From contig JAUMXY010000005.1 of NCBI GenBank assembly GCA_030528885.1, forward strand, positions 6,924-70,923: a DNA stretch of 64,000 nt, written 5' to 3'. This DNA is from Bacteroidales bacterium. GTDB lineage: Bacteria; Bacteroidota; Bacteroidia; Bacteroidales; Bacteroidaceae. Position numbers and translations under genes: made by a program. How positions within the stretch are numbered: the first letter of the stretch is position 1; every line of letters starts with the position of its first letter. Below the pieces are notes generated by a model, which had not been told where the DNA came from, did no database searches, and saw nothing but the letters and a program-made list of their open reading frames with translations. This document shows positions 1-64,000 of the stretch, piece by piece.

Positions 1-1258
1 GCACCACCCTCCAGGGCTTGCACCGCACAATTTCTTCTTTTTTGTCTGCACCCTTGCTTTGTGCATAAGCAGCTAACAGAACCAGGAGAATTTGATACGG
101 CAATAGTTCGAAGGGATAGGAAAACATGGAGAAGATGAACAATGACAGCAAGGCGTAAAACAGGGAAAGACTCTGCTTGTAAAGGCTTATCATAATCCAT
201 GCGGCAGTTACTATACACAGCACCGCACCTGCCAATCCTTGTTCCACCACCACCTTCAAAAGGTCATTGAAGGCAAAGTCCGTTACACCACCCGATGCGA
301 ACAGCCCAGATGCAGGATGTTCCCGATACAATTCAGCGATACCGTCCGCACAAGCAGCTCGGAATCCGCCCACACCCACGCCCAACCAAGGCTGATGCCA
401 CCATGCCGTGAGGGATGCCATCCATGTCAACATGCGTCCGTCTGCCGAACCTTGCTTGGCAAGATAGAAACCCGCAGCCAACACAACAATGCTAATCCAT
501 ACCGCCAACCGATACTTCCAATATTTCTGTCGATACAGCCACAAGGCCACAATCCCCACGGAGACAAGGGCGGCACGGCTCCATGTGGCCGGCAATATCA
601 AAATCGCCATAAGAAGTGTCACTCGCGGCAACCAAGTCTGCAGCACTGGCAATAATGTTTTTAATGAGATGCGCACTTCATGCCCATGTCTTTCATTCAA
701 TTGTTCACTCACTATTTCTCCGTTTCCATGACGGGAAAGTGTCATGGAGAGAACCACTGCCATCATGAGGTACGCAGAATACGGGCCAGGGTTCTGAAAA
801 CTGCCTGTCATCAGATAGAGAGAGTGCCGGCTTGTTCCGCTTACCAACTGCCACACACCAAGTCCTGCTTCGTACACACCGCACAACAAGATTCCGTATA
901 TGATATATGTTGGTGACAACTGCGTCCACGACAGTATTCCTTTCAATGCCACATACAGCAATCCCATCTCCATCATTTTTAGGAATTCTGTTCCACAGGC
1001 ATACTCGTTCCCCATCCACACGCGCCCCACCACATATATCATCCACGTTGCCACCACCATATCGGTCCAACTCCACCGCAACAGTTTTCCTCCACACGGA
1101 AGATGCAGGATTATTGCCAAGGCCAGCATGACCAGCGTGCCCCATCCCAACACCACATGGCTGTCCGCCCAGCGTTGTTCCACATCCACCACTGTCAGCC
1201 ACAACAGAAAGGCGACTGCCATGCTTCCGATAATGATATGTACATACTTCTTCATCAT
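1..1258 (-). CDS. O-antigen ligase/Wzy-like polytopic membrane protein (3' end beyond window)
   Basis: Absent from the ORF track because there is no stop inside the window. My own minus-strand translation from the ATG at 1258 reads MMKKYVHIIIGSMAVAFLLWL... and stays open to position 1 (~419 codons). It has many hydrophobic helices and a ...SRAALVSVGIVALW...GVGVGGF... region typical of the O-antigen ligase family. The start overlaps the lepB stop (ATGATGA). Confidence 0.6.
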   Translation of the reverse strand, partial: MMKKYVHIIIGSMAVAFLLWLTVVDVEQRWADSHVVLGWGTLVMLALAIILHLPCGGKLLRWSWTDMVVATWMIYVVGRVWMGNEYACGTEFLKMMEMGLLYVALKGILSWTQLSPTYIIYGILLCGVYEAGLGVWQLVSGTSRHSLYLMTGSFQNPGPYSAYLMMAVVLSMTLSRHGNGEIVSEQLNERHGHEVRISLKTLLPVLQTWLPRVTLLMAILILPATWSRAALVSVGIVALWLYRQKYWKYRLAVWISIVVLAAGFYLAKQGSADGRMLTWMASLTAWWHQPWLGVGVGGFRAACADGIAELYREHPASGLFASGGVTDFAFNDLLKVVVEQGLAGAVLCIVTAAWIMISLYKQSLSLFYALLSLFIFSMFSYPFELLPYQILLVLLAAYAQSKGADKKEEIVRCKPWRVV

Positions 1259-2076
1259 CTGGTGTGTTTCTTATATATATAATCCACGACTCCTACCACA
1301 TATTCCTCTGGCACCAACCCCCAATAGCGGGAATCGTTAGAGTCCAAGACATTGTCTCCTGCCATGAAGTAGTAGTTGTGTTGCCAGCAATGCCGTTTCA
1401 GGGGCGCATCGCCAGCCCAGACCTCTCCTGTGTCCCAATCGCAGGTGACGGGCTTTCCCGTCTCCCATGCCAAGAAGATGTTGTACAATGTTGCTTCGTA
1501 TGGTGTGACCGTCATGATGTCTCCTTTTCTTGGCATGTACATCGGACCGAAGTTCCGTATGGTCCACCCAAACCGCTCATGGTGAGGGATGGTTGGCAAC
1601 AAGGGCTGCCACAGCACCGAGTCTGGCGTATTCTCCAATCGCTGTTGCTCTTCTTCCAATCCCAGCACCCCTTCAAAGTTGTTATTGCGATAGTGTCCAT
1701 CCACAATGCTCAAGCTATCCCCTGGTAAAGCCACGACACGTTTGCAGAACACGTTATTAATGACAAAACTGATGCGCCATTCATGATGTGGAAAGTTGAA
1801 CACCACAATGTCGTTATGGCGGAGCGGTCTCATCCCCTTTGTGCGCCACGATTCCAGTTCCTGTCCTGCGAGGTCAAAGTCCAGGTTTGAGTAGATTCGT
1901 GCTCCCATCAGCAGTTTGTTCACGATCACCTTGTCCCCAGGCTCCAATGTCGGGCACATCGACGAAGTGGGGATTGTGAAGTAGTCGAACACAAGGCAGC
2001 GCAGCAGCAGCCACACGCCATAAAGCGTCGGCACCGAGAGAAATCCCGTCAATATGTACTTCAACCACTTATACAT
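1255..2076 (-). CDS. lepB: signal peptidase I (S26 family)
   Basis: 273 aa. Carries SSMCPTLEPGD (Ser box), CKRVVALPGD (Lys box) and GDNVLDSNDSRYWGLVP (box E), plus an N-terminal TM anchor. Confidence 0.9.
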   Translation of the reverse strand: MYKWLKYILTGFLSVPTLYGVWLLLRCLVFDYFTIPTSSMCPTLEPGDKVIVNKLLMGARIYSNLDFDLAGQELESWRTKGMRPLRHNDIVVFNFPHHEWRISFVINNVFCKRVVALPGDSLSIVDGHYRNNNFEGVLGLEEEQQRLENTPDSVLWQPLLPTIPHHERFGWTIRNFGPMYMPRKGDIMTVTPYEATLYNIFLAWETGKPVTCDWDTGEVWAGDAPLKRHCWQHNYYFMAGDNVLDSNDSRYWGLVPEEYVVGVVDYIYKKHTR

Positions 2077-2096
2077 TACACATCTTTATCTGTTGA

Positions 2097-2567
2097 TTAT
2101 TTAGAGCTATTCATGGATTTGACATGAGCCATTATAAAAAGCACCAAGGCAAGCACCCACAGCACTATACTTTTCACAAAAGAACCTACAGGTGTGAAAT
2201 GCACCAATTCGCCGAAACATCCACATGACTCCACACTGCCGAACATCGTTGGGAAAAACAAATTGACACCAGTAAGCCAGACAAAGAATGTGAGCAGCAC
2301 CAAAGATAGGATGCTCATGCATCTGAGCATTCTTTTCCTGAATGCCAGCATTCCCACCAACAGTTCCGATGCACATACCCCGATGGCACATGGCATATTC
2401 CATCCATGCAACCATTGGGGCATATACAGGTCGATGTATTCACCGACCTCCATCGCAAAGGTGCGGATGCTGATTATCTTGAGCAAACTGGAAGCAACAA
2501 ATGTCACTCCCAGTACCATTGCCAGCACACGCACCAACGTTTCCTTATGTACTCTTTCTTTTTCCAA
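2097..2567 (-). CDS. MauE/DoxX-family redox-associated membrane protein
   Basis: 156 aa with about 4 TM helices and the CGCFGE motif characteristic of MauE-type proteins. Confidence 0.7.
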   Translation of the reverse strand: MEKERVHKETLVRVLAMVLGVTFVASSLLKIISIRTFAMEVGEYIDLYMPQWLHGWNMPCAIGVCASELLVGMLAFRKRMLRCMSILSLVLLTFFVWLTGVNLFFPTMFGSVESCGCFGELVHFTPVGSFVKSIVLWVLALVLFIMAHVKSMNSSK

Positions 2568-2820
2568 ATCTCATTTGCCTTTTATTGTATGTTACCTTTA
2601 TCACCGATCTGCACACAAAACAATCAGCGGAAGACCTTAAAATGTCAAAGAACGTTTTTTGTTACAAACCTTCCCCCTAATTCTCTCTCATCATTATGCG
2701 CGGATGGTTTAGTCTATCTTCCTCCGTTGTTTTTCCTGGTCAATAACCAGTTTTGTAGAATCCTCCCCATTCTTCTTGATTTCGATTCTTTCTTATGTCT
2801 AACTAAGAATACCATATTTT

Positions 2821-3426
2821 TCATTTTCTCATTCCTCCACTATCATGGGAATACTCTTCTTCTAAAGATGCAATGGTCTTTTTGTACAATTGGGTGAGTT
2901 TCTCGTTGCCGAATGGCTCACCCACCAACACAATCTTATTTTCTTTATTCAACAGAAATGTCTTATTCCGAGCCAAAACATCAAGTTTATTTACCTCGCC
3001 AAATACCGATGTGTCATAATACATCAATGGACATGGCAGACGCATAGAATCAATGTTCTCGAACAGCACATCTTTCTCTTGGGTCTGCACGACAATCACG
3101 TATGCCACTTCCGAATCTATCTCTTTCACTTCATCAATCCAGGCATGCAACATCCTCACACCGCATGAGGTACAGGGAAGGTTGTCTATGTATGACACCA
3201 CCTTTATATCCTTAGTCAATAAAGAATCGACAGACAAAGAATCATTGCTGGACAGCGACACATAACCATCAGGAAATGTAATCTCACACCCTGATAACTC
3301 CTGGATTTCTTTGATTAGGCGGTCGTTGTTGTTGCAAGAACAGAGGAACACAAATGTCAGCATCATGATTATAACAAATGCTGTTCTGTTCCTATATTTG
3401 TTTTTACAATATTTTAGACAAGTCAT
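2821..3426 (-). CDS. TlpA-like thioredoxin-fold lipoprotein (module 1)
   Basis: 201 aa with lipobox FLCSC and a CxxC motif (PCTSCG). About 85% identical by eye to the paralog at 7867..8427. The true start may be the internal MML at 3366. Confidence 0.75.
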   Translation of the reverse strand: MTCLKYCKNKYRNRTAFVIIMMLTFVFLCSCNNNDRLIKEIQELSGCEITFPDGYVSLSSNDSLSVDSLLTKDIKVVSYIDNLPCTSCGVRMLHAWIDEVKEIDSEVAYVIVVQTQEKDVLFENIDSMRLPCPLMYYDTSVFGEVNKLDVLARNKTFLLNKENKIVLVGEPFGNEKLTQLYKKTIASLEEEYSHDSGGMRK

Positions 3427-4501
3427 AACGAACCGTATTTCCTTCTACATCAACAGCATAAATTGCATTGGCCACTTCGTTGTAAGTAAAACATATTATT
3501 TTCCCTTTCAAAATCACAGATGTGATGAAGTTTCCACTCCAATCAAAAATTCTCATCTCTGGATTATTGGGGATTTGCTCTTCAGCATCTGGATCTGTTA
3601 TGCTTATTTTCCCATTATGCCAAATAAATATATATGAATCAGAAAGGGCATAATTAACTATTTGCAATTTTAACTTACTTCGTACATCTTCTTTACTTAG
3701 TGAATGGAGACTTTCAAAGTAATCATCACTTTCCTTCTTGGGTTTTACACCTATTGTTTTTCCCTTTTTCAGATCAACTATCGTAAAACGGTCCTGAAAA
3801 AATGGAAGTTCTATGCATTTTGTCAGATCAGGAGACATTTCAAGACATGCCATATACAATTCATTATCTATTCCATTCTCATTGGACAATATTGATGGAT
3901 ATGCTGAGTAGGATTTACATTCCTTGCCTTTATAGACATCTATTCTTGATGCTGAATTAACATAATCGCGAGCATCACCTTCAAACCCGTATGGCAGATA
4001 TTCTACACGATTACTGTCCGTCAGCCAGAATGTCGATAAATTCATACCCACATGTATGTTTTTCACATTCTTTTCCAAAACACATTTTGATTGGGAAAGA
4101 GTAGATGTCAGATTGATTCTTTTAGTATTTAGTGATTCCCTGAAACACATTATCAAATCGCCCTTTTGGTTTTTCCTGAAATAACAACTATTAGGAATCT
4201 CTTCAAATTCCACTTTGGAATGACCAACTTCGCCAAATTCTGCAATGACTGAATCATTTTTTGCATTCATCACATGAACCAGTGGTGAAGAATACGAGAA
4301 ATAAATCACTAAATCTTTGTAATTGCATGCTGCATAAAGATCCTTGTTAATACCAACACTTATGGGTTTGCCTGAGATGGAATCGGGATACTCGGGAAAA
4401 TCCACTTCCACCAATTCATCTGTTGCATAATATTTGTCTTTAGTACATGAGACAAAACAAAGCAGTAAAACTGCAACGCCAAATATACAATTCTTGTTCA
4501 T
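3404..4501 (-). CDS. beta-propeller-type lipoprotein (6-bladed / BF3164-like family, module 1)
   Basis: ORF 3404..4615 trimmed to MNKNCIFGVAVLLLCFVSC (lipobox) at 4501. The family assignment is recalled from typical NVEALA neighbourhoods and was not searched. The paralog at 8429..9550 is only ~35% identical. Confidence 0.55.
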   Translation of the reverse strand: MNKNCIFGVAVLLLCFVSCTKDKYYATDELVEVDFPEYPDSISGKPISVGINKDLYAACNYKDLVIYFSYSSPLVHVMNAKNDSVIAEFGEVGHSKVEFEEIPNSCYFRKNQKGDLIMCFRESLNTKRINLTSTLSQSKCVLEKNVKNIHVGMNLSTFWLTDSNRVEYLPYGFEGDARDYVNSASRIDVYKGKECKSYSAYPSILSNENGIDNELYMACLEMSPDLTKCIELPFFQDRFTIVDLKKGKTIGVKPKKESDDYFESLHSLSKEDVRSKLKLQIVNYALSDSYIFIWHNGKISITDPDAEEQIPNNPEMRIFDWSGNFITSVILKGKIICFTYNEVANAIYAVDVEGNTVRYDLSKIL

Positions 4502-4571
4502 AAGAATACAAAGTTTACATGAGGGTAAGTCAAAAGTAGTTGGCCCGCCCTCATGATAAAACAATTTTTCT

Positions 4572-4943
4572 TTATTTATAAACACACCAATGTTGGTGAT
4601 CACCTCCGGCACCATTCATTCTTCGATAACCTTTTTTTGAGCACTTAGTCTGATTGTTATATGCAGTTTCTTGTGTAAATTCATAGTTCATTTCGGAGCA
4701 GATATATTCTTTAACTTTCTGATACCCATACATACCAGGGGTGTCTTCTCCGTAAGTATAACACTCATGTGCCGGCAGTTTATTTGAATTGCCTTCACCA
4801 CCTGCATTTCCAGCCAATGCCTCAATATTCTGCATCAGCAGGCTGTTGTCCTGTGCTCCGTAAGCACCGTAAGTTTGGTAGGCGGCAAATCCTGCTGCCA
4901 TTACCACTGCGGCTGCTATGCCGCATTTGATTGATTTTCTCAT
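4572..4943 (-). CDS. NVEALA-family Cys-containing secreted/anchored peptide (module 1)
   Basis: 123 aa. N-terminal hydrophobic segment, LLMQNIEALAG motif, Gly-rich stretch (GNAGGEGN), then a variable C-terminus with 4 Cys. Confidence 0.7.
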   Translation of the reverse strand: MRKSIKCGIAAAVVMAAGFAAYQTYGAYGAQDNSLLMQNIEALAGNAGGEGNSNKLPAHECYTYGEDTPGMYGYQKVKEYICSEMNYEFTQETAYNNQTKCSKKGYRRMNGAGGDHQHWCVYK

Positions 4944-5055
4944 TAGTTTTTTTAAATTTTAATTATTAATTTTCCTCCTACTCTATAAGCTTTTCGGATT
5001 CCGCTTTTTTCTTAAATTCAAACTGTCAACTGTCAACTCTCAACTTTACGAAAAA

Positions 5056-7830
5056 TTACCACCACACTTGTTCACCTTTCTCGTAAGTGAAGATGCGCTC
5101 CTCATGCCCCTTGGTCTTGTCACGGAGCACATACAATCCACCACTGGGGACATTCTTGAAGGTGAGCACATTGCTGGCTGCTATCTGCGTGTCCAAAAGT
5201 GCCCAGTCTCCATCCTTCCAATAGACAAGTTCATATTCATCTCCAATCTCCACGCCATTGCCGTCGTTTCGAGGAATAAATTTGAACTTGCTGATTTGTT
5301 GTGGTAAAGAGAGTTTCAAACCTACCCAATGACCATCGGGACTGACACCGCTGAAGCCTGTGAGGATGTCACCGTCAAAGACTTTCTCCTTGCTTGCCCA
5401 AGGGTCGCCCTCTGTGCCGATGATGGTGCCCGAGAGTTTCTTTCCGTCAATGCCGTAGAACTCCAGTTCGTTGATGTTGCAGTGGGAACCCATCGGTCCA
5501 ATATAGCGGAGGTAACGGTACTTACCCTCATCATTGACAGGTATCTCATACCAGTTACCATTGGTCAAACCCTCGAATGTGTAAAAAGTTTTCGCATCGG
5601 AGAAATAGGGCAGATTCGCCCCTTGGAATCGTCCGCCTGACATACGGGCATTGAAGAAGTCCTCCTTACCCATGAAAGGATATTTACGCAACAATTTGAG
5701 TGTGATGCGCTTTTTCTCATTGCGTTGAATGGTCTGAACCGTTCCGTCGCCCTTAATCAAAAACGGTTCACCGAAGGGCACTATTTGTCCGTGCTCATAG
5801 AATGCTGCCATATAGACGATGTTACGTCCCATCGAAGTGAAAGTGACTTTTCCGTCTCGGATGTTGCCATAAAAGACTGGGACCCAGTTGCGGTTGTCAA
5901 ACACACAGATGTAAGCGACATGTTTATCGGCATATTCGGTAGGCACGTCACGCACAACATCGGTGGTCTCATAGTACTCATCGGTGACATCCGTGAATTT
6001 GGGTGCATTGAAGAGCTGCGGCACTTCCTCCTCCTGACTGAGGTCTCTGGTGTACTGTTCGTTTAGCTGGAAACGGTGACGGAACACCTTGGGCTTCTTG
6101 TAACTGTGGTAGTAGTGTACGGTGTCGGCAGGGGCGCATCCCATGTAGAATGGTGTAGCCTTGCCATCGGACAGGACTATGACAGGCCATGCGTGTGAAT
6201 TGCTGCGGTTGCCCCAGTGGGGTGTGAAATCAACCGTAGCTGGGATGCCGAGGCTGCGGCAGAGATAAACCGTGTAGTCCGCCTCGTCACGGCAGTTGCC
6301 TGTCTTGCCACTGAGCAAGGAACTGGCACGAGGGGGCAGAGAGCTTTCATAACCAATCCACTCAAATTGTCCCGTAATATCGAATAGGCGTAATGCCTCT
6401 GAGAGGGCACTGTCCAAACGGAAGAGGGAACTATATGTGGGATTCTTGCCTTTGCGCTCGATCTTCCACAATTGCGTGTCCTTGCCTGTGTATGGGTTTT
6501 GGGCAAGAGTGTCTGTATTCCCAACAGACTTGGCTTCGAGGAAAAGACCACTGTCTTTGTTCATAATACGGTAGTGTCCATCGCCTGTAGGGAGGAATAC
6601 CCATTTCTGGTTGCTGCCATTGAGAGCATGGTAAAGACCGACAGGAGAGTTGTATTTGACACTGCAGTATTCTGTTTCCAAACAAAAATCAGAATCTGGG
6701 TAACAGACTGAGATACCCCAGCAGGCATAGCCCTTGTAATCAAGACGTAGCAGTTGAGTGCTATCACCTTCAACAAAACGCTTGAGGGTGGCAACACAGG
6801 GAAGAGGGTGGGGGTGCAGCCCAATGGTCAGGTACCGTCCCGTATGCTTGTTGCTAATCTGGCAGTAATTGCTGGAATAGTCCTCAGCGCACTCTGGATG
6901 ATAGAGTTCGCTTGCTGTCACTTGCAAGTAGTCAAGTCCAATGGTGTCGCCAGCGTAGGCGAAGGTGAGGGTGTTGGTGCCCTTTTTCAGGGTGACCAGG
7001 GTGGCACTCCTGCTGGTCAGGAAATTCTTGAGGGAGTTGGCTGGGTGCAGGGGTACAGTCGGGATTGATTTCCCGTTGAGGGTCAGGGCGACACGTGCCC
7101 GACGGGCTGTAGCCGTATAACGGAGGAAGAGCACCTTGCGGGTCTCGGCAGGGACGGTGTAGGTGTAGGTGACCTTCGCACCGTCGTGGTCAAGCATGAC
7201 CATCTTGCCCTCCGAGGCACTTTCCGTTTCTGTCAGATTGCCTGTGAAGTCTGCATCTTCCGCCTCCATCTGTTCACCACGCTTACTCCATACGACAGGT
7301 TCGGTCAGATAGGGATGCGCCTCGGCAATGATCGTGCGCCAGTCGCTGAGGGGTTCATTGAGGATGCGGTAAGGCAACACATAATTGAAGAAAAGTTCTT
7401 CATCATAGTCATCCTGCCATGAGGAGCGTCGCCATGTGTCACAAGCCTCGTCGATGGCATGGATCAAGTAGGCCGCCTTGACGGTCTGGATATCGATGGC
7501 AAACCGCTGGTCGGAGAAACGAATGCTGTCGGTACGTTCCTTGAAGAATTTATTACGTTCTGGCAAGGGTTCGTCCGCCATTTGAAGATATATGCTGTCG
7601 TATGCCTCGATGGCTTTACCTTCGTAAGTGTAGTGGTAGGGCATGTTCTCAATCAGGAACTTGGCTGCACGATATTTCAGGGAATCGGGGTCATCCTTGA
7701 AATGCGCCAGAACCTTCTCCATCTCCCCACGGTTCTCACCCGCCTGCTGAAGGGCACGGTCAAGATTCCTGTTGCATGCCACACACAGAAGAAACGCTAC
7801 AAGGAGGGTATATGTGCTAATTATTTTCAT
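5056..7830 (-). CDS. multidomain lipoprotein: transglutaminase-like core + CBM-like + ricin-B-like + F5/8 type C (discoidin)-like
   Basis: ORF 5056..7866 trimmed to MKIISTYTLLVAFLLCVAC (lipobox). Domain signs: GNCRDEADYTVYLCRSLGIP...SHAWPVI (transglutaminase Cys/His core), QxW-type repeats (NQKWVF, TQLWKI), and a C-terminal NINELEFYG discoidin-like segment. Confidence 0.7.
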   Translation of the reverse strand: MKIISTYTLLVAFLLCVACNRNLDRALQQAGENRGEMEKVLAHFKDDPDSLKYRAAKFLIENMPYHYTYEGKAIEAYDSIYLQMADEPLPERNKFFKERTDSIRFSDQRFAIDIQTVKAAYLIHAIDEACDTWRRSSWQDDYDEELFFNYVLPYRILNEPLSDWRTIIAEAHPYLTEPVVWSKRGEQMEAEDADFTGNLTETESASEGKMVMLDHDGAKVTYTYTVPAETRKVLFLRYTATARRARVALTLNGKSIPTVPLHPANSLKNFLTSRSATLVTLKKGTNTLTFAYAGDTIGLDYLQVTASELYHPECAEDYSSNYCQISNKHTGRYLTIGLHPHPLPCVATLKRFVEGDSTQLLRLDYKGYACWGISVCYPDSDFCLETEYCSVKYNSPVGLYHALNGSNQKWVFLPTGDGHYRIMNKDSGLFLEAKSVGNTDTLAQNPYTGKDTQLWKIERKGKNPTYSSLFRLDSALSEALRLFDITGQFEWIGYESSLPPRASSLLSGKTGNCRDEADYTVYLCRSLGIPATVDFTPHWGNRSNSHAWPVIVLSDGKATPFYMGCAPADTVHYYHSYKKPKVFRHRFQLNEQYTRDLSQEEEVPQLFNAPKFTDVTDEYYETTDVVRDVPTEYADKHVAYICVFDNRNWVPVFYGNIRDGKVTFTSMGRNIVYMAAFYEHGQIVPFGEPFLIKGDGTVQTIQRNEKKRITLKLLRKYPFMGKEDFFNARMSGGRFQGANLPYFSDAKTFYTFEGLTNGNWYEIPVNDEGKYRYLRYIGPMGSHCNINELEFYGIDGKKLSGTIIGTEGDPWASKEKVFDGDILTGFSGVSPDGHWVGLKLSLPQQISKFKFIPRNDGNGVEIGDEYELVYWKDGDWALLDTQIAASNVLTFKNVPSGGLYVLRDKTKGHEERIFTYEKGEQVWW

Positions 7831-7866
7831 TGGCTTTTCTTTTTTCTCGCTCCATAACATATACAA

Positions 7867-8427
7867 TTATTCTTCATGAGCATATTCCTCCCTCAATGAG
7901 GCAATGGTATTTTTGTATAGTTGAGTGAGTTTCTCATTACCGAACGGTTCGCCAACAAGAACTATTCTGTTCTCCTTGTTCAGAAGAAAGGTTTTGTTGC
8001 GAGCTAGAACGTCCAGTTCATTCACCTCATCAAAGACCGATGTGTCATAATACATCAATGGACATGGCAGGCGCATCGAATCAATGTTCTCAAACAACAC
8101 ATTTTTATCTTGGGTTTGTACAACGATCACGTATGCCACTTCGGGGTCAATTTCTTTCACTTCTTCTATCCATGCATGCAACATCTTCACTCCGCATGAG
8201 GTACAAGGAAAATCATCAATGTATGAAACCATCTTAATATCCTTTGTCAATAAAGAATCCACAGATAGGGAATCGTGATAAGACAAAGATTCATATCCTG
8301 TCGGGAATGTAATCTTGCGTCCAGATAATGCCTGAACTTCTTTGATTAGACGATCATTATTGTTGCAAGAACAAAGAAAAGCTAGGAGCACAAACGAGAT
8401 AACCATCTCCTTTGATTGCTTCATCAT
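7867..8427 (-). CDS. TlpA-like thioredoxin-fold lipoprotein (module 2)
   Basis: ORF 7867..8475 trimmed to MMKQSKEMVISFVLLAFLCSC (lipobox). Has a PCTSCG CxxC motif and is near-identical in architecture to 2821..3426. Confidence 0.75.
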   Translation of the reverse strand: MMKQSKEMVISFVLLAFLCSCNNNDRLIKEVQALSGRKITFPTGYESLSYHDSLSVDSLLTKDIKMVSYIDDFPCTSCGVKMLHAWIEEVKEIDPEVAYVIVVQTQDKNVLFENIDSMRLPCPLMYYDTSVFDEVNELDVLARNKTFLLNKENRIVLVGEPFGNEKLTQLYKNTIASLREEYAHEE

Positions 8428-8428
8428 A

Positions 8429-9550
8429 CTACAGATATTTTGAAAGATCATATTTGTAAAGTATTCCATCATCATAACTTAAACCATACATTTGGCAAGT
8501 TTTCTCATTATATGCCATGAAATCAATTCTTTCAGCCAAACACAAAGAGAACAATTGATTTCCTTGCCAATCAAATGCTATTAGCTTCCTGTTTTTGTTG
8601 GTTTCTGCACGATGCCACTCTTTATATTTGCGTCCATCACGTATGACAAAAACATATTTGTTAGAAAGACACAATCCCGCATTGCAAATTTTAACGAATT
8701 CTTCAAAGTCTTTTGGAGACTTGTGTTCTTCTAAATCGCTAAATCCATAACATTTTTTCTCCTTTAGACCTATTACAGTGGCATTCTTTATGTCGATTAT
8801 GTTGATGATATCAATATAGGCAAGTGCCTCCACTACTTTTTCCTTATTGGGAGCCATTTTTGTCGTTGAACCATATGTCATCATCAAAACCGGATAATCA
8901 CTACTATTAATCAGCATGGGATATAAGTCTATTTCCTTCAGTTTCTGTTTTTCGATAATCACAAACTTGGGTGGAAAGAATATGTTGTCACGGGCATCTT
9001 CATATATAACTCCTTGACGAACAAAATACTTATCCTGGGAAATCTTAAAAAATTCATAACTTTTGTATTTTTGGTCTAAGATGTCCTCCAATACACAATT
9101 ATCTCTTATAATAGACTTGCTAAGATTAACAACCTTTGTTTTAATACCATCATCAGAAAAACACATACAAATATCATTACTAGTGTTTTTTTCGAAATAA
9201 CAATTATTGGGCGTTGATATGAATTCATTTTTTGCATGACCAATGTTACCGAACTGAGCCACAATGGAATCGTTGTTCATGTTCAAAATCGTAAAAACAT
9301 GTGATGCACTTGGATTTTCCATAATCACAAGTAAAGAATCACAACAATCTAATCCCATGGCATTCAAACCATAATAGTTTGAAATGCATGTCCCAGAAAT
9401 AGTATCAATTGGATTTTTCACTACATATTCCAACAGTTTATTTGGACTATAATATTTGTGTTGCTTATTAACACACGAGACAAATATTGCCATAATGCCT
9501 GCGCATATAATAAATGCGCAGGCGATTTTGTTCTTTATATAGTAATACAT
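8429..9550 (-). CDS. beta-propeller-type lipoprotein (module 2)
   Basis: ORF 8429..9715 trimmed to MYYYIKNKIACAFIICAGIMAIFVSC (lipobox). Collinear with 3404..4501, sharing ...DSI(V/I)A(E/Q)FG..GH(S/A)K.EF...PN.CYF.... Confidence 0.55.
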   Translation of the reverse strand: MYYYIKNKIACAFIICAGIMAIFVSCVNKQHKYYSPNKLLEYVVKNPIDTISGTCISNYYGLNAMGLDCCDSLLVIMENPSASHVFTILNMNNDSIVAQFGNIGHAKNEFISTPNNCYFEKNTSNDICMCFSDDGIKTKVVNLSKSIIRDNCVLEDILDQKYKSYEFFKISQDKYFVRQGVIYEDARDNIFFPPKFVIIEKQKLKEIDLYPMLINSSDYPVLMMTYGSTTKMAPNKEKVVEALAYIDIINIIDIKNATVIGLKEKKCYGFSDLEEHKSPKDFEEFVKICNAGLCLSNKYVFVIRDGRKYKEWHRAETNKNRKLIAFDWQGNQLFSLCLAERIDFMAYNEKTCQMYGLSYDDGILYKYDLSKYL

Positions 9551-9587
9551 TAATGTAACATAATCTAAGTTCTTAAATAAGAGTTTT

Positions 9588-9944
9588 TTACAAGAGACAA
9601 AGTCCCCATGCTTTCTCTGAAGGTTCTGCGTCAGGATAGAGTGTTGCCTCATTACAAGGCTCATGATGACCAGGTCCACACTTTCCTTGTATACACAAAG
9701 TCGTTCCAGGTGCACATTGAGGAACTTTCCCTTGCCAATTTTGTCTAGTTGTTACATCTTTACAACAATACTGAGTGTCTACCCCTCCACTACCATTTTC
9801 ACCATCCTGACTCAATGCTTCCAGATTCTCCGTCAATAAAACATTGTCAACATTCTCGTAAGCTTCGTACGCTTTCCATGCTCCGAGGCTAGACACCACC
9901 ACGGCGACCACTGCAAAAGTGGATTTGGCAATTGCTTTCTTCAT
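9588..9944 (-). CDS. NVEALA-family Cys-rich peptide (module 2)
   Basis: 118 aa. N-terminal hydrophobic segment, LLTENLEALSQ motif, GENGSGG, then a C-terminus with 7 Cys that is unrelated to module 1. Confidence 0.7.
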   Translation of the reverse strand: MKKAIAKSTFAVVAVVVSSLGAWKAYEAYENVDNVLLTENLEALSQDGENGSGGVDTQYCCKDVTTRQNWQGKVPQCAPGTTLCIQGKCGPGHHEPCNEATLYPDAEPSEKAWGLCLL

Positions 9945-10148
9945 AATTTTTGTTCTATTTAATCATTTTCCTACTCGTATCGTTTTTCGGTTCCACGCCT
10001 TTTTGCCTGTATGGTCAGCAGTCTATACTATTATTTAATCCATTCTATTTAGTCACTCACTGCTATTCTATCTATTTTCATTTCCTGTTTCAATATGGTT
10101 CGGATAATATGCACAGCAGCAACAGTGACAAGGATGGAGGCTGTCTTC

Positions 10149-10682
10149 TTAATCAATATAGTTCTTATAATATCTTTCGACTACTTGATGAATATATTCG
10201 TTGTCCTTCTTGCTGCACTTACGTACATATTTATTGAATTCCGTCTCTTTCCCGTATTCCAATTTGCGAAGTTGGCGAAGACGTTCCATTGCATTCTTAT
10301 CATCGATGCGATTGTAATGCAGATCGAAGAAAAGTTGTTCCACATCGTGGAAATAGTTCTGATAGAACATGCCAATGGCATCCAACTTACTCAACTCTTC
10401 CTCACTTTGGAGGAAACGAAGAATGTCGGACTTACAGGACAATATCGCCGTCATTATCACCAAGGCAGCGGGAGAAATCCATGATTCATATTCTCTAAAG
10501 AAGGTTGCTCCAATGCCCACAAAGAGCAACATGCTGTCCACCCATCGGTTCCACTTCCTCTTGCGATCTGTGTAAAGCAATGCCTCATTGAAGTATGTGA
10601 GTGCCTTCTTGAGTTCTTCCCACAAAATGTTCTCGGTTGCACTTAAGCTGTCAGCCCCTTTAACCGCCTTTTCTTTTGCCAT
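10149..10682 (-). CDS. two-TM helical protein (possibly SLATT-like)
   Basis: ORF 10149..10745 trimmed to MAKEKAVKG. Two adjacent TM helices (WVDSMLLFVGIGATFF, ISPAALVIMTAILSC) are flanked by helical regions. The SLATT resemblance is by pattern only. Confidence 0.4.
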   Translation of the reverse strand: MAKEKAVKGADSLSATENILWEELKKALTYFNEALLYTDRKRKWNRWVDSMLLFVGIGATFFREYESWISPAALVIMTAILSCKSDILRFLQSEEELSKLDAIGMFYQNYFHDVEQLFFDLHYNRIDDKNAMERLRQLRKLEYGKETEFNKYVRKCSKKDNEYIHQVVERYYKNYID

Positions 10683-10932
10683 ATTTAAATTGTTTGACTG
10701 GGTATTTCCTTTTTCCAACTTTATCGTATCTGATGATTTTACCATTAGGTAATAGTATCTCTTTTAGAACAATTTCTTTTATCAATCCACGTTTTCTTAT
10801 CTCTTTAAGATACCTCAGATTATTCCTTCGCCTCTGTCCCCCTCTTACTGGAGGAGGATCTATCGGAGGTATATATGGAACAGCACATACAATATTATAC
10901 TTATTTACCGAAGTCATCACTTTTCTTTCCAT
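10660..10932 (-). CDS. small basic hypothetical protein
   Basis: 90-aa ORF, Lys/Arg-rich, with a 23-nt overlap onto the downstream ORF. No recognisable family. Confidence 0.3.
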   Translation of the reverse strand: MERKVMTSVNKYNIVCAVPYIPPIDPPPVRGGQRRRNNLRYLKEIRKRGLIKEIVLKEILLPNGKIIRYDKVGKRKYPVKQFKYGKRKGG

Positions 10933-11033
10933 CTTGTAATATTTACATTTTATTATTTCCTTTATGAAATTCGATGCAAATATACAATATATATTATATA
11001 AACAAAAAAAAAAAAACGATATTTTTCAATTTA

Positions 11034-11066
11034 TTTGCATAATTTACTTATTAATCATTAATTTTG
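11034..11066 (+). promoter_or_regulatory. Bacteroidetes-type promoter (-33 TTTG / -7 TAATTTTG) for the SPT-like gene
   Basis: TTTG at 11034-11037 and TAATTTTG (TAnnTTTG consensus) at 11059-11066, 32 nt upstream of the ATG at 11098. Confidence 0.5.
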
Positions 11067-11097
11067 CAGCATTTAATTAAACTAATTATATACAATT

Positions 11098-12336
11098 ATG
11101 ATTAAAGAAAATAAATTTCTATCATTGAAAGATTATGAATTCTCAATGGAAGTGGACGCCGCAACCAGAGCAGAGGCATTCCAAGACTACATCCACCAGA
11201 TGGAACAGTTTGAAACAAAACCCTATTGGGTCATGGCAACAAGTGGCGTCGGGGCAAAAATGAAACTTGATGGCTGTGATGATACCATTTCCGCATACAT
11301 CTCCAATGACTACCTTGGGATGTCCCAACGTCAGGAAACCATCGAAGCGGGAATTGAAGCCCTCCGCAAGTACGGCACAGGAGCATGTGCTGCCCAAGTC
11401 ATTGGTGGCTATCTTGACATCCACAAAAAGCTTGAAGGGGACATAGCCGATTTTGTGGGGCAAGAGGATGCCATCCTCTTCTCATCGGGTTTTGGCGCCA
11501 ACACGGGGTTGCTCAATGCCATCTTGGGAAAGAATGACATCGCCTATGTGGATTCGTACATCCACACCAGTGCAACCAGCGGACTACGGGGCACCAACAT
11601 CAAACACATCGGGCACAATGACCTTGAATATCTTGACATGATACTGGGCAAGGAAGAGGGGGCATACAAGACACGCCTGGTCATCATCGATGGTGTTTAC
11701 TCTCAGAATGGCGACTTGTCTAAACTACCGGAATACATTTCTGTGTGCAAGAAGCATCACTGTCTGTTGATGATGGACGATGCGCATGGCATTGGTGTAA
11801 TGGGGAAGAACGGGCGAGGAACAGCAGAACATTTCGATTGTCTGGGGAAGGTGGATATTATCACTGGAACATTCAGTAAGTCCTTCGGGTGTGTCGGGGG
11901 CTTTGTGGCGGCATCCTCCAAGATGATAGAATACCTGAGGTTCTATGCAGACAGCAACGTTTTTTCCGCTGCCATCACACCGCAGGTGACGGGCTCCATC
12001 CTGAAAGCCCTGGAACTGATTAAGACAAGGCCTGAAATCAGAAAGAAGCTTTGGGACAATGTGAATTATCTACGGAACAGATTGCAAAGTGCTGGCTTTG
12101 ACATAGGGCAATCCGAGTCTCCAATCTTCCCCGTTATGGTCAGAGACAATGAAAAGGTATATAGAATCGCTGACATGTTGCAGAAAAAGCGTATCTTTGC
12201 AAGCGGAATCGTTTACCCTGCCGTCAGGACAAAGGAGGCGAGGATCAGAATCAGCCTGCTCGCTTCACATGATACAGACCAGCTTGAACAGCTTGCTGTT
12301 GCACTGGAGGAGATAAGGGATGTGATTCCATTCTAA
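11098..12336 (+). CDS. PLP-dependent alpha-oxoamine synthase (serine palmitoyltransferase / KBL / BioF-like)
   Basis: 412 aa with DDAHG and the PLP-lysine motif GTFSKSFG. Class-II aminotransferase architecture. Confidence 0.85.
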   Translation: MIKENKFLSLKDYEFSMEVDAATRAEAFQDYIHQMEQFETKPYWVMATSGVGAKMKLDGCDDTISAYISNDYLGMSQRQETIEAGIEALRKYGTGACAAQVIGGYLDIHKKLEGDIADFVGQEDAILFSSGFGANTGLLNAILGKNDIAYVDSYIHTSATSGLRGTNIKHIGHNDLEYLDMILGKEEGAYKTRLVIIDGVYSQNGDLSKLPEYISVCKKHHCLLMMDDAHGIGVMGKNGRGTAEHFDCLGKVDIITGTFSKSFGCVGGFVAASSKMIEYLRFYADSNVFSAAITPQVTGSILKALELIKTRPEIRKKLWDNVNYLRNRLQSAGFDIGQSESPIFPVMVRDNEKVYRIADMLQKKRIFASGIVYPAVRTKEARIRISLLASHDTDQLEQLAVALEEIRDVIPF

Positions 12337-12365
12337 GAGCTTGCACCAACAACCATAATTAGAAC

Positions 12366-13070
12366 ATGAGTACGGAAAAGAAAACACGCTACAGGCGTAC
12401 AAAGGCAGACATCACGGAAGACATCAGGAAAGCCGCCGTTGACCAAGTGATGAAACGTGGCTTTTCGGCATCATTGGTGACGGAAATCATCAAGAAGGCA
12501 AAAATAGAGCCTCCTGTCTTTTACCATAGATACAAAAACATTGACGAATTCTACAGCGAGTTTGTCAAGGGGTGCGACTATTGGTTTTCGGATATCGCGG
12601 ACAAAGCCATGAAGGGGAGCGACAATCCCAAAGAACAGTTCCTCGCCCTCATGGAGGGATTGCAGGAAGCCCTGAAGGAAAAGTCGGTGATGCACGAGCT
12701 GTTACGTTGGGAAATTGCTGAAGGGAATGACACAACCAAGAGGACTGCCACACTCCGAGAAATGTTCACCCTGCCTCTGGCGGACAAATACAATGCACTG
12801 TTTGCAGACACGGGCATCGACTTTGTGGCACTTGCCTCACTCTTGATTGGAGGGCTCTATTATCTGCATCTCCATAGAGAACGTTCCACATTCTGCAACA
12901 TTGACATGGAGAAGGAGGAGGGGACCCAACGCATCGAAAAGGCAATAAAGACCTTCACCAACATCATCTTCTCCTTTCTCGAACGCAGGGACACCAAACA
13001 AGACGTGGCAGAAAGGATGAGAGCCAAGGGTATCGACGAGCAAACCATCAAGGAGTGCCTGTTGATATGA
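12366..13070 (+). CDS. TetR/AcrR-family transcriptional regulator
   Basis: 234 aa with an N-terminal TetR HTH (IRKAAVDQVMKRGFSASLVTEIIKKAKIEPPVFYHRYKN). Confidence 0.8.
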   Translation: MSTEKKTRYRRTKADITEDIRKAAVDQVMKRGFSASLVTEIIKKAKIEPPVFYHRYKNIDEFYSEFVKGCDYWFSDIADKAMKGSDNPKEQFLALMEGLQEALKEKSVMHELLRWEIAEGNDTTKRTATLREMFTLPLADKYNALFADTGIDFVALASLLIGGLYYLHLHRERSTFCNIDMEKEEGTQRIEKAIKTFTNIIFSFLERRDTKQDVAERMRAKGIDEQTIKECLLI

Positions 13071-13072
13071 TT
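12772..13072 (+). repeat. direct repeat, left copy (functional 3' end of the TetR gene)
   Basis: Aligns by eye with 23629..23927. I count about 28 differences over ~300 nt, including one 1-nt indel. Confidence 0.85.
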
Positions 13073-13449
13073 CATGGCTTCATATTACGTTTTATACATG
13101 TAAAACTGAAATCTCTATATGTCTTACTAAGGGAAAAACGCAAATCATTTATTATAGCAAAAAGCCATATCTGTTTTCACGGCTCCGGGCACAGCTCCGG
13201 TCAATACAATGGCAATGACAAATAGTTGTGAAAACACTTTCTCGCTTTTAAAGACAATTTCGTGATTCACTCTTAGCTGAAAAACAAGTAGCTATGATTC
13301 ACTTTGAATCGTAAAGAAGTTCCCTCAAATGTATGATCTGATTATTATCTGATAGAGAATTAAAAATCGATACTTAATAACAAAGATGAAGGAAGTAAGA
13401 GTTGACTATTCCCATGAGCATGATGTGAGAATAAAATCAAATTTGAAAT

Positions 13450-16212
13450 ATGGAGAATTTAAGTAAAGCGATAAAAGCTCTTTTCGTAAAAATGAGCGGA
13501 GATGAGATTCTAAAACATGCAGGATTCTTACCTCTCGAGAAGACAGATCACATAGAAAATGACAATCAGAGACTTGATTCAAACATACCAGAGTCTATTG
13601 TCATAAACAAACTATTACAAGTTGATTTTGAAAGCACTATCGACCAACTCAATATTGTTTATCAAATAATACAAGACAAGTGGGTCATCAAAGACAAATC
13701 AAATTTAGACTTACAATTTCGTAATAGTGATTCGGTCTTTAATGCGCTTCTTCATTTTGCATCCAAATGTCTCACTGTAAAAGATGGAGAGCCTCTTTGT
13801 CAATATCGCACATTATTACGTTGGCATTTAATTGCAGGACAAGTTGGTGAAGATCTTCTAACGACAGCATTTATTGCATCGCATGATATAAAACGAAAGA
13901 AAAGGAGAAGTACATTCGATTGGAGTGCTTATTTGGGACATGACTGCAAAGAACTAAATTATATTCTTGAGAAACCGATGGCAGAATTGCACATGCACCT
14001 GAAAGGTTCTTCATTCAATTTTGACTTGAGTTGGTCATGTCTGATGAACCATATTGGCATTATGCAAAGCCGTTTTGAATTAGAACATCCTCTTCACCCA
14101 TATATTGATCCCGATAAGACTCTTTATGAAAAAGTGAGGAGAGCTGCAGCTATTAGATACTATTTGGCTGTTGCTGTTGGTTGTGTTAAAGATGACCTGT
14201 CATTAGCACAATTATATTCTTTTTTGAACGACAAAGTGGATGAAAAAAATCTTCCGAAAAAAAACGAAGAAAGAGAATTTAGGAAAAATGAATGGAGAAT
14301 TAAAAACGAAGAAAGAAAATTTAGGAAAAAGGAATTGGGAATTGAAAAAGAAGTAGATATCCTTGAAAAAATAGACAAAAGTCGCGAGAAGACGAAGAGA
14401 TTTATCAAAGAAAAGTTTGAACAGGCTAAAATCAATCAACATTTTAGTGATCAATTAACGGATAATGATATTATTGATTACATCCCCGTGCTGCATTATG
14501 AAAGTGAGCCTATTGAAAACAAGGTCTTAGCTCCAGAAAGAGCTTTGATGTATTCTGTTTTCTCTGCTATTTATGGGGGTAATGAGGAGTCATCTAATAT
14601 TGCGACATTATTCTATGCATATCTGGCATATAAAACATATTTCAGAAATGCGATTATACAGTTGAACGAGAGGGTTGGTTTTGCCAATTTTGCCAGTTAT
14701 GAGGAAAGAAAGACCGACTATATCCTTGAGGATTATTATCATTTACTGTATAAAGCAGCCATTGAAGGTTTCTTGGAAAAAGGAACAGACAGATATATTG
14801 AAGCAAGAGTTGTTCCCAAAGATACAGAAGAAGGCATAGTTAGATCACTTTTTGACTATTGTAAAGAAATCGATGAAAAATACAAGAAGAAGTACTCGTT
14901 TATCTTTCATTTCATCAAACAAAGAGATGAACCTAAAGGAGAAGGCTTCTATCGACATTATGATTTACGACATGCAATAAAAAAACAGGCTTATGCCATC
15001 TATCAGTTTAGAAGTAATAGAAAAAACTGGGAAGGTGACAACAACTTGGTAGGCAAGGTCGTTGGTTTGGATGCTGCAAATTCCGAGGTGTTCTGTAGAC
15101 CAGAGGTCTATGCACAGGCTTTCAGGTTTCTAAGAGGACACGAGATAACAATTGATGAAGAGACGGAAGAATATCCTAAAGATCTTAATATTACTTATCA
15201 TGTAGGTGAGGATTATATGGATATTGCTGATGGATTGCGGTCCGTGGAAGAGGCTATGCTTTTCTTAAACTTAGGAAACGGAGACCGTCTAGGACATGCA
15301 CTTGTACTTGGTACTGATGTTAGAAGTTATTATGAAAAGCGTTATTATACCATATGCGCAAGTAAACAGGTCATATTAGACAATTTAGCATGGTTGCATC
15401 ACAAATGTATTCGTTTGACAGGTTACACACAACTATGTGGATGGCTGGACATCATGTTTTTGAAATATTTTGATGATATTTATGGGAAGCATGATGAGAA
15501 GGAGGATAATATCATTGATTTGTTTTTTACCGATGAAAAGAATAAAAATCTTTCAGACGATATCAATGACTATTATCTGTCTTGGTTGTTGAGAGGTGAT
15601 TCACCCGTCATTGGAACGGAATTGGCTAATGAAAATTTAGAAAGAATGGTCTCAACAATTGACAGGCAATGGGTATATGCGGGTATGAATCATCAAGTTT
15701 GTGCAGAGGTCGCTCTAAAAAATGAACGTGCCCGAGATTTATTCGATGCTTACCATTCTTACAAATATGCAAAAAAAGGATATTTAGGAGATACACTGAC
15801 TATACCACCTATGTATAGAGACGAATGGTATATGCTTTTGGAGAAAATACAGCAGCAACTTCTCGAAAAGGTCGAGAAAAGACACATCGCTATTGAATGC
15901 AATCCTTCATCGAATTTTAAGATTGGTGAAATCGAACGATATGACGAGCATCCTATTATTAAATTCTTTAACTATGGTCTTAAGACTCCATACCCTCGGC
16001 ATGATATTGCAGTTTCTATCAACACGGATGATCAGGGTGTTTTTGCCACCTCTTTAGAACGTGAATATTCGCTCATGGCTTTGGCGATAGAAAGAAATCG
16101 TCATAAGGAATATGAGAATTCTCCAAGAGCTATTTGGGAATGGCTTGATAGAGTAAGGGAACTTTCTATGGAACAAAGGTTTAACAAAATAAATCAACAG
16201 AAAAATGGATAA
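13450..16212 (+). CDS. large adenosine/AMP-deaminase-fold metallo-hydrolase (RdrB/Cad1-like catalytic core, novel N-terminus and insertions)
   Basis: 920 aa. Catalytic motifs: ELHMHLKGS (His181/His183), TYHVGEDY (His584, Glu587), GDRLGHAL (His616), IECNPSSN, SINTDDQGVF (Asp860/Asp861). The gene is visibly AT-rich. It carries a K/E-rich insertion containing a 14-aa tandem repeat. Confidence 0.8.
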   Translation: MENLSKAIKALFVKMSGDEILKHAGFLPLEKTDHIENDNQRLDSNIPESIVINKLLQVDFESTIDQLNIVYQIIQDKWVIKDKSNLDLQFRNSDSVFNALLHFASKCLTVKDGEPLCQYRTLLRWHLIAGQVGEDLLTTAFIASHDIKRKKRRSTFDWSAYLGHDCKELNYILEKPMAELHMHLKGSSFNFDLSWSCLMNHIGIMQSRFELEHPLHPYIDPDKTLYEKVRRAAAIRYYLAVAVGCVKDDLSLAQLYSFLNDKVDEKNLPKKNEEREFRKNEWRIKNEERKFRKKELGIEKEVDILEKIDKSREKTKRFIKEKFEQAKINQHFSDQLTDNDIIDYIPVLHYESEPIENKVLAPERALMYSVFSAIYGGNEESSNIATLFYAYLAYKTYFRNAIIQLNERVGFANFASYEERKTDYILEDYYHLLYKAAIEGFLEKGTDRYIEARVVPKDTEEGIVRSLFDYCKEIDEKYKKKYSFIFHFIKQRDEPKGEGFYRHYDLRHAIKKQAYAIYQFRSNRKNWEGDNNLVGKVVGLDAANSEVFCRPEVYAQAFRFLRGHEITIDEETEEYPKDLNITYHVGEDYMDIADGLRSVEEAMLFLNLGNGDRLGHALVLGTDVRSYYEKRYYTICASKQVILDNLAWLHHKCIRLTGYTQLCGWLDIMFLKYFDDIYGKHDEKEDNIIDLFFTDEKNKNLSDDINDYYLSWLLRGDSPVIGTELANENLERMVSTIDRQWVYAGMNHQVCAEVALKNERARDLFDAYHSYKYAKKGYLGDTLTIPPMYRDEWYMLLEKIQQQLLEKVEKRHIAIECNPSSNFKIGEIERYDEHPIIKFFNYGLKTPYPRHDIAVSINTDDQGVFATSLEREYSLMALAIERNRHKEYENSPRAIWEWLDRVRELSMEQRFNKINQQKNG

Positions 16213-16597
16213 AATATTTTTAAAAGAGTGTTTCTTGCAGAAGACAAATCAGTATGAAGCATTAGACGTATTATCTAAAGATGAAAATGATTTGAGACTC
16301 GGTTCGTTTCTATTTCTTTGTTTTGACGAGAAAAAAGATAAGGAGAAAAAACTAGTTTTTGCAAAAACAAAAGTTAAAGATGGAAATATAGAGGGTGAAG
16401 AAAAAACAATAGGCATCCTATCTGAAGAAGATGCGAAAGAAATTAAGCCGTATCTTGAAGTGGGAAGAATGGACCTATATGAATGTCGAATTAGTAAATT
16501 TGACAAGGATGGAGATGAAAACAAAAGGTTTAGCATTGCCATTTTCATAGTATCAAAGGACTACGTCAATCGACAACAAGGAAAGGCCAGACGCTAA
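16205..16597 (+). CDS. small partner protein, possibly HIRAN-like
   Basis: 130 aa. The start overlaps the deaminase stop by 8 nt (ATGGATAA). The C-terminal half, TIGILSEEDAKEIKPYLEVGRMDLYECRISKF...RFSIAIFIV, resembles the HIRAN pattern (vGyl....a..l.plld.g.....), but the NpyD signature is absent. Confidence 0.45.
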   Translation: MDKIFLKECFLQKTNQYEALDVLSKDENDLRLGSFLFLCFDEKKDKEKKLVFAKTKVKDGNIEGEEKTIGILSEEDAKEIKPYLEVGRMDLYECRISKFDKDGDENKRFSIAIFIVSKDYVNRQQGKARR

Positions 16598-16621
16598 TCC
16601 TCAACATAATGGTGAGGGAGC

Positions 16622-18838
16622 TTAATCTATCAAAGCTTTAAGGTCTTCCAATGAAAGATGCTCGTTTGCAGCATTAAACTGCTCCGTTGTCTGACGTTTA
16701 CGGTTCTGTAGAAGGAGTATTTTCTCCTCGACAGTGTCTTTACAAACAAGGCGTAGCGCTAAAACATTCTTCTTCTGACCGATGCGATGGGAACGTCCCA
16801 TTGCCTGGTCTTCGACTGCGGGATTCCACCAGTCATCTAAAAGGATGACACGATCGGCTGCTGTCAGGTTGAGACCTACGCCCCCGGCCTTAAGACTTAT
16901 TAAAAAGACGGTTATTGATGAATCTGACTGAAACCGTTCTACAGGTGTCTTTCTGTCACGGGTGTCACCATAAAGTGTGACAAATCGGATACCTGCTTCC
17001 TGAAGTTTAGATTCCATCTGATGGAGAGCTGTTACAAACTGAGAGAACACCAATACCTGATGGCCTTCTGAACGGAATGCGTCAATATAATCAATAGCAA
17101 CAGGAAATTTTGATGGAATGCAGGCCTGACGTAACCGTAGAAGTCCTTCTAATGCAATACTACTGAGACGACCACTCAAACCTGTTGCAAAAGCTTGAAG
17201 GATAGCAGTGTGGATGTTTTGATAGTTCTTCCGTTCTTGATCTGTCAATTCAATAAAGATAATTTTTTCTATCCGTTCAGGTAAATCCGAAAGAACCACT
17301 TGCTTCTCCCTGCGTAGAATAAATGGCTTCAGCAGTTTACTGGTTATACTTATATAAGTTTCAGGCTGGGTCTGAACACCTAATCTGTGGAGGCGTTGGT
17401 ACAAACTTTTCAGTGGTGGCATCAGTATCATGAAATGAGACCATAGTTCTTCTATAGAATTTTCAATGGGGGTGCCAGTAAGTATGATTTTATGCTTGCA
17501 GTCAAGTTTGCTTATTGCCTGGTATTTTTTTGTCTGTCTATTTTTTACAATCTGGGCTTCGTCAATGATAATTGTATCGTAATGATGATTTATATAGTTT
17601 TCAAGATGGATACGTAGCATGTCATAGCTAACAAGTGTGAGCTGAGGCATCAATTGTGGAGCAAAACGGAGGATTTCATTCTGCCAATTATATATTAAAG
17701 AGGTTGGAGCAATTATAAGATGTTGGACTTGGACATCCAGACAACAGAGGTGGGCAATGACTTGAAGTGTCTTGCCAAGTCCCATTTCATCAGCCAGTAG
17801 ACAACCATGATGGTTCTTACGTTGCTGTTGGAGCCAAAAAACGCCATCTTCTTGATAATTTCGGAGGGTTGCAAGGATTTTTTTATTAATTGTATCTTTA
17901 ATAAATTGTCGTTCCGATGACGAAAGAGGAACGTTTTCCTGATATAGCTGAAGTACATCGGTAGTGCCCCCTAATAGTTTGATAGTTGTTTTATCATCGC
18001 TTTTCTCTGCATCTTTACGTTGGAAGATTGTAATATGACCATCACTTTCATGATAATTGCGACTGTTAAGATAGCCGTCAAGCAACTGCTGGGCAAACTC
18101 TGAAGAGGATATGTCCTCTGTTGAAAACCAAATAATACCCGAAGGTTCACGATGAGCATAAGCTTTTGACAACTTCTGTTCTTGGTTGGGTACGTAAAGA
18201 GTCCACCCATTGTTTACGAATTCTTGAAGTTGTTGGGTATCTGGTTCATCCAAATTCAAGGTTGCAGTGGTTGCATCATAAGAATCTCCAAGTTTTGACA
18301 ATAAAGAAGACTCCGCGTCGTAATCTCTTTGGAAAAGCTTGTTGTCTGAAGTAACAAATGGGAGTGAAGAAAAAGTGGGATAAAAGGAGCTAAGTGCATC
18401 AGCATAGCGCAATCTTACCTGAAGGTTGTGATGCCAAGAATTGATATTACTGATATATAATTCTCCTCCGATGAGTCGTCCAATCTTAATTTTGTCAGTT
18501 TGATTGTTTGAAGGTAGTTTAATTTGCCCTTTTTTTATGCTGCCTTTGGGAGCAGATTCTACAAAATTATATGGATGACATATGATGACATGCTGAACAA
18601 GCGGATTTTCTAAAAGACGGTGAGGAATACGAAATGGCTGAGTCGATAGTCCTGCGTGATTAAGTAAGGAAATAAGTTCATTGGACGTAGAAATCCCTGA
18701 TTTCTGAATGTCACTGAGTGTTACTTTGCGCTGAAAAGGGGCAATAGTTTTGCTATTCCCTTCCAGGCATACTTCTACACGTATAGCCGGAATCGGTTTG
18801 GCATATTGTTCGGAAATGCAAAGCAGGCGGTAGGACAT
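16622..18838 (-). CDS. SNF2-family ATPase/translocase with uncharacterised ~330-aa N-terminal region
   Basis: 738 aa. Motifs: LADEMGLGKT (I), IIIDEAQIVKN (II), LTGTPIENS (III), VLVFSQF, GGVGLNLTAADRVILLDDWWNPAVEDQAMGRSHRIGQ (V/VI). Starts 4 nt after the rSAM stop. Confidence 0.9.
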   Translation of the reverse strand: MSYRLLCISEQYAKPIPAIRVEVCLEGNSKTIAPFQRKVTLSDIQKSGISTSNELISLLNHAGLSTQPFRIPHRLLENPLVQHVIICHPYNFVESAPKGSIKKGQIKLPSNNQTDKIKIGRLIGGELYISNINSWHHNLQVRLRYADALSSFYPTFSSLPFVTSDNKLFQRDYDAESSLLSKLGDSYDATTATLNLDEPDTQQLQEFVNNGWTLYVPNQEQKLSKAYAHREPSGIIWFSTEDISSSEFAQQLLDGYLNSRNYHESDGHITIFQRKDAEKSDDKTTIKLLGGTTDVLQLYQENVPLSSSERQFIKDTINKKILATLRNYQEDGVFWLQQQRKNHHGCLLADEMGLGKTLQVIAHLCCLDVQVQHLIIAPTSLIYNWQNEILRFAPQLMPQLTLVSYDMLRIHLENYINHHYDTIIIDEAQIVKNRQTKKYQAISKLDCKHKIILTGTPIENSIEELWSHFMILMPPLKSLYQRLHRLGVQTQPETYISITSKLLKPFILRREKQVVLSDLPERIEKIIFIELTDQERKNYQNIHTAILQAFATGLSGRLSSIALEGLLRLRQACIPSKFPVAIDYIDAFRSEGHQVLVFSQFVTALHQMESKLQEAGIRFVTLYGDTRDRKTPVERFQSDSSITVFLISLKAGGVGLNLTAADRVILLDDWWNPAVEDQAMGRSHRIGQKKNVLALRLVCKDTVEEKILLLQNRKRQTTEQFNAANEHLSLEDLKALID

Positions 18839-18842
18839 AGGC

Positions 18843-20177
18843 TTAAAACTGATAATAATAGAGATAACTGTCTATCATCTTGCGCTCTAATTGCGAAATG
18901 AATTCCTGTGAGCATTTTATCTGTAGCATCGGACCTTGATATCCAATCAATTTGCCATTGAAATTACAATCTTCTATTCGACAACCTCCACAGCAAATAT
19001 ATCGCAGGTGACAGGCTTGACATGGATGGAGATTGTCAACAGAGGTAATGTTATGAAGGAGTTTGCCCTGCTCTATGAAAGGTCTTATTGACTTCCCTTT
19101 TATATTACCATAACTTTCTACTTCTGATAGCCGATTACAATAGTACACCTCTCCATCAGCTCCGATAGAAATACCTCCATATCCACAATTTCGAGTTATA
19201 CTGTTAGGCTCATGTCCCTCTATAAAGTTCGAATATTGAGCATTAGGATTGACTGCACGTTCTATCTCCATCACTCTATTATAAAAAGAACGATTTTCTT
19301 CCTCCGTATAGTTTGTATTGCGTCCTTGTAATATCTTCTTACTAAGTTTAAAAAATACGGGATATTTGCACTGTTCCTTAATAACCTCTACCATCTGATG
19401 GTATTTTGGAGCAGCATCCTGCTGAAGGTTTTTAAAGGTAAAAGTTGTAGCTACGGAAGTCCTAATTCCTGCATTGGCAAAACGAATGACGTTGGCTACT
19501 ATTTTATCAAAGTGTCCTGCTCCTCGAACTTTAGCATTTGATTGCTCATCGAAACCGTCAATGCTAATTTGAATCTCACTAATGTATGGAGATAGCTTAT
19601 TAATTGATTCTTCTGTCCAAAGGATACCATTAGAAAGTACGGTTGTAGTTAGCCCTTGTTGATGGCTATGGATAAGAATGGTTTCAAAATCACGGTTCAT
19701 TAAGGGTTCCCCTCCGGTAAAGGTCACATTTACCCCCCCCTGGTGGCGGAAGTCCGTCAATATGCGTAGCCATTCTTCTTTGGTAAGCTCATTTGCCAAT
19801 GGTTTGCCAGAGCGCATAAAACAATGGTCACAACTGAGATTACAGGCATTTGTAAGATAACAATTAATCTGTTGGGTTACATCATTCGGTATTGGAGATG
19901 GTGTTGCATTAGTGTTGCCAAACTCCCGCGCAGTAATAGCTGCGAGAAGTCGTTGGAATTCATTTTGCTTGTCAATATCTGTAATTAGCGGGAAGACATC
20001 TCCAATGGTTTTTCCTGTAAGCAGACCCTCCAAAATTATTTTTTGAAAATCGGTTATAACTAACCAGTTAGCTGTAGACACGGCTACTACCAACCATCCC
20101 TCCTTGCAACTTCTGAAAATCACATCTTCAGGAAAAAAGAATCTGTCTGTGCTATTGAGCGTTCCGCTATGTTTCAT
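18843..20177 (-). CDS. radical SAM/SPASM peptide maturase with N-terminal PqqD-like RRE
   Basis: 444 aa. CNLSCDHCF (CxxxCxxC) and the C-terminal CQACHLRYICCGGC SPASM cluster. The N-terminal ~90 aa (EDVIFRSCKEGWLVVAVSTANWLVITDFQKIILEGLLTGKTIGDV) fits a PqqD/RRE pattern. Confidence 0.85.
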   Translation of the reverse strand: MKHSGTLNSTDRFFFPEDVIFRSCKEGWLVVAVSTANWLVITDFQKIILEGLLTGKTIGDVFPLITDIDKQNEFQRLLAAITAREFGNTNATPSPIPNDVTQQINCYLTNACNLSCDHCFMRSGKPLANELTKEEWLRILTDFRHQGGVNVTFTGGEPLMNRDFETILIHSHQQGLTTTVLSNGILWTEESINKLSPYISEIQISIDGFDEQSNAKVRGAGHFDKIVANVIRFANAGIRTSVATTFTFKNLQQDAAPKYHQMVEVIKEQCKYPVFFKLSKKILQGRNTNYTEEENRSFYNRVMEIERAVNPNAQYSNFIEGHEPNSITRNCGYGGISIGADGEVYYCNRLSEVESYGNIKGKSIRPFIEQGKLLHNITSVDNLHPCQACHLRYICCGGCRIEDCNFNGKLIGYQGPMLQIKCSQEFISQLERKMIDSYLYYYQF

Positions 20178-20190
20178 ATCTTAATTCTTA

Positions 20191-20225
20191 AAAATTGTGT
20201 TCCATGGTCTTGGACCGTGGAACAC
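20191..20225 (-). terminator. hairpin + T-run between precursor ORF and rSAM gene (attenuator / partial terminator)
   Basis: Arms 20197-20209 and 20213-20225 pair at 12 of 13 positions around a 3-nt loop. On the sense (minus) strand the hairpin is followed by AATTTTTAAG, 19 nt before the rSAM ATG. Confidence 0.5.
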
Positions 20226-20277
20226 AACCCAATTGGGTAACTATACCGTGATATGAACTTAATCCTTGATCAGGGGA

Positions 20278-20388
20278 TTAGTTCTTGTTCACATCGCAGT
20301 TCTTAAAACAGTACATAGCACCTATGCGCTCTGTCTTTCCTGCTTCTTTTGTCTCCCAATTGAACGAAATTGTGAAAATCTCTTTCAT
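20278..20388 (-). CDS. candidate RiPP precursor peptide (36 aa, below the ORF-track cutoff)
   Basis: My own translation gives MKEIFTISFNWETKEAGKTERIGAMYCFKNCDVNKN. It lies 38 nt downstream of the M42 stop and immediately upstream of the RRE-rSAM gene. The C-terminal segment YCFKNCDVNKN carries 2 Cys plus Asp/Asn. Confidence 0.45.
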   Translation of the reverse strand: MKEIFTISFNWETKEAGKTERIGAMYCFKNCDVNKN

Positions 20389-20426
20389 TTCGAAAACTTT
20401 AATTTTTTTTTAATTAATAATGTTAC

Positions 20427-21482
20427 TTAACTCAATTCCTGCAAAAACTCTGTTAAAAGAGCTATTGCATTATCGGCATCTTCTAATGAAACCATCTCAT
20501 TTGGAGTGTGCATATATCGGCAAGGTATGCTAATCAGCCCAGTCTTAATACCTTTTCCAGCCACTTGAATCATTCGGGCATCGGTACCTGTTGGACTTGC
20601 AATTGCTTCTACTTGATAAGGGATTTTTATCGTCTCAGCTATATTTGTGAATTTCTGATTAAGACCCTTGTTCATATTAGGTCCCATCGGAATGACGACA
20701 CCTTTACCGAGCCGAATGTCACCATCCTTTGCTGGAGACATGGTGGGGTAGTCAGTGGCATGAGTAACATCAATTGCAACACCTATTTCTGGAAGAATAG
20801 CTGCTGACACCATCTGTGCACCTCTAGCTCCCAGTTCCTCTTGAACAGTGGCGACCAAGTAGATATCACAATCTGTTGATATTGTCTGCAAATTGTTTGC
20901 CAAACCTATAAGTACTGCCAAACCTATCTTGTCATCAAGCGATTTTGATAGAACAAAAGTGTCAGTCAAGATGGTAGGCATTGTTGCATACGTTGCCACA
21001 GACCCAACTTGAACCTTGGACAACGCATCTTCTTTATCTTTGGCGGCAATGTCAATCCACAAGTCTTCTGGGCTAAGATTCTTACCACAATCCGGTTCGC
21101 CTTGCAAGTGAATAGGTTTTCGTCCGATAATGCCAGTAACGAGTCCTTGTTTTCCTTGTATATAAATGCGTTGACCTGGTAGTAAGTTTGTATCGATACC
21201 ACCAATTTGATTAAAATACAAGAATCCCCTGTCGTCAATGTAACTAATCATGAAACCCACTTCATCAGCATGAGCCATAAACATTATCTTAGGGCCATTA
21301 CCTTTCTTATGGGCGATACAATTACCATTAACATCGCAATTAACCTCGTCGACATACGGCATAACCGTTTTGGCAAAGAACTCTATTAACTGCTCCTCGC
21401 TTCCTGACGGACTTGCCATCAGCAAACTCTTATGTAATATATCCTTCAGCCAAACATCCATAGAGTTCAAATTTGGATACAA
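20427..21482 (-). CDS. M42-family aminopeptidase (FrvX/CelM-like)
   Basis: 351 aa with MAHADEVGFMI and DDKIGLAVL plus metal-binding His/Asp/Glu blocks typical of M42. The true start may be MDVWLKDIL at 21461. Confidence 0.8.
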   Translation of the reverse strand: MYPNLNSMDVWLKDILHKSLLMASPSGSEEQLIEFFAKTVMPYVDEVNCDVNGNCIAHKKGNGPKIMFMAHADEVGFMISYIDDRGFLYFNQIGGIDTNLLPGQRIYIQGKQGLVTGIIGRKPIHLQGEPDCGKNLSPEDLWIDIAAKDKEDALSKVQVGSVATYATMPTILTDTFVLSKSLDDKIGLAVLIGLANNLQTISTDCDIYLVATVQEELGARGAQMVSAAILPEIGVAIDVTHATDYPTMSPAKDGDIRLGKGVVIPMGPNMNKGLNQKFTNIAETIKIPYQVEAIASPTGTDARMIQVAGKGIKTGLISIPCRYMHTPNEMVSLEDADNAIALLTEFLQELS

Positions 21483-21746
21483 AGTTACGAAATAATTTTA
21501 TTTCTCAAACAAAAACTTTACAAAATAGTTACTTTAAGTTTCTATTATACGAATATAGTCAGCTTGCTCGATTTAAGAACATAAAAACTGAGGTATTTAG
21601 ATTCTGTTAGAAAATGAATCGTATTCTATGTTAAATTAGAGTACATACACAAACCACCTTGCCCTTTCTCATTCTGACCATTACAGGTTGACCCACTGGA
21701 ATCAACAATAATTCGCAACGTTCTGACAATATTCGAAGCCCCCCTC

Positions 21747-22307
21747 TTACGTTTTTTTATGATAATCCCCTCTTAGTTCTTGCAAATAGGTGGCTTCTTC
21801 TGGGGAATCGGCCCTATCTGTTGGAACCCGTCCCGTGTACCCCACAAAGTGAGCCATCATTTTCTCAACATGTGGATGATCCAACTGACCTTCATTGATT
21901 AAATCATCTAGCTCATCAACATCAAGAGAACGTAGTTGTTGGAAGTCAACAAGAAGTAATGGGGCATCTATAACTGGGTTGGGATCAAAGAAAAAATATC
22001 GTCCCACATTTGAATTATGAATAAAATTGGTCAAATAATTCACAAATGATTCCCAAGCCTTTTTTGTCAGTCCCCCCTCTTCATTCGCTGATTCTACTTT
22101 TCCCTTGTATTCTTTCGTAGACATCAAAGTTTCCTTAGCCGGAACAAGGGCGGCAACAATTAAGAAACTTAATTTATCATGCTCGAAATCACAAGCGTTT
22201 GATAAAACAATACTCAACACCGGATTTTCCTCACCTCTTCCCCAATCAACCCCACTGACAATACTGCCTTGAGTTATGTTTTCCCGTGCCCCAACAACCC
22301 ACTGCAT
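21747..22307 (-). CDS. hypothetical protein (186 aa), third gene of a 3-gene operon
   Basis: Starts 2 nt after the upstream stop. The N-terminal GSIVSGVDW...VLSIVLSNACDF...LIVAALVP is only vaguely MazF/PemK-like. No firm family. Confidence 0.4.
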   Translation of the reverse strand: MQWVVGARENITQGSIVSGVDWGRGEENPVLSIVLSNACDFEHDKLSFLIVAALVPAKETLMSTKEYKGKVESANEEGGLTKKAWESFVNYLTNFIHNSNVGRYFFFDPNPVIDAPLLLVDFQQLRSLDVDELDDLINEGQLDHPHVEKMMAHFVGYTGRVPTDRADSPEEATYLQELRGDYHKKT

Positions 22308-22308
22308 A

Positions 22309-22623
22309 TCAATAATCCATTTCTATAATGTCACCGACACTCTTATTGCTGTATGCTTTCTTAAACCATTCCGACTTGGCCATCTGGGCGTAACGCTTAC
22401 GGAAATTTTTCTTTTGGGGACTCACATACCTGACCTCTTGTACATAAGTCGTTGAATAATCATAGGTCTGCACTGTGACCACACTCACCATAGCCTGCTC
22501 ATCACGAGCAAGGGCTGGAGTCATGGTCATTGACAAAGCGCCAGCCAATGCTGCCATCTTAAAAAAAGTATTCTGGCTGCTGCTGGTCATTGTATTTTGT
22601 TCCTTATTATCGCTCATTCTCAA
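22309..22623 (-). CDS. small secreted protein (signal peptide ...ALSMTMTPALA)
   Basis: 104-aa ORF; the likely start MTSSSQ at 22590 gives 93 aa. Overlapped or abutted by both neighbours. Confidence 0.4.
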   Translation of the reverse strand: MRMSDNKEQNTMTSSSQNTFFKMAALAGALSMTMTPALARDEQAMVSVVTVQTYDYSTTYVQEVRYVSPQKKNFRKRYAQMAKSEWFKKAYSNKSVGDIIEMDY

Positions 22624-23242
22624 TCAGTCTTTTGATAATTCTTTCTTCTATTGTTTCGATTGAACTTTCTATTAACGATTTAGCCTCTTCTCCTATCGGC
22701 ATTCCACTTAAAAATTGGTTATGATGATGATTGATATTGGCAAAAATTCCATTTCGTATTCCACGACGTGGCTCAATTTCCACATTTGCAACTTGGGTCT
22801 CATTTATTCCAAGTCTCAAATTCAGTTTGTTGCACATCTGAAAGGAAGACGCATCTGATAAAGAGGGGTTAATAAAATGATTCCATAACCAAACTTCCGA
22901 ACTTTCGTTTATATCCGTCCACTGATATTCACTGTTAATACCAAAAGAAGAAAATCTGTTCCCATGGATAAACTTGTCAATTTCTGGCTGTAAAGCCTCC
23001 ATATATTCCTGCAAACCATTTCTATCTTTCGCTTTTATAACAAGTCTTGTAGGACTTAACACCATCATGGGAAAAGGTTTGTTTTCTATCGCTACAACAT
23101 ACCCATCTGGAGTAAATCCATTAAACGTATCATAAGGCAGACCAAACAAATCTTTCGCAAATCTATTATCAAAGTTTGGTAATACAGCCAAAGGCTTCTC
23201 CCAAACTCCCACAAAGGAAATGCTAAAACTGGTTTTCTCCAT
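22607..23242 (-). CDS. hypothetical protein (211 aa), first gene of a 3-gene operon
   Basis: Clean ORF with no recognisable motifs. Confidence 0.4.
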   Translation of the reverse strand: MEKTSFSISFVGVWEKPLAVLPNFDNRFAKDLFGLPYDTFNGFTPDGYVVAIENKPFPMMVLSPTRLVIKAKDRNGLQEYMEALQPEIDKFIHGNRFSSFGINSEYQWTDINESSEVWLWNHFINPSLSDASSFQMCNKLNLRLGINETQVANVEIEPRRGIRNGIFANINHHHNQFLSGMPIGEEAKSLIESSIETIEERIIKRLIENER

Positions 23243-23628
23243 TATTTACAATAATCTCTAAATTTCGTGCAAAAATAGTTCCTTTTTTTTATTCGAGAAA
23301 ATTTTTTGAGAAGGAATTAAGTATTTTTGATTTAAAATCATGTTTTTTTGTATTTCAGAATTGTTTTTACCTGTTTACGAGAAAACTGGGATTGTTTATA
23401 TGCAAAAATCATCAAATATGTAGAAAAATATCTCCATGGATAGGAATTCTGAACGAAGAACTGGGTAAGGTATGATAACTTATCGTGTCATCAGGGTTAA
23501 GGGAAAACGTGGGCTATGTGTAATATTAAACAAAATTGAGTGACATCGTGTAATGTTAAAGGTTGAGAGAAGCTGACACAGTGTGGAGATGAAATAAAAC
23601 AATTTAACACCTTGTGACCAACAGACAC

Positions 23629-23927
23629 ATGCCTCTGGCGGACAAATATAATGCACTGTTTGCAGACACGGGCATCGACTTTATGGCATTTGCCTCACTC
23701 TTGATTGGAGGGCTCTATTATCTTCATCTCCATAGAGAACGTCCACATTCTGCAACATCGACATGGAGAAGGAGGAAGGAACCCAACGCATTGATAGGGC
23801 AATAAAGACCTTCACCAACATCATCTTCTCCTTGCTCGAACACGGGGGCGCCAAACAGGATGTGGCAGAAAGGATGAGAACAAAAGGTGTTGACGAGCAA
23901 ACCATCAAGGTGTGCTTACTAATATGA
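23629..23927 (+). pseudogene. direct repeat, right copy: displaced or decayed 3' fragment of a TetR gene
   Basis: Encodes ...PLADKYNALFADTGIDF(M/V)A(F/L)ASLLIGGLYYLHLHRER. A 1-nt deletion follows, after which the shifted frame still reads MEKEEGTQRIDRAIKTFTNIIFSLLE...DEQTIKVCLLI. No 5' part of the gene is present. Confidence 0.8.
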
Positions 23928-23980
23928 TTAGAGCATTCAGTACTGCCCCAATCATATCTCCGTGCTATTTCAACATGCCT

Positions 23981-24466
23981 TTACGCGTTCAAAAAGAGTT
24001 GTCTGTTCAAAAAATTGTGAACAAATCGTATTTTCTGAACAAAAAAAAATGGAAGTATAGTTATTGCAATATCACCAACAAAACAAGACTCTCCTATAGC
24101 CTGTACTTTATTAGGAATCTTTACTTCTTTCAAACTCTTGCAACCGTTAAAAGCATAGCTTCCCAACGATGTAACATCTTCACCTATTGTCAATGTCTCC
24201 AGTGATGTACAACCTTGGAATGCACAATCACCTATTTGACCATTATTCGCAACAGAAAACAAAGAGCTCTGATAGGGGTAAACCTTCATGTCCTTCTTAT
24301 CCCACATATCCCCAAAACTATATTGGTCATTGGCTACATAGTTAATTCTTCCTGCCAGATACTCGTAACCTTCTGGTGGAGTATTTGTCAACCAAATAGT
24401 TTTTTCTGGAATGCACAGATTTACGCCTATTTTAAGTACACCAGCTCCAATTGTCATGGAAGTCAA
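23981..24466 (-). pseudogene. BspA-type leucine-rich-repeat protein fragment
   Basis: Has DCAFQGCTSLETLTIGEDVTSLGSYAFNGCKSLKEVKIPNKVQAIGESCF. The upstream in-frame sequence hits a stop, the C-terminal tail is degenerate, and there is no signal peptide. Confidence 0.5.
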
Positions 24467-24847
24467 GCTGGAGCAGTATGTGACTTTCAGAATATTCCGT
24501 TAGGGCCTGGCGACCAGGACTCTTTGGACAATATTGTAGTTAAGGTATTTATTAAAGGTATGGTTTCCTTTGAAGCTGTAAAAAAAGACATAGACATTAA
24601 CAAGTACTTCTTTAAAGATAGAAGTGAATGTATAGATGTTATTTATTCTTTTGATAAATATGATAAGAAGATAAAGTCAATTGAGTTCGACAGACACGAT
24701 ATCAATGCCAGGTTGGTTTTCTTAGAGTCAGATATCAACGAGGAAGTTCCTAAAGAACTTGTCGTGGAGAATATATCTCTACCTCTGAAGAAATACGAAA
24801 TGTTTACCCGGAAAGGAAGAAAGTAACGCTAAACCTGAGAAGAAAAA

Positions 24848-25324
24848 ATGAGGATTGCTTCGGTATTCATATTCTCGTTGATGATTCTGTCGTCTTGTTC
24901 CCATAAGGACGAGGCGATAGAACTATCACGGGATTTCTTTGCTTCATTATCCGACTCCACCTATGGAAAGACCAATGACTTCTATCCCGATTATGACTCT
25001 TTGGGCATTGAAGCAAAGTCAGACATTGTGGACATCGAGGCATCAGATGTTACCGAAAAGAACGACACTGCCACCGTCCGTTGCTATAACAACTATACCA
25101 ATAGTGAGGGAACCTTCATGCAGGATAGCGTTACCCTGTTCATTACAAGGAACGAGGATAAGCAGTACTACATCTATGATTCGAAGGGACTCATTGTTAT
25201 TGACAAGGAACTGGCGTGGTTCGGAAAGGTTACTGGTGCCTTTGGCAAGAAACAGACCAATGACCAGGCATTAGCAAAACGTATCGAGCAAGTCAGGAGC
25301 ATGATGTGGGGACAAATACATTGA
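24848..25324 (+). CDS. lipoprotein, possibly the 5' part of a disrupted gene
   Basis: 158 aa with lipobox MILSSC. It is followed by frame-shifted coding-like sequence. Confidence 0.45.
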   Translation: MRIASVFIFSLMILSSCSHKDEAIELSRDFFASLSDSTYGKTNDFYPDYDSLGIEAKSDIVDIEASDVTEKNDTATVRCYNNYTNSEGTFMQDSVTLFITRNEDKQYYIYDSKGLIVIDKELAWFGKVTGAFGKKQTNDQALAKRIEQVRSMMWGQIH

Positions 25325-25693
25325 AGTCCGTGCGGAACTGACTACCAAGGTGAAGATTGCCAACTGGTCATAGGAAACAAGCTATAGCGGTGATGCACAT
25401 GGAGAGGGAAGGGTTGTCAACATCTGGACTATTCCATATCGGGTGTGAAATACCATGTGAACTACTATGACCGCAAGGGCGACTTTATGGCAGAGGATAA
25501 TGGAAGCATCAGCAAGACATTATATCCAGGCGAGAAATACAACTTCACCTTCTGGAGTTCCAATGCTAAATATCCGAATACTGCAAGTCTCAGACTTGAT
25601 TTCTCGGACAATATGGTTTTGAAGATTATTAAGGAGCAGACCTATACAGGCAAGGAGTTCCAAGAATACTTGAAACGCCAAAAGTCCAAATAA
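25325..25693 (+). pseudogene. frame-disrupted continuation (stops and frameshifts) ending in an 82-aa ORF
   Basis: Reading EVRAELTTKVKIANWS* then ETSYSGDAHGEGRVVN.., followed by the GTG-initiated ORF at 25445..25693. Coding-like sequence is interrupted. Confidence 0.3.
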
Positions 25694-26344
25694 TCAGAAA
25701 GCCAAGTCGTTCAAGCTCGAGTTCTTCACTGAGCGAACATAATCAATGAGGATGGTAGGGTCAAAAGCCTTGCCATCCTTTTTTGTTGTAAGATGCAGAT
25801 GTTCACCAGTGGATGCTCCTGTATTGCCTGTTAATCCCAATGGCTCTCCAGCTTGAAGGTAATCATTGGTCTTTACGTATTGTTCTGACAGATGGCAATA
25901 GCTGACCGTGTAGTTAGCAGTCTGTACTGTCACGTATTTACCTGAACGGCTGTCATATCCTACCCTAAGCACCTTGCCTGGCAGCATCGACAGAACATCC
26001 TCATGTCGAGCATGAAGGTCGATGCCGTTGTGCATGATATACTTATGATATACAGGGTGCTTCCTCATTCCGAACTTTGAGTTTACTTGTATCTTCTTTA
26101 GAGGGAAGGACACACTGAGGTACGTCCTCAGTCTCTCTTCTTTCCCTTCTATCCTATCGGGAATCTCTGTAGATGCTGTATCTGACGGCAGAACACTATC
26201 CTTCGGAGCAACTGTTTGTTCTGAAGGATTTTCTATTGTCTTGATTGATGGGCGACTTGCAACATGACCGATGGTATTGAACTGTGCGAAACTTGCAATC
26301 GGAACAAATGCCGATGTGAGTATTACGAGTATTGATTTTTTCAT
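25694..26344 (-). CDS. M23-family peptidase (secreted)
   Basis: 216 aa with a signal peptide, HNGIDLHA and GNTGASTGEHLHL motifs. Confidence 0.85.
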   Translation of the reverse strand: MKKSILVILTSAFVPIASFAQFNTIGHVASRPSIKTIENPSEQTVAPKDSVLPSDTASTEIPDRIEGKEERLRTYLSVSFPLKKIQVNSKFGMRKHPVYHKYIMHNGIDLHARHEDVLSMLPGKVLRVGYDSRSGKYVTVQTANYTVSYCHLSEQYVKTNDYLQAGEPLGLTGNTGASTGEHLHLTTKKDGKAFDPTILIDYVRSVKNSSLNDLAF

Positions 26345-26421
26345 GGTGCAAAATTAGTGCTCTTATGTCACTTGGAAAAATAACATCAGATAATACCATA
26401 CAATTATAACATTTGATAAGT

Positions 26422-26457
26422 TTTGAGTATGATTTCTTCTGCAAAATTATACTCAAA
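26422..26457. promoter_or_regulatory. inverted repeat TTTGAGTAT-N18-ATACTCAAA upstream of the plus-strand operon
   Basis: TTTGAGTATGATT at 26422-26434; its reverse complement TTTGAGTATAATT at 26445-26457. The same 13-mer recurs at 50672-50684. Confidence 0.4.
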
Positions 26458-26561
26458 TGTTATCAAGACTCAAAATCGACCTGATTTAGTATTTTCTTCA
26501 GCTAAGATGAATAATTATGGTGTACCTTCGCAGCCAAAATTGTTTCATCAACTGATAAAAA

Positions 26562-27320
26562 TTGAAGAAAATGCAGTTTACCGAGAACGAAATTCCATTT
26601 CAGACCCTTGACCGTTTGGGTCTGACCCGTGAAATGATTGAAGACCTCCCTGTCAGGATTACCAATGACATTCTCGAAGGAAGACGCTCGCCCGTACTTC
26701 CTATTATGGTTATTGACCAAGAGGGCAATGAGGTCAAGAGTCGTAGCCGCTTCAAACTCATCCGCAAGGAGGACGGTGATGTTGATGCTCTCTTCTATCC
26801 TGAGATAGAGAAAGCAGATCTTAGACTGTTCTCAGAGCAGAACCGCGCTCTCTTAGAAAAAGGTAAGACTATCATTGCCACCATTCCAGATAAGAATGGC
26901 AGCATGGTACGCTCCTTTGTACAGATTGACAACGAGACCAACCAGGTATTGTCTGCACCTGTTCAGGTTATCGCCCGTAACCTCCAGTTCATTTCAGAGG
27001 ATATCCATCTGAGCGAAGCCGAGTTCAACAACCTTCAGAATGGTGAGCCTGTCACCTTCGTCCGTGAAGACGATGACGAACCTATCACTGTTGGTATTGA
27101 CCTTAGCAACCGCACTGGAGTACGTGTATCTCCGGGCGATGCCAAAATGTGGAGCGAACAGCGAACCCGTGATTGGGACAAGTTCACCTTCGGCATCTAC
27201 GGCTGTTGGGTCATGGGTGATGACGGCAATCTTGATTACGTCAAGGAAGAGGACTACACCGATGAACTCTGGAATGAGCAAAGAAAGGCTGGTCTCAGAA
27301 GCATGGGACACTTGCGCTAA
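26562..27320 (+). CDS. DUF4099-like domain protein
   Basis: 252 aa. The N-terminus ENEIPFQTLDRLGLTREMIEDLP...LEGRRSPVLPI matches the remembered DUF4099 pattern of Bacteroidales conjugative elements. Confidence 0.5.
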   Translation: MKKMQFTENEIPFQTLDRLGLTREMIEDLPVRITNDILEGRRSPVLPIMVIDQEGNEVKSRSRFKLIRKEDGDVDALFYPEIEKADLRLFSEQNRALLEKGKTIIATIPDKNGSMVRSFVQIDNETNQVLSAPVQVIARNLQFISEDIHLSEAEFNNLQNGEPVTFVREDDDEPITVGIDLSNRTGVRVSPGDAKMWSEQRTRDWDKFTFGIYGCWVMGDDGNLDYVKEEDYTDELWNEQRKAGLRSMGHLR

Positions 27321-27351
27321 TCAGAAACGATAACCCTAAAAAGAAAGGACA

Positions 27352-27576
27352 ATGGCTACAAACAAGTATTATTCCGAAAGCGAGTTGGTTCAGAAGAAGC
27401 AGAGCGGCGAATTTAACTGGCTCGACTATGTGAACCATCACTCCAAAGAATGGCAGAACGAATATGCTGACTTCTGCAGAGAACGCGGACTGTCTGTTGG
27501 CGATGAGTCGGCAGAAAAGTTCGTTGACTACAAAGGAGAAGAACTTGAAAAGGCACTGGCTGATGGCAATGCCTGA
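27352..27576 (+). CDS. small hypothetical protein (74 aa)
   Basis: Compact ORF in an operon; its stop abuts the next ORF. Confidence 0.4.
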   Translation: MATNKYYSESELVQKKQSGEFNWLDYVNHHSKEWQNEYADFCRERGLSVGDESAEKFVDYKGEELEKALADGNA

Positions 27577-29247
27577 TTGTTGAATCTAAACAACACTATT
27601 ATGTCGATACGTTCCAATTCTCTACCACTGAGAGGCGATTTGTCGCCAGAGCTGCAAGACATCCTCAGACGGAATGGTATGCAAGCGCACATCATCCGTC
27701 AGGGCGATGGCTTCCAGTTGGCAGTTCAAGGGCATGACTCTCCACTTCTCACCTATCCCATCTCTGCCCAGCAGATGAAAGCCATGACAGACTGGGGTAC
27801 GAATTATGCCAACAAGAATGCCTACAACACCTTTGCGGCACTTGTCGGCAATGACTTTTATGTTCCAAGGAACTTCGTACATGCCCGTAATGCCAACGGA
27901 CGTGTTGCCATGGGACTTCACGGTTATAGGATTGGTGTCGGTGAATATGGCCGTATGGCTTGGGACAGACGTGGGCTGCATCCCATGTGGGGACTGCATG
28001 ACCGTTTCTTCTTGGGCTGGACACCTCGACAACAAGCAGGTTCCCACATGCGACGTGTCGGTGGTGCGCTCTTCATGCAGGGTGCTCCAATGGTTCCAGA
28101 CCGTCCCGATGGTCGCATCAAGCCAGGAGAGTTGCAGAATGGCGGTTACGGATTCTACTATAAAGAACAGCCGATAGCCGTTCAGCCTCCGAAACAGGAT
28201 GTGCTGGCTGACCTTCAGACAGTCATCACTCCTATGGAATTGGCTCCACGGAAGCTGGAACCAGCCAAGCCTTATAATGAGCTTATCACCTCGAAGGTCT
28301 ATTTCTCCAATGAGAAGTTCAAGGAGTGTCTGGACAGTCACGGCATCGTGATTGATCCTGAGAAGAAGACTCTCACCATCCAGTCCTCTGCCACTAAGCA
28401 GGATTTCGTCTATGACCTGACTGAGGAAGAAGTAAAGAAGCTGACAAGCAACTCCATCAAGGGAGTGCCTGTTCAGCAGCGTCTCGACATTCTCAACAAT
28501 GTCATCAAAGGCGACTTCAGCGAGAAGATTACGATGGATATGCTTAATTCCAAGGAGCAGATTGGCATTAAGCTGAAGCCAGAAGTCGAAGCAGAACTGA
28601 ATGACCGCCAAACACAGATTCTGGAACAGGCAAATATTCCCCTGACTATGGACGGCAGACAGGTTCAGTTAGAACCAGAAGACCGTTCCGTTGCTCATGT
28701 TGACGGCAATGCCCTCTATGAACTCAATGAGGGCAAGGCATGGTATCGAGAGGGGAAGCATGGTCGTGAAGTCAATGTCGATGACATCAAGGTTGAGCCA
28801 GTCAGGAATGAAAAGGGCGAAATCGAGAATGATGCCAAGGGCGAAGCCAAGTACCGCATGACAGCGGTCATCAATGGTGAGAGCATCAGCCATGAGATTA
28901 CTCAGAAGCAGTATGATAAGTTCATGGCCATCGATGACTATCATCGCATGAAACTCTTCTCCCATATCTTCAGTGAGGTGGACATGAAAAACATTCCTGG
29001 TATGCACACCAGCTTGGGTGCAAAGATTGGTGGAGCCTTGCTTGCCGGACTTGCCATCACACATGAGCTGACCCATGACTTCCACCATCACAGTGGGCCA
29101 TCCATTTTCATGGAGCATCATGGGCCTGACAGACCCCATGTGTATTTTAAGCCTGGTGTTGACTCACCGCAGGAGTTGGCATCGAGGGCTTTTGATGCAG
29201 GACTGAATGCTCGAGAACACGGCGTAGGATTAGGACACACAAGGTAA
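27577..29247 (+). CDS. hypothetical protein (556 aa)
   Basis: Longest ORF in this interval; the antisense 329-aa ORF is rejected. The start may be MSIRSN at 27601. Confidence 0.5.
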   Translation: MLNLNNTIMSIRSNSLPLRGDLSPELQDILRRNGMQAHIIRQGDGFQLAVQGHDSPLLTYPISAQQMKAMTDWGTNYANKNAYNTFAALVGNDFYVPRNFVHARNANGRVAMGLHGYRIGVGEYGRMAWDRRGLHPMWGLHDRFFLGWTPRQQAGSHMRRVGGALFMQGAPMVPDRPDGRIKPGELQNGGYGFYYKEQPIAVQPPKQDVLADLQTVITPMELAPRKLEPAKPYNELITSKVYFSNEKFKECLDSHGIVIDPEKKTLTIQSSATKQDFVYDLTEEEVKKLTSNSIKGVPVQQRLDILNNVIKGDFSEKITMDMLNSKEQIGIKLKPEVEAELNDRQTQILEQANIPLTMDGRQVQLEPEDRSVAHVDGNALYELNEGKAWYREGKHGREVNVDDIKVEPVRNEKGEIENDAKGEAKYRMTAVINGESISHEITQKQYDKFMAIDDYHRMKLFSHIFSEVDMKNIPGMHTSLGAKIGGALLAGLAITHELTHDFHHHSGPSIFMEHHGPDRPHVYFKPGVDSPQELASRAFDAGLNAREHGVGLGHTR

Positions 29248-29270
29248 AAGGATTTATTCAGGATAACAAA

Positions 29271-30797
29271 ATGGCAGAACTTACCTACGACGATTTTAAG
29301 AACAAGCTCAGTATTCAGGATGTGCTGATAGACGCTGGCTACACGTTGAACAGACGCGACGGCTTGCGCTATCCGTCGTATGTAAGGCTGGACAGCGAGG
29401 GCAGACGTATTCGTGGTGACAAGTTCATCGTCACTGCCAATGGCCTTTGCTGTTTCCTGCCGCCTACGCGGAAGAACTACAACGTCATCAGCTTCATTAA
29501 GGAGCATCCAGAAATGTTCTCTGACTACACGGCTGGCATGGATAAGGACAGACTCGTCAACCTTGTCTGCAACAGACTTTTGAATAATCCTATCGAGGAA
29601 AGGGAAAAGAAGATTATCAATCCACAGCGTGACCTTCCACCTTTCAAGATAGACGATTACAAGCTGCATCGTTTTGATGGCAATGACAGGGAAACACAAA
29701 AGCCGTTCTATCCTTATTTCCAGCCAAGAGGTATCAACCTTAGTACGCAGTATGCTTTCCATCATCATTTTGTCCTTGCAGAACGTACAGTTGGCGACCA
29801 GACTTACAAGAACCTTTCTTTCCCAATGACCATTCCTGGTTCTTCAGACGAAAAGGTTGTCGGTTTGGAAGAAAGGGGAAGAAGAAAACAGGATGGCACA
29901 TCCTACAAAGGCATGGCCAGAGGCTCCAATGCCAGTGAAGGTCTTTGGATTGCCAGTCCGATGGGCACCAAGCTACAGAATGCCAAGCGAGTCTTCATCT
30001 TTGAGAGTGCCTATGATGCAATGGCTTTCTATCAGATGCTGGCTGGCAAAGATAGTAACCTTACCACACAGGAAAAGAAAGAGCTTGTTGGTGGTGTCTA
30101 TGCCTCTACGGGTGGTAATCCTTCAGCCAAACAGTTTGAAGGATTACTGAGAAGTGCCAAGGATGCCACTTTTCACATGGGCTTTGACATGGATGATGCC
30201 GGAATGAAGTTCGAAGACATGTTCAGGGATTTGGCAGAAAAAGCCAACGTGCCAAGTAATCGTGTCGTCCGTGAGGAAACAAATGACGGCTATAAGGACT
30301 TCAATGAAGAGCTGCTTGCCATGATCGAGCGTAAGAACCATCCGCTGGCAAAGGGCAATGTCCCTGAAGAATACAAGGCTTACGTGGATTCCTTCAGAAA
30401 AGGAACGGATGACATACCATCCACGAAAGATGTGCTTCATCCGAATAGTGAGCAGATTGACCTTCTTCCGAAGTCTGTCCAGAAGCTCTACGCCAGATAT
30501 GAAGCCCTGTATGAAGATGCCTACGAGATGCGTTCTTCCAGACTTGTTGCAACATGCGACAAAGAAGAAGCCATCAACCAGGCATCAGAGGCATGGAAGA
30601 CTTTCAAGGAGAGTCTTTGCAAGGCTCTTGACATCAAGGAGGACACGGCGGCACTCGATGTGGAATCCGAAGATGTTGGCAATGACAAGAAGATACAGCA
30701 TGACGTGGACTATACCACCAGTGTTGACGAGCAAGGCAACATTGCAATGGAGGTAGAGACATCAGATCAGGAAGAGCGAAGACATTATCATCGGTAA
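29271..30797 (+). CDS. Toprim-domain protein (DUF3991/primase-like)
   Basis: 508 aa. VFIFESAYDAMAFYQ (Toprim Glu) ... ASTGGNPS ... MGFDMDDAG (DxD). Confidence 0.7.
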   Translation: MAELTYDDFKNKLSIQDVLIDAGYTLNRRDGLRYPSYVRLDSEGRRIRGDKFIVTANGLCCFLPPTRKNYNVISFIKEHPEMFSDYTAGMDKDRLVNLVCNRLLNNPIEEREKKIINPQRDLPPFKIDDYKLHRFDGNDRETQKPFYPYFQPRGINLSTQYAFHHHFVLAERTVGDQTYKNLSFPMTIPGSSDEKVVGLEERGRRKQDGTSYKGMARGSNASEGLWIASPMGTKLQNAKRVFIFESAYDAMAFYQMLAGKDSNLTTQEKKELVGGVYASTGGNPSAKQFEGLLRSAKDATFHMGFDMDDAGMKFEDMFRDLAEKANVPSNRVVREETNDGYKDFNEELLAMIERKNHPLAKGNVPEEYKAYVDSFRKGTDDIPSTKDVLHPNSEQIDLLPKSVQKLYARYEALYEDAYEMRSSRLVATCDKEEAINQASEAWKTFKESLCKALDIKEDTAALDVESEDVGNDKKIQHDVDYTTSVDEQGNIAMEVETSDQEERRHYHR

Positions 30798-30799
30798 CT

Positions 30800-31291
30800 A
30801 TGGAACAGGTAATCAGACGCTTCAACATCATCACGCTTCGCCCACATTGGGCGCAGTATATCATCAGTCAGGGATTGATGTTCCTTGTCAGTATGGTACT
30901 GTTCCTTGTTGCCGGACATGAAGCCATCACCTTCAAGGCACCATTCCTGATACTTGGTACCATCACAACCCTTATGATGCTTTACGGCTGTCTGTATCTG
31001 TGCAAGCTTAGGTTCATTGTTTCCTCTGAGCAGCTTATCATCCAGCATGGCATCTTCCATAGGACAAGCGACTACATTGAGCTTTACCGCATCGTGGACT
31101 TCAGCGAGAGCAGGGATATACTGGAACAGTTGTTCGGGCTAAAGACCGTCAGCATCTACAGCGGTGACAGGACAAATCCCAAGCTCGACATTTACGGAGT
31201 GAAAGAAAAGCTCGATGTGGTGGCTATCATCAGAGAAAGAGTTGAATACAATAAACGCAGAAAAGGCATTTATGAAATCACCAATCGGTAA
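30800..31291 (+). CDS. membrane protein with bacterial PH (bPH_2/YdbS-like) domain
   Basis: 163 aa with two TM helices followed by SSEQLIIQHGIFHRTSDYIELYRIVDFSESRDILEQLFGLKTVSIYSGD. Confidence 0.55.
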   Translation: MEQVIRRFNIITLRPHWAQYIISQGLMFLVSMVLFLVAGHEAITFKAPFLILGTITTLMMLYGCLYLCKLRFIVSSEQLIIQHGIFHRTSDYIELYRIVDFSESRDILEQLFGLKTVSIYSGDRTNPKLDIYGVKEKLDVVAIIRERVEYNKRRKGIYEITNR

Positions 31292-31301
31292 CATCTATCC
31301 T

Positions 31302-32021
31302 ATGAACAAAGACCGATGGCATTTTGACCAACGGTGGTGGACAGTCGCAGTTATGGCGTTTGTCCTCTTGTGGTTGAGTTTCGGGAAAGCCCATGCCCAG
31401 ATAACCTCCAGTAATCCATTGGAATATGTGGCACTGGCAGAGGGCAACGAACTCATCAATGGTCAGATCAAGACCCAGATTGATGACCAGCAGAAGACCG
31501 CACTGCTTCAGAACGGCATTGCAGCCGAGTTTACGATGATCCACAAGTGGGAAAAGAAGTACAACTCCTATCTGAAGACGGTGGACGGCTATGCCAGTAC
31601 ATTGAAAGCCTGTACCACACTATATGATGACGGTGTACGCATCTTCATCAACCTCTGTAACCTGAGAAAAGCGATGGCCGACAATCCGCAAGGTATCGTA
31701 GCAACCATGTCTATGAATAACCTCTACATAGAGACGGCCACGGAACTTGTGACCATCTACACGACATTGAGGGATGCCATTGCCAAGGGAGGTACAGAGA
31801 ATATGCTTACTGGAGCCGAGAGAAGTAAAACCCTTTGGGCACTCAATGACAGGCTCGATGCTTTCAATAAGAAACTCACCAAGCTCTATCTCTCCATCCG
31901 CTACTACACCATGACCGATGTATGGAACAGTGTAACCGCCGGAATGCTTGACCGTACCAATGGGGAAATAGCACTCCAGGCCCACAGACGATGGATAAGA
32001 TGTGCCAGAGCTGCATACTAA
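31302..32021 (+). CDS. secreted helical protein (paralog A)
   Basis: ORF trimmed to MNKDRWHF...; signal peptide ...SFGKAHAQ. The C-terminal ...LNDRLDAFNKKLTKLYLSIRYYTMTDVWNSV is collinear with the next gene. Confidence 0.5.
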   Translation: MNKDRWHFDQRWWTVAVMAFVLLWLSFGKAHAQITSSNPLEYVALAEGNELINGQIKTQIDDQQKTALLQNGIAAEFTMIHKWEKKYNSYLKTVDGYASTLKACTTLYDDGVRIFINLCNLRKAMADNPQGIVATMSMNNLYIETATELVTIYTTLRDAIAKGGTENMLTGAERSKTLWALNDRLDAFNKKLTKLYLSIRYYTMTDVWNSVTAGMLDRTNGEIALQAHRRWIRCARAAY

Positions 32022-32034
32022 AACGGAATGAATC

Positions 32035-32733
32035 ATGTTGAATAAATCTTTCTTTGTCATAATCATGCTGACTCTCGCCCTCCCCTTCGGGGGAGTTGGT
32101 GGGAGTATGCTCCATGCTCAGGGCAATGACCCTGTGCTGGCAGGAATGATTGCGCTCTATACGGACAAAGCCAAGAAAGAGCTGAAGCAACAGGAAAAGA
32201 TGATGCTGCTGGAGGCAACAGGCCATATCTGGATTACCGAAGAGGTCAATGCTACCACAGACCTTCAGAAGGAGTTCAACAAATACCTTGATGACTTTCA
32301 CAGCATCATAGCCTATGCAGCACAGATATACGGTTTCTACCATGAGATTGACAGGATGGTTGACAACCTTGGAAGTTTCAGCCATCAGCTAAGTGCTCAT
32401 CCCACTAATGCCCTTGCAGTGGCACTTTCCGCTAATCGTAACAAGATCTATCGGGAGATTATCATGGGAAGCGTGGATATTGTCAATGACATCCGTCAGG
32501 TCTGTCTCGCCAATACCAAGATGACTGAGAAGGAACGTCTGGAGATCATCTTTGGCATCCGTCCCAAGCTCAAACTCATGAACAAGAAACTCCAGCGTCT
32601 CATCAAGGCGGTGAAATACACGTCACTTGCTGACGTATGGGCAGAGATTGATTACAGTGCCAGGAGTGAAGCGGACAAAGCCAGTATCACAAGGCAATGT
32701 ATGGAACGCTGGAGGCGAAATGGGAGAAGATAA
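32035..32733 (+). CDS. secreted helical protein (paralog B)
   Basis: 232 aa with a signal peptide. ...IRPKLKLMNKKLQRLIKAVKYTSLADVWAEI parallels paralog A. Confidence 0.5.
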   Translation: MLNKSFFVIIMLTLALPFGGVGGSMLHAQGNDPVLAGMIALYTDKAKKELKQQEKMMLLEATGHIWITEEVNATTDLQKEFNKYLDDFHSIIAYAAQIYGFYHEIDRMVDNLGSFSHQLSAHPTNALAVALSANRNKIYREIIMGSVDIVNDIRQVCLANTKMTEKERLEIIFGIRPKLKLMNKKLQRLIKAVKYTSLADVWAEIDYSARSEADKASITRQCMERWRRNGRR

Positions 32734-32762
32734 TTGATTGTTGAACTTAAAGAGCATAGAAA

Positions 32763-33467
32763 ATGAGTTGGAGTTCATTACTCAAAGCAACATTTAAGTA
32801 CGGTGGCCGTGCAGCCAAGGCAACGGCTTCATCCGTTGGCAGTGCTGTCATCCATCCTCAGAGAACCATCAAGGGACTCGGCACAGCCACCAAGACCGCT
32901 GCTGTCGGCGGTGCTGCCGCATACGTCGGCTGGGAAAAGCTGACTACAGACAAGAGTGTCGCCCGTATTGTTGGCGATGCTGTCGTTGGCTCAGATACCA
33001 TTGATACGGTCAGTGACAAGGTTGATGGCGTGGCCAATACCGTAACCGAACTGAAGGATTCCGTAGGCGGTGCTGTCGATACCATGAACAATGCCATGAC
33101 CAGTGTGGATAGCAAGTGGAGCGGCATGTCAAACTTCCTTCGTGGTGTGTTCTCTGGCAACGGAGGCGATATATTCAGTAACTTCTTCAGCAACCTTGGC
33201 AAAGGCAATGTGTCAGGTCTCAGCCTTGCAGGACTGGTACTTTCAGCCTTGCTTGTTTTCGGACGTTTCGGATGGCTCGGAAAGATAGCCGGAGCAGTCC
33301 TTGGCATGATGATGATTGGCAACAATGCCAATATGAGTCAGGTGCTGGGAGGTGGACAGCAGAAGCCTTTAGCGCAGGACACTCCACAGAGGGAGCTACC
33401 GAAGCCACAGGCACAGGTCATTCAGGTGGAAGAAACGCCAAGGGAACAGATTCACAGAGGCAGATAA
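32763..33467 (+). CDS. Gly/Ala-rich membrane protein
   Basis: 234 aa with C-terminal TM helices (LSLAGLVLSALLVF, IAGAVLGMMMIG). Confidence 0.45.
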   Translation: MSWSSLLKATFKYGGRAAKATASSVGSAVIHPQRTIKGLGTATKTAAVGGAAAYVGWEKLTTDKSVARIVGDAVVGSDTIDTVSDKVDGVANTVTELKDSVGGAVDTMNNAMTSVDSKWSGMSNFLRGVFSGNGGDIFSNFFSNLGKGNVSGLSLAGLVLSALLVFGRFGWLGKIAGAVLGMMMIGNNANMSQVLGGGQQKPLAQDTPQRELPKPQAQVIQVEETPREQIHRGR

Positions 33468-33495
33468 TCAAAGAATAACTTTCAAGGATAACAAT

Positions 33496-34326
33496 ATGCA
33501 GTTTACACATGAAATGATACTCCAGTCAGACAGCGGCTACTGTATGCCGTTTGAGGAGAAGAACAAAGATGTAGAAATGTCGCTCGGTTACGGCAAGCAG
33601 AAGCATCCTAAGACAGGAGAAAAATTCTTCCATCACGGTATTGACTTCGATGTCAAGCACTACCTCCTTTCAGCCGTTGCAACAGGCAAGGTGTCAGGAT
33701 TGGGGAATGATGCCATTCATGGTATCTATCAGGTCATCCGCTACGGCAACTATGAAGTGACCTATTCCCATCTGTGCAATGTCTTTGCCAACTACGGACA
33801 GGTGGTAAAGGCTGGTCAGGTGGTTGCTGTAAGTGCCGACATGCTCCACATGGAAGTTAAGTACAATGGCGAGGAAATGAACCCGTTGGAATTTCTCACC
33901 ATGATTTACGGCAACCTCAAAACAATGGAACAGCAAGGTCAGGTTGGTGCTGTGCCTCAGTTCGTCACCATCGACATGGACGTGCATACCATGTACGACA
34001 AAGACCAGAAGGAGATTGAAGAGCTGATGATGCGCTTCTTCCCGGACTACATGAGTGACATGAGCAATGGCCTGTACTCCATTCCTGAGCATACGGAACT
34101 TGCGCTTCGCAACATCTTCACTATGTCAGCGATGAAGAACTATTTCTATGAGACCCTGCCCAGCATGGCAAATCCTTTGGGAATGGGTGCCAGGAGTATT
34201 CCATTGGCTGAGAAGGTGCAGAACCTGCTGATAGCCGATTTCCTTAACTATCTGGCATTGAGGCATCATGTCTTCCTCAGTACGATGTCAGCACTCGAAA
34301 AAAAAAAGCTGAAGACAGAGCCGTAG
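33496..34326 (+). CDS. M23-peptidase-domain protein (zero-frame product)
   Basis: 276 aa with HHGIDFDV and the M23-like segment ...TYSHLCNVF...GQVVAVSADMLHMEV. Ends just after an A10 tract. Confidence 0.7.
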   Translation: MQFTHEMILQSDSGYCMPFEEKNKDVEMSLGYGKQKHPKTGEKFFHHGIDFDVKHYLLSAVATGKVSGLGNDAIHGIYQVIRYGNYEVTYSHLCNVFANYGQVVKAGQVVAVSADMLHMEVKYNGEEMNPLEFLTMIYGNLKTMEQQGQVGAVPQFVTIDMDVHTMYDKDQKEIEELMMRFFPDYMSDMSNGLYSIPEHTELALRNIFTMSAMKNYFYETLPSMANPLGMGARSIPLAEKVQNLLIADFLNYLALRHHVFLSTMSALEKKKLKTEP

Positions 34327-34370
34327 CCAGTAGCGGACTCATCGATCCGCAGGCAGAGCTGGAGATTGAC

Positions 34371-34631
34371 GTGCAGAGCTTCGATATACCAAGGCTTGTC
34401 AGTGTCTATCCAGACAAAAGCGGAATCCGATGGTGGACAAAGGCATGGTTCAACAACAGCGAGGCAGGTGAAGCAGCCATAGAGATTGACCGTATGCTGG
34501 CAATCAAGTTCATCAATGACAATGTAGATAAGGACGAATGGTTAGAGGAATACTTTCCAAAACAGATGGAAGTCTATCATCACGCCATCGAACAGACAAA
34601 AGAACAGATATTAAACCAATTGAACTTATGA
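34371..34631 (+). CDS. ORF in the -1 frame, reachable from the M23 gene by slippage at A AAA AAG
   Basis: The -1 frame is open from the A-run (34298-34307) through 34631. The listed ORF begins at a GTG with no obvious independent start context. Its stop overlaps the next ATG (ATGA). Confidence 0.4.
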   Translation: MQSFDIPRLVSVYPDKSGIRWWTKAWFNNSEAGEAAIEIDRMLAIKFINDNVDKDEWLEEYFPKQMEVYHHAIEQTKEQILNQLNL

Positions 34632-35269
34632 TAACAAAAAGATTGTTTTCCATAATATTCGCTATGCCAATGGCAGTGTCCTCATTCGCAGACAGTGGCT
34701 TGTCTGGTTTGAGCGATGCTGCTGACGGCGTAGGTTCTTACCTTCCTTATGTTCAGGGAGTGTGTTATGTGATAGCTGCCGTGATAGCCGTTGCAGGTGC
34801 CATGAGCATCTATCTGAGTATGCAGACCAATCCTAACCAAATCAGAAAGAGGATGATGATGACTGTAGGCAGCTGTATGTGCTTCGTGTTGATGGCTACC
34901 GCCTTACCTCAGTTCTTCGGAGTTGATGGCAGTGGTTCTTCCACAGGAGGAAGCAGCAGTTCATCTACTGGTAGCGGAACCTCAGACGGGTTCCTTGCCT
35001 CTGACCAAGGAGGAATCTCACAGACTGGCATCAACACGGAAATACCATCCTTCCATGACCAGACAGGAAACTGGATAACATTCCCTCCTGAAACGAATAT
35101 GACAGTGGCCAATCACCTGATGGACATCTATGATCATTTCGGGTCAGGACGTGAAGGCTCGTATGGACGTACTCTTGCATACATTCACAATGCCTATCGT
35201 CAAGGTCAAATCGACCATGACATGTTTGAGCAGCTGATGAGAATATCGGGTAATCTTCCCCATAACTAA
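34628..35269 (+). CDS. VirB2/TrbC-like (DUF4134-like) pilin-type membrane protein with C-terminal extension
   Basis: ORF trimmed to MITKRLFSIIFAMPMAVSSFA (signal peptide). Two hydrophobic helices (VCYVIAAVIAVAGAMSIYL, MMMTVGSCMCFVLMATAL), a Ser/Gly linker and an ~80-aa tail. Confidence 0.45.
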   Translation: MITKRLFSIIFAMPMAVSSFADSGLSGLSDAADGVGSYLPYVQGVCYVIAAVIAVAGAMSIYLSMQTNPNQIRKRMMMTVGSCMCFVLMATALPQFFGVDGSGSSTGGSSSSSTGSGTSDGFLASDQGGISQTGINTEIPSFHDQTGNWITFPPETNMTVANHLMDIYDHFGSGREGSYGRTLAYIHNAYRQGQIDHDMFEQLMRISGNLPHN

Positions 35270-35290
35270 CCTGTAACATCACTTTAAGTA

Positions 35291-36712
35291 ATGGCAGAAA
35301 CGAGCAACGATAAGTTATTCAGGACTAAGGTCTTGCCGATAATGGACAAAGTAATGCGAGACCTTCGGTTAAAGCAGTCTGAAGAGATGGCCATTCATAC
35401 CAGCAGCTTGCCGTATATCATGGCTGGGGCAGCTGGGCCTGACGGAGGAATGTCGGCACAAGCAGCCAGTCTTGCCTCTCTCAGATACACGGGAAAGTGG
35501 AACTCCAAACATACTGAAGACTACATTCAGATGGTCAAAAATGAGCTGAAAAAGCAGCACATCGCCGTCACTCCAGAGATAGAGAAGATGATGATTGAAA
35601 AGATGATCAAGGATGAGATTCCGAAGTCATCCATTGACTATATCATGCGTAAGGCAGCAACCAACACCATCTTCTATCTTCCCCAGGCACTTAACAAATC
35701 ACCACTGGAGAACCGTATCACGGCACAGGCTGAGAAGAAGTATAACCCATCCACTTTGGAAAAAGGAACAGGTTATGTCTTGGGAGCAGCCGCAGACTAT
35801 ATGACGATGGGCGGTATCGGTGGCAGTTGGTCTGGAGCAGCCAAGTTTGTTGGTGTTGACCTTGCCTTGAATGCTGCCATCGACAAGGTGGGAGCAAAAG
35901 AAACCGATGACGTTCCTTTGATTATTGCGCCCGAACATAGAGCCGAAAACAAGGCTACTCAGGCAAAAAGGAATAAGGAACAACCCAAGCTAAAACCAAA
36001 AGAAAATACCCCAACAGTGGAACAGACAACGGGAACACAGGCACAGCAGCCTGTAAACGAAGAAAAAGAAGTCGATCAGGCTCAACCAGAAACACAGCAG
36101 GAACAACCACAGCAGACCAATCAGAATGGCTGGAGCGGATTGCTCAGTTCTGTTGGTCTGAACGGCATTTCCGACATAGGTCACAATCTAGGCTATGTAC
36201 TGGCCATGCTTCCAGACATGCTTGTTGGCATCTTCACTGGTAAGACCAAATCCCTTGGTCTGAAGGATAACATGCTGCCTTTAGCCAGTATTGTGGCAGG
36301 TATGTTCGTCAGGAATCCCATTCTGAAGATGGTTCTTATCGGTATGGGAGGACTCAACCTTTTGAACAAGGCAGGTCACGAAGCCTTGGACAACCACAAT
36401 GGAGTCAGCTACGGACAAGGTGGAAACGCCAATATCCGTGGCAACTACAAAGTCTATGAGGATGAAACCCTCATTGCCCGAATCTCGCAACCGCAGATTA
36501 AGGGCAACTGTCTGATTGCAACCATCGACAAGGTTCCATGCACCATCGCATTGCCAGACAGAGTGGTGGACGCATACAATCAGGGCGCACTGCCTCTTAA
36601 CACCCTTGCCAATGCCGTACTTGCCAAGAACGACCAGATGCGACAGATAGCAGCTGAAAACTATGCAGCCAGTGAACAACAGGCTCAGACCAGGACACTT
36701 GCACAACGATAA
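35291..36712 (+). CDS. hypothetical membrane-associated protein (473 aa)
   Basis: Gln/Pro-rich linker and C-terminal hydrophobic helices. No family recognised. Confidence 0.45.
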   Translation: MAETSNDKLFRTKVLPIMDKVMRDLRLKQSEEMAIHTSSLPYIMAGAAGPDGGMSAQAASLASLRYTGKWNSKHTEDYIQMVKNELKKQHIAVTPEIEKMMIEKMIKDEIPKSSIDYIMRKAATNTIFYLPQALNKSPLENRITAQAEKKYNPSTLEKGTGYVLGAAADYMTMGGIGGSWSGAAKFVGVDLALNAAIDKVGAKETDDVPLIIAPEHRAENKATQAKRNKEQPKLKPKENTPTVEQTTGTQAQQPVNEEKEVDQAQPETQQEQPQQTNQNGWSGLLSSVGLNGISDIGHNLGYVLAMLPDMLVGIFTGKTKSLGLKDNMLPLASIVAGMFVRNPILKMVLIGMGGLNLLNKAGHEALDNHNGVSYGQGGNANIRGNYKVYEDETLIARISQPQIKGNCLIATIDKVPCTIALPDRVVDAYNQGALPLNTLANAVLAKNDQMRQIAAENYAASEQQAQTRTLAQR

Positions 36713-36736
36713 TAAACCCATTAAAACAATAGAGAT

Positions 36737-39244
36737 ATGCAGGAAAAGAACCCACAGGAGAAAGCAGCAGCCGAAAAACAGGCTGAACTTCTCATCAATG
36801 CAATGGAAAGAGCCAAGGAGAATGGCGGCTTATGGTTAAACCCATCAGAGAAGACGGCACCTCGTTTCTATCCACGAGGTGTCAATGTCTCAGCCTTCAA
36901 TGCCATGACGATGGCACTCCACAGTGACCAGAATAACTACAAGACCAACGAGTACACGCTCTTCAGCGAAGCCAAGAAACGAGGTGAGTCTGTACAGTCC
37001 AAGGAAAAGGGAGTTCCCTTCAACTGGTACAACTGGAAGGATTATGTCAACAGACATAATCCTGAAGATGTCATCAGCAGTGAAGACTACAAGGCTTTAG
37101 ACGAGAAGCAACAGGCAGAATACAAGGGAGTCAGAACCCGTGAAGTCCGTGCTCTGTTCAATATCGACCAGACAACCCTTCCTTTCGTTGACAAGGAACG
37201 TTACGAGCAGGAAGTCAAGACACATGGAACCTCTGAGGATCGTGAGCACTCCAAATCAGAGAGTGACCACCTCCGTCTTTTTGTCAACGATTTCATCCTG
37301 AAGACACGAGACAACCTTGTTCCCATCCGTCTTGATGGCAGCGGTGTTGCCCACTACGATGCCAAGAAAGATACGGTGTATATGCCAAGTGAGAAGGATT
37401 TCGAGTCTTACAAGGACTTCACCAACGAACTCATGCGTCAGGTGGTTAGTGCCACAGGCAATGCCCAGCGTCTTGGACGCAACGGCATGAACAACGGAAA
37501 CACCTCTCCTGAAGATGCAGCAAAGCAGGAACGCCTTATTGTCGAGTTGGCTGCTGGCAGTAAGATGCTTGAATTGGGACTTCCTGCCAAGCTCTCTGCT
37601 GAAAGCATGAAGATGGTCGATTACTGGCAGCGTGAACTCAAAGAGAATCCCTGTCTCATTGATGTCGTGGAGATGGATGTAAACAATGCTTTGGATATGC
37701 TTCACAAGGCAGAGCGTGGTGAGAAGGTTGAGTTGGCATCCCCACAGCAGAAAGAGGAAGCTCAGGCTGAACAATCCAAGCACTACTATGTAGCTGATGA
37801 GCTGAAGAACCTGCCCAACAAAGACACCAAGGAATTTGTCGTAGTACGTGACTCCAAGGCAAAGAAAGCGGATGTCGTACTCCCTGCAGGTGCTTCCTTA
37901 GAGGTGGACAACGAGATACCAGGCATGAACAAAGGACGTATCGAGAAAGCCTTACGAAAGGAAGGCTTTGAGACCATTTCCTTCTTTAACATGGATGGCT
38001 CGCTGGGCTATCGTCCTGATGACAGCTTCTTCGCTGGCAAGGAAGTTTCCGTTTCCAAGCTCAACAACTGGGAACTGAGAGACCTTGCCAAGCTCGATGT
38101 TGCAGAATCCGTCAGCCGTTCCAACTCTGTTGCTTTCGACAAAGTGCTTATGTTGAGGGATGACGCTGGCAAGTGGGCGATGTTCCTGAAGCCAGAGAAT
38201 GAGCCATCCTTTGCCGTTTATGCTGACAAGGCAGATGTCAACCGCTTTTTCGTGACCATGAAGCAAGGCAATGAAGAAGCCAGTGACCACATGCGTCTGG
38301 AGATGGCTTCCAGATACTATGCTATGGCGATGGAGAAGCCTGAGTTGAAGACAGACCTTTTCAAGAGTCAGGCTACTGCCGAGGAGTTGGCACGTATCGA
38401 GCGTGTAAACATCTTCAAGACCAAAGCCACAGACAACAAGCCGAGTGTCATTCTGTGCGTACCTACCATCGACGGCAACAGGCTTCAAGCCCGTGAGGTC
38501 AATCAACAGCAGTGGCAGCGTATGTGGCTGGCTGATGACAAACAGGACTACAAGACCCACCTTGCAGCATCCCTTTTTGCCGACGTGCTCCGTAAGGAAC
38601 GTACCGATGCCGTAGCCGTTGGTACAGACAAGACTGAGCAGGAAGCACAGTCTGAGACCAAGGAGCAGACAAAGAATGTTGAAGTCCATGAAGAGGAAGA
38701 CAAGAAGAAGGAGCTGAAGGAAGAGCAGACGCAATCTGAAAAGAAGCAGGAAGAAGAAAAGCGTCGTAACTCTCCAGAACAAAAGGAGAAAGAGGGTAGG
38801 GAGGAAAAAGCCAAGGAAGAAGCCACCAAAGCAGAGACCAAAGCCGTAGCTGCCGTAGTCCTTTCTCCGATTATGAAGCAGTTCCTGGACTTGAAAAGCA
38901 AGCATCCAGACGCTCTTCTACTGTTCCGCACAGGTGATTTCTATGAGACTTATCAGCAAGACGCTGAAAAAGCCTCTAAGATACTCGGTATCACTCTCAC
39001 TAAGAGCACCAAGCAGAAAGGGCCTGATGGCAATGCTGTAAAGATGGCAGGATTCCCTTACCATGCCCTGGACACATATCTGCCAAAACTTATCCGTGCA
39101 GGAGAGCGTGTAGCCATCTGTGACCAGTTGGAAGCTCCCAAGCAGACAGCAAAGCGTGGTATCTCAGAATTGGTGTCACCTGGTGTTGCCTCAGAAAAGG
39201 AAGCAAAGGCAGAACCAGAGAAGCATCAAGCCTTTCATCGATAA
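36737..39244 (+). CDS. fusion protein: ArdC-N (DUF1738)-like ssDNA-binding domain + degenerate zincin region + K/E-rich linker + MutS domain I
   Basis: 835 aa. N-terminus [19 protein letters not shown]...[20 protein letters not shown] (DUF1738 pattern). [28 protein letters not shown] sits where ArdC has HExxH. C-terminus [28 protein letters not shown]...[30 protein letters not shown] is collinear with the E. coli MutS N-terminus, including Phe-X-Glu. Confidence 0.75.
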
Positions 39245-39262
39245 CCCAAAAGAGTAAATAAC

Positions 39263-40861
39263 GTGACAGCATCAAGACAAAAGTATATTGAGGAACATGC
39301 AGCGGAAGCTATGGAGCAGATGCGCAGATATGGCATCCCTGCATCCATCACTCTTGCCCAAGGTATCATTGAGTCAGCAGAAGGAAAGAGTATGCTCTCC
39401 AGAACTGCCAATAACCATTTCGGTGTAAAGGGTGAGTTCAATGGTCAGTTCGTCCGTGCCGACGATGACAAGCCCAATGAGAAGTTCAAGAAGTATGATA
39501 ACGTTGGGCAGAGCTATGAAGACCACAGTAAAGTCCTCATGGCAGACCGCTATCAGAAATACACCAGGAACCTCTCTGCTGATGACTACAAAGGATGGGC
39601 TGCTGGCATCAAGGCAGGTGGTTATGCTACCGCCAAGAACTATGTCAGCACCATCGTTGGAGTCATTGAAGGGGCAAACCTGCAGAAATACGACCAGATG
39701 GTGATTGAACAGGCTAAGAGAGAGGGTAAGAAGATTGGCGCCACAGACTACCGCAAGGGAGATGTGTCTGCCACTCCTGCCAATAGTGTTACTGCAAAGC
39801 CCACTCCCAATGGTCTTTATTCCCTTCCTTTGAAACGAGAGGAGTTCATGCTTGTGACTTCACCTTTCGGCAACCGTCGTTACCCAATGGATCACAGCAA
39901 GACGCAGTTCCATAAAGGAATTGACGTAAGCTGCAAAAACGAAGCACTACTTGCCACAGAGAACAGCGGCAATGTGGTTGGTGTGAACCACAATGCCAAC
40001 ACTGGTGGTGGCAAGTCGGTTACGATTGAGTATAACCGTGAGGATGGCAGCAAGTATCAGACGACCTACATGCACATGTCGAGCATCGACGTGAAGGTTG
40101 GTGATACGGTCAATGCTGGTCAGAAGATAGGCGTATCAGGTAATACTGGAACCAGGACAACAGGGCCACATTTGCATTTTGAGGTCAAGACCATTGCCAG
40201 TGACGGCACGAAGCGCAATATTGACCCTGCTGCATATATCGCAGAGATAAGCCAGAAAGGTGGACTGTCTCAACAGCTGCTTCATAACGGAAAAGACTTG
40301 TTGGCCAGCTATAAATCTGCAAATCCTGTAGCTCAGGAAACGGTCACAGTCCAGCAGCAGATTGACACGAATATGTCACCTGACGAATGGATGAAGAAAA
40401 TCTTGTCTTCAGAGGACAGCGGTATGAGCATGAACCCGAATGGTGACCCGGTGATAGAGATGGCCATGACTCTTTTCACCTCACTGATGGCATTGGCAAT
40501 CCAGATTGACAACAAGAGCGAGGAGGAAAAGATGCAAGCTGTCACTGATGCAGCAGCCAACAGACAGATAGACCTGATTTCTCTCCTCCCCCACATGAAA
40601 GTGTGCAATCTTATCATTACTGATAGCAGGCCACTTCTTCAGGTGGATAACGGCACGGTGAACTTCACCCATGAAATCAGCAATGCTGAAATGACAAGAC
40701 TCCAACAAGCCTTGGGAAACAGCAACCTCTCAGAGGATGACAAACGTCGTGCAGTAGCCAGTGTGGTTAACGGCATCGTTGTTTCACAGCAGATGTCTCA
40801 GAACTATCAGCAAGGCGTGGATGCACAACAGAACCAGGAACAATCCATTCAAAGGAAGTAA
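39263..40861 (+). CDS. bifunctional cell-wall hydrolase: GH73 glucosaminidase (FlgJ-like) + M23 peptidase
   Basis: 532 aa with GIPASITLAQGIIESAEGKS...NNHFGVKG (GH73) and HKGIDV...GNTGTRTTGPHLHFEV (M23). GTG start; an alternative ATG lies at 39311. Confidence 0.8.
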   Translation: MTASRQKYIEEHAAEAMEQMRRYGIPASITLAQGIIESAEGKSMLSRTANNHFGVKGEFNGQFVRADDDKPNEKFKKYDNVGQSYEDHSKVLMADRYQKYTRNLSADDYKGWAAGIKAGGYATAKNYVSTIVGVIEGANLQKYDQMVIEQAKREGKKIGATDYRKGDVSATPANSVTAKPTPNGLYSLPLKREEFMLVTSPFGNRRYPMDHSKTQFHKGIDVSCKNEALLATENSGNVVGVNHNANTGGGKSVTIEYNREDGSKYQTTYMHMSSIDVKVGDTVNAGQKIGVSGNTGTRTTGPHLHFEVKTIASDGTKRNIDPAAYIAEISQKGGLSQQLLHNGKDLLASYKSANPVAQETVTVQQQIDTNMSPDEWMKKILSSEDSGMSMNPNGDPVIEMAMTLFTSLMALAIQIDNKSEEEKMQAVTDAAANRQIDLISLLPHMKVCNLIITDSRPLLQVDNGTVNFTHEISNAEMTRLQQALGNSNLSEDDKRRAVASVVNGIVVSQQMSQNYQQGVDAQQNQEQSIQRK

Positions 40862-40862
40862 C

Positions 40863-41054
40863 ATGAATGAAAGAATCTTCAATAAGGTATTGACCTTGCT
40901 GATAGCCGGAGCTATCATCATCAGCATCATCTATGGACTTTATTGCCTGTTAGGTCTGATCGGATGTATTATCTATTGTTCTGTCATGGTAGCCTTACTG
41001 TGCTGGATAGCGGAAGACATCAGACATGCAGCGACAGAAGACCAGCAATTATAA
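40863..41054 (+). CDS. small two-TM membrane protein (63 aa)
   Basis: MNERIFNKVLTLLIAGAIIISIIYGLYCLLGLIGCIIYCSVMVALLCWIAE. The start lies 2 nt after the hydrolase stop. Confidence 0.4.
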   Translation: MNERIFNKVLTLLIAGAIIISIIYGLYCLLGLIGCIIYCSVMVALLCWIAEDIRHAATEDQQL

Positions 41055-41091
41055 CTTTTCTCTAAATATTAACTTCTAATTTTCAGCTTTT

Positions 41092-41706
41092 ATGATTAAA
41101 TGTAATGTAACAGTTTGTGGTACCATCTCACGCTCAGCGCAGATGCGTACAGGTAAGGAGGGTAAGCCCTTCATGTCATTAGGTGTTAACGTGGTCATCC
41201 CTGCCAAGTCTGGCATCAACAAGACCATAGAAATCAGCGTGGCCAAGGATGGTGGCTCTCAGGAGGAACTTGCGAACTATCCTGTAGGCAATCGTGTCGA
41301 GGTGGTTGGCACTCTAACTTTCCATAAGAAAGGAGAAGTTTTCTATCTGAATCTCTCTGCAACAGGCATCAACACCTTCAGCGCAGGTTCTGAAGACAGT
41401 GTGAAGGGTGATATCGAGTTTCGCGGCACGCTCGGCAATAAGATTGAGGAGAAGAAGAACAAGAAGGGCAATCCCTTCTGTGTGTTCTCAGCCTTCAGCA
41501 GCGAGAAGAACGGCGAGAACTACGATTACACCTGGATCCGTTTCCTCCAGTTTGGCGAGAGCCGTAAGGACTGGATGCAGCCCAAGGCAGGCATCAATGC
41601 CAAGGGAGAACTCCAGATGTCTGTCTATAACGACCGTCTTGACATTGCTTGCCGTGTCAGTGAGGTGTCTAAGTGGGACAAGACAGCTAACAATCCTAAC
41701 ACCTAA
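41092..41706 (+). CDS. tandem OB-fold SSB-like protein
   Basis: 204 aa. Two repeats of an SSB-like pattern (VTVCGTISR...GKPFMSLGV...VEVVGTL and IEFRGTLGN...GNPFCVFS...INAKGEL). No acidic C-terminal tip. Confidence 0.5.
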   Translation: MIKCNVTVCGTISRSAQMRTGKEGKPFMSLGVNVVIPAKSGINKTIEISVAKDGGSQEELANYPVGNRVEVVGTLTFHKKGEVFYLNLSATGINTFSAGSEDSVKGDIEFRGTLGNKIEEKKNKKGNPFCVFSAFSSEKNGENYDYTWIRFLQFGESRKDWMQPKAGINAKGELQMSVYNDRLDIACRVSEVSKWDKTANNPNT

Positions 41707-41711
41707 AGCCT

Positions 41712-43208
41712 ATGCGTAAGGATAATAAATATAACCATGTAGGGCCATCAGCCGAAGACAGAGCTTTGGAAAAGTTCGCCGAAATGATGATTGAGAAAAT
41801 CTCAACTCTTCAGAGCGACTGGAAGAAGCCTTGGTTTACGGAAGGTGCCCTTACATGGCCTAAGAACCTCTCAGGCAGGGAGTACAATGGCATGAACGCT
41901 ATGATGCTCATGATGCACTGCGAGAAAGAAGGCTTCAAGTTGCCTGTATTCTGTACTTTCGACCGTGTGGTTGGTCTCAACTACGGCAAGGACAAGGAAG
42001 GTGGTAAGGTGCAGCTTACCGATGCAGAGGGCAATGAACTACCCAAGGTGTCCATCAACAAAGGAAGCAAATCCATCCCTGTATTCATCACCACCTTCAC
42101 CTGTGTTGACAAGGAGACGAAGGAGAAGATTAAGTATGATGACTACAAGCGACTTTCAGAGGAGGATAGGGCGAAATACAACGTCTATCCAAAACTGTCT
42201 GTCTATAACGTCTTCAATGTTGACCAGACGAACCTGAAGGAAGCTCGCCCAGAACTGTATCACAAGCTGGAGGAACAGAATCAGCAGGTGCGTCCACAAG
42301 TGGCAGAGGGCGAAGAGTTCTCTTTCAAGCCTGTTGACCACATGATTGAGCATAACGAGTGGATTTGTCCCATCAAGCCTATTCATGGTGACAATGCCTA
42401 TTACAGCATTTCAAAGAAGGAAATCGTCATACCAGAGAAATCACAGTTCAAGGATGGCGAGTCTTTCTATAGCAATCTTTTCCACGAGATGGCACATTCA
42501 ACAGGTGCTGATGACCAGTTGGACAGGCTCAAACCAACCTCTTTCGGCAGTAAGGAATACAGTACCGAGGAGCTGAAGGCAGAAATGACGGCTGCGCTTG
42601 TATCTCAGCGTTATGGCATGACCAAGCATCTGAAGGAAGATTCAGCTGCCTATCTCAAAGGCTGGCTGGAGAGTCTGAAGGAGGAACCAACCTTCATCAA
42701 GACCATTCTGACAGATGTGAAGAAAGCATCACAGATGATTACCCAAAAGGTCGATGCCATTCAGCTTCAGTTGAACAAAGGTGTTGACGAGGGGAAGTCC
42801 GAATCACAGCCGGAACAGTCGAAACTGAAGAATATGGGCACCTTTGACATTCCTGAATGGAGCCTGAACTATCTGGAGAACGGTGATGCCACCAACCTGA
42901 CCGATGAGGAGGTGGCCAACGTTGATGCGTTCACCAAGGAACACTTCCCAAATGGCTTCGTGATGAACATCGACTTCGAGAACAGCACGGAGTTAAACCG
43001 ATACCCTGCTTTCGGGCCCAGGAACGAGGAAGCCTTGACCAGCAAAGGCGAGTCACCGTTCCTTGCCACGAAGACTTACCCCGTCACTTTCTATGATGCA
43101 AGAGAACGTGAAAGCAAGGAGTCGTCCAGTCTGTCTGAAGCTGTTGCCGCAAAGGAACCACCCAAGGAGAACGAGGCGCAAAGCATCGGACATCGTTTTC
43201 ACCGATAA
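41712..43208 (+). CDS. ardC: ArdC-type antirestriction protein (DUF1738 N-domain + HExxH zincin domain)
   Basis: 498 aa with KPWFTEG...NLSGREYNGMNAMMLMM...FCTFDR (DUF1738) and FYSNLFHEMAHSTG (intact HExxH). Confidence 0.75.
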   Translation: MRKDNKYNHVGPSAEDRALEKFAEMMIEKISTLQSDWKKPWFTEGALTWPKNLSGREYNGMNAMMLMMHCEKEGFKLPVFCTFDRVVGLNYGKDKEGGKVQLTDAEGNELPKVSINKGSKSIPVFITTFTCVDKETKEKIKYDDYKRLSEEDRAKYNVYPKLSVYNVFNVDQTNLKEARPELYHKLEEQNQQVRPQVAEGEEFSFKPVDHMIEHNEWICPIKPIHGDNAYYSISKKEIVIPEKSQFKDGESFYSNLFHEMAHSTGADDQLDRLKPTSFGSKEYSTEELKAEMTAALVSQRYGMTKHLKEDSAAYLKGWLESLKEEPTFIKTILTDVKKASQMITQKVDAIQLQLNKGVDEGKSESQPEQSKLKNMGTFDIPEWSLNYLENGDATNLTDEEVANVDAFTKEHFPNGFVMNIDFENSTELNRYPAFGPRNEEALTSKGESPFLATKTYPVTFYDARERESKESSSLSEAVAAKEPPKENEAQSIGHRFHR

Positions 43209-43228
43209 CAGCCAGACGCACAAAGGAT

Positions 43229-43266
43229 GAAGGGCTCTACTCTCACGAGCGGTGCCCTTCTTTGTA
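43229..43266 (+). terminator. rho-independent-type terminator after ardC
   Basis: GAAGGGC (43229-43235) pairs with GCCCTTC (43254-43260), followed by TTTGTAT. Confidence 0.5.
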
Positions 43267-43300
43267 TGCCAAAGAAAAAAAGCAATAACAATTAGAAGAT

Positions 43301-43798
43301 CTAAATTCTGGTTACAAGCACATAGCAGTCAAAGCCAGGCATGATTTCCTTCTTACGGTCGAAGATGCGTGAGAAGTCACGTTTCTTCTCTCTGAGGCAC
43401 TGACGGCAAAGGAGTTCAAGCACCATGCGGAGCTTGGTAATGTTTATATCGAATGTCTCAATATACTGTTCAATGGCCTTGTCGTTCATGTTCAGTCTAA
43501 GCTCATTTCTCTCCAGAGCCTCACAGATAAAGTGAAGGCTGTCCTGTCCAATCCTCGCTTTGTAGAGGTATGGATGTGGAACACGAATGAGGTCACCGAC
43601 ACAAAGAGGTTCTCCGTCTTTTGACAGTGGACGGCCACCAATAAGATTCTTACGCAGACGATCTGCATTTTTCAGTAACTTGGTACACAGGATGGCAAGA
43701 GCGCGTTTAGACACTTTCTTGTTGCCAAAGGTACGAAGATACTCATCGACGGGCATCAGCAACAATTGCTGGGGGGTAATAGTTTCAATATCAATCAT
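43301..43798 (-). CDS. hypothetical protein (165 aa)
   Basis: Clean ORF downstream of the OmpA-like gene; no family recognised. Confidence 0.4.
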   Translation of the reverse strand: MIDIETITPQQLLLMPVDEYLRTFGNKKVSKRALAILCTKLLKNADRLRKNLIGGRPLSKDGEPLCVGDLIRVPHPYLYKARIGQDSLHFICEALERNELRLNMNDKAIEQYIETFDINITKLRMVLELLCRQCLREKKRDFSRIFDRKKEIMPGFDCYVLVTRI

Positions 43799-43831
43799 AA
43801 TTGTTTGTAAATTGGTTGTTATAAAGATTCT

Positions 43832-45292
43832 TTAGAAAGACAGCACTACACAGGTGTTTCTGTTTGCTTCAGCAGGAGAATACTTGTCTATGCCACCTGC
43901 ATAGATGGTATACACCCGACTGTCATCAACGCCTCGGTCAAGCAGCAAGCGACGTATATATTCCGCTCGCTGACGGCTCAGATTATCGTTGATGGACTCC
44001 ATACCTGTAGCACTGTCAGCAGCTCCAATGACCTTCACCTGAAGACCATGTTTGTTGGCTACTCTGGCTATCTCGTCGAGGTTCATCACCTGGTTCTTTT
44101 CGGTTAGGACATCCGTACCTAAATGGAAGAAGAAGTAGATGGGAGCACCAATGTATTCCTGCCCGTTGAGCATAGCACTCAGATAAGCATTGTCAGTAAC
44201 GCCTGAGTTGTTGAAAAGGCTATCGAGTGAATAGATATCCTCAGTATCTTCCATGCCATTACGTTTCTGCATAGCTCTTGGCATCGTATTGGGATTACCG
44301 TCCCATCCTCGGTTAGCCAGACGTGCGCGAAGACTGTTCAAGCCAGAATAATCATTCTTAGGATATAGGGACTTGATTTTCGTATGTCCCTTGTCTGTCA
44401 GCCTGTCCTTGTAGAGGTCAAGCAGACCTTCTATCTCCAGTATCTTACGATACTCTGCCATACACTGCTCATCCTCATGGACACGTTTCGTCAAGTATCT
44501 GTTTCGGGATGACAGGCCATTTGCATAGTCCAGCAGCCATTCGTTCTGGCTCATGTAGGGCTTTGCATCGATGATTCTTTTATGGCCAACCTTACCTATG
44601 GTCACAGACAATCCTGCTGACAGTGTAAGCATATTGTCACCGAACCGACTGGAAGAACCTATGGCATCAAAGTTCTTCATGGTAGTCATACCACTCAGCT
44701 CTGCAAGCAGATGCAGACGGTTGGTGATTCGGTATCTTGCTTCGAGACCGTAGGCAAAGGCGAATGGATGGTTAGTGCCACTTCCGTTTCCACTTGACCA
44801 GTCTGAGTTATGAACCATGCCTATGCCCAGGAATGGAATTACATCCCATCGGGATAGTCCAAGTTCATTCTGGCTAATGAAAGCGGTCAGGTTATACATG
44901 AAGTCAGCATGTATGAACTGGTACTTCATAGTGGCAAACTCTGCGTTCTTGAACTGGCAACCCTGAAACTCAATTCGGCCACCGACGGCTGGAGTGAACC
45001 ATTTTCCGATACCAACCTGCACAGCTGGAGTGAGACGATAGAACAAGTCACCACAACCCACTGGCGAACCAAGGAAAGCAGATGTTCCACCCTTGACCTC
45101 CAGGAACCAGTTTCTGTCCCATCCTGAGCCTTCGCTGACGTTTCTTAGATAGGTGGGCTGCAGGGATTGCAGCATGACATCCGACGTGATGACTGGCTCC
45201 ATGTAGGAAGAGTCAACTTCATTTGATTGTCCAGATGCCGAAGCAGTTAGTGCCAGGCATAACATGGACATGATTACAATCTTTTTTTTCAT
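43832..45292 (-). CDS. OmpA-family outer-membrane protein (beta-barrel + C-terminal OmpA domain)
   Basis: 486 aa with a signal peptide. The C-terminal VIGAADSATG...NLSRQRAEYIRRLLLDRGV is an OmpA_C-like peptidoglycan-binding motif. Confidence 0.75.
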   Translation of the reverse strand: MKKKIVIMSMLCLALTASASGQSNEVDSSYMEPVITSDVMLQSLQPTYLRNVSEGSGWDRNWFLEVKGGTSAFLGSPVGCGDLFYRLTPAVQVGIGKWFTPAVGGRIEFQGCQFKNAEFATMKYQFIHADFMYNLTAFISQNELGLSRWDVIPFLGIGMVHNSDWSSGNGSGTNHPFAFAYGLEARYRITNRLHLLAELSGMTTMKNFDAIGSSSRFGDNMLTLSAGLSVTIGKVGHKRIIDAKPYMSQNEWLLDYANGLSSRNRYLTKRVHEDEQCMAEYRKILEIEGLLDLYKDRLTDKGHTKIKSLYPKNDYSGLNSLRARLANRGWDGNPNTMPRAMQKRNGMEDTEDIYSLDSLFNNSGVTDNAYLSAMLNGQEYIGAPIYFFFHLGTDVLTEKNQVMNLDEIARVANKHGLQVKVIGAADSATGMESINDNLSRQRAEYIRRLLLDRGVDDSRVYTIYAGGIDKYSPAEANRNTCVVLSF

Positions 45293-45375
45293 TCTTGTTT
45301 TACTTTTTAAGATTACTTACTTTGAGCAATGTATTGACTATAATCGAATTTTCAAGTGGCAACTTCAGCAATAGA

Positions 45376-46830
45376 TTATCGCTTCAGTTTACGTCTAGAA
45401 CCAGAGCGCATCATCTTGGTAGCCATCATCGCACATCGACGCGCCCATTCACGATCATCATCTTTAGGGTCTCGTCCCCATCCTGAAGATGGGCCACCTC
45501 CTCCACCGTGCCCCTTGGCAAACTCTGTAGCCTGTTCGACATATCCGGCAAACAGAAGCATGGCGCAAGCCACAATCTGGTTCCCGTGTTCAGCAACGTC
45601 CATCAGTACTGACTCGTCCAGATGAAGCTGAACGTCATCAGGCATCTGTGGGAGTCTCAATCTGAAATCACTGACCACATTCTCATAGAGAGCCTTGGTC
45701 ACTTCATCGCGTACCTTTTGCTGCACCGAAGTAGCCACTTGTGTTGCTTCACCTCGTAGCTCTTCTGTGCGTTCCTTGATGTTCTCGGCCTCTTCCTTCA
45801 ACTTGTCAAGTTTATCCTCAGCATCAGACAATTTCTGCTTCTTATCTGCCAGTTTAGCATTGATGTCTACGAGTTGTCTGTGAAGAGCAGCTATCTTATC
45901 TTCATTGGAAAGCTTGCCATCAGCATTATCCAAAACAGAAGATGCCAGACTATCCAGTTCTCTCTCAACTGATTCCTTGTCCTTTTCAAGATTGAGCACC
46001 ATTGAGGTAAGACCTTTCACACGACGTTCTGCCAGTGAAATTTCCTGTTGAAGACCTGACAGCACCTTACGATGGTTCTCTATCTTGTCTTCCAGTGTGA
46101 CACACTCCTCATCGAGCAAACGGCGGTACTCTTCCGTTGAGCGGTGTCTGGCTCCAGTCTCGGTGATGCTTGTGCCACGATAGAGACCCCATTTCTCGTT
46201 CACCTTGGCAAAAGCATCATGCATGGCCAGTGTCCTTGCCTTGAACTCAAATTTGTCCTTTCCTGCAAAAATCTTCTTGTAGGCGAAGCGACCATTCTCA
46301 TCTATAGGAAGAAGAGTAAGATGCACATGAGGATTCATTTCGTCCAAGTGAACGACGAAAGCAGCAATGTTTTCCTCACCGTATCTGTCACTGACGAAGT
46401 AGTACATATCCTTCGCCCATTGTTCTATATCCTTGCTACGTTTCAGGTGTGAATTATCAGCACCTTTTGCCAGGTTCACTTTCTGGTCACCAAAAGCGAT
46501 TTCAAGCATTCGCTCACGGCTTCCTCCAAGGATGAAATTCACCACTGTTCGGAACCGTGGTTCTTCAAGCCCTTCATTTGGATCCTTTATACCACGATCT
46601 GCAAGATTTGCTGCGATTCGCTCTGGGATGCTCCTGGTCTTATCGACTGGCTGTATTTTGCCTCCTTTGGTTATCTCGAAATTCAGATGCTCACGAGTCA
46701 AATCATAGTTGCCTATGGAAAGAGCATGTTTCAATGTCTTGTCAGAATAGACACGTAGATGCTCGTTGCTCTGCGATACCGTAAAGCCTTTAGAGGCACG
46801 GAAATCAATTACCTGTTTAGCTCCATTCAT
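45376..46830 (-). CDS. mob: MobV-family (Mob_Pre) relaxase
   Basis: 484 aa. YGEENIAAFVVHLDEMNPHVHLTLLPI matches the HxDE..PHxH signature; followed by a coiled-coil C-terminal half. Confidence 0.8.
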   Translation of the reverse strand: MNGAKQVIDFRASKGFTVSQSNEHLRVYSDKTLKHALSIGNYDLTREHLNFEITKGGKIQPVDKTRSIPERIAANLADRGIKDPNEGLEEPRFRTVVNFILGGSRERMLEIAFGDQKVNLAKGADNSHLKRSKDIEQWAKDMYYFVSDRYGEENIAAFVVHLDEMNPHVHLTLLPIDENGRFAYKKIFAGKDKFEFKARTLAMHDAFAKVNEKWGLYRGTSITETGARHRSTEEYRRLLDEECVTLEDKIENHRKVLSGLQQEISLAERRVKGLTSMVLNLEKDKESVERELDSLASSVLDNADGKLSNEDKIAALHRQLVDINAKLADKKQKLSDAEDKLDKLKEEAENIKERTEELRGEATQVATSVQQKVRDEVTKALYENVVSDFRLRLPQMPDDVQLHLDESVLMDVAEHGNQIVACAMLLFAGYVEQATEFAKGHGGGGGPSSGWGRDPKDDDREWARRCAMMATKMMRSGSRRKLKR

Positions 46831-46859
46831 ACGCTTCGTATGGTTATCTTTATTATTAT

Positions 46860-47030
46860 CAGTGTCCTTAGCTTGCTAATTCATCTGGACACCTCTCCCT
46901 CGTCCTTTTAGGTTGAGGGGTATTAGGCTACCCCTCCCTTTCGTTGAGTGGACAACAGGCAAGCCTGGTGCCCCGATAAGGGCAAGCCCTTCGCGCTAAC
47001 GTTTCGGTCAGCCTCCGGGCTTGCTCCCGG
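46860..47030. other. candidate oriT (GC-rich hairpins upstream of mob)
   Basis: Perfect 8-bp stem GAGGGGTA (46915-46922) / TACCCCTC (46929-46936). GCAAGCCC (46983-46990) pairs with GGGCTTGC (47017-47024). GGCAAGCC is directly repeated at 46958 and 46981. Confidence 0.4.
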
Positions 47031-47072
47031 ACTACATGAAAAAAGCAAAAGACTGTTTACAGATTAAAAGCA

Positions 47073-47960
47073 TCATTCGTTATCCTGAGAAGTAAGGGAA
47101 GAAGAAGTGTGGTTTGAGTCCGTTTGTTCGGAATTATTTTTCTCCATCTTCTTCAACTTGTAGAACAGTTCACGTAGCAGACGCATGTCCTGCTTTGAGA
47201 AGTCACAGACAAAAGCATTGTGCTTGTATGAGTCTTCATCAGACTTATCAATATCTGGGAAATCTTCTCCCATCAGAACAAAGTCCATATACATCAAAGC
47301 TTGCATCCATTTTGTCCATGACCATTGACCTGCACCTTTGAAAGTGGATGCAACCATCTGGACAAGAGAATCACTATCTTGACAGTTATAGACGGTCGAA
47401 AATTCCAGATGAGAGAAACACTCTAAGACGATTTTTGCATTTTGGTCTTCTTTGTTCCAGTCGGGATCACCGCAATCATCTTCATCATTCATAGTCCCGT
47501 CGTATGCTTCAAAGTATGCAGCCAGGAACTCTGGAGATAGATTGTATTCGTCCCAGTGCTGAAGAAGAAGGTAAGCGACTTCAAGCACTGTGTCGTAAGT
47601 GATGATTGGGACGGTAAGACTGGCGTGGGTACGCAACGTAAAGGTGTAGTCACGTCCTTGGAGTTTTCGTTTGATGACACCAAGGTTTTCCAGTCCATCA
47701 AGGAATGAGCGTACAGTGGCGCGATGCCAATGCCAGTCATTGGCAAGCTCCGAGATTGAACCTGTGAATTCGCCATGACAAAGTGGTGAAATGTCTTTTG
47801 ATGAGTCACCTTTATGCGCCTTGTCTTGTCCAGACATTTTGCCAATCAAATAGCAGAAGGCATCGAGCTTGGTGAATCGTTCTGTATTCTTCGAGCGAAG
47901 GAATTGGAGAAGAGCCATGTCATTCTCCATTCCATACAAAGTTACATTCTTGTTATCCAT
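47073..47960 (-). CDS. hypothetical winged-helix-like protein (mobilisation/replication accessory?)
   Basis: 295 aa, immediately upstream of oriT/mob. ISELANDWHWHRATVRSFLDGLENLGVIKR suggests a wHTH. Confidence 0.4.
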   Translation of the reverse strand: MDNKNVTLYGMENDMALLQFLRSKNTERFTKLDAFCYLIGKMSGQDKAHKGDSSKDISPLCHGEFTGSISELANDWHWHRATVRSFLDGLENLGVIKRKLQGRDYTFTLRTHASLTVPIITYDTVLEVAYLLLQHWDEYNLSPEFLAAYFEAYDGTMNDEDDCGDPDWNKEDQNAKIVLECFSHLEFSTVYNCQDSDSLVQMVASTFKGAGQWSWTKWMQALMYMDFVLMGEDFPDIDKSDEDSYKHNAFVCDFSKQDMRLLRELFYKLKKMEKNNSEQTDSNHTSSSLTSQDNE

Positions 47961-48039
47961 TTACAATCCTTTTGTTGTGAATACTTGTCTGACTGGAGCA
48001 GACGTTGATTAAATCACCGAGTGTCCACTTAGAGTGGTG

Positions 48040-48537
48040 CTATAAGTAGTAGTTCCGAATAATGTCATCCTGAAATTCCTGATAGGTGGCAAACTCCTTA
48101 TGGGATGGCTTCTCACCCTCCAGCAGACTTGAAGGATAGAAGCCTACTGCCAGAAGAATGTAGCCCAAAGTCACACCGAGACTGTACATGTGAGGTGTGA
48201 ACAATAGTGCCAGTGCTATTGTGAATACAAACACCATGACCCCACGGCTGTTTCGTATGCCATTGATCAGTGAGAGAGTACGTTTTGCCGAGAAAAGATA
48301 AAACACCAAAACAGTGGACAGCATCACTCCATATTCTCCTGGCTTCATCCAATAACAGACGAAGTGGAAAAAGATGAGTGTCAGCAGCAGAATCTTGCCA
48401 TAGAACAGTCGGCAATGGGTACTGTAGGACATCCGCTGATAGAACAGTATCATCCGACGCGACGGGTTCTTGTAAAGGAACCAAGGTGCAAGGATTATCA
48501 CGGAGATAAGCACCAGATGGATCATTGAGAATATCAT
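48040..48537 (-). CDS. polytopic membrane protein (165 aa)
   Basis: Four or five hydrophobic helices. Confidence 0.45.
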   Translation of the reverse strand: MIFSMIHLVLISVIILAPWFLYKNPSRRMILFYQRMSYSTHCRLFYGKILLLTLIFFHFVCYWMKPGEYGVMLSTVLVFYLFSAKRTLSLINGIRNSRGVMVFVFTIALALLFTPHMYSLGVTLGYILLAVGFYPSSLLEGEKPSHKEFATYQEFQDDIIRNYYL

Positions 48538-48562
48538 ACTTACACGTTTTTAGAGTTAAAAA

Positions 48563-48925
48563 TTAAATTCCGTATTCATCGAGTGTGAGTTTTACTATGC
48601 CGTAAGTGGCATCGAGAATGAGACGTTCCACGTCCTGATAGTTCATTTGCCCAGTGGTTAGCCGTTCCCAAAAGGCTGCATCGTGGGCCTTTATCTTTCT
48701 GGCAGATTTCTCCAGTACGACTTCTGGTATTATCCACTTCTGATTTTTTTTGTAGCCATTTCGTGCTTCTATGACCTGAAGGTTCAGGGAGCAACTGTAG
48801 CATACAGAAATAGTGCCGTCGAGCGGAATAAGATATGGAGTCTGTTTCGGACTGAGTTCTGCGTTTATCCATGTCCTTCGTTCATTGATGATGTCTGCTA
48901 TTCTTTTGATTAAAGCAAGCTCCAT
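48563..48925 (-). CDS. hypothetical protein (120 aa)
   Basis: Clean ORF abutting its neighbours. Confidence 0.4.
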   Translation of the reverse strand: MELALIKRIADIINERRTWINAELSPKQTPYLIPLDGTISVCYSCSLNLQVIEARNGYKKNQKWIIPEVVLEKSARKIKAHDAAFWERLTTGQMNYQDVERLILDATYGIVKLTLDEYGI

Positions 48926-48928
48926 ACA

Positions 48929-49375
48929 TTAGCAGAACTCTACCAACAGGTCTTCTTTAGGAACCTTATGGACGAATTTTCCTCGATTCTCATGGCGGTC
49001 AAGGTCTTCCATGAGGTCTGTACACATGGCATCCAAGGAATCGTACACTGTGACTGTCAGAGTCTCAACCTTACCAGAAGCATTTGTACTGGCATGTAAC
49101 TTGAACATGTGGCCGAACTGTGTATCTGAGTATGCACAGCACTGGTGTCCGAAATCAGTATGAGCAGACGGGATGAAATGATAGAGGATGGTAAGTTCCA
49201 TCTGATCCTCGAATTTGTCCATTACATCTTCCAGGTCATACTGGTGAGACAATGCGTAGGAAATTGTGGCACTCTCTTCGTCGATGTCTGTTTCTGCGAT
49301 GCTTACGCTATCGAAGAGTTCTGGCAAAATGGCTGGCGCAAGCATCTTGAATTGTTCGATTTCTTCTTGTATCAT
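48929..49375 (-). CDS. strongly acidic small protein (148 aa)
   Basis: High Asp/Glu content throughout (EEIEQF, ETDIDEES, DLEDVMDKFEDQ, DLMEDLD). Confidence 0.4.
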   Translation of the reverse strand: MIQEEIEQFKMLAPAILPELFDSVSIAETDIDEESATISYALSHQYDLEDVMDKFEDQMELTILYHFIPSAHTDFGHQCCAYSDTQFGHMFKLHASTNASGKVETLTVTVYDSLDAMCTDLMEDLDRHENRGKFVHKVPKEDLLVEFC

Positions 49376-49388
49376 AGTGATGTTTTGA

Positions 49389-50531
49389 TTAGAGTCCTGA
49401 TATGTAAAGTTTGAGAATGAGGTTGCTCATTTCTGAAAGTTTCCTGTGATTCTTGCCAAGCTTGTGAGTCTGTTCCATACGTTGAATCTCGTCAGCGTAT
49501 GAGAGAAGCGTCCTCTCCTGTTCCGGGGTGAGCATAGCCATTCCAAAGGAATCTATGGCTATGTAAGGCTGAATGAGCATCCAGTAATAAGCTTCCTGCT
49601 GCTTGTCGGTAAGCTTGTCTCTGCGCTTGATGCTTTCAATACAAGATTGGGTGTTCTGCACCAAACGTCGGTTTGTGCGCATAGACATATATACCATAAC
49701 ATCCTTGGCATCAAGTTCTCCATCAGTCGCATATCGATAGACAGATTTACATAATTGTTCTGTACCTTTCGTAATATCAGCAAGAGATATATCACTATAT
49801 TCATTGATATGGGTAAGGAAGGTACGGAATAATCTGTCTTCAGTACGGATGACTGATTTCAGATCGTTGAGTTTCTTAAACTCGATATCGTTTATGCCGG
49901 AAAAGAATTTTCTGTATAAGACAAGCGTCTGTCCTTTGTCTGCTTTGAAAACTTCAAGGCTGTCAAGAGAGGCATAAAACGCTTTGGCTGAGTTAAATGT
50001 GGTTTTGATGTCCTCCTCATTATTATATTGTGAGGTGGACTTCTTGAATCTAAGGACGTCTTTGAGTGTTCTGTCTTGTCCAACGGCAAGTCTGAACATC
50101 TCAGTTCTGATAGAGTCATGTAAGCCATAGAACTCCGAAGACAGATAAGTGTGTGCATAGAATGCAGAATCCTTACTGATGTAAGTATAAACACTATCGC
50201 GCAACTCAGACCAGTTGCTGATGGTGGCAACAAAATCATCTGAAGACAGAGATTCCTTTTTCTGTAGTTCAGACAAGTAAACATGATAACTGGTAAGAGC
50301 ATCTTTACTTGAATCGAAATGATACTTCGACTTGTCAGTGGCACATGATGCCATACAAAGGATGGCAATTATAGTGGCAGAAATAGCCAATATAATGCGA
50401 GTATGATTATACTTTGTTTCCTTTGCTTTCTTTTGGTTGACTTTCAACATTGAGTAAAGCTTTAAAGTATTCATGTAACAATTTGGTTTAGTGCTATACA
50501 TATACTGATAATTGTTTGAAATCCGCTGCAA
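49389..50531 (-). CDS. lipoprotein of unknown function
   Basis: 380-aa ORF. The internal start MLKVNQ... gives ...IIAILCMASC (lipobox). Confidence 0.45.
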   Translation of the reverse strand: MQRISNNYQYMYSTKPNCYMNTLKLYSMLKVNQKKAKETKYNHTRIILAISATIIAILCMASCATDKSKYHFDSSKDALTSYHVYLSELQKKESLSSDDFVATISNWSELRDSVYTYISKDSAFYAHTYLSSEFYGLHDSIRTEMFRLAVGQDRTLKDVLRFKKSTSQYNNEEDIKTTFNSAKAFYASLDSLEVFKADKGQTLVLYRKFFSGINDIEFKKLNDLKSVIRTEDRLFRTFLTHINEYSDISLADITKGTEQLCKSVYRYATDGELDAKDVMVYMSMRTNRRLVQNTQSCIESIKRRDKLTDKQQEAYYWMLIQPYIAIDSFGMAMLTPEQERTLLSYADEIQRMEQTHKLGKNHRKLSEMSNLILKLYISGL

Positions 50532-50609
50532 AGGTAAGTATAATAATCGAAATAGCGAGCAGTTTGATTATAACTTTAAGTATTGTTATAAATGATACTT
50601 GAAGTTTCA

Positions 50610-50687
50610 AATAATCATACTCGAAAGCAAATAGACAGTCGAGTATCAAGTATTAAAATTCACAAATATCATTTGAGTATGATTATT
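50610..50687. promoter_or_regulatory. cluster of operator-like repeats in a divergent promoter region
   Basis: AATAATCATACTC (50610-50622) and GAGTATGATTATT (50675-50687) form a perfect 13-bp inverted repeat. An inner pair is ATACTCGA (50617-50624) / TCGAGTAT (50639-50646). Confidence 0.5.
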
Positions 50688-50766
50688 ATTGAAAATAAAA
50701 GTGTATCTTTGCAACATAAAACAGGTGAAAACGCAAGTTTCACCCACTAACAAACTGAAAACAAAT

Positions 50767-51411
50767 ATGGCAAAGGTAGGTTATATCTTTCTGGCAGAGG
50801 CATACGAATCCGTCGAGTCTGATAAGGCTTGGATGGAGAAATTCGGCTGCGTGAAAATTGTCGAAGAGAATGCCGAGGATGAGAAGTTGCGTCCAGAGTG
50901 GAAAGCCCTTCTCATGAGTCTTGAACGAGGTGATGAACTGGTATTGAGCAAATTCAGCAATGCGTTGCGTGGTACCAGGGAACTTTCTTACTTCCTCGAA
51001 CTATGCCGTATCAAGGTGATACGCATTATCTCTATTCACGATAAGGTTGACTCAAAGGATGAAGTTTTCCCTGCATTGAAGACTTCTGACTTTCTTGACA
51101 TGATTGGTTCCCTCCCTGCAGAAGTTGCCACACTTCGTAAGGCATCTACCCATATCATGCGTTTGCGTACTGCCAAAACCAAGACAAAATCAACTAAATC
51201 CCGTCAAGAACGAGAGGCTACAATTGTAAACATGTACAATGGAGGCCATGCTATTGACGATATTTGGGCTGTCAGCGGTTTCAAGAGCAGAAGTTCCATC
51301 TTCAGGATCCTGCGCAAATATGGCATAACACTAAATCGTGGCCCACATTCTGGCCCAATTAAGAAATGGAACGAAAGGAAGAACCCGATTATCAAAGAAG
51401 ACAAACAATGA
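50767..51411 (+). CDS. resolvase-like protein lacking catalytic residues, with C-terminal HTH
   Basis: ORF trimmed to MAKVGYIFLAEAY. Aligned with gamma-delta/Tn3 resolvase, GYARVST becomes GYIFLAE (Arg8 and Ser10 lost) and DRLGR becomes SNALRG. The C-terminus IVNMYNGGHAIDDIWAVSGFKSRSSIFRILRKYG is a resolvase-type HTH. Confidence 0.6.
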   Translation: MAKVGYIFLAEAYESVESDKAWMEKFGCVKIVEENAEDEKLRPEWKALLMSLERGDELVLSKFSNALRGTRELSYFLELCRIKVIRIISIHDKVDSKDEVFPALKTSDFLDMIGSLPAEVATLRKASTHIMRLRTAKTKTKSTKSRQEREATIVNMYNGGHAIDDIWAVSGFKSRSSIFRILRKYGITLNRGPHSGPIKKWNERKNPIIKEDKQ

Positions 51412-52094
51412 CACTACAAGAAGCTATTGAAGCCCGGCATAGTGTAAGGGCATACAAAAATGAGCCTTTGGCAGAGGATGTTGTCAAGGCATTGGAAGAG
51501 CAGATAACTGTTCTGAATCGTGAAGGAAAGCTGCACATGCAGCTAATCCTTAATGAACCAAAGGCATTCCAAGGGACTATGGCCAAATATGGCAAGTTCC
51601 GTAATGCCAACAACTATATTGTCATGGCAGGAAAGAAAGCTGAAGATCTTGATGAACGCATAGGTTACTATGGAGAGCATCTGGTGTTGTTGGCTCAAAC
51701 ACTTGGATTGAACACCTGTTGGGTAGGTCTCTCCTACTCGAAGGTGCCAGGAACGTATGAGCTTGGCGAAGACGAAAAGATTGCTTGCTACATTGCCATC
51801 GGCTATGGTGAGACACAAGGTGTCAGCCATAAAATCAAGACCGTCCAGCAAGTGAGCAATGCCAGTGACATCACTCCGTCATGGTTCAAGAAGGGAGTGG
51901 AAGCTGCTTTACTTGCTCCAACTGCCGTAAATCAACAGAAGTTCTCGTTTGAGTATGTAGGCATGAGCAATAATCGTCATCAGGTAAGAGCAAAGAAAGG
52001 GTTCTCCATGATAGGCTATACACAGATGGACTTGGGCATTTCTAAATACCACTTTGAGATAGGTGCTGGAAAGGTTAACTTTGATTGGGTATAA
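51408..52094 (+). CDS. nitroreductase-family protein
   Basis: MTLQEAIEARHSVRAYKNEPL at the N-terminus. The start overlaps the upstream stop (ATGA). Confidence 0.75.
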   Translation: MTLQEAIEARHSVRAYKNEPLAEDVVKALEEQITVLNREGKLHMQLILNEPKAFQGTMAKYGKFRNANNYIVMAGKKAEDLDERIGYYGEHLVLLAQTLGLNTCWVGLSYSKVPGTYELGEDEKIACYIAIGYGETQGVSHKIKTVQQVSNASDITPSWFKKGVEAALLAPTAVNQQKFSFEYVGMSNNRHQVRAKKGFSMIGYTQMDLGISKYHFEIGAGKVNFDWV

Positions 52095-52204
52095 ACAGAT
52101 AAATTGGGATTAGTCAGGTTCAAATCAGGATTTCGAACTCTACAAGTCCATTGATTCCATTGATATAGTAAAATAAGTTTAATCTAATTAAATCTATAAA
52201 CATT

Positions 52205-54139
52205 ATGCAAACAGATGCTTCAAATGTGACACTTCCAGGATTATTTGCCAATAAGTGTTTCCGTATCCCAAACTATCAGCGAGGATATGCTTGGGGAGAG
52301 TCCCAACTAAATGACTTGTGGGATGACATCATGGATATTCAGAAGAATGGTGCGACATACAGACCACATTATACAGGTGCTATAACACTACAGCAAATAG
52401 ATATTAATGATTTGACTCCTGCGGAAAAGAAACTATCTTCCACTGGAATGGAGTACTACAACGTGGTTGATGGTCAACAGAGATTGACAACCATTGTTAT
52501 TATGCTTAACGCTTTGAAAAATAAAATAACAACGGGTAAAAAACAGCTTATAGATAATTATCTTGTCACTAAAAACTATGTTTGCAGATTTATATATAGC
52601 GATACGAATGGGAATAGTTACCGCTTCTTCATGAAAAACATCATTGGAGGAACGAATATACTACCATTTACGTTTACAATCTATACGGCGAACCTTGAAT
52701 ATGCATCTAAATTTTTCGACGAACGTTTCTCTGAATTAAAACCAAAAGAGCTTAAAGAATTCCAGGAAAAGCTTCTTACAGCATTAGTCTTTGACACAAA
52801 ATATATACAAGACAACCTTGATGTTCAGGCCGTTTTTGAAACAATGAATAATAGAGGTAAACCATTGACGACGCTGGAGAAGCTCAAGAATCGATTATTA
52901 TATATGACCAGTAAGTTTGATCCTGTCAATGTTGATATCAAACGACTGTCTGATGACATAAACGACAGTTGGGGACTGATTTACGAGACGCTTGGCCAAA
53001 ATAAAGACTTATTATTGAGTGAAGACGAATTTCTGTCTGCATATCTAACATTATTGAGAGAACCAGCTGATTATTCATTCTCAGAATCTTTAGCTGAGAC
53101 AAAGGTTTTTCAGATGTTTTGTAACCATGCAACAAAATACGATTTTAGCATGGCGAGACAGCATAATAGTTCAATCAAAGAACCAGCAGTAGATGAGAAT
53201 AAAATACATGCATTTGTATCTGATATAGCCAATTATGTAAGGCATTGGTATGATGTTTATTTCCCTCATTTAAGTACCCAAAGAGGACTACATTTGCAAA
53301 AAATTCAGTATCTCAACGGTTCAAAGGAGATGCGTCTATTCCTTGCCGAGTTGCTGATGCTGGCAAATAACCAATCTACTTTGGTAGATGAATGCTTGGA
53401 GATGGTAGAAAAAGTTCTGTTCAAAAATGCGCTCCCAGGCGTTTCTTTATTGGACGAACGCCGTTTCGCTACTCGTGCACGTGATTTACATCAAGGAGAA
53501 ATGACTTTAGATGAGCTTAAAGATGAATTAGAAAGTTTGTTACTTCAGCAGATCGATATTCAATCCCTAATAGGAGGTTTCCGATATTTGTTCACTTGTG
53601 TGAGAGGTAATATCGGCTTCCATCGCTGGAGTGCTCTTAAATTTTTCTTGATGGAGTATGAAAAACACCTACAGGGTAAGGGGCTTTCTCACGTTGAATG
53701 GAAGAATTATTATAATGTACAAATCGAGCATGTAATGCCAAGAACATGGAGTAATCATTGGAGTAATGAGATGAATAATTATTTGAGCGCGCACTCATCA
53801 TTGAATGTTGATGAAGTAGAAAGGGCGAAGAATATACTTATCAATACATTAGGTAATTTGACTGTCATACAAGATATTAAGAATGCTGGTATCGGGAATA
53901 ATCCTTGGGCAACCAAACAAGCAGCTTATTCAAATGGCAGTTACAGCGAGATAGAGATTGTTACTACAACATCTTGGGATCCTTGGGGTCATGTTTCCAT
54001 CAAAGCAAGAGGAAAACAAATGCTGGATTTCTTATGTGATTATCTAGAATATAACGGTAATCGTCCGCTAACTATTAGCAGCGATGCAACACGTGATGAT
54101 TATACAGACATCCTATTTTACGAGGATAAATATAATTAA
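52205..54139 (+). CDS. GmrSD-type (DUF262 + DUF1524) type IV restriction enzyme candidate
   Basis: 644 aa with FRIPNYQRGYAWGESQLNDLWDDI and DGQQRLTT (DUF262), then C-terminal QIEHVMPRTW...LGNLTVI (DUF1524 His-Me finger). Confidence 0.75.
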   Translation: MQTDASNVTLPGLFANKCFRIPNYQRGYAWGESQLNDLWDDIMDIQKNGATYRPHYTGAITLQQIDINDLTPAEKKLSSTGMEYYNVVDGQQRLTTIVIMLNALKNKITTGKKQLIDNYLVTKNYVCRFIYSDTNGNSYRFFMKNIIGGTNILPFTFTIYTANLEYASKFFDERFSELKPKELKEFQEKLLTALVFDTKYIQDNLDVQAVFETMNNRGKPLTTLEKLKNRLLYMTSKFDPVNVDIKRLSDDINDSWGLIYETLGQNKDLLLSEDEFLSAYLTLLREPADYSFSESLAETKVFQMFCNHATKYDFSMARQHNSSIKEPAVDENKIHAFVSDIANYVRHWYDVYFPHLSTQRGLHLQKIQYLNGSKEMRLFLAELLMLANNQSTLVDECLEMVEKVLFKNALPGVSLLDERRFATRARDLHQGEMTLDELKDELESLLLQQIDIQSLIGGFRYLFTCVRGNIGFHRWSALKFFLMEYEKHLQGKGLSHVEWKNYYNVQIEHVMPRTWSNHWSNEMNNYLSAHSSLNVDEVERAKNILINTLGNLTVIQDIKNAGIGNNPWATKQAAYSNGSYSEIEIVTTTSWDPWGHVSIKARGKQMLDFLCDYLEYNGNRPLTISSDATRDDYTDILFYEDKYN

Positions 54140-54177
54140 CTGTTAAATCCAAAATTTATCGAAAAGACAGATAGATA

Positions 54178-54612
54178 ATGGCAAACATTCAAATCATACA
54201 AGGTGACTTTGAGAAGAAACTGAAGCTTCAATTCGCTCCTGGCATAAAAGCTGGATTCCCATCTCCTGCTGAAGACTACAGCCATGAGACACTGGATTTC
54301 AATCGTGATCTGATTCGGAACCCAGAAGCAACATTCTATGGCAAGGTGGAAGGCGATTCTATGATTGAAGCTGGCATCAATGATGGTGATATTGCTGTCA
54401 TTGACCGTTCCGTCGAAGCTCAGGATGGGGATATTGTCGTTGGATATATCAATGATGAGTTCACCATCAAGTACCTCGATTTACGACATCGTAAGGATGG
54501 CTATATCGAGTTGCGTCCTGCCAACAAGGACTTCAAGCCTATCCGTATCGATGCAGATGATGACTTTGAAGTGTGGGGCGTGGTGATTTGGACTATCAAA
54601 CGCTGGAAATAA
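54178..54612 (+). CDS. umuD: translesion polymerase V accessory subunit (S24 LexA-like peptidase)
   Basis: 144 aa with GFPSPAEDY and the GDSM Ser box plus a downstream Lys. Confidence 0.85.
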   Translation: MANIQIIQGDFEKKLKLQFAPGIKAGFPSPAEDYSHETLDFNRDLIRNPEATFYGKVEGDSMIEAGINDGDIAVIDRSVEAQDGDIVVGYINDEFTIKYLDLRHRKDGYIELRPANKDFKPIRIDADDDFEVWGVVIWTIKRWK

Positions 54613-54624
54613 AGTTTTTGAACC

Positions 54625-55920
54625 ATGTACGGCATCATTGACTGCGATAACTGTTACGTATCATGCGAGCGTGTCTTTCGGCCCGACCTGAAGGACAAGC
54701 CTGTCGTTGTTCTCAGCAACAATGACGGCTGCGTGGTGGCACGCTCAAATGAAGCCAAGAAGATGGGTATCAAAGCCGGAACACCTTATTTCCAACTGGC
54801 AGAACAGTTCCCCAATCTAAAGATTGTTGTATTCTCATCCAACTATGAGTTGTATGGAGAATTGACGAGCCGTGTGGTTTCAATCATTAGCAAAGAGGCA
54901 CCTGCCTACTTCCGCTACAGCATCGACGAGTGCTTTGTCTATCTTGACGGCATGGAGCATCTGGACTTGAAAGCATGGGGCGAAGAACTTCATAAGAAGA
55001 TCAAGCGAAATGTAGGAATGCCTGTCAGCATCGGTCTTGCTCCAAATAAGACCCTTGCGAAGATGGCCAGCCATTTCGCCAAGAAATACCAGGGCTACCG
55101 CCACTGCTGCATGATTGATACAGACGAGAAGCGTATCAAGGCATTGAAACTATATCCCATAGATGAAGTTTGGGGCATTGGCCGACGCTATGCAGCACGT
55201 CTTGAAGCTCTTGGTGTGAAGACTGCTTACGATTTTGCAGAACATAACCAGAGTTGGGTACGCGCCACATTTAACAACATTGTCATCGAGCGTATTTGGC
55301 GTGAACTGAACGGCGAGGACTGTGTGCCCAATGAGGAGATGGCTAAGAAGAAGAGCATCTGCACGAGTCGTTCCTTCAATGGCATGATTACAGACCTCGA
55401 CGGACTCCGTACTCATGTATCGAACTATGCTGCCAGATGTGCCGAGAAACTGCGTCAGCAAGGTACGGTCGCATCCATTGTAGGCGTATTTCTCAACACA
55501 AATGCTTTCCGTGAAGACATGCCTCAATACTGGAACTTTCAGGAAATGCGTCTTCTTACCCCCTCCAGCTCGACAGTCACCATTGTCAAGGCTGCCAATG
55601 AAGTTCTTCAGAAGCTCTACCGTCAAGGTTATCACTATAAGAAAGCAGGTGTCATAGTCATGGGAATTGGGCCTAACAGTCCAATTCAGCAAGACTTGTT
55701 TGACACAAATGCAGAACAGTTTGAGAAGATGAAGCGACTGGATGCAGTCATTGATCGCATCAACAAGGTCAATGGAACCGAGACCATTGTGCTTGGCAGT
55801 CAGCAATACACTCAAAAGGACGGTAAGGGAAAGGCTAACGTCTTTGCCAATGCCATTAAACATGATTTCAAGAGCAAAAACCCAACCACTCGTTGGAGTG
55901 ATATTATTGTTTTGAAGTAA
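54625..55920 (+). CDS. umuC: Y-family DNA polymerase
   Basis: 431 aa with IDCDNCYVSCERVFRP and SIDECFV motifs. Confidence 0.85.
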   Translation: MYGIIDCDNCYVSCERVFRPDLKDKPVVVLSNNDGCVVARSNEAKKMGIKAGTPYFQLAEQFPNLKIVVFSSNYELYGELTSRVVSIISKEAPAYFRYSIDECFVYLDGMEHLDLKAWGEELHKKIKRNVGMPVSIGLAPNKTLAKMASHFAKKYQGYRHCCMIDTDEKRIKALKLYPIDEVWGIGRRYAARLEALGVKTAYDFAEHNQSWVRATFNNIVIERIWRELNGEDCVPNEEMAKKKSICTSRSFNGMITDLDGLRTHVSNYAARCAEKLRQQGTVASIVGVFLNTNAFREDMPQYWNFQEMRLLTPSSSTVTIVKAANEVLQKLYRQGYHYKKAGVIVMGIGPNSPIQQDLFDTNAEQFEKMKRLDAVIDRINKVNGTETIVLGSQQYTQKDGKGKANVFANAIKHDFKSKNPTTRWSDIIVLK

Positions 55921-55932
55921 GGGAAAGAAGAA

Positions 55933-56685
55933 ATGAAACTGACCTACATATTCCATAGTGGTTTCAAGCTTGAAACTGAAAAATCCATCCTAATATTCGA
56001 TTACTGGATGGATCCAGGCAATGTGTTGGAATCAGTTCTTCAGAGTAAGAAGCCTCTCTATGTTTTCTCCAGTCACTTTCACGAAGACCACTTCACAAGA
56101 GAAATCTTCGAATGGAGAAAGCAGAAAGAAAACATCACCTATATCCTGAGCAAGGATATTCTCAGACACAGAAGAGCAAGCAAGGAAGAAGCCGATGCTT
56201 GGTTAGCTAAAGGTGCCTCGTGGTCGGACGAACTTGTTTCCGTCAAAGCATTAGGCAGTACTGACAGCGGAGTATCATGGATAGTAGAAACGGAGGACAA
56301 GCGTATCTTCCATGCAGGTGATTTAAACAACTGGTATGCAAGATTCCTATCCGAAGCAGTGCCAGGACAAACTATCTACAGTGAGGAATTTGATGAGGAC
56401 ATTGATCCGATAGCCCATGAAAAACAATATTTGGGCGAACTGAAGGACATTTGCAAGGTGACAGATAGCTTTGACCTTGTTATGTTCCCAATAGATGGAC
56501 GCATTGGCAATGGCTATACGCTTGGTGGCCGACAGTTTATCGAGCGGTTTAAGGTCGGTATGTTTGTCCCCATGCATTTCGTAGCCAGTGGATTCGAATC
56601 CTCATGGCGAATGAAGGAGTTTACTGACGAAAAGTTTATTCCCTTCTGGGAGATAACCAAAGGGGGAGAGACTATAGAATTATGA
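55933..56685 (+). CDS. MBL-fold metallo-hydrolase
   Basis: 250 aa with SSHFHEDHF (HxHxDH). Confidence 0.7.
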   Translation: MKLTYIFHSGFKLETEKSILIFDYWMDPGNVLESVLQSKKPLYVFSSHFHEDHFTREIFEWRKQKENITYILSKDILRHRRASKEEADAWLAKGASWSDELVSVKALGSTDSGVSWIVETEDKRIFHAGDLNNWYARFLSEAVPGQTIYSEEFDEDIDPIAHEKQYLGELKDICKVTDSFDLVMFPIDGRIGNGYTLGGRQFIERFKVGMFVPMHFVASGFESSWRMKEFTDEKFIPFWEITKGGETIEL

Positions 56686-57215
56686 CTACAAAACAGATAA
56701 CAGCATCCAATGCTGACGAAAAGATAAAACAGCTGTATGAAACGGCATTCCCTGAAGACGAACAAATTCCTTGGAAGGACTTGATGCGCCTGGTCGAGAA
56801 AATGCCGTTGGATTTCTCAGCATACTACGATGGCGAAGACTTCATCGGCTTCACCATCGTCTATCCACGTAAGTCTATCAACTGGTTTTGGTACTTTGCC
56901 GTGTGCAAAGAGTTACGGGGCAAAGGCTATGGTCAGATAATACTGACTCAAATGATAGAACACTATAAAGGACAATCCTTTGTCCTGGACATGGAAAGCC
57001 CAACGCAGGTCAGTGAGAACATTGACCAACGCAAACGCCGTCAGAATTTCTATCTTCGCAACGGCTTTAGGGACACAAATTTCTATCGTACCTACAACGA
57101 CATCACCATGACAATAATGATGAGGGGTGAAGGTACGTTCACCATGAAGGATTGGGATGACATCATCCACGAACTGCAACAGTTCTGGTGGCCTGACGAC
57201 ATCGAAGAAGAGTAG
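56682..57215 (+). CDS. GNAT-family N-acetyltransferase
   Basis: 177 aa with FAVCKELRGKGYGQIIL (Q/RxxGxG/A motif). Shares a 4-nt overlap with the upstream gene. Confidence 0.7.
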   Translation: MTTKQITASNADEKIKQLYETAFPEDEQIPWKDLMRLVEKMPLDFSAYYDGEDFIGFTIVYPRKSINWFWYFAVCKELRGKGYGQIILTQMIEHYKGQSFVLDMESPTQVSENIDQRKRRQNFYLRNGFRDTNFYRTYNDITMTIMMRGEGTFTMKDWDDIIHELQQFWWPDDIEEE

Positions 57216-57235
57216 TGTGGCTCTTTGCCAGACTG

Positions 57236-57349
57236 CTATCTGTCACGTCTAAAGTCATTCCTGCTATCACCTCTCCACCATGCACTAAGCACGAGGAAGA
57301 TGACACGGAAGACTATGACGATGATAATAATGCTTCCAATATCACCCAT
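57236..57349 (-). CDS. 37-aa hydrophobic micro-protein (below the ORF-track cutoff)
   Basis: My own translation gives MGDIGSIIIIVIVFRVIFLVLSAWWRGDSRNDFRRDR. The ATG lies 18 nt after the SLOG gene stop. Confidence 0.3.
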   Translation of the reverse strand: MGDIGSIIIIVIVFRVIFLVLSAWWRGDSRNDFRRDR

Positions 57350-57367
57350 AAATCATACTTTTAGATT

Positions 57368-57856
57368 TCAAAACACATTCACTATAGGGATGTTCTGAGC
57401 CATTGCCTTACGAATGGTGTAGAACGTTCCACCTTTCTCTCGACCATCATAATAGCCTATGAGCTTAGAGGAGTTATTCACCATGAACTCATCCCTGTCC
57501 AAGAAACACCTTGGGTAATAACTCTCACTGAGCACAATCACATCATCAGCAACCTCCAGCAAACTGTCATATCGCTTTCGGTAATAAAAACTGAAACGAC
57601 TGGCTTGACCCTTAAAGGGAATTGCAGCTATCAATGTAATGTCGGGATAGCTCCGTTTCAGTGAAACGATCGCTTCTGCCGCCATCATATCAAACCCAAT
57701 GGCAAAGCCGGATATGAAATTTCGGATGCCATGCCCATAAGCATCAAGCACAGCATTTGAAAGCCGCTTTTTGACGTGTTCTCTCTGTGCAGCATCGACA
57801 AAGCGATGCCCCGTAAAGGCGGCTGTTGCCGCCCTGCTAAATTTTCTTTGTTCCAT
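57368..57856 (-). CDS. DUF1273/YpsA-type SLOG-family protein
   Basis: ORF 57368..58027 trimmed to MEQRKFSRAATAAFTGHR. Has ...FISGFAIGFDMMAAEA...LIAAIPF...DR(D/N)EFMV... typical of DUF1273. Confidence 0.6.
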   Translation of the reverse strand: MEQRKFSRAATAAFTGHRFVDAAQREHVKKRLSNAVLDAYGHGIRNFISGFAIGFDMMAAEAIVSLKRSYPDITLIAAIPFKGQASRFSFYYRKRYDSLLEVADDVIVLSESYYPRCFLDRDEFMVNNSSKLIGYYDGREKGGTFYTIRKAMAQNIPIVNVF

Positions 57857-57863
57857 ATAATCA

Positions 57864-58448
57864 TCAATAAGTTGGTACATATCTATATGAAGTCTTTCCA
57901 AGGAATATTCCATTAGTAACGTCTGCTCCGGCACTCTCCAACTGCGCTGCATAGGCACAAAAGGACGTTCCTGTAGTAACCACATCATCCCATACACATA
58001 CAATCTTGTTCTTAAAGAAACTTGCATCTACCTCTATGGTGTTGCTCTCATCAAGTCGCTTGGCACGAACCTCTTTCTTCATCTTTGTGCCATGAACTGC
58101 AGACCGCTCTCCATTGACCTTGACATGGGAAAAACCATCGATGGCTCCCGACAACTGACATACCAGTGCAGAGAAAGCCTTGTTGCGTGTCTCGTTGCGC
58201 TCTTGGCTACTTGCAGGGACACATGAGAAAACCACCTTTCCAATCTTGCGCCCGAACTTTCTTACAAGTTCCTTTGCTACGAACTGAGCCACTTGGGGCT
58301 GATTGCAGCCATCCTTGAAATCAAAGATAGTCTGTCGGTCGAATACGCCATCTATGCCCACATTCTTGATGCGAGTTGGATAGTAACGGAGGAAACTGCT
58401 GAGTTCCTTGTCCTCTTGACCCTTGATGAAAACCTTGACCATGTTCAT
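57864..58448 (-). CDS. ComF-like type I phosphoribosyltransferase
   Basis: ORF 57864..58601 trimmed to MNMVKVF. IVCVWDDVVTTGTSF is the PRPP-binding loop. Confidence 0.65.
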   Translation of the reverse strand: MNMVKVFIKGQEDKELSSFLRYYPTRIKNVGIDGVFDRQTIFDFKDGCNQPQVAQFVAKELVRKFGRKIGKVVFSCVPASSQERNETRNKAFSALVCQLSGAIDGFSHVKVNGERSAVHGTKMKKEVRAKRLDESNTIEVDASFFKNKIVCVWDDVVTTGTSFCAYAAQLESAGADVTNGIFLGKTSYRYVPTY

Positions 58449-58650
58449 TGCCGTTTCGTTTTTTATTTCCCTTTCATTAAATCCTTTCGGACAGTGACCA
58501 GGGAAGATTTTTCTGCCTCCAGAAGTACGGTAACGGCAATAAGGCAAGTCTGCTGTGAAGAATACTCTTTTCAGCGAAAAGGAAGATTGTTCACAAAGCA
58601 CGACTTGCTATTTGATGAGGACGTGATAACTTCGCAGAAAAAACTTTCCG
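58449..58650 (-). promoter_or_regulatory. conserved ~200-nt 5' leader, copy A
   Basis: Collinear with 60134..60345. An identical 34-mer, AAGAATACTCTTTTCAGCGAAAAGGAAGATTGTT, sits at 58558-58591 and 60239-60272, about 106-143 nt upstream of the respective start codons. Confidence 0.6.
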
Positions 58651-58750
58651 CTGTCACTTGTCCGACATGGAGATTGGTGAAACCATCAAGTGAACTGTAG
58701 TTCATGTATAGTTCAAGAGTATTAACCTGCAAGGATATTATAACAGCCAT

Positions 58751-58783
58751 TTCGCCCTTCGGATCCGTCATCTGAAGGGCGAA
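58751..58783 (-). terminator. 10-bp perfect hairpin after the 98-aa gene
   Basis: TTCGCCCTTC (58751-58760) pairs with GAAGGGCGAA (58774-58783) around a 13-nt loop. It lies between the upstream gene stop (58820) and leader A. Confidence 0.45.
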
Positions 58784-58819
58784 GCAGCCATTCAAGGCAT
58801 CGTTCCACAATCTTTAGTG

Positions 58820-59116
58820 TTATGTCAGATACCATTCATTGATATTCCATACCTCAATGTCATAGTTGGTTTCATAGCCTTGTGTCTGATAGGCAAACTC
58901 CAGTTCTTTGCGGAGTCTGCGTCTAACTTCGGCTTCCAACACTCGTTTTGAGGTCTTTTCAATCTCTTCCTCGCTGAAGAACTCATCCAGCTCTATGCGG
59001 TGGTTCTTCACAATGGCATTCACGGCAGCCCATTTGCTGGTGAACACTCCAGCGCACTCTCTATGGCTGGTACTATGCCAGGGGTCAGTTTCGTAAACTA
59101 CAAAAATCTGTTTCAT
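58820..59116 (-). CDS. hypothetical protein (98 aa)
   Basis: Clean ORF in a minus-strand gene string. Confidence 0.4.
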   Translation of the reverse strand: MKQIFVVYETDPWHSTSHRECAGVFTSKWAAVNAIVKNHRIELDEFFSEEEIEKTSKRVLEAEVRRRLRKELEFAYQTQGYETNYDIEVWNINEWYLT

Positions 59117-59173
59117 AATGGTAGGCTATTATTGGGAATAGGCAGCGGAGTTGCCACCTATCCCCAAAGTGAT

Positions 59174-59719
59174 TTACTTTCCTATTTCGGAAATGATGAA
59201 GTCCAAATGACCTGCAAAGATTTCGTCAATATCAATCTCGTGCTCGTTACCTCGGTCATTCTTCTCGTCGCTAATGATGGTGAAATATCCGTCCTTGTCA
59301 ACTCTGACAGAAAGGATAACCACATCACATGGCTCATCATAGTCATAAGCTGCAACGATGGGACATTCACCCTCGAAGTGCCATTCATAGCCATCATCCA
59401 CCTTCTCGCCACGAAGTCTGAGTTTTGCGGCAAGTTCTTCCTGCTCACGATGCTTGACCTCCTGCACACTGTCATAGATGGAAAAGTCTTTGAGCTTTCC
59501 TTCACGGACAAAGTGCAACTCTTCGCCATCCGAATGACAGATGCCGTATTCATGGAACTGCACCGGCACGAAGTCGATGGGTGCTGCCATCCAAGAAATG
59601 TTGTTGAGCGAATAGTCATGCTCTGCCAAGAACTGCTCGATGTCCTCTTCTATCATGTGGTCGGGAACATTCAGAACGTTGATGCGCACATTTGCGCTGT
59701 CCATTACGATAATTTTCAT
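59174..59719 (-). CDS. strongly acidic hypothetical protein (181 aa)
   Basis: Asp/Glu-rich. The 393-aa plus-strand ORF across this region is antisense and rejected. Confidence 0.45.
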   Translation of the reverse strand: MKIIVMDSANVRINVLNVPDHMIEEDIEQFLAEHDYSLNNISWMAAPIDFVPVQFHEYGICHSDGEELHFVREGKLKDFSIYDSVQEVKHREQEELAAKLRLRGEKVDDGYEWHFEGECPIVAAYDYDEPCDVVILSVRVDKDGYFTIISDEKNDRGNEHEIDIDEIFAGHLDFIISEIGK

Positions 59720-59746
59720 AATCTGATGTGTTTATGGGGTTATACA

Positions 59747-60133
59747 TTAGTCTATGTCATAGAGCCGAGAGAGAAACGCTTGCAGTTCTGCGTCCTCAAT
59801 CTCTGCAAGGGTGCAAGGCTTGAAATCCTTGTCCTGCTCAATCCTCAAAGTGCCAAGTCCGTACTCGCTTGCATCATAGGTGATACCTGCCATTTCGGTT
59901 GCAGACTGGTAGCCGTACTCCGTCTCATGCAGTCCAGTAACGATGCCATAGAGCGTGAAGTCATTGCCTTCCTGCTGTCCTTCCATGATGTACCAGCGGA
60001 TATTGCCAAGGTAAAACACTGCGATGCAAAGTGCATCCTTCTTCTTCGCGTCCTGAGAATACAGGGGATAACTGCTCAGTGCCTCGGTCAGCTCTGGCGT
60101 TATCAGTCGGTTGTTGAAATTTGTTGTTGCCAT
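59747..60133 (-). CDS. DUF2958-family protein
   Basis: 128 aa. PLYSQDAKKKDALCIAVFYLGNIRWYIMEG...FTLYGIV matches the remembered DUF2958 pattern of mobile elements. Confidence 0.6.
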   Translation of the reverse strand: MATTNFNNRLITPELTEALSSYPLYSQDAKKKDALCIAVFYLGNIRWYIMEGQQEGNDFTLYGIVTGLHETEYGYQSATEMAGITYDASEYGLGTLRIEQDKDFKPCTLAEIEDAELQAFLSRLYDID

Positions 60134-60345
60134 ACTCTTGAATTTTTATTTTCCCTTTCTTTCAAGCCTTTCAGCCTGTGATTGGGAATTTTTCTGCTTT
60201 TCAAGGTGACAGCAAGACAATAAGGCAAGAAAAGTTTCAAGAATACTCTTTTCAGCGAAAAGGAAGATTGTTGAAAGCGAAACCCTGCTATTCTTGACGG
60301 TTTGAATGGCGAAACTACCTTTGCAGAAGAATTCCTTTTCACGGG
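60134..60345 (-). promoter_or_regulatory. conserved ~200-nt 5' leader, copy B
   Basis: See copy A. Shared blocks are AATAAGGCAAG, the 34-mer core, TGCTATT and TTGCAGAA. Confidence 0.6.
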
Positions 60346-61247
60346 CTATGAAGGATATGACAGAAAATGTCACGTATAACAATTATAAAAGGGTGGGGCG
60401 GGCTTGTCCAAACAGGCATCCTCAGCCAGTATGTCAATAAGAGGAGTCTCCATCACAGCCGAAAAGACAGAACGTATCTGGCAAAGTGTTTAGTTTTGCC
60501 AAATACCTTCTGGCAAGGCTTGATAGAGTCTCCTTGACATACCTTTGGCAGAGTGAGGAAACTCTTATGATAAACTCGCTTGACCACAAGAGTTTTCCCT
60601 CTATGACAAACTGAGAATGCTGTTTAGACAATGGTGTGGGCGTAGGTTATAACGAATGACCAACTCGTCAGATTAGAAGAATACCATTCGTCCAGGTTAT
60701 AAGAATCAATGCCGTCAGATTATAATAAGCATGGGTGGGAATGAAGCCAAAGTCCAGCAAGGGCAATCTTCCCGACGAAGTGGTGGACTGTCAGCAAGAA
60801 CAGCGTCAGTAAGGTTTCGCCCTGCGATCTCACCGACCCTGTTTGAAGATGACCGGCTACCTTTTCGTGATTGCCTCTCCCTGTAACATTGTCTTTTCTT
60901 TCAATCACGCTCTGCTGACTGAAAATAAAGACTCTGTTAATGGGGCAGGGCTTGGCTTCATGGTGTGGGGCAAAGCATTAAAACACTATAGAGTGAGACA
61001 CAAAGCATTGAAAGATCCTTTTGCTTTGCTGCTATAACAGGTCCAGATGAAAAGTGAAATGGAATAAGAAAGGCAAACTACAAGACGGATGGACTCGCTT
61101 CAGATGCTGAGCATGTGCGCTATGCGATCATCCTTGGCAGCTGAAGCAAGTCGTTCCGTGTTTGCCTCTCCTGAAGTAGGTGTACTTTATCAGTGCAACA
61201 TCGCTTCACCGATGAAGTATACTTTCTGAAGGATAATGAAGTGAAAG

Positions 61248-61284
61248 TACAATAAGAAATCGTCCTGCCGTTTACAGCAGGACG
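61248..61284 (-). terminator. rho-independent-type terminator ending the ssb operon
   Basis: CGTCCTGC (61261-61268) pairs with GCAGGACG (61277-61284). On the minus sense strand it is followed by ATTTCTTATTG. Confidence 0.5.
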
Positions 61285-61292
61285 CGCTGGGT

Positions 61293-61397
61293 TCAGCAAA
61301 GGACAATGGTAGCCCAATCAATAGGCTTTCCCTCTTGCTTCATTTTTTCAATCAGAGCCTTTATCTGCTCACGTTTGATGTCTTTGGGTTGTTCCAT
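61293..61397 (-). CDS. 34-aa ORF
   Basis: My own translation gives MEQPKDIKREQIKALIEKMKQEGKPIDWATIVLC. It lies just upstream of the terminator. Confidence 0.3.
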   Translation of the reverse strand: MEQPKDIKREQIKALIEKMKQEGKPIDWATIVLC

Positions 61398-61441
61398 AAA
61401 AAGAAAAATTGTGGGCAGATGGTTGGTCTGCCCGTTACCTT

Positions 61442-61663
61442 TTACTTTGTCTGAAAGCACACTCTGCCTTTCCTGCGAAGTTGCAGAACAAGGTGAAGCC
61501 CCTTATTCAAGTCTGCAAGTTCCTGGAGTTTCTGCCGGGTGTCCTCCGTGTTCTCCACCAGAGAAGCATAAATCAGATTTCCGACTTGTCTTCCCTCGTT
61601 GATGTCAAAAGCCTTGAAGCTCTTGCATCCATCAAATTTTGCGTAGATGATATGCCAATCCAT
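61442..61663 (-). CDS. hypothetical protein (73 aa)
   Basis: ORF-track entry within the operon. Confidence 0.35.
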   Translation of the reverse strand: MDWHIIYAKFDGCKSFKAFDINEGRQVGNLIYASLVENTEDTRQKLQELADLNKGLHLVLQLRRKGRVCFQTK

Positions 61664-61678
61664 GGTCTTTGAAAGATA

Positions 61679-61843
61679 TTAGTCCACAAACTCAAACTCG
61701 TCCCGATAACAGGTTATCTCCGCTCCGCTGCCCACTACGATGCAGTTGTACTGATAGCCATGATAGCCACCCTCGATGCTATTCAAATCAACTTGAATGT
61801 CCCAATATCCCCGATAGGGTACGAAAAGCCTTGCATATCTCAT
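61679..61843 (-). CDS. 54-aa ORF preceded by a strong SD-like AAGGAGGA
   Basis: My own translation gives MRYARLFVPYRGYWDIQVDLNSIEGGYHGYQYNCIVVGSGAEITCYRDEFEFVD. The sense-strand context is TAAGAAAGGAGGACACTATG, immediately after the ssb stop. Confidence 0.35.
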   Translation of the reverse strand: MRYARLFVPYRGYWDIQVDLNSIEGGYHGYQYNCIVVGSGAEITCYRDEFEFVD

Positions 61844-61857
61844 AGTGTCCTCCTTTC

Positions 61858-62280
61858 TTAGAATGGCATGTCCTTCTCGTCAGGTGCTGGAGCGTCCTGC
61901 GGTGGCTGTGGTGTGTTCTTTGACTTGGTACCTTTCTTGGCAGCCTTCTTCGGGTCGGCGTTCTGCTCGTCCTTCTTCCCTGCGTTGACAAAAGCGATGC
62001 TGTCCGCATTGATGGAGATTTGTGTGTGGCTCTCGCCTTGGCGGTCTGTCCACTGTGATGTAGAGACAGTTCCCTCCACGAGAATGAGCCTTCCCTTAGT
62101 GAGGTATTCAGCCAGACGGACATGGTTTTCACGGCTGCTGCGCACCCTTACCCATGTGGTGATGTTCTGACCCTTGGAATAATCATCGACGGCAATATCC
62201 ACTGCCATGAATGTTCCGTGTGTTCCTGTGATGACCTGGCAATCCTTGCCGATGCGTCCGATAGTGTGAGTGTAAATCAT
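61858..62280 (-). CDS. ssb: single-stranded DNA-binding protein with acidic C-terminal tip
   Basis: 140 aa with an OB fold (TWVRVRSSRENHVRLAEYLTKGRLILVEGTV), a Pro/Lys-rich linker and a C-terminal DEKDMPF. Confidence 0.8.
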   Translation of the reverse strand: MIYTHTIGRIGKDCQVITGTHGTFMAVDIAVDDYSKGQNITTWVRVRSSRENHVRLAEYLTKGRLILVEGTVSTSQWTDRQGESHTQISINADSIAFVNAGKKDEQNADPKKAAKKGTKSKNTPQPPQDAPAPDEKDMPF

Positions 62281-62368
62281 AATCTTGAAATTGTTAGATG
62301 GTGAATATTCTTTGAGTTTTCTTTTCCCTTACTTTGGGAATCTTTTCCTCGGAGAGGAAGAAGAAGGC

Positions 62369-62749
62369 TCACTTGGCCTTCTTTTTGGAAGTCTTTTTCT
62401 CCTCCTTCGGAGTTTCCTCCTTGTCGGGAGTCTCATAGAACTTGGTGGCTACCAGCACGACGCGGTTGTGCTTGACACCATCCTGATCGCTCCACTCTTC
62501 AGGCTTGAAGTAGCCTTCCACGGTGAGCATGGTGTTCTTTGTGAGCTTGTCGAATGAATCGGCGTTTTCGTTCTTGCGCCATGCTTCCACATTGATGAAA
62601 GCCGATACGCGGTTGTTTTCCTCGCTGTTCTTCTCGATACGGCCGATAGCTAGAGAGAAACGTGCTACTGAAGCGGTTGTGAACTGACGGATTTCTGCAT
62701 CCTTACCTACGAAACCTGTTACTGTGAAATTGTTCTCGATCTTTTTCAT
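62369..62749 (-). CDS. SSB-like OB-fold protein without acidic tip
   Basis: 126 aa with FTVTGFVGKDAEIRQF...VSAFINVEAWRK...MLTVEGYFK and a Lys-rich tail. Confidence 0.6.
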   Translation of the reverse strand: MKKIENNFTVTGFVGKDAEIRQFTTASVARFSLAIGRIEKNSEENNRVSAFINVEAWRKNENADSFDKLTKNTMLTVEGYFKPEEWSDQDGVKHNRVVLVATKFYETPDKEETPKEEKKTSKKKAK

Positions 62750-63247
62750 TGTCTTGAATTTTTAGAAGTGAAACATTTATTTTTTACGTTGCTTTAAGAG
62801 CTGGCAAGGGAAGTATGGGAATGCAAGGAATTACCGAATTATTTCACCCTTGGGCCACGAAAAGTTTTTATTGGCTGACACAGACGTCAAAAAGTTTTTG
62901 AAAAAATCCGAGGAATAAGGCACCTGGTACTTGCAGAATACGGCTTGCACTAACTTTGCGACGGAAAAAGTAATTGTACTCGCTTCGCCCGGAAAAGTCA
63001 TAAATGAAGAAGTCGTAATAAGAACAATTCAGTGACAGATACGAAAAGGAGGATGCCCGACAGTCCAATGCTCATACAAAGCACGTCATGGCCATCGGAC
63101 GAAGAAGGACACGCGAGAGACTGCGTATCATTCTGCTATTAGATGGGAACATGTAGAACAAGAATGCCCATCGACAAGTAAAGAGACTATGCAGTGGAAA
63201 GCCAAGACTGAAGAGCGGTAAAAGAGATTAGGAACCTGTTGGCAGAA

Positions 63248-64000
63248 TTAATTTAGTGCGTACTTAATTCTGCCAATAGGTTTTCCGTTAATATAATTTA
63301 CATATTGCAAAGCGGTCATCGCACTAATTTTGCTGATGATTCTAGCAAACAGGCCGCAAGTGTTTTTGGCATAGTTTCTAATAACAAGGAATTGATCGTT
63401 CAGTTGCGAGAACAAAGTTTCAACTCTTTTTCTAGCCTTTGCGAACGGAGCAAATGTCTGTTTCCAATCTTTCTGATTAAGCCTATAAGGACATTCCAAC
63501 TTGATATTTGCAGTTTCAAACAAATCAAGTTGTATTTCAGCTCCGATATAGCCTCTATCTCCGAATATGCTGCAATCATGATATAAAGGTTTGATGTCTT
63601 TAATATAATTGATATCGTGAACGCTTGCCTTGGAGAGGTCATATGAATGAATCACACCGCTTAAGCCACATAACGCATGTAGTTTATAACCAAAGAAATA
63701 AATGCCTTGTGATGCACAATATCCAAAGTCTGGAGCAGTTGCAAAATCACCATTCTGCCCCATTTTGCATCTCTTGCCTCGTGCAAGACGGCATACCTCT
63801 ATTGGTTTAGAGTCAATACAGAAGTAATCTTCACCACTATCAATGTAATTTGCTATGCGTCCACGTATTTGTTCGCTAAGATTACTGGTCGTCTTACGGC
63901 GATCGTTGAATTGCCTGCGGAAAATGAGATTAGGAATGAGATGCCGACATTCATTCAATTTGGATTCAAACAACCAGTTCTCACTATCTATTTCTTCAGC
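63248..64000 (-). CDS. IS982-family DDE transposase (N-terminus beyond window)
   Basis: DSKPIEVCRLARGKRCKMG...GYCASQGIYFFGYKLHALC...IFGDRGYIG...RKRVETLFSQL. The frame is open to position 64000. Confidence 0.75.
   Translation of the reverse strand, partial: AEEIDSENWLFESKLNECRHLIPNLIFRRQFNDRRKTTSNLSEQIRGRIANYIDSGEDYFCIDSKPIEVCRLARGKRCKMGQNGDFATAPDFGYCASQGIYFFGYKLHALCGLSGVIHSYDLSKASVHDINYIKDIKPLYHDCSIFGDRGYIGAEIQLDLFETANIKLECPYRLNQKDWKQTFAPFAKARKRVETLFSQLNDQFLVIRNYAKNTCGLFARIISKISAMTALQYVNYINGKPIGRIKYALN

Follow-up and report, generated by a model that had tools for sequence, protein, structure and literature searches.

A MutS domain I fused to an ArdC-like protein with an inactive zincin domain in a mobilisable element of Bacteroidales

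The window, meaning here the whole stretch of 64,000 nucleotides of a Bacteroidales bacterium that was analysed (GCA_030528885.1, contig JAUMXY010000005.1), carries a gene whose product joins several domains in one chain, and these are given below in plain order along the plus strand.

36737..39244, plus strand: the whole gene, an ATG-to-stop ORF of 835 aa for a 'polyvalent' protein made up of an ArdC-like part, an inactive MPTase, a central module, a charged linker and MutS-I
36767..37111, plus strand: ArdC-N (DUF1738), a predicted ssDNA-binding domain, aa 11-125 (PF08401 and match of the model to R388 ArdC, 6i89)
37331..37657, plus strand: MPTase-PolyVal zincin-like domain, catalytically dead, aa 199-307 (PF18818 and residue equivalences)
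37436..37450, plus strand: RQVVS, aa 234-238, equivalent of HExxH (alignment to H201-E202-x-x-H205 of R388 ArdC)
37532..37534, plus strand: codon of R266, in place of the third metal ligand E229 (alignment to R388 ArdC)
37757..38611, plus strand: family-specific central module of mixed beta/alpha structure, aa 341-625 (AlphaFold2 model; no Pfam match)
38657..38851, plus strand: Glu/Lys-rich low-complexity linker, aa 641-705 (composition and pLDDT)
38867..39199, plus strand: MutS domain I, the mismatch-recognition domain, aa 711-821 (PF01624)
38933..38947, plus strand: GDFYE, aa 733-737, with the Phe-X-Glu mismatch-contact motif F735 and E737 (alignment to E. coli MutS)
39227..39241, plus strand: C-terminal basic tail of the product, ending QAFHR, of the same kind as on most operon proteins

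The domain identities were established directly by profile searches. Pfam recognised ArdcN (E 3.5e-5, 24.4 bits against a cut-off of 22.6), MPTase-PolyVal (E 1.5e-11) and MutS_I (E 1.2e-33, 116 bits, profile positions 2-112 of 113), E-values that are far beyond chance. The first-pass annotation had described a mobile-element protein with an ArdC-N pattern at its N-terminus, a K/E-rich linker and a MutS domain I with GDFYE at its C-terminus, and had proposed a scan with PF01624 and PF08401. Both profiles scored, PF08401 above its gathering score and in agreement with the structural match to R388 ArdC, and PF01624 over nearly its full length, so that the C-terminal region is indeed MutS_I with the motif aligned to F36 and E38 of E. 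coli. The linker contains 20 E and 15 K in 65 residues and has pLDDT below 50. The distribution of the fusion, also raised there, turned out to be wide: more than 120 full-length homologs with 62-96% identity have the same three Pfam domains, and related elements occur across Bacteroidales. A copy with 98% identity is present in Xylanibacter brevis ATCC 19188. The fusion in this ORF is thus confirmed as real and well conserved. With three Pfam domains and one further module, encoded by a mobilisable element, the protein belongs to the polyvalent class. In the databases the gene is annotated as ArdC-like or zincin-like only.

The gene stands in an operon, and the neighbours that recur with it are the following.

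29271..30797, plus strand: Toprim_2/DUF3991 primase-like protein of the same operon (Pfam; synteny)
39263..40861, plus strand: glucosaminidase and M23 peptidoglycan hydrolase, directly downstream after an 18-nt gap (Pfam; always adjacent)
41092..41706, plus strand: SSB/PriB-like OB-fold protein between the lysin and the intact ArdC, a weak match (Pfam SSB E 3.7e-5, below cut-off; PriB_gamma E 0.003; conserved position)
41712..43208, plus strand: paralogous ArdC with intact HEMAH zincin and DUF6926 (Pfam and sequence; R388 ArdC E 3.3e-19)
45376..46830, minus strand: Mob_Pre (MobV) relaxase of the element (Pfam; mobV annotation on the related plasmid NZ_OY725765.1)

A DUF4099 protein is encoded in the operon as well. 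The synteny was observed directly: the primase, SSB-like protein, lysins, intact ArdC and MobV relaxase recur in the compared loci at 50-62% identity, the intact-zincin ArdC paralog accompanies the MutS-I gene in every one of them, and the same module is found on a 52-kb circular Parabacteroides plasmid (NZ_OY725765.1) and on related elements of gut and rumen Bacteroidales. A nucleotide search against plasmids gave no close relative and a single match of 146 bp, and hence a search at the protein level was needed. The element is a MobV-type mobilisable element of Bacteroidales, either a plasmid or an integrated island, and the presence of the relaxase and primase bears out the first-pass description of the protein as belonging to a mobile element. 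No T4SS ATPase, coupling protein, tyrosine integrase or tRNA gene was found within the window, and since the element shows neither a T4SS ATPase nor a coupling protein, it would need a helper element for delivery into a recipient. Basic C-terminal tails are present on 9 of the 14 operon proteins and on 4 of the 39 other ORFs (Fisher p = 2e-4), a hint that may be compatible with co-export.

This neighbourhood could be taken to mean that the protein is an accessory of the donor, working with the MobV relaxase and the primase at oriT or the replication origin, where MutS-I would read a distorted or extruded origin structure. Sharing an operon with the Toprim primase, the SSB-like protein and the DUF4099 protein, with the relaxase close by, fits such a role, as does the lack of a transfer apparatus of the element's own. 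However, proteins of the ArdC type are known as establishment factors on the recipient side, the shared basic tails suggest export, and orthologs without MutS-I occupy otherwise identical operons, and we regard a donor-side function as rather unlikely.

The N-terminal third is a complete ArdC fold in the AlphaFold2 model. Foldseek aligned the model with the whole R388 ArdC crystal structure (6i89) over 321 columns covering both domains (E 1.7e-12, TM 0.74 target-normalised), and by sequence the relation to R388 ArdC is marginal (phmmer E 0.059). The first-pass annotation had called the zincin dead and placed the degenerate site at NELMRQ (aa 230-235). The inactivity holds, as the catalytic Glu and each of the three metal ligands have given way to other residues, but the register needs a small correction: residue equivalences with R388 ArdC and with the paralog in the window give H201 as R234, E202 as Q235, H205 as S238 and E229 as R266, which makes RQVVS, three residues downstream of the proposed site, the true HExxH equivalent. 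With these replacements the protein is an ArdC-like protein with a pseudo-protease, and HExxH was found nowhere in any of 24 genomic orthologs. Because the MPTase site is dead throughout the family, self-processing in cis by its own MPTase is excluded.

R388 ArdC (IncW; PDB 6i89/6sna) binds ssDNA and works in the recipient against HsdRMS, and its protease activity is dispensable, the E229A variant being fully functional (Gonzalez-Montes et al. 2020, PMC7213743); thus a dead-zincin ArdC can still work. By analogy with R388 ArdC, the ArdC-N domain is predicted to bind ssDNA. The two proteins have the same two-domain fold, ArdC-N followed by a gluzincin-like domain, but the present one lacks the metal ligands, carries about 500 extra residues (central module, linker and MutS-I), and is found in Bacteroidales on an element that is mobilisable and not self-transmissible. 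R388 ArdC is required in the recipient through expression there, and transfer of the protein itself into the recipient was not demonstrated (PMC7213743).

The C-terminal domain resembles MutS over domain I and stops there. Among PDB sequences, the match to E. coli MutS is restricted to residues 11-123 (E 1.5e-24), with 47-48% identity in domain I and GDFYE aligned with G34-D35-F36-Y37-E38. Identity is about 70% to genuine Bacteroides MutS and 61-63% to MutS-length representatives, and the domain is a complete domain I, probably captured from a Bacteroidales MutS. As the first-pass annotation had noted, MutS ATPase and clamp domains are missing: MutS_II, III and IV (connector, core/lever and clamp) and the MutS_V ATPase have no Pfam match in the 835-aa protein, and the NCBIfam MutS models match in positions 2-118 of 793 or 840 only, at 137 and 122 bits against cut-offs of 480 and 642. 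From the NCBIfam and PDB matches, which end within domain I, we conclude that there is no connector, core, clamp or ATPase domain. The protein has the full-length domain I of bacterial MutS but none of its connector, core/lever, clamp, ATPase and dimerisation domains, without which a MutS clamp, ATP hydrolysis and MutL signalling are not possible, and so it is not a MutS mismatch-repair protein. In the whole-protein model the MutS-I part has pLDDT 50-64, a low confidence owing to a shallow alignment, and the fold assignment of this part therefore comes from its sequence. In MutS most of the DNA affinity is supplied by the clamp domains and the dimer, as seen in MutS-DNA structures, and for this reason an isolated domain I may bind DNA weakly. 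Binding of a primer-template junction was considered as a model for MutS-I and rejected; the reported MutS site lies in the core domain (R272/N279), not in domain I.

Between the two recognisable ends lies the central module, which is confined to this protein family. Modelled separately (aa 341-640), it was predicted confidently (AlphaFold2 mean pLDDT 81). It has no Pfam or NCBIfam match and no Foldseek match at E<=0.001 in PDB or BFVD (TM at most about 0.37, most below 0.3), and a profile comparison with the DUF4099 protein of the operon was negative. Proteins of 400-520 aa that seemed to form a second architecture, with the central module and MutS-I only, were rejected, since a scaffold gap, frameshifts or the start of a contig had split or cut short the gene calls.

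Conservation patterns, which were likewise observed directly, separate the clade of the query protein from its sisters. Within the query's clade no region is as conserved as MutS-I (median identity 82.6% versus 63-70% for other regions), the net charge of MutS-I is MutS-like at about +3 to +4, and in a 23-sequence alignment G733, D734, F735 and Y736 do not vary, while at least 90% of the sequences have E737. When the rest of the protein is equally diverged (about 50%), members with an intact motif retain 72-77% identity in MutS-I. In sister clades, Phe-X-Glu has been lost at least 4-5 times and the charge of MutS-I has turned negative, the two losses coinciding, and some orthologs there have no MutS-I at all. 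Natural variants have GDTYQ or TKDGYR where the query has GDFYE, and there is also a form of 651 aa. MutS-I is an optional accessory, under strong constraint in the query's clade and dispensable in others, and the repeated loss of motif and whole domain shows that the core function of the family is independent of it.

The decay in the sister lineages, with degenerate motifs, lost charge and outright deletion of the domain, would also be expected if the MutS-I tail were a captured fragment without a present-day function. For the query's clade this is very improbable, however, as a relic would hardly be the most conserved segment of its protein at a median of 82.6%, with GDFY invariant in 23 sequences, nor keep 72-77% identity against a background of about 50% divergence. 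The same high conservation, together with the unusual similarity to host-type MutS, could instead reflect mimicry of a protein surface, in which MutS-I would copy a surface through which host MutS is recognised by another host factor, perhaps the replication clamp or a further protein of repair or defence, and would recruit or titrate that factor with no binding of lesions. An N-terminal helix of MutS-I parallels the segment MMQQYLRLK of E. coli MutS, which has been discussed as a clamp-binding site. Yet the surfaces by which MutS is known to meet MutL and the clamp are mainly outside domain I, no partner is known, conservation centres on the DNA-contact motif GDFYE, and the loss of the motif goes together with the loss of positive charge, pointing to DNA as the ligand. 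Mimicry of this kind is accordingly doubtful, and we give it little weight.

Other mobile proteins with MutS-I pair it with ArdC-N/MPTase, an SSB OB-fold or DarA_C, and in single-copy non-MutS architectures 43 of 44 retain the Phe and 39 of 44 the Glu. One locus considered as a true mutS (L038) was rejected; it encodes another protein with a C-terminal MutS-I and adjoins a methyltransferase-like ORF.

Our best explanation, to which we give about an even chance of being right, is that the product is a non-enzymatic, multi-headed DNA-binding protein that escorts and protects the incoming DNA of the element, with MutS-I as a second head for distorted duplex. That each head binds DNA, that the protein acts in the recipient and that it protects the DNA are inferred from the domains and their context. 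As a member of the DNA-processing and establishment operon of a MobV-type mobilisable element, the protein would load on the transferred or replicating DNA of the element, where ArdC-N would hold the single strand and the flexible linker of about 65 Glu/Lys-rich residues would tether the MutS-I head. The Phe-X-Glu wedge of this head could then enter distorted duplex, for instance spots of heteroduplex or hairpins of the folded single strand that contain mismatches or bulges, and the coating or marking of the DNA may shield it against nucleases of the recipient while it enters and while the second strand is made. The metalloprotease domain would serve as an inactive scaffold, and a proteolytic function, if there is any, would come from the protease-competent ArdC paralog two genes downstream.

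It has also been proposed, in the first-pass annotation, that the protein is directed against mismatch repair (MMR), so that the tethered MutS-I would occupy mismatches on the element DNA or in recombination heteroduplex, or compete with host MutS, and the MMR and anti-recombination of the recipient would spare the incoming DNA. The strongest constraint in the protein does fall on Phe-X-Glu and the whole MutS-I, the domain is near the MutS of the host lineage (about 70% to Bacteroides mutS) and MutS-like in charge, and patchy, repeated loss is the pattern expected of a host-dependent accessory in counter-defence. Diversity-generating retroelements, whose intermediates are mismatched, likewise have small MutS-like proteins at their side (MSL proteins; Wu et al. 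2018, PMC5758913); these are MutS-derived mismatch-binding modules in mobile or selfish elements outside MMR, as are MutS_I-like RT extensions, but they lack the ArdC and relaxase context. On the other hand, the dimer and clamp domains needed for the mismatch affinity of MutS are absent, many healthy orthologs do without the motif or the domain, and the co-occurring domains (ArdC-N, SSB and DarA_C) indicate ssDNA protection and anti-restriction, not recombination. Nor did literature searches yield a paper in which MMR restricts the establishment of plasmids or of elements that integrate site-specifically. Interference with MMR is thus an unlikely function, if one worth keeping in sight, and it is similarly unlikely that in the intact-motif clade MutS-I, anchored on the incoming strand through ArdC-N and keeping host MutS away from mismatched or heteroduplex sites, is a true counter-measure against MMR or anti-recombination of the recipient whose decay elsewhere reflects hosts or lifestyles where this pressure is absent.

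The novelty of the fusion had been overestimated, because the architecture has been in the literature since 2017 (Iyer, Burroughs, Anand, de Souza and Aravind; Iyer et al. 2017, J Bacteriol, PMC5512222). There MutS-I is treated as a module that binds nucleic acids and forms part of polyvalent proteins of Bacteroidetes and Firmicutes; in about 80% of cases it is accompanied by ArdC-N, which is usually N-terminal and paired with MPTase. The domain set, lineage (Bacteroidetes) and mobile-element context are the same here, whereas the present family is a small one within the class, having three known domains and one further module, and its MPTase is dead family-wide. These authors proposed binding of ssDNA features, not interference with MMR, and gave neither the lability of the motif and domain nor the paired intact ArdC; what seems to be new in our alignments is the constraint on MutS-I in the query's clade and the loss of motif, charge or domain in sister clades. 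The peptidase of polyvalent proteins may be active or inactive, and XPC/Rad4, the lesion sensor of eukaryotic NER, has BHD domains that go back to an ArdC-N joined to a peptidase-like domain without activity (Krishnan et al. 2018, PMC6222260). XPC/Rad4 follows the same logic of a non-catalytic sensor of lesions or distortion, but its inactive domain is a transglutaminase and MutS-I is absent, and the comparison is an analogy only. In the literature we found neither experimental work on polyvalent MutS-I proteins nor an element-encoded MMR antagonist.

As the architecture is already published, the value of these results lies in refinement and testability and not in discovery. Close orthologs in the same operon setting, some with MutS-I intact, some with it degenerate and some lacking it, provide a built-in natural experiment on its contribution. 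In case MutS-I alone binds mismatched or distorted DNA, it would be a naturally minimised mismatch sensor and an example of mobile elements reusing host repair modules to escort their DNA. Should the action against MMR prove true, the protein would be the first natural, element-encoded antagonist of MMR at the protein level, a repair-pathway counterpart of anti-restriction, and would represent a new class of anti-defence for the plasmids and ICEs of the gut and rumen microbiota, in which rates of gene transfer by Bacteroidales elements are high.

The MutS-I gene encodes a mobile-element protein of 835 amino acids, and its bounds are exactly those proposed in the first-pass annotation. Pfam recognised three domains in the product:

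36737..39244, + strand: ORF of the MutS-I gene, 835 aa
aa 11-125: ArdcN (E 3.5e-5, above the gathering score)
aa 199-307: MPTase-PolyVal (E 1.5e-11)
aa 711-821: MutS_I (E 1.2e-33, whole profile covered)

The ArdC-like N-terminus and the C-terminal MutS domain I, both first read from the sequence alone, were thus recovered by profile search, and the first ~320 residues of an AlphaFold2 model (alignment of 23 homologs) superpose on the complete crystal structure of ArdC from the IncW plasmid R388 (6i89; E 1.7e-12, TM 0.74). The suggested absence of MutS ATPase and clamp domains was borne out, as full-length NCBIfam MutS models align through their first ~118 positions only, PDB sequence matches to E. 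coli MutS are confined to its residues 11-123 (E 1.5e-24), and no further MutS domain was found in Pfam, NCBIfam or PDB sequence searches. GDFYE (aa 733-737) pairs with G34-E38 of E. coli MutS, which makes F735 and E737 the Phe-X-Glu pair, as had been proposed. The central module (about aa 341-625), modelled alone, has a mean pLDDT of 81; neither PDB nor BFVD gave a significant structural match for it, no sequence family matched, and a search with it found it only in this protein family.

In R388 ArdC, H201, H205 and E229 are the metal ligands and E202 the base (PMC7213743). Aligned with R388 ArdC and with the window's paralog, our protein has R234, Q235, S238 and R266 in place of H201, E202, H205 and E229, respectively. 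The zincin is therefore dead, as the first-pass annotation held, although its register was misplaced: the HExxH equivalent is aa 234-238 and shares only R234-Q235 with the indicated NELMRQ (aa 230-235). The equivalent positions vary freely across homologs and HExxH occurs nowhere in the protein in any of 24 genomic orthologs, indicating that the inactivation is old and family-wide. An ArdC-type function may survive the loss of catalysis, since the E229A mutant of R388 ArdC is fully active in antirestriction (PMC7213743).

The gene is packed in a + strand operon, 24 nt and 18 nt away from its neighbours; the GC content is ~47-49% versus ~36-41% in most flanking genes. The genes of the operon, and two on the opposite strand, are as follows:

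+ strand operon: DUF4099 protein
+ strand operon: 556-aa protein of no named family
+ strand operon: Toprim_2/DUF3991 primase
+ strand operon: bacterial PH-domain protein
+ strand operon: M23 peptidases
+ strand operon: DUF4134 protein
+ strand operon: 473-aa membrane-type protein
+ strand operon: the MutS-I gene itself
+ strand operon: glucosaminidase/M23 lysin
+ strand operon: SSB/PriB-like protein (weak match)
41712-43208, + strand, operon: second ArdC, with intact HEMAH site and DUF6926
Opposite strand: OmpA
45376-46830, - strand: Mob_Pre (MobV) relaxase

The gene order is retained even where the identity of the ortholog is as low as 50-62%, and also on a circular plasmid of 52 kb from Parabacteroides distasonis (NZ_OY725765.1), which additionally has a serine recombinase, SSB, an LPD11 protein and phage-tail-sheath genes. 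No T4SS was found on this plasmid, and no T4SS ATPase or coupling protein was recognisable in the window; the element looks mobilisable and not self-transmissible. On the plasmid, phage tail tube and sheath genes (47977-50465) adjoin the MobV/ArdC module, and MOB-suite types it as non-mobilizable despite its mobV relaxase. Orthologs occur in Prevotellaceae, Bacteroides, Phocaeicola, Parabacteroides, Mediterranea and Sodaliphilus, and a 98% identical copy in Xylanibacter (Prevotella) brevis ATCC 19188. With a relaxase so close, the protein could be a donor-side accessory of the origin or oriT, which we regard as distinctly unlikely.

The second ArdC (ArdcN, MPTase and DUF6926) lies two genes downstream of the MutS-I gene, and has the EE glutamate helix in addition to its HEMAH. 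An intact ArdC accompanies the dead-zincin gene in every locus examined, as if a catalytic and a non-catalytic paralog divided the work between them. In one metagenomic copy of the element (L001, 15008-18586), three tyrosine recombinase genes, in what looks like a secondary mobile insertion, separate the SSB-like gene from the intact ArdC gene.

Most proteins of the operon (26562-43208, +) end in similar short basic tails (...MGHLR, ...LGHTR, ...RHYHR, ...IHRGR, ...RNGRR, ...TLAQR, ...SIQRK), as do the MutS-I gene product (...QAFHR), the intact ArdC (...HRFHR) and the relaxase (...RKLKR). A C-terminal Arg is found in 9/14 operon ORFs against 4/39 other ORFs of the window (Fisher p = 2e-4). Like tails are present in orthologous operons (L004, L016, L020, L024, L027), also in loci only about 50% identical, whether the protein has an intact MutS-I end, a degenerate one or none (...KTGMKR). 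The tail is a possible C-terminal signal for export or translocation.

An error-prone polymerase pair (54178-55920, +), UmuD-like (Peptidase_S24) and UmuC-like (IMS, IMS_C, DUF4113), lies downstream of the element core at a distance of a few kb. Before it come a small serine recombinase (50689-51411) and a GmrSD-type nuclease (52205-54139). A SLOG protein (57368-58027) resembles one on the P. distasonis plasmid, which also has a serine recombinase. In the low-GC flank, an SNF2-family helicase (738 aa) adjoins a radical-SAM protein (444 aa; 16622-20177, -); they may be a defence-type gene pair, unrelated to the MutS-I finding.

The ArdC-N/MPTase/MutS-I architecture is already in the literature. 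Polyvalent proteins have been described for phages and conjugative elements, and MutS-I was reported in those of Bacteroidetes and Firmicutes, with ArdC-N in about 80% of the MutS-I cases; ArdC-N itself was paired with MPTase in about 70% of cases (Iyer et al. 2017, PMC5512222). The domain was inferred to derive from classical MutS and suggested to target distinct features or short ssDNA stretches of the entering or replicating element (PMC5512222), and the peptidase that partners ArdC-N can be either active or inactive (PMC6222260). A DGR survey reports MutS_I-like extensions of RTs as well as small accessory proteins that are MutS-like (PMC5758913). No experimental work on MutS-I in a polyvalent or mobile-element setting was found in the literature, and RefSeq/JGI label family members only as DUF1738, antirestriction protein ArdC or zincin-like metallopeptidase domain-containing protein. 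Our analysis adds the exact dead-site map, the constant pairing with an intact ArdC, the constraint on MutS-I in one clade with its repeated loss elsewhere and, possibly, the shared export tail.

An exhaustive HMMER search of aa 701-835 against 1.84 billion representatives gave 13,825 matches, 271 of them below 1e-30. The best 150 were mostly non-MutS architectures, with MutS-I C-terminal, internal, within proteins of 3,000-7,400 aa or in 2-4 tandem copies. Proteins of MutS length appeared only at 61-63% identity, and genuine Bacteroides mutS is ~70% identical to our domain. Sampled partners were ArdC-N/MPTase on either side, an SSB OB-fold, DarA_C, DUF6926 and a nucleotidyltransferase. Single-copy non-MutS architectures kept Phe in 43/44 and Glu in 39/44, and the additional copies of multi-copy proteins are degenerate. 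Three representative proteins (P0183, P0207, P0223) have 3-4 tandem domains (phmmer, domain E<=1e-5; up to 5 stretches in the search table), and one bears a DarA_C anti-restriction domain. Usually one tandem copy has Phe-X-Glu and the rest are degenerate, resembling the asymmetric MutS dimer and MSH heterodimers. In a rumen Bacteroidaceae MAG (L038, ~9900-12800), a different protein with an intact C-terminal MutS-I ([10 protein letters not shown]) adjoins an ORF that has a DNA methyltransferase motif of the NPPF type, and probably belongs to a large polyvalent protein of the methyltransferase/helicase type.

In the query clade (23 sequences, 63-89% identity), MutS-I is the best-conserved region (median identity to the query 82.6%), followed by the central module (70.5%), the Glu/Lys-rich linker (aa 641-705; 70.3%), ArdC-N (68.7%) and the dead MPTase (63.1%), and GDFY is invariant. 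The wider family was gathered by a search with the central module and a survey of genomes. Among 204 cluster representatives with central module and MutS-I, Phe-X-Glu was kept in 177, and Phe and/or Glu lost in 26 (e.g., GEVYR, GDNYV, GTVYR, HDRYE, NLNYR). The site reads GDTYQ in the reference genomes of Phocaeicola paurosaccharolyticus and Parabacteroides leei, GNTYQ in a Phocaeicola sp. MAG and a MAG labelled Brevinema, and TKDGYR on the P. distasonis plasmid; in Bacteroides sp. ET71 the MutS-I remnant is barely recognisable. Mediterranea massiliensis, B. caecigallinarum and Prevotella sp. CAG:755 have a 651-aa form ending after the central module. At equal central-module divergence (about 50-55%), MutS-I with an intact motif is 72-77% identical to the query and about 49% to E. 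coli MutS (median net charge +3), versus 34-57%, about 30% and -2 where the motif is lost. The retained domain is thus constrained like a real DNA-contacting MutS domain, and it is hardly credible that it is a relic; that it mimics a protein-interaction surface is very unlikely.

We consider an extension of the proposal of Iyer et al. the best-supported reading, at about even confidence: the protein would escort or protect the DNA of the element non-catalytically, by means of two different DNA heads. The ArdC-N head would bind ssDNA, and the MutS-I head, on its flexible charged tether, would bind distorted, mismatched or bulged duplex; we infer that the protein acts during establishment together with the protease-competent ArdC, the SSB-like protein and the primase. 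The first-pass interpretation is partly supported: its anatomy holds, and its function, a decoy against mismatch repair, is a proposal. Such a decoy would fit the strength of the MutS-like constraint and a retention of MutS-I that is patchy and host-dependent, but domain I stands here without the clamp and dimer context of MutS, and we find the decoy unlikely. Intact and degenerate lineages are interleaved in the central-module tree (neighbour-joining, no bootstrap), which implies at least 4-5 independent losses, and the forms without MutS-I nest within one group of degenerate sequences, suggesting decay in steps from intact through degenerate to deleted. Decay across lineages together with constraint in the query clade marks MutS-I as an accessory, and this natural series of intact, degenerate and absent forms makes its function directly testable.
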